Assembly: GCA_030704615.1 (NCBI GenBank) | Contig: CM060733.1 | Coordinates: 5,518,001-5,582,000 of the forward strand | Origin: Takakia lepidozioides | Taxonomy: Eukaryota > Plantae > Bryophyta | Direction: 5' to 3' | DNA: 64,000 nt | Shown here: in pieces, positions 1 to 64,000 of the stretch | Layout: every line of letters begins with the position of its first letter | Position numbering within the stretch: position 1 is the stretch's first letter | The notes under the pieces: generated by a model | The model's input: only the letters and a program-made list of their open reading frames with translations | Told to the model about the DNA's origin: nothing | The model's database searches: none | Program-made: the position numbers and the translations under genes

Positions 1-325
1 TCCACATGAGTCAGCACTTGGACTCACACTCCACATGATTGAAGACTCAGAATTCTAGTTAAGAATGACACTCCTCAATAAGGACTCCCCAGTAAGGATT
101 CACTCCACTAAAAGGACAAATAATAACATTTGCAGTCCCACATTCAGACTCATAGTCAGTTGAAGGGGTTGAAGGTCCAATCTTGGGACTACAGTCCTGA
201 GGATTGGACATGAAGAGGTACAGCCTTGGACCACACAAGTTTTCTGAAGAAGAAAACATGGAAATGTTGCAATCAATCTTACCTGGAACTTGGGTGTTTC
301 TAACCCTGGCTTCGTGAAGTTGCTT

Positions 326-1798
326 TTACATCCACCTTTGGCGCAGCTCAACCACTCTCAGCTTTTCCGCAAGTGCCTGCACCTCTGGGTCAAGAATCCT
401 AAACCCAAAACTAGAACACCAATCAGGATGCATGATCTCTGAACAGCTGAAGTCCCTACACCTGTTTGACGTCTTCATATGGGATGCCATACAAGCAGGA
501 TGGTAAGTGTGCTTACAAGATGCCACCACCATGTCCCAACAGTGGAAACCTTTGTGGCAAACAGGGCAAGGAGAGACCTTCAGGAAATCCTTGATGGACG
601 TACTATCTTTGATCACTTGAGGATGACATATAGGCATAGGATAGATGGCGAGTCCTTTGTCCCCATTTGTCAAGGCCTCAATCTGACCTTGGATAAGACT
701 CCTCTCTGTGTCAGCAACATCAACCACATTCTCTGCCACTCTAATGTCCCTGTCTTCCTGGTCCTCTGCATCACACAAAGCATTGAACTCTTTTTCGATC
801 TTATCAGCATTGAGCCAAAATTCTGCTTCAATTGATTTCTTCTGGTCAAGTTCCCTTTGCATCTCAGACTGTCTTCCCTTTCCACAAGTCAGTAACCCAA
901 CACTCTCTTCCCCGGCTCGGATTGTGGCACCCTCGTGGGAGAGTTTGGCCTCTAGGTCTGCAATCTTGTTCCGACACTCTGCAAGACACCATTGTCTGTC
1001 TTCCATTTGCACCCGAACAGTCCGCGTCTTCTCCATCAAGTCCAACTTCCCTTTCTTTAACCTCTCCAACTCTTCCTTTGCCCCACACATCTCCTCATAC
1101 TTCAAATCATGTAGTTCCTGAAGACTCGCTAGGGCAGTTGCCACATACTCTTGCTCATGTTTTTTCCTTTCCATCTCTGCAATCACTTGCTCAGGCGTTT
1201 GTTTCAGTCCTTCTTTGCCTCTACCTGGGGTTTTGCGTAGCCTGTCTTTCAATTCACAAACTCCTAGCTTTGGCTTACTGTCTGTGCTTGCAGGGTCCTT
1301 TGCTTCTCGATGCTCCTTCATTCTTTCTTGTTGCTTAGCTGTCCATGCCGCGTATGCTGCCCAATTGAGTTTTTGTCCAGTCCTTTTTTCATAGACAATG
1401 CCCCTTGCCATCAAGTTTGCAATGATACCACCGGTTGGCTTACAATCATACCCATGAACCTTACTCCACAGGTCCTCGATTTTGGGAATCATACTCTTGT
1501 CAGTACAACCCATGTAAAAGTAGCCATTCTTGTTTGCAGGTTGTCCAAACAACTTTGCACATTGTTCTTTGGTGATGTCTTTGTCTAAGAGAAGTTGTTT
1601 GGGATTCTTGCCTGTCGCATTCAGCTTGAGGACATCCCTGAAGTAATCTGCTGATTTGTGCCCCCCTCTTTCGCCCATAGTATCTTCAGATGCTGCATTG
1701 CAACTCTTCCCATTTGTAGGTGAATTCTGTAACTTACTCCCTGACTGCACCATTGTTTTGAACCGCTTCCTGAGTGCCCTACATACTCCCAGCCCCAC
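326..1798 (-). CDS. Intronless, probably TE-borne protein: N-terminal plant-transposon-type domain, long coiled coil, C-terminal RING finger
   Basis: 490-aa open frame. The C-terminus CPVC..CKHTYHPAC..C..C has RING-type spacing, the middle is E/K-rich and heptad-like, and the N-terminus has an LFG..NGY..G.KLNWA block. It has no introns and lies among TE debris. Confidence 0.65.
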   Translation of the reverse strand: MGLGVCRALRKRFKTMVQSGSKLQNSPTNGKSCNAASEDTMGERGGHKSADYFRDVLKLNATGKNPKQLLLDKDITKEQCAKLFGQPANKNGYFYMGCTDKSMIPKIEDLWSKVHGYDCKPTGGIIANLMARGIVYEKRTGQKLNWAAYAAWTAKQQERMKEHREAKDPASTDSKPKLGVCELKDRLRKTPGRGKEGLKQTPEQVIAEMERKKHEQEYVATALASLQELHDLKYEEMCGAKEELERLKKGKLDLMEKTRTVRVQMEDRQWCLAECRNKIADLEAKLSHEGATIRAGEESVGLLTCGKGRQSEMQRELDQKKSIEAEFWLNADKIEKEFNALCDAEDQEDRDIRVAENVVDVADTERSLIQGQIEALTNGDKGLAIYPMPICHPQVIKDSTSIKDFLKVSPCPVCHKGFHCWDMVVASCKHTYHPACMASHMKTSNRCRDFSCSEIMHPDWCSSFGFRILDPEVQALAEKLRVVELRQRWM

Positions 1799-4700
1799 AT
1801 TCCCATTAAACTAGTTTTTTACAACTCCAGGTTGGTTATGTACGGAGACAGCAACATGAGGGGGCAAGGATGGAGCTACAAACCAACACCCTACCGACAT
1901 TTCCAGCTTCATGAGAACCAACAAACCAACAAAACAACAAACCAACAAACCCTAAACCCTACTGATATTTCCAGCTTCATGACAACCATACTACCTAATT
2001 CTGACATGAAATTACCTTTTCAATCAGAGGCCAAGTCTGGATCGTCTCTGGTCACATAGATGACAACCTTGCTTTCCACACGTTTCCAAATTCTATATTC
2101 CCCCACATGGTGAATTTTCAGAGAATCAACATTCACATATTGAAGATATGCATTGCCATATTCCTCTTCGATCCCAACCAATGATTGACAGAAGGGACAA
2201 GTTCCTTCAATCTAGCGTCATGGTTCAGTTTATGTAATTAGGTACGCAAGGATGAGCTGGGTTGTCACGTGCTACAACAACAAGAGACTACTCTACCCCT
2301 CTACCCCACCTAGGCTATGAGGTACGCAATAAAAGTGAAAATATGAGTAGGGAACACCAGATTGCACAAAAGCTAAGGGGGTGCCACACCTGTAATGCTT
2401 TTGCAAGACGTGGTGGGAGGTAGCGTGAGGGAGAACCGCAGGCCATCTGCCATCCCGCAAATCAGCTGCACAAACAGCTGAAACTTGTTGAATAGTAGCC
2501 CCACAAATGCGACAACATATGCAGGCAAGCAGATGGAATCAGAGGATAGTAAAATGTAAATTCTTCAAGGACTAACATGGCAGCAAGAGAAACCAAACAT
2601 TTTCAACATAGACACTCAAAATTCCTTGGCAATCAACAATCACACTGTTGGGCCCTTCTTCTGCACACTAGAAAATAGGTTACTGTCCAGGTCTCCAAAA
2701 ATGGGATCCACTTGCCCCCCTCACTATAACACAAAAAGGGTAGCTCGTTGGAGAGTAGTTTGAAGTCATAACAACAAAGATAAGTGACACAAACTCAGGG
2801 GTTTTTTCACCTGTTTGAATAGACTGGACTTGGTACCCACTACCAGTGTGACAAACTTTACATTCAGCTACCTATGCTACATCTGCTACTCTTCCCCTGC
2901 CTCGCTGATATCGTCCCTTTTATAACAACGACCACATTTGGTACAAGCCATATACAAATGCAACTTGACAAAAAAGGGCATGCAGTCTCACTTGAAACCA
3001 GCCAGCGACAATAGTTCACAAGTCTGCATGGTAGGCCAGATTAGGCCAGATCCCCTCATCCCTCCCCACGATCATTAAATGCCACAATTGTGTGCTCCCT
3101 TCCAGCACATATCTTGCTGTGGAGTTCTCCTCCAGTTGTAACTGTGATGAACATACACAAAACAGGTCAAACAACTAAACACAAACTTTGGATATTCTCA
3201 TTCAAATGTTTCCACTGCAGACGGATTAATACTAAAGTTACAACGACCATGTTGGCCTACCTTGGAGTAGGCATTGCCGTGTGGGAGAGCAACTCCAACC
3301 ATGCCTAAAACTTTAAAATCCATTCAGCTTTCGGTGCTCAAAGAGAGCATGTCAGCGTGCTCTACAATAGCTAATGCCGCTGTTCAAGGCGAGTTTGGCG
3401 CACCACCCTCGAGCTCTCAAAGTCATGAGTTAGTTCAAGGTCAGATGGTGGGCTCAGTGCCTAATACCAGATACCCTAAGATGACAGACTCTATTTCTTG
3501 GAAGCAAGACCGTCCTGTTAAACAGTTTGAAGTCATGGCAGAAAAATGTAGAGGAGATGTTTCAAGTACCTGAAGTTTGGGCAGGAAGAACTGACCCTGC
3601 TGGATGAAGCTCACTTGGAGGCTGAAGTGTCTAAAGCCACGTCCGAAGCATGAATAATGCTTGAACAAAAATAAGTTAGGAATAAACATCCCTAAACTTG
3701 TTTCCAGTTTGTGACATGGGTGAACCTTAGGCTGAAAGGCCTACCTATCCTCAGCATTAAACTACAATTTAACCCCAGGGCGGGGGGTCAATTCTTGAAC
3801 AAATAACACATGCAGACAGGAAAGGGAGATTGTCAATGCTCGATGTGTGGGCGCGCTGAAGGCAATACCCATTTTCTAAAACAGTGTCCCGGGTATTCTC
3901 ATCAGAGAGCCACCCTCTTCAAGACCGTATAGTGTTTGCACCTCTGTTCACTAACTTTCAAAGTATCGATTCCAAGCCTAAGGCCCTGGCCCTGTTGGGG
4001 TCTAATTGCTAGGTAGCTCAGACACAACAGATTGATGCAACCAATTGTTTATATCAAGGTAGCTCCAACTACTGGAGTGAGCCCCTCACAAAGGTAATAG
4101 TAAGCAGACTTTTGTGATCAATCATCGTGCAGGTACCCTCACCGTAATGGTCACATACAAACTGTCATGTATGAATGACTGTGCAGCCTAAATTTTTAGG
4201 GTTTTACAACTTGAATTGCTAGCAGGTAGCTCCAAAAATTAGCTCAACTAGACTCACTAACAAGACGTAAGTATATCCTTCTCTGGGCAGGGAAACAAAT
4301 GGAGAAATACCAACCCAACAAGGAACACACCATAGAGAATGATAAACAAAACAGGCATCACTGTCAAGATTCAAGAAAGGCAATTAACCACCTGTGTTCA
4401 AATGCACAATGCAAGAAGTATAGAATCAGGCGTGAAAGATCGCAGCGGTGGCTCGTACTTGTAGAGTTTAAGTGGAAAGTTACTAGTCATGATCATCATT
4501 TGGATGGCAATCTGCCATCTCTTTCCAGGCGCTACGACATAAACATTCATGCTTGCAGGAACCTAATTCCAGATATGCCGCACACCAAATCGACTGGCCA
4601 CGAACTTGAACGAAACTTACCAAGGGTAGAGTCAGGCAACAATCAAGTGCTTTTCCAGCGATGGCACACCCGAGCACCCCCGCCCAAGCTCCTCCTCTAC

Positions 4701-5365
4701 TCCTCTACCCTCGTGCCTCTGCTGCTATGGCAGCAACACACAATGTTGCACTTTATAAGCTCTGCTCGCATCGCCCGCTTCCTCTGCTACCACCACCCAA
4801 GCGCGCCCATAGAAACACAGAAATGAAAATGAACTTCACGCATGCGTAGAGTTGATGAAACAATCACAAGCTAAACCCTAAAAATCTTACAAAATGGTAA
4901 GCAAACTTTTGTGATCAAACATTCCCAATCTCTTCCCAATCTCTTCACATTCCCAATCCCAATCAACTCGTACGTCCTGGCTAGCTTCTAGTTGCGCATC
5001 GCGCGTCATACATGGCAGCTCGTCGACCCCGCACTTCAGTCTAGCCCAACGCGACCAGCCATCTTCCAGCCACCCCCCGATGAAGGCGACCTCCAATCGA
5101 CGGTAATAACTTGATGTACAAAAACAATCAACGGCTACAATAAATTCAACTTTTTCCGACTTCGCTCCCGCGTGCTGCGTTTTCTACTTCATATGTCCAT
5201 TTTTTATGGACTGCAAGTTGCCGCTTTTGGATGGCCCGTACCATGCTTCTACCCTTTACTCTTATCCATCCCTCATTCATCCATCTACATTCATTTTTCA
5301 CACTCATCCATCTGTTTATCATCCAACTGTACATTCATCCATCCTTTATTCAATGCATTTTATTA

Positions 5366-5554
5366 TGTCGTCCAGCTTGTTTCCGCGGTAAAGGGAACCA
5401 ATCCGCGGGAATACACTCCACTTCTTTGTGGGCGCGTGGTGACGCGGCCTTCACGTGTGATGACATGGAGTGAGCCCCGTGACGTGGCATTGGCGCAAGG
5501 TGACGTGGCGTGAGCGCAGTTGCGCTCACGTGCTGACGTGACCAGGCTCACGCC
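5366..5554. repeat. G-box (TGACGTGG)-rich transposon-terminus-like block, inverted homolog of 20449-20691
   Basis: Repeated gtgacgtggc/gctcacg units. The reverse complement of 5380-5413 aligns by eye with 20608-20638. Confidence 0.55.
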
Positions 5555-6866
5555 GAGGCATCCCTGGTATGGTTGTTGTCCGAAAACAGGCTGAGACTCC
5601 AAAAACTTGGGAATACTGGCAGCTTTCGATGCCTTCCACAAGAAAGGCCACAACACCTCTGTTAGATACTCATCAGTTGGTGAATCTGGTTGCACCTTCC
5701 ATGGCTCTGGAAAAATCCCACTGAAGGGAGGATTGTTTGCCGCCTTTCTTGGTGTGTCGTCAACAAGAACAGTGTCCTCATAAGTCCATTCTGGCCAGTC
5801 TGCCCACACTGTAGACAAGTTCTTGAAATATAATGGCTTTGAATCAGACCCCTTACGGCATGGGAGGACTGGATCCTCGTCACAGTGAAGGGCATCCCAC
5901 TGGAAAACCAGGTTAGTGTGGGCTGCAAAAATATAGTCCACCATTGGGAAGAAGTTGCGAGCTTGGCAACAAGACCACACCGCCACCTCAAAGTGTTCAA
6001 AACACTTTTGCAAAAAGTCATAACAGCGTGGTCACAAAACTACCATCTTCTTGCCACACATCTTCCCCACAAAACCTTTGGGAAGGGATGCAGGCCCATT
6101 AGCAGAATGAAAAGATTCACATAACAGACCATTTAAGTCCAGAATTAGTAAATGCTTCCTCGTTGGTCCAGGAAGTAAACTGACATTTGGCTTCAACATG
6201 TGAGCAGGAGAAATTTAAGCAACCTGCTTGTTTGTTTTGTCCCCGTCTGCATCTTCCTCCCCATTTAAACTCCCACATACCTGCATACCAGAATCCGGTG
6301 TGCCCGGCGGCTCTGTCACCATTGCCCCCTGGACTGCTACTGCCTTTGTACGTGGCAAGGGCTGAATTTCCACGTGTACCTCACAGCTAGCCTTCCCTGT
6401 ATCCTGTTGTTGCTCGGTCAAATTCAAAAGATCATCAGTGACATGAAGACATAAGGGCTTAGAGTGAGCACCAGTTACCGTCTGAAATTGGGATTCCAAA
6501 CATTTTGATACTGTCACAGCAGACGTATCCATCGTAGATGTCACTAGTCCTGCGCCTGGTAGATTAATCCCCAATCTGGTCACAATGGCTTTCTGGTACT
6601 TAATCATACTCTGCATCTGTAATTTTAATTCTGCCATGTCACGTCCTTGTGATTCCACCAGTTTGTCCAAGCCATCCATCCTACCAACTACTGTAGAATA
6701 TGCGAGACTTCCCTCCTGCCAATCCATGAAAACTTGCCCAAGTATTGTCGCGCGGCTTTTACTCACCCATCCCTTCGCTATTCGAGGCGGAAACTCCAAG
6801 ATTGAAGAGTTGGAAATCTCTAAGTACTCAGCCCGCGCAGAACAATCAGTCATGCCCTACAGCTAG
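5555..6866 (-). pseudogene. NIF/FCP1-like HAD-superfamily phosphatase pseudogene
   Basis: ORFs 6215-6853 and 5363-6013 share one frame. Reading through TAA (6215) and TGA (~6032) gives HLLILDLNGLL...VVL*PRCYDFLQKCFEHFEVAVWS...YFKNLSTVW...TVLVDDTPRKAANNP, the plant NIF-family motifs. The 5' end is cut by an LTR at 6867. Confidence 0.8.
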
Positions 6867-7674
6867 TGTATCATGGGGGTGTTTCCTATTTGTTTCCCTT
6901 TTGGTATTCATGTTAACTATCTTACCATTGATAATTAAGTATCAGTTTGCTTTATCAATCTATTGGATTCCATCAACTCATCCATTCATTCCACAGCTTC
7001 ACTCAGATCTCTCTACACAGTGTGTTTGTATCGTAAAAATATCCGATTATGATTTATCAGGTATCAGGCCGAAGCCATTGTGTCTCTAATCTCCTCTACA
7101 ATATCATTACAGCCTTGCATATATCAAGCATCTACTCATCATCTCTCTATCTTCACTTCCGTTCTTCATCTCTGCCCGATCCCCTCTCCTCTATCACCAA
7201 GAAGTCCTCCTCCGAATGATGTCCCTCAATTCCCCGTTTCTCCCTTTATCTTCCTATCCGCGGTTCTAACCGTTTCCCTCACTAACCGTCGTCTGTGAAC
7301 TAACATGTTCCCTTCGCAGGTGTTGTTCCCCATAGTCGTTCCCTGTCCTACTCTTCGTTCCCTATGATCGTGACAGCTGTGTCAAGCTGTGACTGGCTGT
7401 GTGAAATTGTGACGGGCTGTGACTGGCTGTGCGACTGTGTTTGGCTGTGTCGGGCTGTGACTGGCTGTGTGGCTGTGTCGGCTGTGTCTGCTGTGACGAC
7501 TGTGACGGGCTGTGTTGGCTGTGTCGGCTGTGACGACTGTGACGGGCTGTGTAACCCCCCTCTACAGTGCGCTGCTGTCACCCCTAAGGCTCCTATTGGT
7601 CTCAGTCTGTGCAAAAATTAAGGGTACCCTACAGATCCCATATAAGTATCTAAGTCCCCGACAGTCCTCTAACA
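6867..7674 (-). mobile_element. 3' LTR of a minus-strand LTR retrotransposon
   Basis: On the minus strand the polypurine tract GAGGGGGGAAGGGGTAA (7675-7691) is followed by TGTTAG... and the element ends ...GATACA at 6867 (TG...CA). It interrupts the NIF pseudogene. Confidence 0.7.
7370..7552. repeat. Degenerate GGCTGT/GACTGT minisatellite inside the LTR
   Basis: Tandem ggctgt/gactg/gacgg units are directly visible. Confidence 0.85.
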
Positions 7675-7712
7675 TTACCCCTTCCCCCCTCAAAAAGCCG
7701 TGTCCTCATGGT

Positions 7713-10700
7713 TTACTGATTTCGACTAGCAAACCTTTGTGAGTGAGCACCTTCTTGACGTTGAGAGTTTCGTGGCGGACTGTGTGTACGAGCCCGAGGT
7801 CTGTCTCTGGTTGACGGAGATGGTTGATCACTACCTGGATAAGTGAGGCCCTCTGGAGGCTGATATCGAGGTAACCTTTCCGGCATAGGAGATCCCCTTC
7901 GTTTCTTCTCTGCCATCTGAACTGCATAGTCTTCTCCCATGTCAAAAGAATTCGGTGAAGAAACAGTTGTATGAGAATCCTCATCGCCTCTCAGGTGTTT
8001 TAATTTTCGAACTTTTTGTGGAATCATCTGGGGCATACAATGTTGTCCTACCATGTCTGGAAGTTTGTATTTTACAACTTGGTGTAACCGCTGAACAGCA
8101 GAATTGGTGTAGACACTCAGCTCCTTGTCTGTCCAGGTGAGTGGGGTACCAATTACTGTTGCAGCGTGCAAGTATTTCCATGCCACATGTCCCTTATAGA
8201 AAACGTCATCAATGCCGAATTTATGTGTTGACAAATGGTTCCAGGCCGCTTGAAACCATGAACGAATTTGAGAATCCTTTTGCATCATAACTTTTGGGTC
8301 ATATAGGTACATATGAGGTGGCACCGAAGGTAATACCCAATGATCTCCACTGGAATAACTCAGAAAGCGTGTTTGCATCTTTTGTTGCTCAATGTGGTAA
8401 CGTACCAGAAAACAAGCAGCGTAGTATAACCCGCACCCCATGACAATACTTGCTATCTCCTTGGTCTTGGTATAAATGAGTCCATGTACAACCTGGAAAG
8501 CAATCAATTCCCTCAACATGGTACCTGCCTCGTGCCAGTATTGTGCAAAGTGATGATCTTCAATATGTCGATTGTTCGGAAGAACTTTAGTCCTAGTTGC
8601 CACTGGCAGCCAAATACGCATGATTTGGTGGTAATGTGCGAATGATTGCGGAGGACTAAATTCTTTCCAAGCCAAATCCAACATGATGGGAATTTGGTTG
8701 AAGGGCATAATCATAGCCCTACTGTACTCCCTTGCAGCTGGAGTTTTAGGTGGGTTAAAAGCGGCATTGCCCCATACCTCCGGCTGTGGTGGTTGTGGTG
8801 TGGTTGTAGTAACCACAGGTTCAGCTACTGGTACAGTGACTTGTTGTGGTGGTGGTGGTACTGGCTCTTGTATCATTGGCATCTCCTGCACCTCCTGTGA
8901 AGACTGAAAAGCCAAAGTTCTGGCTTGTAAATAAGAAGCCATTAGCTGTTCCTGAGGGATATAGACTCTTTGGTCGATGTTTGAAGTGAGGTCTTCCACT
9001 TGAGTCTGGAGTCCGTCTACATCCTCTTGTAACTCTGCTATCCTACTATAGACATTGTCTATAGTAGTTGTGGCAATGTTCTGCACCTGCAGCCTGAGCT
9101 CATTCATCTCGCTTTGGGTGAGCTTCCGTGGTGCTTTGCCCTCTACTGGCCCTTGTGCTAACCAGACCTGCATAAGGCTGTTATCCACCAAGTTGCTTGT
9201 GGTTCCCCTGAGAGTTTGCTCCTCTCTTAGCTTGTACAATTCCAACTGCTGTTGTAAAGCCTCCATGCGCTTCGCCTGAGGTTCAACCAATTGCGCATAA
9301 GCAGCAAGTAGATTATTGGCTTCCTTCCAAGCCTTGTTATTGACCGCGATTTCATTTCTATTGGCCATGATGGTTTGTTGCAACTCCACGATGTGCTTCT
9401 CTTGATCAGCTTCAATCTGCCTGTATTGCTTGAAAGTATCTTCATTGCGACAGATTGTATTCTTCATATCGACAATGAGCTTCATTTGCTCAACATTCTC
9501 TTCTTCTGCCTTCGTACATTTTTCCGCTTGACTGTTTATTTCTTTTGTAATTGGTCAAGCATAGTTGTGAATGTAGCACATTGTATCGTCATCCTGTTAT
9601 GCACTGTCTGCAACTCCGTATGTAGTGCATTCAGTTCTTGCAACTTGTTTTCATGCTGCACCTGCATTTGGTATAGCTGTTGTTTATGTGCTTCATGCAA
9701 CTGGTCTTGCGCGAGGCCTGCCTCACTCAATTGTTCATTGGCCAATTGCAAAGCCATTTCTGTATTTCCCAAGTCCTGCTTCATCTTGAGAGTGACCTCT
9801 TCATCGACCTTGTTTGCACACTCCGTGGCTAGTCGAGCCTCAAACTCCTTTCTGAGTTCCTCTCTCAAGGCTGTCAATTGGGAAATTAGTAAATGGGATT
9901 TGACATAAGTCCCCAACAAATTAAGTGTCCTGCCTATGGAACTCATCAGCATTGCCTGTTGAGGGTCATCATGGTGAGGTTGCTGCTGTTCCTCCTGATC
10001 TTCAACAGTGTGATGTCTCACTAACCATTCAGGCCATTGTCCCACCGGATTTTCTTCATGAACTACTTCATCTATCACCGGTGCTACAGTGTCATGACCT
10101 TCCGCCTGTGGTACCTCCGACAGAGGTGTGTGTATTATATGCACCTCAGGATTTCCCTTGGGCAACTGTTGCACCTCTGGGATTTATGTCTCCTTGACCA
10201 GACCAGAATATTCATAGAGAAGGTCCCCCTTCTCAATTTCTGCCACTATCTGTTCTGTAGTTGGAATATCTAACCCTTCTCTTTCCAAATCAATTATTTC
10301 TGGTTGAGCTGCATGGATAACTTGTGACCTTGTGACAAGTCGTTCAGGTGGCTGTGATGGTTGTGATACAGAAGTAACTTCCTTCTCCCTCTCTGAAGGT
10401 CCTGCTTCCAGTAATAGCATTTCTCTGTGCTGCTGTGCCCCTTCCTGGCCATGAGCTTGGGAACAATTATCATGCGGAATCCGTGAAGCCAGTGGATCCG
10501 CCACCACAGTCTTTCCCCGTCTCTGCCTCTTAGTCTCAGGTTGCCCTGCTAGTCCACCCTCACTGTGTGAAGAGTCTTGCTCTTCCATTGCAGTTGTTTC
10601 TGGCTCAAACACTCCCATTTCCTTTCTTTCTTGCGCATTAAGTATGCCAGAATCAAGGATTATTTGAGCAATGATTGGGCCAGACACTACTATAGGAGAC

Positions 10701-11386
10701 TTTGTGGTAGTACCTTGTAATCTTTTCATCTCCTCTACCAGTGCGTTGTACATTATGTCCGCCCATTGTACCTCTTGTCCCTTCAGGCCTTTGAGTATTT
10801 CCTCCGTGAAGGATCTGCTCAAATACTGTTGGTTCTGTTTCATGGCAATCAGAACGTTCAATACCTGGCCTATCTCTTTTAGCCCTGGGTACACAGCCTT
10901 GGTACAAGCATAACCCTGAGTTTTAAAGAAACTCCCTTCTTGGAATAAGTCCCCTATTTGCAGTCTTGCCCTGTGTTCCTCCACATGCACCTGACTTGCT
11001 GGCAATCGAAACAATTGCTGGAGGTATAGGGGAGTAATCATCAATTCAACTCCCTTCACCGTTGTTGTTCCTGCCCTTGGCTCAAAGTTCTGCAAAAATT
11101 GTAACATGTACTGTCTATGGTGTAGTGTCCAATCTAGGCTTTGCAATCCTTGCAATCTCAGCTCCTCCAGTATCTGTATCGCCTGTGGGGTAGCAATCGT
11201 TTGTTTCTGCAGAATTGTGGTGCTCTTCACCCTGATTTCCTCCATTCCTCTCACTCTCTTCATTTTAGACTCACAGAACTGTTTTGGCTGTAACAACTGC
11301 AGGAATGCCTGTAGTGCACAAAGCATAAACGTATGGTTGTCGCAGAAAGCTATGGGTAATTTCTTGTAAGCCTGCGGGGCTTGCAA
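7713..11386 (-). pseudogene. Long accessory (env-position) ORF of the LTR element, ~1,220 codons, broken by one stop and one frameshift
   Basis: 10184-11386 and 9536-10174 are in frame (KET*IPEVQQ). Restoring one A near 9543 joins them to 7713-9485 (QKEINSQAEKCTKAEEENVEQMKL). The ORF ends ~20 nt before the PPT. The N-terminal block MLQFLQNF..TTTVKGVELMITP..LFRLP resembles plant LTR-element accessory ORFs. Confidence 0.65.
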
Positions 11387-11919
11387 GCATCGCTCAAGAG
11401 AAAAGCTCCGCTCTGTCCTTTTGTGTCCTTTATGATTGATGAATAGTATTGACTGTTCTCAATTGAATCTATACAAAAACTATCTAAAAGAATGAACATG
11501 TAACATACAAATTAGGGCCTCATGTTGCTCCGCACTACTAGCGACGACTTCTGAGAAGGACGTCTGGATGGATGGGCCATACTCGAGTTTATGAGAGAGA
11601 CCACGCATCATGCATCCTGCGAAAATCTCGGTCACGCAGTTTTAATTGGGGGGGGGGGGGGTGGTGGAGTGGTTTTCCATGGGTTGTCTTGGTATAACAA
11701 GTAGATTTGCACTATGATGAATCTGTATTTATTGATTATCCGTTGTGAGCATGTATTGGGACAAAATAGAGACAAATGAAGACTTTTGAAGAGGAGAAGA
11801 AGGATGGTCTTTATAAAATATGATGGCCCTTACATGGATATTTTGTTTGAAACGTTTACAGGTGTCTGATTTAAGCGCTACCTGCAAGCTATGCTTCTGC
11901 TCCAGTTCTCTTCGTTCGA

Positions 11920-12630
11920 CTATGTTTCCTCTGGTGCTTTGGTCAACAATTTGACCTCTTTTAGTTGGAATGAAAGTCCGTGTTTTTTGTGACGGAAAGT
12001 CATCCAATATCGGATGTTGCACTTCATGACAACGAGATCCCCTAAATGTACGGATTCTCCATTCATTTTTTGGCCATTTTTATTAAGGACTTCTATTGTA
12101 TTGTATATTTCGTTGTCGTTTGTTTTTTGCCGTTTATTGTGACTAGACGTCGAGCCAGAGTTCGCGTTAGTCGCGTTTTTTTTGTCCTCATATTATTTCC
12201 TCCAATCCACGTCATATCCTCACCTCTCCTCCTCCAGTAATCGGACCATTCCGTAATTCTATTTGCGTAGTCGAACAAGAAATGCTTGTCTTCTATCAAT
12301 ATTGAGAATTTTTCGTCCTTGAGTTCTTCAGGGAAGGTCACGAATCTGTAATTCTCGGTTTTGCCAAAGTATGGGAATTTTGCAATATCTACGAAAATTA
12401 TTATTTCTTCACGGTCCAAAGGGTCGTTCCACAAGGCACTGTGGAACTTTGAATTGTAGGGTACATGATAGCAAAGGGGCCCAACCAATAAAACATCCAA
12501 GACTCCCAAGAAATAGCCTGGTTTGCACACCCACTTTTGGAAAGTCTGTAGAAAATGAAGAAAAATCTTGTGATAGTGGATTCTGATCAGATACTTTCCA
12601 GTGTAATCATAAGCTTCAAAACCGTTTTAT
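11920..12630 (-). pseudogene. Frameshifted AT-rich ORF with an OB-fold/ssDNA-binding-protein-like C-terminus
   Basis: Removing the 5-bp duplication TACAA near 12096-12105 extends ORF 12093-12530 into KYTIEVLNKNGQKMNGESVHLGDLVVMKCNIRYWMTFRHKKHGLSFQLKEVKLL. The fold call is pattern recognition only. Confidence 0.35.
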
Positions 12631-12754
12631 TTATGTTTATACATAAGAACTGAGAGACATAGTCTGTGAGGCATCCTATCAGTGTGTCAAGACTTGAAAG
12701 AAGGTTGCTCCATATTCTCTGTATTTGGTTCTCTCCTCTTTCAGATTTCATATA

Positions 12755-15243
12755 TTATCAATGACAGACTAAGCAGAGTTCAGGTTTGAGAGTACAAGGA
12801 CTACACTTCACTCTGCCGTCGTACAGGGTCCAGACGAGGAAGTACGCGTCGCCTGGGTGGCCCATCGTCTCGAGGGCGTTGGCGTGATGTTGAAGGTTGT
12901 GAGAGTCGGAACGGCTGGTCTGGTAGTTGGGTAAGCGACAGCTCCAATGTATTCGCTTCCTGTGACTACGTGCTGCCAATACAAGATGCAAGAATGTTGG
13001 AGGTGTAGCTATATATACTGATGTGTGGTGCCCATCCCTCCTTAGCGTCACCTTGAAGCTAACTTGGCTGACATCATCGGTGTGACGTTTTATTGACGTG
13101 TGGCTCGAGGCTTAGCTGGATATCGTAGATGAAAATCTTGGACTTTGTCAGATGCATTGGCAAGGTAGGATGACGGTTCCCACGTTCGTTCCCTGATGTC
13201 GTAGCCTTTATAATGTACGAAATACTCAAGATGTTTATACTTGATGCGAGAGTCTAGGACTTCGTCGACTTTATACTTGATTTTTTGATTGACTTCAATC
13301 GGTGGAGGTGGTACAGAAACTCGCCCGGGGATACTTGAGTGATGATACAACGCTAATAATGAGACATGGAAGACTGGGTGGATGCGTATACTTCGTGGGA
13401 GTTCAAGCCGAAAACTGACCGGATTTATTTGACGAATAATTTTGAATGGTTCCAGGCGTTGATAAAATCTTCTTGATGGTCGCGAGGTTTGTATGTCCCG
13501 TCGAAGAAGCCATACACGATCTCCGACCTTGAATTGGGGTTGGAGTTGTCGATGTTGATCTGCATACTTCTTGTATTGTTTTTGAACTTTTACGAGGTGG
13601 AATGTAAGCTCCGTGTGAATCGTAGTAAGATGAATAGCAAGGTTTTCTACAGCAGGGCTTCCAACAGTCTGCATATGGAAAAGGTTTGCTCGAGGATGAT
13701 GACCATAATTGGAGAAAAATGGAGTTTGTTTGGTCGAAGAATGTATAGTGTTGTTGTAGGCAAACAATGATTGAATCGGTGGTCTTGGAAATTGGAAGGT
13801 CCGTAATAAAGTCCATAGACATGGACGACCATGGACCATTGAGAATGGGTAATGGTTGAAGAAGGCCGTAAGGTCGATGTCGTGGTCCCTTCGCTCTAGT
13901 ACACGTGTCGCAAGATTTTATAAATTATTTCACGAGTTTCCACATCTGCGGTCACCAATAGACCCTGGATATCAATTCCATTGTTTTGTTGAAGCCGAAA
14001 TGTCATGCAGCTGGAAGATCATGACATGTTTGAAGAATTCAAAATCGTATAGGTCCTGGAGGTATATAGAGAAGTCCCTTGAAGTAAAATAAGCCATCTT
14101 TGAATTCGAAATCGCTTGTAACATATGGGTGGTTTTGAGGTTGATTCAATTGACTTCTTCAGTGCTTCCTAAATCTTCTTTATGATCTCTGCATCGTCAT
14201 AGGTGGACATGAATAGCATATTCAATTGGAGATTTGCTGGTTTCATGATGATGGATTTTTGTTGGTCGAAAGCTGCGTCCCCTTATTTTGGCACAAAATG
14301 CGGTCGTCGAGAAAGAGCATCTGGTTTTCTTTGAAGATGTCCGGGGCGGTAGGTAATAACAAAATCAAACATTGCTAATGACATACTCCATCTCGCTTGA
14401 CGTCGATTCAAAACACAAGCATTCATAAAATACTCAAGGTTTTTGTGATCGGTGTAAACAGTAACCTGATGTTTAGCTCCCTCCAATAGATGACGTCATT
14501 CCTCAAAAGCATCGATAATCGCCAGAAATTCCTTGTCATGGATTTCATAATTTATATGTGCAACGGAAAATTTACGAGAACGAAAACCAACAGGGTGAAG
14601 TCGGCCATCTGTACAGTATTGAGAGAGTACAACGTCAAGTGCAAAGTCCGATGCATCTGCTTCCAAAAGAATGGTTTAGATGGGCCTACATGTACCAGAA
14701 TTGGAGTCATTGTAAATGCCTGCTTCAGCCTTTCAAATGTCTGATCAGCCTTCTCATCCCATACAAATTTGTCCTTTCCTATGATTCGTGTCAATGGTGC
14801 GGCAATTTTGGAGTTGTCATTGATGAAGATTTTATAGAAATTTACAAATCCCAGAAAACATTGTACATCTCGGACCGAAGTTGGTTTAATTCACTCGATG
14901 ATGGTTTGTATTTTCTTCTGATCCATAAAGACTCATTTGTCGGAAATAATGTAACCCAAAAATTTCGACTTTAGATTGGTGGAAAAGACATTTTTTCAAC
15001 TTGGCATGTAGTCTTCTTTCCCTCAATTTATCAGGGACAAGGCATACATGGCGACCATGTTCTTCTTCATTCTGTGAAAATATCAAAATGTCATCCAAAT
15101 AGATGACTACAAAGTCATCTAAAAATTCCTCGAAAGATATCATTCATCAATTGTTGAAAAATCGTTGGAGCATATGTAAGACCGAAAAGCATAACATCGA
15201 AATGTCCGTACCTTGTTTGAAAAGTTATTTTCCATTCGTCAGA
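12755..15243 (-). mobile_element. Degenerate Ty3/gypsy chromovirus (Tf2/Tcn1-like): RT, RNase H, integrase, chromodomain, 3' LTR
   Basis: [16 protein letters not shown] and VIYLDDILIFS; RNase [25 protein letters not shown]; integrase SMDFITDLP; IHPVFHVSLL then chromodomain YKVDEVLDSR..LEYFVHYKGY..TWEP. A putative LTR at ~12755-13088 carries a TATA box. There are many frameshifts. Confidence 0.9.
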
Positions 15244-18200
15244 GACACCACGATGACGGGAGGGCGGAGCGCCACTCTCCCACGCTATCCTCTACTAAAT
15301 AGTCTGCTAAACTAGCACCCTTAGGTTCTGCCATCCCCGCTCTTTTTTCCTTGTTATGTCTCTTTCTTTATAGCGGTGCCGCCACTTTAGCCCTATCTTC
15401 ACACATAGCCATGGCCGCCGCCATGCCCCCAGCTCTTGCGTTCTGTGCTGTTGTGCAGCATCCATTTTTATTTCCTTCACGTTCAGTCACCATTTGCTAC
15501 AACCTACTTCTTGCCCATCTTTTAAGCTTTTCACTAAGTCTTTTGCGTGGTTTTCAGCAGATGAGCCTCAGCACAACATACTCACGAAGTGTTTCCGCGC
15601 CGCCACACCTCACCTACGGGCCTTGCACACTCCAGCAAGCGGTCTCGTCCTTATGCTCCTTCTCATATCGACCTGCACTGCATCCACCAAACAAATCGAG
15701 TTGATATGTGCTACGCGTGCATTTCGCGCACCTTACTTCGGGAAGCTCCCCTTCAAGTCATAAGTAATCGCTTTGATACGCGCGCCTAACTCCCAAACTG
15801 GCCGCCGGGCCAACTCGGAGCTTCGGCTACTCACCGGGACATAGCGGTCCCCCTTTACTCCTCCACTTGACCCTCTCTCAATTTGGGCCAAGTGGAAATT
15901 CCCTTTGGTCGATGGCAGTCTGGAACAGCTCCCCACACCTTGGTCGTTTTCCGGCTCGCACGCTTACTCACTAGTTTTTGGTCACCAACAGGCTTGCACC
16001 GTTCTCGGGGTTACTACTCCCCATATATACTTATGTGACTGTCCGCGGGGGTTTCACAAACAACCATGTCATTTTATGGCGAACCACCACGAAAACCCTC
16101 GATTCCCGGTGATGAGTCGCGGTGAGTCTAGGCCGACCCACCACGGCCCCATTGGACCGTGATGAGTTCCAAGACTCCCCACGACTCCCACCACAAGGTT
16201 TCCACCCCCATGGTGAGTCCTATGTCACCCCCACTAAGTCCCACTAAGCTACCACCACCCCTTGTGGAACCACCCCCACCACAATCCGGTGTGCGGGGCT
16301 CCACCTAGTGAGTGCCTCCGCCTCCTTGAGTGCCTTGGGCACTCAAGGGTGCTTTAGCCCCCGTATCTATTGTTGTCACTGCCCCCACCATAGGGGCATC
16401 CCCTCTTGTGTCCCGACCCCCTGCCCTCAAGGCGAAGGGCCGCGACACACACCCCTACCAACAGGGAGTCGATGTCCTCATCGACTTGTCCATTTTGTAG
16501 AAACGAACATCCAAGTTGTGGCGTTCCACATCAAGGAGTTTGTTTCGACCGTACCATGGCGTCCCATGGCAAAGAACCAAACCCCCACTTGACTCAACTC
16601 TCCACTAGCTAGTTCGGCCGACTTCCTCCAAGTCCCGGCCAAGGGTGGAGCCTCTCAAGCTCTTCCCAGTGCACTCTTCTTGGCCCACTTCAAGGCCAAA
16701 GAACGATCCTCCCCGAGGATCGAATCGCCCTACTGCAACAACATTACTTGCGACCGCTCATGATGCCGCTTTTGGCATCACCTTGAGCAAGGGTTCCACC
16801 TTGAACCCTTTTTTACTAGGAAGATAACCTTGAACCAACCGTGCGCCTCAATCACTACAATTGGGTCAGCGTTGGAATGTTGGCATGAGGTACGGGAACA
16901 CGCCGAAGCCGCACTACAAATTCGTCCCGAGGCTACACGAATATAGTACGTGAGCGGAAACACGTAGCTTCCGCGTTAGCCCGCACTACAAGGCAACCCC
17001 CACGATAGCGCAGTTATAGTATGCGCACACGCCAGGTGCGCACTAGCACGTGAACTCCCAAAGAAGGCGCAAGTTTATTTGCCTCTTGGATGGGAGTCAC
17101 CCGATTTCGGCACTATTCAAACACACGATTAATCCAATTTACCTCTCCTACTTTTGTAAGCTAGCATGCATTCTACACACTAGCCAACCATACCATGCAT
17201 CACCATTCCAAACAAAATAGGATACACAACATTTGGAAACCATTTCATTTATAACAAAATTTGTACAATACAAGTTTTTGCAATCGGATTCCTGAGCTAG
17301 CTAAGTCGGGCTAAGCATGCATTTCCTCCCCCACGCTCCAAGGTTGATGTCCCCATCAACGCTTCTTCCGCTTTTGAGGTCGCCCTTCAAAAGCTGCAAC
17401 CGCCTCAGATGCGTTTCCCATTTCTGAGGCATGCACCCAAGTTGCCTCCACTTGATGATAGCCCTTCCATTTCACGAGATACTCCGTTTCTCGATTCTTG
17501 AACCTCCTCGACTTAAACATTGCCTCCACCTCGTACTCAGGTTCATTTTCATGATCCAACAGCACATGGTGGCAGACGCAACACGTGATGCCGATTCGGA
17601 CGCGATTCATCTTTGAAGTAAGGCTTCAAAAAGGAGACGTGGAATACTGGATGCACCTTGCTGTTTGACAACAACTCCAATTCATACACATCCTCATTCA
17701 TAACCTTTCGGATGCGAAAGGGTCCCGCATACGGAGGTACGAACTTCAGACTCACTTCCGGAGGTAGTCGAAAATTCTTGATGTTCAACCAGACCTCCGT
17801 GCCTGCCTCAAACTTAACTTCCCTCCGCTTCCGATTCGCCTGCCGTTCATACCGTTTCCTAGCTTTGGCTATGTTGTACTTTGCAAGCTTCAACAAACGA
17901 TCGTGTTCTTCCAGCACCGCTGCTGCTGCCGGTTCCTCAACGTCCTGGGCGGCCCAACTTGTCGGCACCAAAGGTGTTTTTCCATAGACCAATACAAAAA
18001 GGGAAAGTCCCGTTGCTTGTATTTTGTGTTATTATAACAGAACTCTGCCACATCCAAGTGCTCCACCTAGTCTGATTGGTCTGCCGACACATAATTCCAC
18101 AAGATTTGCTTTGACACCACGGAATTCACTCTTTCCGTATGGCCGTCCGTCGTAGGTCGGAAGGCGGTGCTCATCTTGAGCCTCGTCCCCAACTTCTTCT

Positions 18201-18470
18201 AAAGTGCCCTTAACGTCCAAAGTGTCGGTTCCTCAACGTCTTGGGCGGCCCAACTTGTCGGCACCAAAGGTGCTTTTCCATAGACCAATACCAAAGGGGA
18301 AACTCCCGTTGCGGAGTGTTTTGTATTATTATAACAGAACTCTACCGCGTCCAAGTGCTCCACCTAGTCCGATTGGTCTCCCGACACGTAATTCCGCAAG
18401 ATCTGCTTTACCACGGAATTCACCCTTTCCATTTGGCCGTCCGTCGTAGGTCGGAAAGCGGTGCTCATTG
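15244..18470 (-). mobile_element. Second chromovirus remnant: integrase, chromodomain, PPT and LTR-like region
   Basis: Integrase MSTAFRPTTDG.TERVN..AEFCYNN, then YAGPFRI and HPVFHVSFLKPY; chromodomain EYEVEA..EYLVKWKGY..ATW. PPT GGGGGAGGAAA is followed by TGCATG at 17321. The extent below ~17300 is uncertain. Confidence 0.75.
17930..18468. repeat. Diverged tandem duplication of an integrase segment (period ~296 bp)
   Basis: cggttcctcaacgtc..gggcggcccaacttgtcggcaccaaaggtg starts at 17930 and 18226, and both copies run to gcggtgctcat. Confidence 0.9.
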
Positions 18471-20448
18471 TGAGGTGGTGTTAGGCTGAAAGTAAAGAGC
18501 ATATCTGTCTTGTGCATCTATGGGTAGTTTTTGGATAATTTCATTAATAGAGGCCGAACCTGGATTGGGGTGGATATCACCACATCTCAGCAGTATTAAT
18601 GTAAGGCATGTGTTGATGTATGCGTTATTATGTGTAGGGGGGTGATGGTAGGAATGTTTAGATTTTGTGGGGGGCAGCTTATATCGTCCATACGGGCCAT
18701 GGGTAATAAGGTTATACTGGTGGAGAGTGGGATAGGATAATGGATGGCTGAAGAAGGATGAATATGGGTGCCAGATGCGGTATGGGATGGTGAAGCTGCA
18801 GCTGGCCGGGATGTTGTGTAAGAGAGTGGAATGGGATGCATGGGTGGAGTTTAAGTTTGCGTTGAAGGGCATGTTTGTACAGGATGGCAGGACAGGTGTC
18901 AGTAAATAAGAAGCAGGGTGGCCAAGTGGCAGGGACTGATAGGGGTAGCAGTTGTGGGTTTTGAGTATGTAATGTGGATATTGTAGTGTGATTATTAAGA
19001 TCATGTGGAGGTGGGGAGGGTAGGGTAAATTGATCGGTACGCATTAATGTAATAGATCGTACGAATATGGTCGTATGTGCGATGGGGCCACTAGGTAGTG
19101 TAGTGGGTAGTATGGCAGGTAATGTATGTGAAGACGGACGTGGGCGGGCCCTACTGCATGTGCATGAACAACCTCCATTGTCGGATCTGCTGTCCTCATG
19201 TCCTCACGCCCTTCACCTGCCATGCCGCCTGCACCAACCTCCCCAATGCCTATTCTGTCGTACTCTCGTTGCAAGTCCTCCCGTCCACCAACAAAATGTT
19301 TAAGTTTGCCCTCTCGCCCCAAGTTGGGCGATTCAAACATGCGATGAGTTGGAGCTGTCGATGATACCACCAGCGTGCCGGGCTCGTCGTCACTCTGTCA
19401 TTGACAAAAATCGTGAAAACCAACATCGGTGCAAAAACCAGCATCGCAACGAGCAGCGCAACCACCATAGCAACAATCGTGTAGCAAAAATGAAAACATA
19501 ACAAGTTTAGGAAGTATGGAGAGCCATGCAACAACAATAAAAACAAATGCAACCATTGCCTGAGAATGACATGCACAAGCAGCCTTCTACCGTTAGGTAG
19601 GTGCCGTATTGTGTATGAGGCGAGGTGTTGGCGTGTGGAGGTTTGAACACCAGACGCGGACTGGTATCATGCAGAAAAGGCAGCGAGGTGGCGGGTTGGG
19701 GTTGGTTAATGGCCGCGGGGTAACGGGCGCCTTGAGGTGGGGCCCTAAGGTGGAAGCGGGTGGAGGGAATTGTGTGTAGGTTTAAATTTAGGAGGAGGTG
19801 GGGTAGGTCACAAATGGCGTTGGGGGGGGGGGGGGGTGTCGCTAGTTGCAAGGTTAGGACAGATGGTACGCGTAGTGTACCTAGGGTGACAAGGACGGTG
19901 TTAAATGCAGGTGGGAGGGGCCCGCATGTGGCAGGGTGTGGTAGATCCACGTAGGGAGGGGCGGGTGGTAGGGGACGTGGGTGGAGTTATAGGGGTGGAG
20001 GGGGCAGACATGGGGGTGTCGCGTTATAAACGTGCGGGAAGGGGTGTCGGCAGTGGACTGGCAATGACACGTGGTGTGGGCAAAATATGTGGCCAAGAGG
20101 GTGGCTGAGCGCAATTGGCCTAGGTTCGGGCTGATGGAGATTGAGTGCTTCATGGTGGCCATGGGATGTGGGCATAGATTATTATGGTAAGCCGGGGTGG
20201 TGTGCACATGTGAGGGAGAGTGATGAGACAAGGTGACAGTAGTGCAGAATGGCGAGTGAGAGTAAGTATGTGAGAGGGTGAGAGTGTGGATTGAGTGGGT
20301 AATCATGGTATGAGCAGTCACAACTGCATATTTGCAGTGTGAGCGAGTTATATTAAAACACAAGAATGTGAGAAAGAAGACAACACGAAGAAGAGAGTAG
20401 AACACAGATTGAGAGCTATTGTAAATCCGGTTGGTGCAACGACGCAAT
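18471..20448 (-). mobile_element. Putative 5' portion of a non-LTR retrotransposon with a 2A-like motif
   Basis: The minus strand is strongly C/A-skewed with His/Pro/Thr-rich broken ORFs. LILLRCGDIHPNPGS lies at 18555-18600. No RT or endonuclease is retained. Confidence 0.4.
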
Positions 20449-22700
20449 GGCGTGAGCGCGCGAGCGTACGCTCACGCAGGAGTGACGTGGCGTGAGCCTG
20501 CACACATGCTGACATGGCGTGAGCGTCATGTCAGCATGCTGATGTGGCGGTAAATGATGACGTGGCACTGTCAGTCATCTGTCACGTCAGCATTAACATG
20601 CGCCGCCTATAACCGAGGATGGTCCTATGACCGTGGAATTAATGCAGGGAATCTTGCCTAAATAGAATCAAGACGAGCGTTGAGGCCTACAATTGCAGCA
20701 TCCAACATTGTGCAATTACAAATGTTTGTTTCACTTTTACAATTACGAGGACGAAAAAATATCCTCACAAAGTGTGCGCCATAAAGGCTGCCACGGGAAG
20801 ACCTTCCTCCCTCCTCAAATAACAATGAGAGTTAGGATCATCTTCAAAAGATGATTGTAGTGCATAGTGACAGCAAGACATATAGACTTCGAACGGTGCA
20901 ATGACAAATGTGCACTACCTAAAAGTTGTCACTCAGAGCTCACTCCGTATAGTTGGAGGCCATATCATTGCACCGCCGACGAATTGATGTGAATTACACA
21001 TTTCAAATCATGGTCGTCCACATACCACATTGCATAGTTGATGCTACCCATGTGTTGTATCTCGCTGCAAAAGAGTATCGACCTCGTTGAAACTCATAGT
21101 GGCCTTGTGAATGAAGTTGTCACGTTTGGGATCGCAAACCATTCTCTTCAAAGATATGAATACAAATGTTTGCAGGGTATGAATTTACCTCTCTTGCCCA
21201 AACTGGTTGATATCATATTCACAAAATCAGGACATGTGCAATTGGGGAAATTGGAAACCGTGATGTCGTAGGTCATGTCATGAACAGCAGATGTGGAAGT
21301 GATGATTGTGAATACCCGACCATATCCTGGATCGGGTACTTCCGTGGTGCTTCCAACACGAGCTTGGAGCATTCTTGCGGACTCCACTTTGCCAAAGTGT
21401 TCAGCGGTTGGAGGGAAACGCCGAACGAGCTTTCCATCTCATTTGGTTGGCCACAAGTCAGGATTTGCCGGGGGGACCCGGGAGGACGCAGAAGTAGTAG
21501 CACGGAGTTGGGGTTGTCTCGCAAGGGAAAAACCTGCCTCCTCCAACATTTCAATCTCCTGAAAGCTCAGATGTGTTCCCACCTTCACGGGCCAAACGGT
21601 TGGAGGAGATGGCTTCATCACTACGGAAGGACGCACAGTTCCATGCACACATCTGGCACAATCATCTGCGCAGAACCAGAACTTGTGGTTCTTGGCTTCT
21701 GGTTGACCGTATGGACGCATCAAGCCCGTGAAAGTCGGAGTAGGAGTTCGGGCACCACCTCTGGATATAGATGAAGTGCACTTCTCGAAATTAGTTGCCC
21801 TGATCGCTGTACATTTCACACGAGACCCTACACTTGTGCGTTCTATGTGCCAAACGTGGTCGGGGCATGCGGACTCAAGCACATCAAGGGGGTTGTTTCT
21901 CTCCTGCACCATTTCAGTGGCACTGTTTGATGCTGGAGCTTGCCGTCGTGTTGGAGGTTCCTCCACAATGGAGGTTCCGGACATGGAGCTGTCATGCAGA
22001 GGAACACGAGGCTTCGAGAAGTTATCACGGTCTGCCCTGTGGGAATCTGAATCCGAACCAGGTGGAGTGTTCAATGTCCTCTTACAGGAGCCGAATCTCT
22101 CATACTCTCAAGTGATGCAGCTCCAGAAGAGAACCACCAGGCACGAATTGTCTGGAACAAAGTGTCCGCCTCCTTCATTGTTCTAGCATCTTTGTACTCT
22201 TTGCACAATTTACGGTGCTGAGTCTGCATCTCTGGTTTGATGTCCGACTTTGTATGTTTTTCCAGAGATTGTGTCCAATGGAATAGACATGTACGCTCTC
22301 TTCCTGGCATAGGCACTTTTGGGTCGCCCGATCCAAAGACAATACGAACAGCATTGAAATTTGCTTGAGCACTATCCGCCATGAAACCTGCGAAATTTGG
22401 AGATGGCAGCCCATGACACGTATCAGGGAATTCCACATGAGCTTCTGGGATTCTGTATCCTCGGATTGCATGTCACAAACTGCAATTGTCATAACTCGTT
22501 GGTACACTGGATCGTAGACATGACAAGCCATTGTCGTCCAATCCTTCACTCGTTTCACATGATCAAACATAAGAAAACGGTTCTGCAAGTCCCCAGTCTT
22601 ATGCATCCGCTTCACGAGGCTAACCCCACTGCCCTCCCCAACAGTCGACATTTTGAAAAGTCATCACATATTTGATGAGTGCAATGAATCTTTTTCGGCC
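20449..22700 (-). mobile_element. Mutator-like (MULE) transposase remnant with SWIM zinc finger and G-box-rich terminus
   Basis: MFDHVKRV..TIAVCDMQSED..FMADSAQANFNAV..CLFHW gives the MULE core with CxxH, and NCTCPDF...CKHLY is a SWIM finger. There are several frameshifts and a TGACGTGG-rich block at 20449-20691. Confidence 0.8.
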
Positions 22701-23411
22701 TCAAACCATTCATATGAAATTGGAATGGATATGGTGAATATGGGCTCACGTTAGAGCTAATAGTACCCCGAAAATGGGAAAAAACCACTTGAAGATCAAT
22801 TACCTACCTACAAGAGAGTACTATAGGCCGTCTATTTCGGCGGACCCTGCCGGAATCATTAAATACATGCAGGTCGTCAGGTTCGGCAGGCTTAATGACA
22901 ATATTAAGTTTTCCATCTAAGCTTAATCCGATTTTTCTGGAATTCGGCAACCTGCAACCCTGGGTACTTTTCATTAAATTTCATTAGTAAGTAGTTAATA
23001 GTTAGTACTAGCATTCACTACTGTAATATTTTTGCATTCCACAATTGCCACCTTTTTTTTTCCCAGAGTCCACTTTTAAAAATGAACATTATTCCCCTCT
23101 TTCATCTACTCAAAAGGCAAAATTTTAAAATATTCATCATCTCTTAAAATGAATTAATTGAGGTCGGAATAGAGCGACCTCTACGGTAATACTAGAGAAT
23201 CTTATAGTTAATCCTCTTTTGTCCAGTTGGAGCCGCATCTTTTTATATTCCGGTTTGCTATGAGCTGGCCTATAATGTGATGTAGGGCTTCCTTCATCTC
23301 TCCTTCTCTACAACTACAAGATATAATTATTAACGTGTAAATCACTACCATAAATTTTGTAGTGTATTTGGACGTATGCTTATACAGGTGAAGATTTGAG
23401 GGAAATCCCGA

Positions 23412-23485
23412 TAGGGCGTTACGCTTTTTGTGAACATCCTGCAACAAGCTGTCTAGGGCGTTACGCGTTTTGTGAATATCCTGCG
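23412..23485. repeat. Short tandem duplication, 2 copies
   Basis: tagggcgttacgctttttgtgaacatcctgc and tagggcgttacgcgttttgtgaatatcctgc. Confidence 0.85.
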
Positions 23486-23552
23486 ATAGGATGGACCATT
23501 TGCCACGCGTCAGCGACGAACGATGAATTTTTTTCTATCCATGCTTTACGTT

Positions 23553-23640
23553 GGGTAAGTCCCAAGGGCATTCACTGATTTGAGGTAGCCCTCATAGGTG
23601 CCCTCAAATCAGTGAATGCCCTCAGTCCAGGGACTTACCC
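23553..23640. repeat. 88-bp fold-back element (MITE-like hairpin)
   Basis: Outer arms gggtaagtccc / gggacttaccc, plus a perfect 21-bp inner stem agggcattcactgatttgagg / cctcaaatcagtgaatgccct. Confidence 0.9.
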
Positions 23641-25455
23641 TATACATATATTTATCGTGTGTGGAGAAGTCACACTATCACTAGCATCATGGTCCTCGTG
23701 CACATGGACATGACAGATCCCATGGGTTGGCCTTTATGCTCTAAGGAGAGAGAGAGGACTCCGGCCGAAACCGGCGTAACTAAGAGCCACTTCGCCTCAC
23801 GGCTACTTCCCCTTGTGGGGTGGGCCCTATTTTATGCTTTAACAAAAAATGCTTGCTCAAGGCTCCATCCGAATACACGAAAACAAAGTGGAGATGAGAA
23901 TGGAAACTTGCTAGAATTACAATATAGCGGTAGAGAGCAAGATGTATTTCTCATATAGACAAGGTCTACTGATCAATATGAGCATCAAAATTATTCCAAC
24001 TCCACATATCGTGATGGGCCTCCCACACTCTCTCTACTCACCCCTTCTTCTCCATGAATGAACTAAAGCCATCCCATGTTTGGATGGATGAATCTCATCC
24101 TCTATTGAATTGATGCCTTGTAACAGGGATCGTCGTTTGGCGCCAGTCACCGGCAGATACCGGTCGACCTGGGTATGACCGGCTGGGTTGTGTAGTTGAA
24201 GGTAGAGAGCCGTGCATGCCGCAGGAATCTGTTGGGGTTTGCCTCTTTGCATTCAAGTTTTTGAACTCGTGAAGCCTTTGTCTGCTTCTTTCACTGCAAT
24301 TCCTTTGATGAGCAATTGAAGAGCAGTGTGAGGTAAGCGTGAGAGAGGGAGAGAGAGATGAGTTCGTGGCGGATGCGAGTGATGTTGAGTAAGCAGGTGA
24401 AGGATAAGGGAGGGTAGGGGGTGAAACATCTGAAGAAGGTCCATGAACATTGATGATCACTTCCCAAATCTATCCGGATCAACTGAGTCCACGATGCAGC
24501 CCCGCAGGTTTTTAAATTCAAACTGATCTGCATTCCATTCGGGGCATAGGGAGATCTGAGGTTTCGATTTCTTGTATCTGCATATATGAAAATGGATTCT
24601 TTACTACAGAGAAATGTGATCCAAGTGGAAAGTAAAAGGGTGCAGCTTTGACCGCAAAGACACAGGCCGATTGAGATGTTGCACCCTGTAAGTGTAGTGC
24701 TTTTACTGTTGCACGATTCTATGGCCTTGCGGTGAACAGGAGATAATTCCTTTCGCTTGGCGTCGATTACAGTATAGAATTGCGATAACCCTTCCATAAC
24801 CAACAATGAGTCCCCTTTATGAGATTTAGTATATTTAGTCATAAACACAGATGTGGCTTGGAGTGGGGAAAACGCTTTGAAGTGGTAGGAAGTCCTTAGC
24901 ATCAGGCGAGTTTTCGCTCTGGAAGTTTACGTTTGATCCTATAGTCTACGACCGCAGGTTCAAAGTTTTTGTTGAAACTTGTCCGAGTATTCTTGGCAGA
25001 CTTACGTGCTAAAGAGCTATGAAAAAGGAACATTCAGTAATCGGCGCATATGTATCTTCGAGTAGAGTATGGGAGCTTTAATATTTCATGGCCACTGGCT
25101 CGGCTTAGGTGCAGACGAAATCCTCGGACGTTGCTCTGTGTTCTGGGATCCAAAGGATTAGGGTTTCGGTCTAAGCTTCAAGTCTGTGCAAGATCTTTTG
25201 GGTGTTTCTGTCTCCATCAATGAAGTTTGTCGAAGTTATGACGTGGATTGTTTTACTACTTTTTTCTTAAAAATCTGTTGGTGGAGGAAATACCATACCT
25301 CATGTCTCGGTTTCTCATCTTCATGAAGGCGGTTCTTGTGAGCTGCCTTATGCATGAAATGAACCCAAATCACAATCACATGCTTTCATTTTCAAGTATA
25401 GAGCTGATGGAAATGTGAAATAAGGTTGGAGATGTCATGTGGATCCACACTGCAG

Positions 25456-28400
25456 ATATCAAACTGAAGCACTGGAGAGAGCAAAAGAGGAGAACACAAT
25501 TGTCTGCATGAGGACCGGTTCTGGCAAAACTCACATAGCTGTGATGTTGCTTCAGTATTTGTCTCATCTTATCCGGAAGCCCAGCCAAAGAATCAGTGTT
25601 TTCCTGGCACCAACAGTGTGCCTTGTCCAACAGGTACTTGGTCTTGGGTGTTAGAGGCACTGCTTAGTACAGTTGTAGATGAGGTGTTTCAGTGTTTGTT
25701 GCTGTGAGCCAAGTAAGGATGTCTCTCTCACCCTGGGATCTTTCTTCTCGTCTGTCTGGGTTCTCAGGCCAACTGACTTTGCTAGGAACAGGGAGCCTCT
25801 GGGGCCATTTCTCACTCTTCTTTGACTTACCAGCACTTCGTAGGGTTCTGCTATAAGGTGGAGGGTAACTGTACTATGTGTCAATCAACATGTTTCTTTC
25901 CGTTACAAAAGTGGAGAAGTAAAGAAGCAAATCCTTGCCAGAAGTACCAAAACGTGACTGCAGTATTTACCAACCGATTCATGGCCTTTGCTGGGCATGT
26001 AGCAAGCGGAGGTGATAAAGCAAGATACAGACCTGAAAGTGGGGACCTATTGGGGCGAGAATGTTGAAACATGGATACGTGAGAAGTGGCAGGCAGAGCT
26101 TAATGAGTTTGAGGTATGCTTCTGCCCTGTCCTGTGGGTGTCCTTGACTGATCAGCATCTGCCAGGTGATGGTTCTAAGCCTTTTAGTTTAATTCGTGCC
26201 ACTGTTCGAAGGCTTCATTTGGTTTTTGTGAGGTTTGTTTTCCTATCTTAAGACTAGTTCTCTACAGTGCAACAAGAGACCTGCTCGGATTTGCTGTAGA
26301 AAAATCCAGCATGCTGTATCACAATTCTTCTGAAGGCATTTGAAAGATCCAACAGCAGTGATATGTGATAGCAGACCAGAAGCCAACCATGTCAACTGGA
26401 CGTTGACAAAAATCTGGAAGATGGTCCTCTTAGTGATTGGCTCACCAATTAACTGGTGCTTGCGTCAACTCTAGGAGGGTAAAGTGTATATCTCATCTAT
26501 CTTGAATAGAATTAGAAGATAATGGAGGTTTCCCAAATGCAAAAATTGATCTGTGCTGTTGGTTACCTGATGAATGGTTGTATATGGGGATGCAGGTGTT
26601 TGTAATGACTCCAGAGATTCTGTCCCAGAATTTGCGTCACTGTTTCATGAGGATAGAGTTGATTGAGCTACTCATTTTTGACGAGTGTCACCATGCCCGC
26701 AAACACCACCCATATGCAGAGATTATGAATGTAGGTGGCTGGCTATTGTAGGTTGCCTGGTCCTCTTAGAGATGTTGATCGAACATGCTCTTGTTGATTC
26801 TTGAGCTGTGTTTACTTACAGTTCCAGTGGATGTTGCATCTGACTTTTCCTTTGGAGCATAGTACTGGCTGGAGCTGATCCTCCCTGAGCTGGTTATGGT
26901 CTTTCATCGAAACTGAGACAGATTTGCAGTAGTGTAGGCACACTGCTGATTGCAGCAATGCTATTGTAGCTCTCTACTTTAACAGAAGTGGTGTGGCGGT
27001 GTGTACAATGCTACTGACACTGCAGTGAGCACAGAGTGAGGTACGTTCAGGATTCTTTGAGGGAGCGGGAAAGAAATAAAGAAAGTAACCATTGTACAGT
27101 TCCTTTCTTTTTTATTCTTTCTTTCCGTGACAAAACTACAACGAGAACAGACTTCCAGCCACTCTGCACTTGTGCATCTCCTTCCTCCCTCTTAGGCTCT
27201 GTTTGCTTCGCACTCATAGTATGTTATTTTTGGATGGGTTCTAGGAGTTCTATCATGTCCGAAGGTGCGATCCAACATGCAAGCTCCCCCGCATATTTGG
27301 CATGACTGCTTCGCTAATTGATGGCAAAGGTGGGCTCTTCTTTAGGCCCTGTTGACCTCTAAGTTACTCAGAACCACTGGTTTCAGGGAACTGTCTTGTC
27401 CAACTTGCTAAGCAGTAGGAGAGCTTATTTCCACACTGTACTACAGAATGTGGCAAGTTTCGTAGAGTTTTGATTTCCTACATATTGTCGATGATTAAAC
27501 CAAGGAAGTAAGACGGTGATAGGAACGTGAGAGAGATCGAAATGGAATGGAAGAAAGAGAGAGTAGAACAGCAAGAAACCACCTCAAGAAACTCCAACTG
27601 ACGCTCAAAGATCTTCCTCATGCACGTGAGCTGCCAGGCACCAAAGCTGAAAGCCTTTGGCAAAGACTGGGAGTCTCTGAAGGTGCAATAATTCTGCCTT
27701 GAGTTGCATAATATGTACTGCAGGGGAAATAAATGGTACTATGGCTCAGGAAGGAAATTTAGGATATTTATTGGAAGTTCCTAATGAGAGTAAAGCCGAT
27801 ATAGGACTTGAATCTCTCAGGGACTTGGTAAGCTTGTGCCTAACAATGTCTGGAGATGGTGAGAATGTAGTAGAGTCTACATGCTGTGGTGTTGGGTACC
27901 TTAACCTTGTGCCCATGTCAGATGGAGCAGAATAAGTGGGGAGTTGATGGGGTGCAGTGATGGAAGTAGTGCAGATGTGCGATGGGAAGACACAGAATTT
28001 TCGGAATCAGTTCATTTTGAATAACAGCAAGATCGACATTTTGAGAGCATTTTTTGGAGTCTCATGAGAGTTTTTCAGCATAGTTTTGGATTGCATGGTT
28101 ATGATTTGAAGCTAAGATTCTGGTTTTGTGCTTGTGGCATGAGTAGTTGAACGAAGTGGAGAGGGTGTTGCAAATCAACTCAAAAAACTTGAAGGCTTGC
28201 TTCATTCTAAGGTTTTCCCGAGCATGGCTGCATGCCACTTGAAAATTTTATTATTTTGAATGGACAGAACATCCACACCTGTATCCTTGCAATGTTACAA
28301 TGTTTATTTGCTTGAAGTTGAGACTCTCTGCCACGGTAGGTGTTACCCTGGCAATTAATGATAACTACATATATAAGCAGAAAATTAGAATGTACTCATA

Positions 28401-31400
28401 AGACGTTGTTTGCTGTAGCCTTGTGGCCATTGACCCCGCGCTCAGTTTGAACGGAACACAAAGGGGCAGAAACTACCTTTGTCAGGGGCTGACCAGTAGT
28501 ATGGCTTACCTTGGAACAGGCAATTGATCTGAGTTTTCCAGATAACCTCTCGAATTCCCTTCACACAAGCATCAATCTGCTGTCTGTGGTGTGCACAATA
28601 ACTAGGCCCTAAAAGAGCCTGGGCTTTTGGCTCAGCCTCGAGACTTCCAAAGTTGGTAAACTGAGGTTCAGGCACAATTCCCTTGATGGATTTGAAGAGG
28701 GCGTCTCTCTCGTGAGAGTACCCAGGACAATGAATCAGAAATGAATATTGTCTTCAGGCCCACACGACGGGCAATTTCAATCCCTCTTTCCTCTCTGCAT
28801 CTGTTTGCTGTTCAAAGGCAGGCTTCCCGCCCCGAGTTTAAATTTCAGTCTAGTGCCGAGGGTGGGTAAACCGTTGAGGTCATCCATGATGGCCTCTCCC
28901 ATGTCACAGACTGGAAGCAAGTTCAGGGAAGTTTTCTGCCTAACTTCATTTTCATGAGACAATTTATGGATACTTGGATACTACAGCCTGTAAGGCAGAT
29001 TTATCCAGCAGGGCCAATACTTGCGGGCTTAGTATCAGATCCTTGAGAATCTCTTCTACTCTCTTCTGCCAGGACTCTGCTGCAATTAGAGATAAAAGTA
29101 AAGGGACATCTGCTTCAGGGTTTCCCAGAAAAGCTGGACACAGTTATAATTCACTTGCTGTAGCAAATACTCTGATCTTTCATTGAAATAATCTCTTGCT
29201 GGATTAAACAAGTGAATGGAGTCAACTTCTCATGCACGTATCTATGCAGGTCTACACAGTGACAGACAGGGTGGAGCTGGACAAGGTAGTGCCATGTCCT
29301 ACGGAGGTCAAAAAATATTACGATGCCCCTGTTGTAGCTGGCACAACAGCTCAACTAAGTACTGATCTACGAAGCCTAAAAGACAAGGCAGATCTCCTTT
29401 ACCCTCTTCCATCAGGATTGGGTCTGTTGAGAGTTAGGGAGAGAGAAACAAGAAAGAAGGAATGAGAAAGAAATTCCATACGTCTATTATGTCCTGGCCT
29501 ATTTGGTAAAATTTTTCCCAAGCATTGGTTGTGTGGCAAAAGGAAGTCAGTGGCCATGGCAGTGTAAGCATTCGGAGCTAATAAGGCTGGCCTGGATATT
29601 GGCATTTGAGCCAGGGAGTCTAATAGAGGTTGTGAGGGCGCGTACTTGTAACCAGTGAGACAGACTTGTCAAGTAGAAATAGCGCCTTCAATTTTAGCGT
29701 CGAGCAGTCAAATTAAGCCCAGTTTACAGCAACCACCAACTAATGTCTGAAGTGGAAGTGTCTCACTAGGTAAACTGCAGACACTTCGGATCTTCAAAGC
29801 TGAAAGCCTTTGCCATACGCTGGGAGAAAGCCAGAGAAAAGGGTTGGGAAAGAGCATTTCTCTGTTCTGTCTCCCTACAAGTCAGTTGGCAAACTTGTGA
29901 GACAAGCTCAGGATGTTGAATTCTGTGCTTATTTGAGGTTCCAATTACCACAAATTTCTTTCTTGAATAGGGATAAACAACTAATGGGGTACTTTTGTGG
30001 TTGTTGCAGTGCAGAGGGCTTTTAATGGTCTCAATTAGTCGGAGGGAGGGAAATGGAGATATGGGGATGACAGTGATGAAGAAGATGTTGCAGAATTTAG
30101 AGAAGCTGCACAGCTCGCTTGAATATTGTTTGCAAGAGTTGGGCCTTTGGTGCTGCTGTGAAGTATGTTGTTCATTCTTCATTGCTAACAGAAGCTTTTA
30201 GTTACGACAACCCGAAGTGCGTAGAGGCTTACCTGGATGAGGCACTCCGCATACTTACAACTTTTGGGGGCTGGTTTCTGTGGTTCTACTTCTATTGTCT
30301 GTTTGTCTGTGGTTCTTCTAGTGTCTTTGGGGCCCCTTGGTGTTTTTGAGAGAGTAATAAGGTTTTTTATATCTTTCGTCTTCCCATAAGCTCTTTTGGC
30401 TTCTGGCGGGCATCCTAAGTGTGGGTCATGTGTTTCAAGGCAAAGTTGTAAATAATGAGGTGGAAATAATCTCTGCTTTCTGGTATGATGACATGCCAGG
30501 CACCAATTTCGTACTTGCAATCATGAATAACACAGATCACAATAGATAATACCTGTGGCTTTTGTTGATTTAAGGGCTGACAATGTCCTCCTAAAGCTCT
30601 ATGAAACATGAATACATTCTGTCTCAGTTACGAGTACAGTCTATCCTGGTCATCTGAGAAAGGAGGAGTGCTAAAGCTGATGAACAATGCAGAATCACTC
30701 CCGCAAAAACTTGCTGATAGTAGTGTTTGGTTGCAGGCTGCAGAAATTTTGTTGGGTAGGATCAAGGGCAATTCTGATAATGACATGGAACCTGAGAATG
30801 ATTGTGAGGCCAAGTGTGGAAAAAAGGCTTTTCTTATTGAAGCATTGGGCATCTTGAAGGCTGCTTTGTCAAAAGGTTTGTCACGTGAGATTAGAGTTGG
30901 CATGATTATCTGATTTGTATTGTTGCAGAGGGCATTGGATGTTCTCATCACATTATTAGATTGGAGCGGGGTTCCAGTGCAGGCTAGACAGTCAATGGTA
31001 GATGCAGGTAGGGAGGTCAAGAACTAACCTGGATTTGGTCCTTGCAGCTGTATTCTTGAGTGAGAATGGAGAGATAGAAGAGGAGTTAGAACCAGGCCTT
31101 GTTTCGTCAAAAGTGCAAGCTTTGATTGATGTTCTCAAGACTTACAGGTGAGTCTGGTCTATAAAGTTAAATCGAGCAAAGAGTGATATAGAAAGTGTTT
31201 TGCAGAGGTTACTACAACTTCCTCATATTTGCTGCTTTTGCCCTCTGACACCACATTGTTGTTGAACTACATCAAATTGATTGGTTATGTACTTGTAAAT
31301 TGCTGGGTGTACCTGTCGCTGCAGGAATCTTGAGAATATGAGATGCATTGTGTTTGTGGAGAGAAAGATCACTACTCAAGTGCTGGCTCGTTTTCTTAGC

Positions 31401-34400
31401 CACTTCTCGTGCTTGTCATCTTTGTTGCGGTTTCATCCGCTGGCAGGCACGCACTCGGGCATGGACCATGTGACCCGCAGGCTTCAACATGAAGCCATTG
31501 AGGCCTTTCGAGTAGGCAAGGTGTGTTAGAGAAAAAATTTGAAGGTCTTTTTCGTGGGGACAAAAGCTGTAAATTGTTCCATCTGAAGCTCCTGGATGTG
31601 CTGTTACCGTCCTAACAAAACCACTGGAGGTTTTAAGACTTTCTTTTTCTAGTCATGTTTTTATTTTCTTCCTCTGTCTCTCTTGGAAAATTTATGACGT
31701 TTACTATGTCTCTGGGAGTTCTACTCATTCCCCATTTTCCTCTCGTAAAGATTTTTAGGGTTGGTGGTGTATCTAATTTATGACATGATTCCAAGGAACA
31801 TGATAAACCGCTAAGCATGTGAGCTACCAGTTCCTTTTCCTGCGGGAATAATGATTTCAAACTAAATATCCAGTAATATGAAATGTCTAGGTAAATGTGC
31901 TGGTGTCGACGAGCATTGGAGAAGAAGGGCTGGACATACAAAGCTGCTCTCAGGTCATTCGATTCGATTTGCCCAAAACGCCATGCAGCCTTATCCAATC
32001 ACGTGGCCGTGCACGTTGCTTGGGATCCACCTACATCTACCTTTTGGAGAGGTATGGCAGGCCATTCGAACGTTAGAAATATACAGAGATGTTTGTTACA
32101 GGGGGAACTGAATCAACCAAACTGCTATTTTACAAAGAGATTTTCCTAGTCATGAACGACAATCTCCTAAGATCCTTGCAGATGGGTCAATCCTGGCTTT
32201 CTCTGTGAGGATGACCATTGGGTGGTGGGTTAAAAAGGTGGCAGGATTGTTGGACAAGTGTTTCTCAGGAACTGGTTCATCCTCTCAACCAACAGGGTTT
32301 TCGCTTTTCTGCTAATCTCAGTTGTGAGGAAGGCCTGCACTGGTAGCCAGTGGGATTGGTAAGGACCATTTGCTGTGAAGAAAGATGGGCAAGAGAAATG
32401 AAATGAAATGAAATGGTACTATATAGCGTCTGCGGAAAGCTCAAAGAGCTTATGAGAAAAACAAGAAACTTCAGAAAGAAACAAAATAAATGAAGAAACT
32501 TCAGAACGGCCACAGGGTGCCTATGTCCCCATGGGACGCAGTTGAATCACAAGAGATAAAGAATGGAATTTTATTCCGAAAGAGCACGAGGGACAAAGAA
32601 AGCAGTAGAAAACCAGGCCTAAACCCCTACACAAAGCCAGACTTTGTCGTTAAGGTATACTGCCAAGTATTTGAGCACTTCACTAGATATCTCTGCCAGG
32701 GATGAGCAGCTGCTGAAGACACAGCTGTATGTCCCTGCTACCTCACAGAAGCAAAAGTACGTGCCAAAGCAAGTAAGAGATTAGAATCGCATGAAATGAT
32801 GGATTGTGCCTTTTTCCTAATCTTGAGTTGACTTGGTTGATTAATATATCTTGTGATTTTCAGTTTTGTTCTGATATCTCACCAGGGATGTGAATTATCG
32901 CAAGGTTCTTCCTCCCTCAAGCCATGGTTACATTGAGTTGAAAATGGACTTCTGTGTTCAGGGATAATAATGAGCAGTTACAACTGCTGGGGCAGTTCAA
33001 GTTGAATGAAGTATTTATGTCCAGTCAAGCATCGGAGCTGACGGGATGTCTGGAAGTGCCAGAAACCCAGGAACTAGAAACATTTCGTGTGGAGTCTACA
33101 GGAGCATCTATCAGCACTAGCTGCAGTGTGTCTCTGCTGCATCGATATTGTGCCCAATTGGCCCACGACAGGTACTTCATTACATTTCACCAGTAACCGC
33201 CTGTCCATGGGCACTTGGCCTCCTCCCTGTGGACATTCTAAAGTTGATGGACCTCCTCTTGTCCGCTGTTGAACTGAATGCATGTTTATATCCACATGGC
33301 TGTGCAAGCACAGCCATAGCGAGTTTCAATAACCTGCTGCCCTTTTATTATCTACAAAATTCTAGTTGAGTGGGTTCTCAAGTCCACCAATTTGCTGTGA
33401 ATTTTACAGCTGAGACAGGTCCCGTGGGGATACCCTGTCACTCACAAGGATTTAAGTCTGACCCAAACTTAAACTCATTTTGGGAAGAAATCCATAAGAT
33501 TTCATAAACCAACAACTCAGTTGCAACCTTTGAAAGCCAAGAAATGCAGATCCAGACTGTGTCAGAAACCACTGACCCATTATGAGATAAGTCGAACTTG
33601 TTGGGATAACCACCTCTCGTGTTTGTGGGTGAGTGTATGCAGTACTATAAACATGCAGATAGACAAGCATATACATACTGTCCTTTTGTCTGGTGTGCAA
33701 CAGGTACTATACTCCAAAACCGGAGTTTCATTTCATCGACCAAAAGGGTGGTGTGAAGTGCAGAGTGTTGTTGCCCACCGATGCTCGAGTCAGGCAAGTG
33801 GAAGGTCGGGCCTGTGTATCGCAGTATCAGGCGAAGAGAGTAGCATGCTTACAAGCATGCAAACAGCTATATGAGGAGGGAGCTCTAACTGACTGGCTTT
33901 TGCTTTGGTCAGATGAACCGGAAGATCCCAGTCCTCTTTCCTGCAAAGATACCACAGCAGGTTGGTGGATTCTGTAATTTGCTCCCTATTTTGTCAGTTC
34001 TGAGTTTGTATCATGTGCGCTCATGGAGGGCACATACTTATAAGTGCACAGGTTGCTGTAGCTTTGTAGTCACTGACTCAGGTAGATGGCTCTTCCAGGT
34101 TAGTTACAATCAGTCTGTACAGTCCTAGCTCTGTCAATGACAGTCCCCTTTATCGATCAATGACTCCAAAGAAGTTCGAGGGAAGATTTGTAGTAGGGCT
34201 TCAGCTGGCTCAATCAATCTCGGTCGATCTCCTCCACTAGAAATCTGCAAGAAAGAGAATGGAATGGAATGGAATGGAATGGTGCTTTTTCTTTACTCTG
34301 CAAGCTAGAGAATGAAATGGTACTGCAAGAAATAAATGAAATCAAATGGTACTTTATTACGTCTGTGGAAAGCTCAAAGAGCTTATGGGACAAAATGCAA

Positions 34401-34758
34401 GAAATGAAATGAAATGGTACTTTATAACGTTATACAATGTACTTTAAAACTAAAGAAAGAAAGGAAGTAACTTTGTAACATCCACAGGGGCCCACGAGGT
34501 CCCATTGGACAGGGTAGAACAAAGCAATGACCATTTCAGGATACATCAAGTGATGGCCTACGACAAAGGGCCTCAAGCAGGTCGACCGGAAGTCGCTTTG
34601 GATCTTCAAAGCTGAAGGCCTTTTCTAAGGAATGGAAACCTCTAAAAGGACAGTAGTATCTACGGTGTATCTTGTAGCCTGTAAGATGAAAGGAATTTTA
34701 TCAAGAGGGGATCAATAGGCCCACGGGACAAGTGATACAACAAGAAACCAGTTCAGAA

Positions 34759-34794
<36 letters not shown>

Positions 34795-37700
34795 ACTGTA
34801 AAACATGCAATGGGCCATGAGATCATTTATTATATCCAAGAAAAGCCCAAAGGGCTTATGGACAAAGGAGAACAACAAGAGAGCACATGTCACTGCCAGG
34901 CACTTCTGGTCCACTGAGGTGAAGGTCTCAGCCTACGTGATGATGATGCAGTCATTGCCATTCCCTTGCTATGACATCGTTGACGGGAAAGTCCCCAGGG
35001 AAACCAGCCCTCCCAGTGCCGGTTGAGGGTTGGTCAATTGGGGGGTCTAATGCTGCGTGCATGGACATGGGCTCTTAGGACAATCTGGTACCAGTAATTG
35101 ATTGTCATTTCATGCACGTGTTTCTATTGACCTCGTACTAGACAGCATGCCAGCTCTGCTGCCATAGCAATGTGACCAAATGTGGCGCTGTGAGTCATGT
35201 AACCAGGGGCAGGTCCCAACTCTGGGGATTCGGTGTATTTCGTGTGTTGTCAAGAAGGTTTGTAGTGGCAGAATTCTGATGTATCTACAGACAGAATTTA
35301 CAGATGGAACATGGTTCATCTCTAAGTTTTACTGATTGCAGTGAAGTCACAGTTGGAGCCTCATCCAACAGTTGTGCTCGATGCTTTCCGAGGGAGTTGG
35401 GGGGCAGCAGCGACGGGTGCCACTTTGCATGCGTATACTTTGTGCTTCAGTCCAACTTTTAGTGACAGAAGCTATGTCTCCTTTGGGCTGTTTCTGGAGT
35501 CAAATTTAGGGGATGAAGCAGGAAGACTGGAGCTTGAACTCCAGCTCGCTCTCCGACGTCTTGTGAAAGCTCAGTTGTCACCTTCAGGGACGTACAAATT
35601 TGATGCCAATCAGGTATCTGCACAAGTGTATCTGTCTTGTTGTGCCTCTCCCGGAGTTTCTAGGATGGTCATAGGAGGTCCTCCAGAGAAGCCCACTGAA
35701 TGCTGATGTTGCTTGTAGGACTGTAATGCATAAAATGTTCTTCATAAGGCATCCAACAGATGGCCCATTGGTTAGGTATGCCTTAAAAGTGGGTGTGGGT
35801 CCAAAGCCACATAGGTGTATGTTGGATGTCACCATTATAGTGTTGGTCTGGTATTGAGTTTTGGGCATACCAGTGGGGTCCAAGTTTTGAAACTTAGATG
35901 ATTTGAAAACCAGCATATAAAATGGTATTTGATTATCCCAGTGTGCAACAGACCAGTCGAAGGAGCATTTTTTAACCTGGTATGAATATGAAATTGAAGG
36001 GAGGGGTGAAACTATTCGGGTATGATCCCGGATCTGATAGTCAGCAATAAGCAGGGAACCAAGCCACTTGAACTTTTTTAAGAATTTTCTAATTTTAATT
36101 ATTTTCTTAAGGGGCAAAGCCCAAACACTTTATCAAACCGCCACCTCAAGAAACACCCTTGAGGCACCTCAATTGAAATCCTGCATGAGGTGGAAACATT
36201 GAAGAGAGAAAACTGGTGGTGGAAGGACTGCAGCACTAACACACAAAACCCTTACCAGCCATTACACAGATTCATACCAACCACACTATGCAAATGTACA
36301 GCCCACATCTGGTATCGGGGCTGGTTTCTGGCAACTTCTACCAGGTGGTGCGCTAGGGTATACCGTGGGCAACCAAATTTGGTACCTGGTGTAGTACCAG
36401 TAGGGCAGGTTCTTTGATGATAACCGGGTTCGTAACCGGAAAAACCCTATATACCAGACCAACACTGGTGTCGACCTTCCAAACAGAAGGCAGTAATCCT
36501 TCGGGATGAAGTTACACCGTAATTTATGCTTGCTTTGGCAAGAGTCAACCTTTTCTTACCTTTCGTGTTTGATTGCTTGAACTTTGTAAGGTTGACTACA
36601 TTGCTCGGATCTGCCATATGATGGACTCGATGCATTCAGTCAACAAATCATGATGTTCTGCACTTGTGAGCCTTAGACACCAATGCCCCAAAAACAGTAG
36701 AATCTTATTGTAGTAATGTCGACTATATATGATACAGGGCTGTAGACATATTTGCTATTTCCTTATGGTGTGACAAGTAAGGGTCTTCTGTTTCTTCTTC
36801 CACAGGGCTTCTAGTGTTTCCTTACTCTCATCTTTCCCTGTCATTTGTCTATCATTAAGATTCAAGTCTGGAGTCTTAGGTCACATGAGTCATGACGTTC
36901 AGCACGTGTGAGTCCGCTGTGTCCTAATGTTTGCGGACCTAAATCATGGCAAGCTGAATCGATATGGGTGGAGTTATCTAGAGCCCTCCTAGATCTGAGG
37001 AGTTGTATATGCTTGTGTGACTTATGGTCTCCCTTTCAATATCTAAAGTAAATGGATTATTTCGAAATCCCTCAGTTTTTTTAGGACGAAAAGATCAATG
37101 GAGTTGTAGGTAAATGGGTAGATCGGTGGCATATCACATCTCTCAAATGATTTATGCTTGCAGCTAAGAGACGCGAAACTGTGTCAAGAAAGGCTTTTCA
37201 GCACAGTGTTGGACCACAATCCAGGCAGCAAAGTCACTGGAAACTGGAGCCCTAGCCAACTCTACCTTCTGTTACCCTTACAGCAGGACAACACAATTGA
37301 CTGGGAGTGCGTGAAAAATTTGATCTCAGATATGACACTGATGTCATGGAATGTGATTGGCTGCGATGAAGACAACACCAAGAATGGTGTGAAAATGGTT
37401 GAAAAGGTGGATTGTGGAGATTTTTGTGAACTCCCAGATGGATATCAGCATTTAAATTCATCTGTGAACAGTTTGATTTTGACAGCCCCACGTTCATTAA
37501 GCGACAGGGAAGATGCCCCTGGTAAAGACCTTGAAGGTGGCAATAGCACAACTATCTCTGAGGAAAGAACTGAAACTGAAAAACTTTCTGTGGCTGATTG
37601 TGTATCCAACATTCGTGAATTGAGATTGGCTGATGGTTGGGTACCTGTAGAATTTGTCCTGGACTCAGTGGTGGAAACTGTGCACAATGGCTATTTCTAT

Positions 37701-40700
37701 TGTGTGCGCGAAATGATTGGTCATATGAATGCAGATAGCCCCATGGCTGCCAAGGGCAAGTACAGCTGCTACACTCATTATTTCTTAGAGAAGTATGGAA
37801 GCATCTACTTCTTCGTCTTTGTGCAAGGTGGCTGATGACTAAGGATGCTTAGGAGTACTTATAAACTTCTAATGCTACGCCCAGTAATAATCCCTACATT
37901 CCATGCTAGATTATCACAACCGAGAAAGTAGTAGGTTGAAGGGTCTATAGTATAATCTAATGTTAGGTCTTTACCTGTACTGGAAAGCTCCAGCAGCTTT
38001 GCCCCATTACTAAACTGGTTTAATTGTTCTTGGTCAGACTAAATGTCAAACATCCAAAGTTGGCTGAATTTTTGCAAAAGCATGGCATATTCTGATAATT
38101 TTCTTCAATCTTTCCAAGTTGGGACTTTAAGACTCTGCCTATGTTGTTAGGAATCCCAAAGCTGCTAATCAATAGGTTGGGGTCTTTTTTCTCAATGAAT
38201 CAGGCACTCGAGAAAGCTAGTGCATACGAAGCAGCCAATGTTGAAGGCTAAGCGGTTGATTGAAGTGCGTAACCTTCAACGGACGACAAACCCTCAAGGT
38301 GTGTCTCTTTCAGTCTTTCAATGGCCACAAGGCTACGGCAAACAACGTCTTATGAGTACAATCTTTCAGTCTTTCCGACCCCCCTTTCACTGTTTTGCTC
38401 CATTGTTTTTCCATTTCTTATACTCCGTCATCCTCACTGCTCCCATCTAACTTCTTGCAGCTCCCACTTGCCAGTTTACAATCTGAGGTCTTAGAAACGT
38501 AGGCATCACTTTCACCCATTTATTGACTGAGAGGTCTTCCTCTGCAGTTGCTGAAGAGCTGAAGGCAGAGGCGATGGTGGAGCTTCCTCCAGAGTTATGT
38601 CGGATAAGAGTGCGAGGACTATCATGTGCACTGGCAAATGGAGTGTCGTTGCTGCCATCATTCATGCATCACCTTGAAGGCTTTCTGCTCGCCATTCAAC
38701 TCCGGCAAACCCTTACAGATGCTTTCCCTGAGGCAGCCAAAGTGTCTGCCAATACGGTACTTTGTCTCTATGCCTGTTATGGAGTCTGTCATTTAAGTTC
38801 CTTGTTCACTCCTGTATCATTGCAAGAACCAGTTCACCAGAGCATATACAACAGCTCGAATTTGAGGAGAATGAAACCGTACTTAGGAGAGGGGATGAGT
38901 TTTTCCCCTCAAGTTTTTGAAGCAGATTACATGTCATTTTCTGGGCTCTGATGTAAGGTTGAGACACCATCGTCGCGGAGGTTACCCATTTTCGGACTCA
39001 ATATGTCAGTCCTGTGGTGGGTCCTGTATGTCAAGCCATGCAATGCTCTGCATTTGCAAATTAGAAATCTCCATTGCTCACAGATTTCCGAAGAATCTCT
39101 TTCCAGGTTAGAGGCCCTGAGTTGCAACAGTTGCTTTGCAACCAAAGAAGTAGGAACTCATGTGAGAGTTTTGTAGTGGTTCAGGAATGATGCCTATAAT
39201 TGAAATTCCCTGATGAGTATATGTTTCTAAATGAGAGCCTTTTTGTAAGCCTCACACATTTGAAATCTTCTTAAAAGCAAATAACTAATTATTTAAAAGG
39301 ATCTCTTGTTACAGAGTAGGCCACATGATTGTACTTCCATGGTGACTAGCATCAGTTACTCTCATGGCACCTTCACTGTCCATCTTATTCCCCAGAACGT
39401 TTTGAGTTCATTTGAGGGTGGCACAGAGTGTCTCAGCAAGATCAGGCCTCAGCGAGGCCTGATAACTTACTGCATTTTCATGGATACTGGCTTACATTGG
39501 ATACAGATGCTGGAAGCCATCACTACGGGGCAGTGCCTGGAGAGCTTTAGCCTAGAAGGCCTGGAGCTTCTGGGGGATGCTTTTCTGGAGTATGCAGTGA
39601 GTGTGCACCTTTTCCTTGTGCACAATGATTTGAATGAGGGCGAGTTATCAAAGCGGCGTATAGCTATAATCTGCAATGCCACCTTGCAAAAGCTTGGCAA
39701 GGAGCAGGGCCTGGCGGTAGGTGCTTCACCCTCCAGAACTCCCGACATGTACCCATGTTTATGATGTAGATCACCCTTTAGGTGCAAACAGTTGTCTACG
39801 TGTCATTCATATGGCTGCATCAAAGTTTGTCGTTTTCTGTCGCTGTCTTGTTCTAACCCATGTCACTTCTTGCTGTGCAGTCTTATATCCGTGATGCTCA
39901 GTTCTGCCCAAGTGATTGGTGTGCACCAGGTCGACCTCACGGACTCTCTTCAGCAGAGGGTGAGGAGGCATGTGAAAGCAAAGATGGCATCCTTCACCCA
40001 AAAAGCAATATCAAGAAGTGCAGTAAGAAGGAGGGTTGGTTGCAAGGAAAAACAATTGCAGACGTTGTAGAGTCTCTGATAGGTAAGGTGCATGTGCACC
40101 GAATGTCTCAAAAGTTATTGATTATTTGTAGGCTACTGCAGGGTACAATGGACGATCATGTTATTACACTGTCTTTTAGTGCTGGCAAGCTTGGTAACTG
40201 CCTGAACTCCCAACCAGAAACTAGTCAGTGCATATCACAAGCTGATACTGGTGTGTAAGTACCCATGCCATCCACATATTCATGAAAACTAGATACATGA
40301 CCTTGCTGTTTTGATGGATGTGAGACTGATTTTTTCAACATGCCAACAGGAGCACATTACATTGAGGGAGGTTCCACTGCAGCTCTCTCCTTCATGGACT
40401 GGGTTGGCTGTAAAGTGGCAGTGGACCATAATGTAGTAAAACGTATGGATTGGCAGCCTGGACTTCTGGGTGATACTAAGGTGGTTGAGTTGGAGAAGCT
40501 GCTGAGTTATAGCTTCCAAAACAAAGGCCTGCTAGAGGAGGCCCTAACACACGCCTCATGTACAGAGTCCGCAGGAGCATGCTACCAGGTACTTTGTTGG
40601 CTGTCAAAAGTTACTAGTGATGTGCCTAGTAGCTATAAAACCACCAGGGACATTTCCCCAATTTTTATTCCCCTCAAAGGTGTATAAAAAGGCGGTGTGG

Positions 40701-53570: not shown

Positions 53571-55514
53571 TCAAAATGCCCAGCTATACTCGTTCCCGGC
53601 ATGACGGAAGCGAGGAACGTCTTTGAGGACGATATCCACCTTGAAGAGGGAGCCACACATCTGGCCTTGGCTATCCACGCGTGGCACTGGCGTCACTGGG
53701 CTCATGGGGTGCTCAAAACTGCGCAGACCTCCTGAGCTGGAGAAGAAGCACCCTGAATGCACAGAGACGTCTAATGGTCAGAAAAGGCCCCACAGAGCGT
53801 AACTACTCGAACAACCGCTAAATAGGAGAGTGGGGCGTACATGTTAGTCTGAATTCTTTTCTGGCTTGGGAAAGTATTCTCCTATAGACTAGTAAGGGTC
53901 AAAACTGCAGAAGTTAGTCTCCTCCTTTGTTCGAGTCCTTTAGGAAGACGCCCAATAATTGGTAGATCCAGGTGGCCCATCCCCCAAAAGGGAGTAGTAG
54001 CCGTCAGGTGAAGTGGGCTCTAAGTTACTAGGCAGGAGTCTTCTCTCTCTGCAGATAAGAAAAATAATCCACCAGATCTCCAGAGTTATAGACAGTCAAA
54101 TATCCGGAGCCAGCATCATCATGTAACTCCACCTGCAGCTCATTAAGGGTTTGACAGCTGAACAGCATTCCGACAGACAACAACACGTATATCTGCATAG
54201 GGATGGTATTACCATGAGGGAAGGGAGCAATTGACTGGCCACATCCTTTCAGGGAATCAGCTTCATCTGAGAACAAGATGGAACCGTCTGCAGCTATGCC
54301 CCAAAACAAGGATACCTTTCCATGACAGTCCTGCACATCAACATATTTTAACCTTCAGCGGCGCTAATTAGTTCCGGTCATCATTGGTGCACTGACACAA
54401 TAAAAATAATACAAAATGTTCAATTATGGATCCCGATCCTCATCCCGAACATGGATTGACACAAAACTTCTACCGAGATCTGTGTCCCTTCAGTAGAAGT
54501 AAATGTCGTGAAAATCAAGCAGGGTTACCACACCTGTTCAGATTGGATCATGCGTAACGCACACAGCAGAAAATCGTACTGAAATTGCATACGAAGGACC
54601 TTTAAACACTACTTGTCACCCTTCTGACTCGGATCGGTGGTAGGAATCTCTACTCCTTTCAACCCAGCCACTATAACAGGACTGCTAACATATCAGGACA
54701 TGTATAAGAAAGACAACGACATCCTCCAAGACATCAACAAGCAGGACGACTTCACAGCTGTTATGACAAGTAACTGCGGGAGGATACTCACAGACGCAAC
54801 AAGCAACTTGCGTTCTTTGCTGTCGTAGAGAACAAACGAAAATGCCCCACTCAGATCTCCAATAACTTGGTCAGCTGAGTAAGGACCTCGATCACGAAGC
54901 ACTCTGTACATCTCAGTTACTAGCATCACCTCACTCACAGTCTTCGAAAGACCGTATCGCTGCCTAAGCTGAGGCAAATTCTCGAGTATTCCGACAAACA
55001 TGCAGAATATGTCGTCCACCACTGCGAAAGTTCTGCGAGAATCACACAGTGTGCGTATCCACTCAAGAAACAACCGCAACATTTTCCAAACTTTTTCACA
55101 TTGAAGAAATCCATCCCACTAAAAAAGAGTGCCAAATGTTATCAGTGTCCGATCTCTTATACAAGAACACTGCGGAAGTCAGTTTAAGCTGCTCTGGACA
55201 TCAAGAAAGGTACAGAAGTCAGTCCCTGATAGAAACACGCGAAAGCTACAGACACGTTCCAGCAGCAGTAGAAAACAGAGGAATCATCAGATTCGGAAAA
55301 CATCTCAATACCTTGGGCGCAGAAGAGCCTGTTTTGCATGAGAACAAGCCATGCCACTACCGCCATTCAATTGCATACATATCGCGTCAGGACGGGATGC
55401 CTTATAAGAGCTGAGGATCTCCATGCCGCTCCTCCGTGGCACAGGGCTGCTGCTACTCGGTGCGCTCAGTTCCGCCGGAGGACATGCAACCGACTTGTCA
55501 AACACAGCCAACAT
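53571..55514 (-). CDS. TSJT1: Stem-specific protein TSJT1-like / aluminium-induced protein with YGL and LRDR motifs (DUF3700, Ntn-hydrolase-like)
   Basis: Four GT-AG exons: 55514-55312, 55032-54792, 54329-54213, 53752-53571. They encode MLAVFDKSVACPPAEL, QRYGLSK, YRVLRDRGPY, LFWGIAADG, APFPHGCFFSSSGGLRSFEHP and VPRVDSQGQMCG. Confidence 0.93.
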
Positions 55515-56084
55515 CTTGCCCCGTTCTTTTTCCCAAAAGCAGCTTGACGATCGATTAACCTTTTCTCAGCCGGTGTGACAGCTTTCCCGACCAAGGCTCG
55601 GTTCCTTACAAGGACACAACAGACAGATCTTTCCACCCACGAATACGCCCGGAAACTGCGAACATAGACCACAACAGCAAATTGCAAACACAGACACAAC
55701 ACAGACAAGACCAAAACTGTAAACCAACAGAAGCTTGACCAGAATTCACTCCTTTGAGAAGAGATAGCGACACACGAGAACGATTAGTAGGCCGACGCAT
55801 TCACACAGCGGCTGGGGACCGCTGGTCGCACGCAATACCTCTGGGACAACTCTTCCTTACCCACTCATCATACTGGCGACGACCGTCAGCTTCCTGTCAG
55901 GCAAGACCCGGTCGCCCAGTCGGAGTGACCGATTCAACACCGGCTGCAGGCGGTCAAGTGTGGATGTGATGGCGGGGCTGACGACAAACGCACGGCGACG
56001 GCACCTGGGCTCCATCTCACCAGCGCTGATGTGGCAGCATCTTAGTGACGGCTAGATCCGCCCCTCAGAACAACTCGCTACTAC

Positions 56085-56672
56085 ACTTCACGTGGCTGTC
56101 CCTTAGTGGATGCGGCCGAGTGAATCCAGAATTCACCGTCAGTGTGAGAATCTATGCACTGCAGCGTCCGTCCAGACCTACTGTATTATTACGATAACGT
56201 ATATTCAGTATAATGTACTGTGATAATATTAATACTAATACGTAAGTATGAACGAGGTATTCAGTATCGGTAGCATAGTATCGTACATAGAAGTTAATAG
56301 AAGTGAAGTGGGACCCGGAAAAGATTCTCTGGACGTGTAGTTTTGTGGAAAAAATGAAAAGCGTGGGTGGGATGCTGGCGTGTCAGGTGTGGATAAGGCG
56401 TGAAGGCGGACGTGGCATGCGCATGGGCCGTGATGGGCGGCATGAGGCATGGGTATGGGTATGGGGCGTGTGTCGCGGGGGGCCCGGCCACGTGCCGCGC
56501 CGCCCTAAGAAACGGCGGGAATGCAGCACGTGGAAGATTCGTTCAGACAATATCTGACGAACAGATATTTATAATGTCTATTTTCTAACTGAGCTGCTGG
56601 ACTCCCTGCCACGTTGGCGGGTGCTGACTAGGCGCGGATGTGCCCAGTCAGCATGTTTTCTCGCCACGTGGA
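56085..56672. promoter_or_regulatory. G-box/ABRE cluster upstream of the TSJT1-like gene
   Basis: CACGTG or ACGTGG at ~56089, 56410, 56489, 56527 and 56665, 0.6-1.2 kb upstream of the ATG. Confidence 0.45.
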
Positions 56673-58010
56673 CTGTCGCTCCGACTACCGCAGTGGGAGA
56701 GATGGGAGAGAGAGAAGGCAGAAGAGGGAGAGAAGGTATGAGGGTGGTCGAGAGGCTTGGGAGTCTGTGGACGAGGACCACGTAGAAGAAGATGATGAAA
56801 TTGTTTCGAGGTAGTCCTTCTATCATCGAAACTGTCAGCACGACATTTCGCTTATAGTATGAAGATGGTCTTTGACATGCTTCATTAGTACATTCGATGA
56901 TCATGTTTGGATGAGGGTGAGATAATGTGCAATTATGACAAAGTCGAACAGTGCTAAGGTGGAGAAAGAGAACTCACGCAATTTGCACTGGAAACGGAAT
57001 TGACAGTGTTTGCATTATGCATCACGGAATGTAACACTTCATTTGCGTTGAGTTGAGAGCACTTGTTTGGCCAAATGTGCCCAGTTTCTGCAAAAACCTG
57101 ATCGTTTATCGGAGAGAATATTTGGAGTAGAACCATAAAGCGCATGAGGAGTACGACTTTTGTCTCCATATGGGAACTAGACTGCAGACCCCCCCATTCT
57201 GATCTGGTAGCATCGCCCTGCATTGGTAACTACAATCGTTCTTGGATGTATACCCAACTCCAGCTCTTGATTTAACAACAACTGAGTGTCGTGTTTCCAC
57301 TCCGTGATGTCATCAGAACTGGAGGATTTCGCAGGTTACAGTGAATCGTCGTATATCTGCCAGGCGGAATGTATCCGCACACTTGAATAGTTCCAAGTTT
57401 TGTGTCGGATTACTGCCTTCGGTCCCACCACCAAGATGTCGAGAGGATTTCGATGTCTTGGGATTCAACCAGTGAAGCAACCCCAACTTTCAAACTTAGA
57501 TTGGAATTAGTATCCACTCGCGCTGTTCTAAGGAAATTCAAGAGAAGTAGAAGCTAGAACGCAAGCCAGCCTTTCTTCGTCATGCAAGGAGGTGAGAACA
57601 GTCCACCAGCCTTCCAAATGGATCAAATGCATAAACATGGTGGATATAGTGGGAAATCTCCACGCCATATACCAGCAGCTGGCAAGAACTGGGTTCCTGT
57701 CAGCTTGTTTATTGATGCAGTGGGATTACAACAAAGACCACAGCTCATTTCTTTCTTGAATGATCAAGCTGGAGAGAATCATGGCTCACACAATTCCACT
57801 CCATTCCACCAGATACGTCTAGACCTATTCCACACCCAGAGTCTGCTCTTGAAATTCCTTAGTGATGGTGGTACATGAGGGTCTGTTTGTGAAATTGCAT
57901 ACATACATCTTATTACGTGTGTGGACTGTGGAACTGCAAAACTGAAACTGGAAGCCATTTCAGAATATGGAGTAGCACCAACTCCCTTTGCTAGTAAGGT
58001 ACAAAGTACA

Positions 58011-58535
58011 TGTCATGCGCATACATATCGCTACACAACTACATCGCTGTCCAAACCACACCACGCATATATGCACAATACAATAGTCTGCCACAATGGA
58101 TAGAATACTAAAAACACATAGTTGACACAAGAAACATGAAAACCAACACCATCACTCTTTAACATAATAGTCGAGCCAGGGGCACCCCAAGCCATGGGGA
58201 CTCCACCCCACAACAACCTATTCTCCCATCATAAGCACACTCAGATTCTACATGGTGAAGGAGCTCGGTCGTGCAAGCTCAACTCGAGAGAGATGAACCG
58301 CACGACTGACGCTCTCGTGAAGATAAGACGGTTCAGGTGTCAAACTAAACTTGACACCTGACTTAACACTTGAACTAAATCCAAGTGTTAAATACAAATA
58401 ACTAGCTTTATTCTAGTTAGTTTCACACTGTGTTTATTTAACTTGACAGCTGTCGTGCGCATACATATCGCTACACAACTACATCACTGTCCAAACCACA
58501 CCACGCATATATGCACAATAAAGTAGTCTGCCACA
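58011..58535 (-). mobile_element. 3' LTR region of the DNMT-carrying element, bounded by two ~85-bp direct repeats
   Basis: The PPT AGGGGGGCGAT precedes TGTGGCAG at 58535 on the minus strand. 58011-58095 closely repeats 58451-58535. Confidence 0.75.
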
Positions 58536-58795
58536 ATCGCCCCCCTAGCTGGTGGATAGGTCCCTCTAACTCCAGATAGCTACAAGATGTAATAGCAACA
58601 GCCGTACTAAGTCCTCTATCACTGTCCCTATTGTACTCAAACTCTATAGACCAAGAGGCCGGGTACAAGAGTAGCCCCATCGTTAGTCGTCGTCTTGCAA
58701 TCTGTGAACTTGAGCCAGGATCTCGTGTGTTCAAGGTCTTCTAGTAGCTTGGCCTTGCGTTTATTGTTAGCCTTCCATGGTTGTATCCACTCCCA

Positions 58796-58939
58796 CTATC
58801 CAATGCAATGTGGACATAACCAATCCCCATCCGGAACCATCTCAAGAGGTGGAGTCAAGCATCCCATATGCCAACCTCTAGAGCATCGATCACACACCAG
58901 CATGGTGGCTGCCCCTCTAGCAGACCCACACAACATGCA
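58796..58939 (-). CDS. PHD finger at the integrase C-terminus (one frameshift from pol)
   Basis: CMLCGSARGAATMLVCDRCSRGWHMGCLTPPLEMVPDGDWLCPHC is a C4HC3 PHD pattern with the WxC motif. Confidence 0.9.
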   Translation of the reverse strand, partial: CMLCGSARGAATMLVCDRCSRGWHMGCLTPPLEMVPDGDWLCPHCIG

Positions 58940-59082
58940 CTCAAACTTGCAGATACCACTGCCAGGTTTGGGTCAATCCTGCCATCGACATTCGGAAGGT
59001 GACATGGCGCACAATTACGCACATGGTCCTTCCAAATTATGCCATCCCGACCCTCCAAGATCAAGACGCCTGAGGGCAAGAC

Positions 59083-61803
59083 CTATCGAACCATCAAAAT
59101 AACACGTCCTGCAATCACATCCAAGGTCGTACGAGCAGTCTGCTGCAGATAGACATAGTCACCAGGGTTGAATCTCCGAACCCCAGGACGATAGCCCCCA
59201 CCACGTATGGTAGCATACCTCAACGTATCACGATGTTGGGCAATGACAAGGTTCTCGAAAGCCATGGGCATGACCTTCTTGAACAACTCTGCACGCTGAT
59301 CACATGCACGTGCCCAAACGTCTGGATCGTCAAGGTTAAGAACTGTAGCAGCTTCTCTGCGAATGGATGTAGGCAAATCCGGCTCTCGGCCAAAGAGAAG
59401 AAAATATGGTGAGAAGGAGGCAAGTGATGCTTGCTTGTTGAACCTGTAGCCCATGGCTAACCAGGGTAACTGAAGGTCCCAATCTCCTAGGTGTACTTTC
59501 TGCAAGCCATACTTGCACAAACCCCTCTTTACTGTCTGAACAACTCTCTCTGCCAAGCCATCAGCCTCAAGATGATCCCGAGAAGTGGTGCGGTGGTCTA
59601 TCAAGGCCTTGTCACACAAAGCCTGAAACTCCCCCAAGAACTCTCTCCCTTGGTCCGTGAGTACCTCAGCTGGAACACCGAATCGGCTAAGTATACAATC
59701 CAAGAATGCATACGCGGCTCCATCACTAGCCTTATTAGGCAATGGAACCAACTCGATCCACTTGGAGAAGTGTTCCACCATCACCAACACGTACTTGTTG
59801 TGGCGCATGGTCAGTGGCAACGGCCCTGCGAAGTCAAGACTCCACCTGTAGCCCAATCCCATGATCGGAAGAGGGTGCAATTGTGGAGTAGGGGCGTTGA
59901 ATGAAGCACGCACCCTGTCACACACCATGCACCTAGCCACAAATTGTTGCACCTCTGTGTGCATACCACGCCATCAATACTGCCCCTGCAGTAGACTATG
60001 AGTGCGTCGCACCCCAAAATGCCCCAACTCCTCATGGGCATGCCGCACTAACCGTGCCCGCTGTGTTGGGTGAGGCACAATCCTCACTCGACCATCCTCC
60101 CACACTCGGAGCAGGTGTGTCCCCTCCCACTTGAACCTCTTGGCTCATTGTAGGATCCGATCCCTCTCCTTGGCAGTCACAGTGGCTGCCGTATCTCCAG
60201 TGCGGAGATAGTCCAACACAACTGAATCCTCATGTATACCTTTGGCGCCACCTTGCTCATTGCTGGCCTCAGGGTCCTCAGACACTTGATCTACAGTCAT
60301 CCCTGTTGCAGGTCCAACCTGGCCTTCCGCTGCCAAGATACACAGAAATGCAGATGCATGCCATCCGGGCACCATCTCCTCATCCGTCTCACCATGCCAC
60401 CGAGCTCCAGTGTCATCCTTCTGGCTCGTGCATGGATTGCGACTCAACCCATCTGCATTGCGATTGACCAAACCTGGTCGATGCACAACCTGAAAGTCAT
60501 ACTCTTGAAGGATGAGTGCCCACCGTGCAAGCTTCCCCGTAAGCTTGTCTGACTCCATCAACCACTTGAGTGGTTGGTGATCCGTGACAAGGGTGAAGAG
60601 ATTGTTGTATAGATAGCACCTGAAGTGTGCCACGGCCCACACTGCAACTAAGCATTCTCCCTCATATGAGCTATACTTAGACTCGGCAGCATTGTTCGAA
60701 TGGCTAGCATAAGCCACTACGAACTCTCTTCCTTCATCATCCACCTGTGTGAGCACCGCTCCAAGCCCCAGTATGCTCCAATCCGTATGCAGCTGAAAAA
60801 GACGCCCCCTGATAGGTCGTCTCAAGATGGGCGCCGAGGTCAACCTCGCCTTGAGCTCTTGAAAAGCTTGTTCTTGCTCATCTTTCCACTGCCACTCCTG
60901 GTCCACCTTGGTCAGCTTGGTTAGAGCCTTTGCAATGGCACTAAATCCCTTAACAAACCGTCTATAATAGTTTGCTAACCCCATGAAAGCTCGAACTCGG
61001 CTCACATCCGTGGGGCGTGGAATCTGTGCAATGGACTCTACCTTAGTCTGCTGTACCCCCAATCCTCCAGGATATATCATGTGACCCAGATACTCAATCT
61101 GGTTGTGGAAAAACTTGCACTTCCCCGGATGTAACTTCAATCTGTGCGCCCTCAAGCGCTCAAATATCACCTGAAGGTGTCTCTCATGCTCCTCCACAGT
61201 AGCACTAAAGATGATGATGTCATCTATGTAGCACCGAGCAAACTCCACCCCTGCTAGAATCCTGTCCATGACTCTCTGAAACTCTGCCGAAGCGTTTTTA
61301 AGCCCAAATGGTAAGAACCGCCACTAGTATAGGCAATCCTTCCCGTGCTCATTGATCCCCCAGAATATCGTCTTCTGCTTATCCGCATCCTTGATCGGCA
61401 ACTGGTGATATCCGGATCGTAAATCCAAAGTGCTAAAGACCTTGGCATGCCCAATGGCATCAAAGATCTCATCTGGTGTCGGCATAGCATACCTATCGGA
61501 CTTGGTCTGACGATTTACATGTCGGTAATCACCGCACATACGTCTCTCCGTCCAATTGCCATAGACATCCTTCTTGGCTGGCATCACTGTGGCTGAAGCA
61601 TACTCTCCCCCAGATAGCTCCACCAAACCAGCCTCCCAAAGGTCATGAGTTCTCATCTGAATCAAGGACCTCTCCATGTCACTGTATCTATAGGGTCTCC
61701 GAAAGATTGGCGTGTCAGTAGCCAATTCAATGCGAATCTCTTGACCCTTCAGTGCTCCTAAGTCCTTCAAACTGAAGGCAAAGCAGTTCCTGTAAGCCCT
61801 CAA
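59083..61803 (-). pseudogene. RT-RNase H-integrase part of pol, with in-frame nonsense codons
   Basis: ORFs starting at 61803, 61269 and 59964 share one frame and are separated by single stops: TAG 61324, TGA 60145, TGA ~59975. Confidence 0.92.
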
Positions 61804-62229
61804 GAACCGTCGTATACGTCGTCTCTCTCCTCCGGTGACTATAGGTCCAACATCAGGCTCCCAGTTGTCCTCCGTGACTGCAACCTTGAGTCCAGCAGGC
61901 TTAGTGGTAGAAGACGCGTCCCGTGGTTGCTATGCTGCAACCTCTTAAGCAGTGACCACTGCCTCCTCTGTCAGTGACAATGTCTCATCCTGCCCCATCA
62001 TCCCATTCTTGAGGACCTCCTCAATCCGAGAAAAATCCCCAACCTGATCCATCACCGCCGCCTTGGCTGCCAACTGAACCTCGAGCACCTCCCACGTGTG
62101 CCATGGATGCGGCCTGCACCTCGTGGTCCTCACATGCTCGCCCCCACTCGCTGCCTGTACCGTCTCGGTAGGCAGGGAGACCATGAAGGGAAGTGTACCC
62201 CGTACTCTGCGCTGCTCAGCCATAGCCAA

Positions 62230-63180
62230 GCTGATAATCCAGGTCAAGCAATTGAGATCCATTGCTTGCCCCAACACCTGACGACGCAATGCCTCAGAAA
62301 GAGATGACACCGCCGTGGTACCAGTGGTAAAACCAATCGCCCGCTCGCGCTCGTCGGCATTGGGCTCCACTAATTGTTGCAACTGGCTATCCCACAAGAG
62401 GCCAGGTCCACCATCCCAAAAAGCATGGGATCCTGGGAAGCTGAGCAGTGTAGGTAATGCTGCTTGTGGTTGACCCACCCTGTTGACCACTGCCAAAGGC
62501 AAACGGTCATCGTGTCTCACACGTTGAGACTGCCTCCCTGTGTCCAAAATGCTATCCACTGTGAGGTGTGCTGGCCGCTGCACCCCATCAAATGCACGCT
62601 TGAGCAGTGCGGGTGGCATCAAGTTAGTCCACCATAGCCGTGGACGATGAGCCCATGACCCCACTGCAGCTGCATCCAGCAACAATGCTGACCCAAGCCA
62701 CGACCGGACTTGATGCACACTGGCCATCACCCTGGCTCGAGAATCACCCATCAGTGGCACATTCTCCAAGATGTATACTGGAGATGCAGCTTGATGAAGC
62801 TGCAAGTGGCGCAAAACCCGCACCATCTCCCAAAACAGACCCGTCCTCGAGTCTCGCAATCCATTGTCATGCCCGGCTGATGAATGCCCTTGGCAGGGCC
62901 AACCTGCCACTACCAGATCAATGGAGCCAACCTGTTCCAAATCCTGCGCCCCCAGCAACGAAATGTCTGCTGGCAAGGCTTGTTGGTATCCACGAACTGT
63001 AGACACTGACAACAAAACATGGTACTGCTGTACCAACTGAGCAAGATGGCGCAGTGAGACGCGTCGTGCAGTCTCATCCCTCTCTACATACAGGTAACGT
63101 CGAACTCGTACACTTGCCTGCAGCACTGCAGCCAATCCAGTGCTGATCCCGCCAAACAAGTCCAGAAGGCATATGCCTTC
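62230..63180 (-). CDS. C5 cytosine DNA methyltransferase domain (DNMT3/DRM-like) within the retrotransposon Pol
   Basis: Motifs occur in canonical order: I LLDLFGGIS, II YVERD, III ADI, IV AGWPCQGHS, V LRDSRTGLF, VI YILENV, VIII HRPRLWWTN, IX ERERAIGF, X RRQVLGQAMD. The domain is uninterrupted within ORF 61945-63987. Confidence 0.92.
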
Positions 63181-64000
63181 ATCCGGGCACTGCCACACAA
63201 GAGGTGTGGTGTCCAATGGCGACAACTGAGGTGGTCCTGGTGCAATCACCACACTCTCCTCTTCTCCTGACGGTACGAAGGCCTCTACCCAAGCTTGTTG
63301 CACCCGTCCATCAGCAGCCTGCTGCAAATCTTTACTCGTACCCCACAATGGAGTGTGAGCAACCATGGCAGGCAACTCCGCCGTACCATGCATGTCATCC
63401 TGCTCTGCTGGAGGTGACACATCCTCTGCATGGGCATTGCCTTCCAGCAACTCTCCAGGCCAACTAACTGCAGCTGTAAAGGCAGCTAGTGTTGGCATCT
63501 TGCCCCGCTGGGCAGCCGCAATACCCCCAATGAATGTCACAGGGAGTTGTGCACGACGACCATCCCCTGACTGCCATCCAAGCCTGTAGGATGCTGACTC
63601 CTCCCAAAAGTCCAGGGTGAAGCCCATGGGATATAACACTGCCCCACAAATGAGGACATCGTAAGATACCGCGTCTGTCACAATGGCCTTGGCTCGCATC
63701 ACTGAGCCATCTATAGGATGATCCGGCTGCAGTGTAATGGCCAACTCACGCTGTGTCATGCCCCGAGCCTGCTCTGATCCTCCCAGAGATGTCTGTATCT
63801 GGAAAGGACAAGGCTCCATATCCGCCTCTATGAGGCCCAAACCTGCAATAGCAGCTCTGCCCAACATCAGTGGCTGAGCTCCCGAGTCCAACAAGACCCG
63901 CAGTGGTCGGTATTTCTTGCCTGCCGGTCCACTCAAAGAGAAAATGCCATCCTGGTTGTCTAACAAGACAACTCCAGGTGTCACCATGGCGCGCTCAAAG

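Follow-up and report, generated by a model that had tools for sequence, protein, structure and literature searches.

Gypsy elements that carry a DNA methyltransferase are already in print for the alga Klebsormidium nitens, where KnitGypsy-Dnmt3 holds a Dnmt3-related domain within its Pol (de Mendoza et al. 2018, PMC5890265). According to that description, the domain produced no DNA methylation in yeast, a result termed inconclusive there, and the DNMT3 domains of SymbioDIRS methylate CG de novo. The words PHD and Marchantia do not occur in the text of the paper, but its Fig. 4c may still show a PHD finger. The function of retrotransposon DNMTs has been a question since 2018, studied only in algae that are hard to handle.

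Avian sarcoma-leukosis virus makes its protease at the Gag level and recodes, by frameshifting, before reverse transcriptase (RT); PAT/Ngaro-type elements use a tyrosine recombinase. The context UAG-CAR-YYA is described as the TMV readthrough consensus, with 6-10% readthrough in Arabidopsis (PMC2754532). By the published account, the gag stop of Tca2 is not read through in yeast, so stop bypass can have other causes (PMC2194720). Foamy virus integrase is reported to cleave the palindromic LTR-LTR junction of 2-LTR circles, giving processed ends (PMC1180852).

Results

Organization of the element

The window, a stretch of 64,000 nucleotides of Takakia lepidozioides DNA, covers only the 3' part of the element; gag and the 5' repeat lie past the window end. 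The coding part contains the following features:

63580..63984, minus strand, aspartic protease (LLDSG), putative; gag upstream
62206..63189, minus strand, DNMT3-like C5 cytosine methyltransferase; stop-free, motifs FGG, PCQ, ENV, RxR and X intact; Pfam 2.3e-12
61945..61947, minus strand, TAA private to the window copy (decay)
61924..61932, minus strand, conserved in-frame stop TAG CAA CCA (UAG-CAR-YYA type), predicted to be a readthrough site closing ORF1
61816..61919, minus strand, possible, weakly supported RNA stem downstream of the stop, between distant arms (about 61919-61909 and 61831-61816)
61075..61854, minus strand, reverse transcriptase (YIDD); one stop, 61326; Pfam RVT_1
60490..60819, minus strand, RNase H (Pfam)
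59086..60070, minus strand, integrase (HHCC, DDE core); stops 59976 and 59085, another at 60147 just upstream
58805..58939, minus strand, PHD finger (Pfam 2.3e-12); in another frame than pol in the window copy

Protease, DNMT3-like C5-methyltransferase, RT, RNase H and integrase follow each other in one minus-strand frame. A frame check on the window placed the ORFs starting at 63987, 61803, 61269, 59964 and 59079 in this frame, just as the sequence-only reading of this DNA had stated. The Pfam search which that reading had called for matched DNA_methylase (E 2.3e-12), RVT_1 (1.9e-20), RT_RNaseH (7.6e-33), rve (7.3e-14) and Integrase_H2C2 (1.5e-5), with DNA_methylase lying between the protease region and RVT_1. 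The gypsy-type domains are in the order PR-RT-RH-IN, that of Ty3/gypsy elements, and no tyrosine recombinase was matched by Pfam in the ORFs scanned, whereas rve and H2C2 were. The protease of the window copy has no Pfam match; it is assigned, as probable, on two grounds: the LLDSG motif, and an identity of 29-55% with the corresponding part of relatives, of which some match Asp_protease_2. The sequence-only reading had missed the PHD finger, which is frameshifted here. This frameshift, at about 58939, is absent from other copies in the read comparison, and the PHD finger is in frame in three related loci (L020, L030, L046).

Between 63999 and 58846 the pol frame is interrupted by seven stops (61947 TAA, 61932 TAG, 61326 TAG, 60147 TGA, 59976 TGA, 59085 TAG, 58857 TGA). 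Two of them, five codons apart, separate DNMT and RT. The frames of L020 and L030 have no stop at 61326, 60147 and 59976, and so these three are taken as probable decay; none of them is among the 40 variant rows listed of 675. At the TAA at 61947, 365551 of 366279 summed depth in read set X1 shows another letter, and X5, X7 and X8 do likewise. The window copy is a dead, decayed Ty3/gypsy element of a high-copy land-plant family; the summed contig depth is no copy number. A DUF3700 exon was also recorded; it shows 72-79% identity to 11 proteins, those named being moss proteins.

The methyltransferase domain

The sequence-only reading had placed a methyltransferase with all main motifs between protease and RT, and this was confirmed: FGG, PCQ, ENV, RxR and LGQAMD are intact, and motifs I-X are unrearranged, with catalytic PC, ENV and RxR. 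In a ranking of PDB sequence matches DNMT3A came first (4e-10), before DRM (1e-4) and HhaI (5e-4). A structure model from a 74-row alignment reached pLDDT 94 and resembled DNMT3A/B (Foldseek 3.5e-19, TM 0.70/0.85). By sequence and modeled fold the domain is a DNMT3-like C5 methyltransferase of putative activity.

The domain is in full frame in 50 related loci and has a read depth similar to that of RT. The best between-lineage pairs have dN/dS values of 0.09-0.14, which indicates purifying selection between lineages. Among decayed moss-type copies dN/dS ranges from 0.44 to 0.81, and several distant pairs are saturated. The related loci were collected with patterns holding PCQ, hence the motif conservation is partly by construction, and the set contains redundancy: it comprises about three subfamilies, and several insertions appear in it twice. 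A nested insertion of DNMT is ruled out by the RT-like depth and the same position in relatives. The sequence-only reading was therefore right that the domain is integral to the gypsy family, as the depth, the 50 loci and the between-lineage selection agree.

Related elements were found in Marchantia, Calypogeia, Sphagnum and green algae, the DNMT being nearest to liverwort elements in protein matches. None of the 65 + 62 protein matches is named Klebsormidium. As for a viral or phage origin, 30 IMG/VR loci agree in motifs only (25-48% over short stretches).

A conserved stop between methyltransferase and RT

No variants are listed at 61924-61935 in any of the four runs (X1, X5, X7, X8), with a summed depth of 0.8-0.9e6 in X1. 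X8 comes from a second organism, and X7 has 25 differences in 204 nt; X7 is RNA by guess only, and its reads were not counted as expression. With 30 variable places in the 211 nt of the junction stretch, nine bases without variation carry no significance by themselves. Of the 31 close loci, 27 have a stop followed by CAR and YYN at the junction; none of the 27 distant loci does. The exact UAG-CAR-YYA occurs in the window and 4/31 close loci; 23 further loci deviate at the sixth base, having CAA-CCC/CCT rather than CAR-YYA and an in-frame ATG immediately after. In 8/27 stop-bearing loci the stop codon is TAA. The frame of L020 runs over 2417 codons from Gag to PHD with TAG CAG TTA as its sole internal stop, in L030 the stretch from DNMT to PHD has TAG CAA TCA as its only interruption, and L025, a close locus, has a sense codon at the site. 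Five Marchantia proteins (1278-1281 aa) and one Calypogeia protein terminate at the homologous position, and all seven stop-bearing RTs fall into one clade of the RT tree (SH-aLRT 99). Of the 1726 codon pairs that are in frame in the window pol, 8 are CAR-YYA.

Judged by this conservation, TAG 61932 with its TMV-type context is a family feature of this clade and not decay. Because it is conserved in the family, Gag, protease and DNMT would form ORF1. RT, RNase H, integrase and PHD are likely reached by partial ribosomal readthrough of the stop.

RNAalifold found no consensus structure after the stop in 10 loci. Fold z-scores were +0.63 for the window, -0.92 for L014 and -2.8 to -4.35 for L020, L030 and L058. 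The arms of a long-range stem pair at -20.0 and -18.6 kcal/mol within their own subfamily vs -12.9 and -8.8 when swapped, but these arms were picked after the folds had been seen and the swap is one switch between two subfamilies. The arms of L021 and L058 pair no better than shuffles. We regard the stem as a weak candidate.

Element ends

The 3' end of the element in the window is organized as B-A-B with an 87-nt direct repeat:

58538..58550, minus strand, polypurine tract (PPT)
58451..58537, minus strand, repeat B, first copy; ends CACGACA
58442..58457, minus strand, internal palindrome CACGACA-GC-TGTCAAG, in which the right tip abuts the left one end to end; predicted site of integrase cleavage
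58098..58448, minus strand, repeat A, 3' copy; position matches A of six complete relatives; 5' copy outside the window
58011..58097, minus strand, second copy of repeat B, a 95% match to the first one; element ends CATGACA at 58011

Just past the element end, at 58010, read depth drops from some 4e5 to below 90. Two full, equal LTRs were not found: six complete relatives have the layout A…B-A-B, and L017 and L025 have A…B. TG…CA tips, a PPT and 4-bp target duplications are present in relatives, the duplications in 5/8 loci with both ends. Of 19 loci that have a PHD, 11 share this palindrome junction. No tRNA-type primer motif directly follows A in 11 loci; in 11/19 loci the 15 nt after A are complementary to A, position 163-167, with <=2 mismatches, a candidate self-priming signature. 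In both clades the seam between A2 and B2 lies where the primer-site edge of A meets the edge of B at the PPT; it differs by copy, L060 being without about 149 nt of B. Split repeats, the CA-gc-TG palindrome, 4-bp duplications and the candidate self-priming signature together suggest that integrase may cut an internal site of end-joined cDNA.

Discussion

Our main reading is that a conserved, probably leaky UAG-CAA-CCA ends ORF1 and that DNMT would be packaged like Gag and would likely methylate new cDNA; we give it a probability of roughly 0.6. ORF1 would encode Gag, protease and the DNMT3-like domain, and partial readthrough would add RT, RNase H, integrase and PHD. Packaged in Gag-like amounts, DNMT may then be freed by the protease and methylate the cDNA within the particle, for which we see even chances. 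Equally balanced is the proposal that self-primed reverse transcription yields linear cDNA with B-gc-A at both ends, and that integrase acts on the internal CA-gc-TG only once these ends have been joined. That the PHD finger guides targeting to a histone H3 state is a tentative suggestion. All of it together, with capsid-level DNMT via the leaky stop, methylation before insertion and integration via the repeat-internal palindrome after end-joining, is unlikely to hold in every part.

The sequence-only reading saw in the frame a single PR-DNMT-RT-RH-IN polyprotein broken by decay only, and this is contradicted by the conservation of TAG 61932 in family and clade. One continuous Gag-PR-DNMT-RT-RH-IN-PHD polyprotein with every stop due to decay is extremely improbable: the same stop recurs in four runs and 27/31 close loci and is the only internal stop of L020. 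In its favor are the sense codon of L025 and the distant clade (27 loci, DNMT 35-42% identical), which has no stop signal and a mostly open linker, P0021 being one 2358-aa protein. One open frame is true of the deeper ancestor and not of this lineage, and only the more distant clade has it. A real stop could also be passed by reinitiation at a nearby AUG, splicing or an internal promoter, with DNMT still in ORF1. Consistent with this are the in-frame ATG right after CAA CCC in the moss-type subfamily, gene models that skip the junction (P0003, P0004, P0022; Marchantia and Sphagnum, automatic predictions) and the Tca2 precedent, as described (PMC2194720). But no ATG directly follows the stop in the window, L020, L021, L030 or L058, the first in-frame Met of the window lies inside the RT-homologous region, and subfamilies that differ in the surrounding sequence share the frame and CAR-YY. 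We consider such a route improbable.

Readthrough could be true and the target of DNMT still not be its own cDNA, if the domain were released onto host chromatin or RNA or were a non-catalytic DNA-binding part of the particle. The element has a CpG o/e of 0.54 vs 0.52 for the window background, so its composition is silent on methylation either way; this absence of a deficit beyond background would fit action elsewhere. So would the inactivity of the Klebsormidium domain in yeast, as reported (PMC5890265), and a Gag-level supply that seems above the need of one 9-kb cDNA. Since catalytic residues and DNMT3 fold are kept and, in the same account, SymbioDIRS domains are active on CG, we find action elsewhere rather unlikely. 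The ends allow a further interpretation. A…B-A-B could be inherited as in PAT/Ngaro. The RNA would then extend from A to within the final B, both tips would be copied from the B-A junction inside the element, and single-B forms would arise when the B copies recombine with each other. This is the layout that PMC5890265 names as DIRS-type. Moreover, a cDNA joined at its ends would contain the palindrome twice, in equal form, but none of 27 left ends showed the mirror form A-B-A…B, which counts against our account. On the other hand, the A2|B2 seam at primer-site and PPT edges in both clades is what linear-cDNA end-joining would give, the seam varies by copy, and the candidate self-priming signature directly follows the 5' A. 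PAT/Ngaro-like inheritance is a real possibility, with the odds slightly against it.

If leaky-stop packaging, methylation before insertion and end-joining all hold, this retrotransposon would determine its own epigenetic state and would resemble circle-forming insertion sequences in the way it integrates. From the stop position, DNMT output would be at Gag level, roughly ten times that of RT and integrase if TMV-like rates apply, which speaks for a function in the particle that is structural or saturating, and against an incidental passenger. As relatives exist in Marchantia polymorpha (hypothetical proteins ending at the conserved stop), a genetic model can be used to test what these DNMTs do. 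Owing to the split ends, LTR finders requiring two equal LTRs would miss these elements; the ends also suggest a way of integrating that is uncommon for DDE integrases.

Comparison with known systems

No account of a land-plant Gypsy-DNMT3, its conserved stop between DNMT and RT or its palindrome was found in the literature searched, which lay outside subscription papers, Repbase, figures and bioRxiv supplements. As published, KnitGypsy-Dnmt3 likewise has an intronless, unrearranged Dnmt3-related domain with catalytic residues kept and under purifying selection, and both have the DIRS-type repeat layout (PMC5890265). In that description its DNMT and RT share one ORF, whereas this clade has a conserved stop between them, and the compared element is from an alga and ours from land plants.

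In its protease at Gag level and recoding before RT, this element resembles avian sarcoma-leukosis virus, which frameshifts. TMV-type sites are described with an in-frame stop and CAR-YYA 3' context before the polymerase, as here, and the possible extended 3' stem resembles alphaviruses (PMC2754532, PMC3159437). SIRE1, Tca2 and MuLV are reported to have their stop at gag/pol or pol/env; here it follows protease and methyltransferase (PMC2194720).

As here, the ends of PAT/Ngaro-type DIRS elements are arranged A…B-A-B, the B-A junction lying inside (layout as given in PMC5890265). Instead of a tyrosine recombinase, this family has a DDE integrase, 4-bp target duplications and TG…CA tips. The foamy virus palindrome, by its description, arises from cDNA tips, whereas here it is encoded inside the repeat (PMC1180852). 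Finally, EpiLTRs and DAM-LTRs are described as LTR elements with a methyltransferase and a histone reader, as here; they carry a DNMT sister to DNMT4, a chromodomain and Dam, and our element DNMT3-like and PHD domains (bioRxiv 10.64898/2026.05.21.726589).

The element and its relatives

A single minus-strand frame (63999 to 58846) encodes protease, C5-methyltransferase (DNMT), reverse transcriptase (RT), RNase H and integrase in this order; gag and the 5' end of the element are outside the window, past its end. The order proposed in the sequence-only reading is thus borne out by translation and, for all but the protease, by Pfam matches: the expected DNA_methylase (2.3e-12), in the same frame as RVT_1, and RT_RNaseH, Integrase_H2C2 and rve. 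The frame contains seven stops (61947 TAA, 61932 TAG, 61326 TAG, 60147 TGA, 59976 TGA, 59085 TAG, 58857 TGA), and the window copy can make neither RT nor integrase. The frameshift before the PHD finger is absent from other copies, as judged by comparison with read contigs.

Further features of the window
58939-58805, minus strand: PHD finger, in a different frame from pol (Pfam, 2.3e-12)
58550-58538, minus strand: polypurine tract (PPT)
54693-55565, minus strand: DUF3700 host gene, some 2.5 kb away from the 3' end of the element
37122-42140, plus strand: Dicer-like host gene with introns (exons for RNase III and dsRBD, Pfam)
13090-13917 and 17549-18028, minus strand: gypsy remnants (Tf2-like SH3 and chromodomain; second Tf2-like integrase tail)
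326-1810, 5363-6031, 7713-11458 and 21439-22660, minus strand, and 45268-46233, plus strand: long open frames

The DUF3700 exon matches 11 DUF3700 proteins at 72-79% identity; those that are named come from mosses. The long open frames include one that is coiled-coil-like with a weak RING match and one that is NIF phosphatase-like; window frames of 613, 424, 321, 222 and 161 aa had no Pfam match.

In sequencing run X1, which contains the flank unchanged, the summed depth of contigs over 58010-64000, which is no copy number, was 0.4-1.4e6 (flank 59-87) and was as high over the DNMT as over RT. This shows that the family is very abundant and that the DNMT is a regular component, in line with its proposed status as an integral part of the element. 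The domain has no internal stop and all named motifs are intact. Among solved structures its best sequence matches were DNMT3A (4e-10), then DNMT3B/C, DRM (1e-4) and HhaI (5e-4), and the structure predicted from 74 sequences (pLDDT 94) resembles DNMT3A and DNMT3B (Foldseek 3.5e-19, TM 0.70 by query). The catalytic Cys was present in 50/50 full-frame domains, found with a search pattern that itself contained this Cys. The dN/dS values proposed as a check were low between lineages (0.09 for window-L015, 0.12 for L020-L030, 0.14 for L020-L021; RT of the same pairs 0.04-0.08), 0.25 for window-L030 and 0.44-0.81 for decayed moss-type copies, several pairs in the DNMT comparison being saturated.

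Named land-plant relatives come from Marchantia polymorpha (61-70% over the region), Calypogeia fissa (71%) and Sphagnum (49-57%), named algal ones from Closterium (39%) and from Haematococcus, Chromochloris and Hariotina (32-41%). In a quick DNMT tree the window domain falls into a clade of ten (SH-aLRT 99) with Marchantia, Calypogeia and moss-associated loci. The host is a land plant, probably a bryophyte. A distant moss-associated clade (L041-L079) has PR-DNMT-RT in one open frame and the catalytic motif WECQ. A second architecture, RT-RH-DNMT-IN-PHD (proteins P0023-P0063), has a DNMT of this type placed after RNase H and before integrase. Its 16 members in the tree form one clade (SH-aLRT 99), which takes in proteins named for Chromochloris and Haematococcus; hence the DNMT has changed its place in pol one or more times, and it is present in chlorophytes.

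The stop codon between DNMT and RT

Many relatives terminate 70-160 residues past the DNMT. The window junction, TAG CAA CCA (61932-61924, minus strand), fits UAG-CAR-YYA, the consensus of TMV readthrough (PMC2754532, PMC3159437); within the element, CAR-YYA occurs at 8/1726 in-frame codon pairs. When four runs were compared with 61850-62060 at a 2% threshold, 31 variants were listed at 30 places, none of them at 61924-61935, where X1 depth was 0.8-0.9e6 and which is spanned by single contigs of runs X7 and X8. In contrast, only the window copy has the TAA at 61947: X1 has another letter in 365551/366279 of the depth, and another letter also stands there in the three other runs.

A metagenome scan kept 80 of 310 confirmed relatives, 58/80 spanning the junction. 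Stop, CAR and YYN stood at the homologous site in 27/31 close loci (DNMT identity of 47% or more; redundant, about three subfamilies), with 19 TAG and 8 TAA, followed by exact CAR-YYA in 4, CAA-CCC in 22 and CAA-CCT in 1; most stop-bearing loci have C at the sixth base, and then ATG. Among the remaining four, L035 and L059 retain the stop, the linker is missing from L022, and the site is a sense codon in L025. The arrangement was found in 0/27 distant loci, L080 having a decayed look-alike. In locus L020, Gag to PHD lie in a single 2417-codon frame, interrupted solely by this stop, and L030 likewise has no other interruption between DNMT and PHD. Five Marchantia proteins (1278-1281 aa) and one from Calypogeia, seen as protein sequences alone, terminate at the homologous place. 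All seven RTs with the stop group together in the RT tree (SH-aLRT 99), amid elements with open frames; a single gain of the stop is therefore likely.

Judged from these sequences, the stop is a family feature. The view of a single PR-DNMT-RT-RH-IN polyprotein in which all stops are decay does not hold for this lineage, given the stop in 27/31 close loci and as the sole interruption of L020. ORF1 would be Gag-PR-DNMT, with the methyltransferase made one-to-one with Gag, and RT-RH-IN-PHD would be produced by predicted readthrough, at 6-10% if the rates given for TMV in Arabidopsis (PMC2754532) apply. A long-range RNA stem 3' of the stop is faintly possible.

Methylation of new cDNA inside the particle would be the most likely use of the DNMT in our analysis, because the domain is conserved and fused with Gag and protease, and because de novo CG methylation is known from DNMT3 domains of Symbiodinium DIRS elements; the Klebsormidium domain gave no methylation in yeast (both PMC5890265). 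CpG o/e in the element (0.54) was close to that of the remaining window (0.52), showing no depletion specific to the element, and composition thus gives this use no support. Histone H3 is the typical ligand of PHD fingers, and the PHD on the integrase may read it.

Split ends and a proposed route of priming and integration

Six complete relatives (8.6-9.7 kb) end not in two equal LTRs but in split terminal repeats, A…B-A-B. In the window the PPT is followed by B (87 nt), GC, A (351 nt) and B. Elements start with TGTCATG and finish with CA(C/T)GACA, and a 4-bp target duplication flanks 5/8 relatives in which both ends are present. The B-A junction, in 11/19 loci with PHD, is palindromic: right tip, two bases, left tip. 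Directly 3' of the 5' A there is no tRNA-type primer site in 11 loci; instead 15 nt there match the complement of A position 163-167, with no more than 2 mismatches in 11/19 loci and no more than 4 in 16/19, and their sequence differs between the two clades. By sequence this resembles a self-priming signature, self-priming being known for Tf1/Sushi and Tcn1 elements (PMC6317226). The distant clade L041-L079 is like the close one in split ends, palindrome and self-priming position, whereas A and B differ in sequence.

If the element is self-primed, ordinary reverse transcription would give cDNA with B-gc-A at both ends, and the tips would not be integrase sites. The seam between the last A and the last B coincides with the edge of A next to the primer site and with the edge of B next to the PPT, as expected from the joining of two cDNA ends. 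At L060:14773-14802 some 149 nt of B are missing from an A-B seam, the kind of loss expected from imprecise end-joining. Integrase cutting at the internal palindrome would then yield A…B-A-B, whereas a circle with one repeat would give A…B; foamy virus integrase cleaves such an end-to-end palindrome (PMC1180852). Eight loci (L005, L009, L017, L025, L029, L041, L070, L076) have single-B right ends without the second A-B, L017 being A…B with a 4-bp duplication. Either a one-repeat circle was integrated or B-B recombination took place. Two points count against the route through joined cDNA: the mirror product was found in 0/27 left ends, and recombination could also give the single-B forms. We give self-primed cDNA, with joined ends and the internal palindrome cut by integrase, about an even chance.

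Comparison with known elements

DNMT3-bearing gypsy elements have been described from K. nitens (PMC5890265), and streptophyte Gypsy-DNMT3 is cited in 2025-26 literature. Searches of the main text of openly accessible papers and preprints found no account of this stop or PHD, of the priming or of a spread in land plants. The window element is real and adds two mechanistic features, both testable. In the A…B-A-B ends of its complete relatives, the family shares the layout of KnitGypsy-Dnmt3 as worded in the legend of Fig. 4c (PMC5890265).
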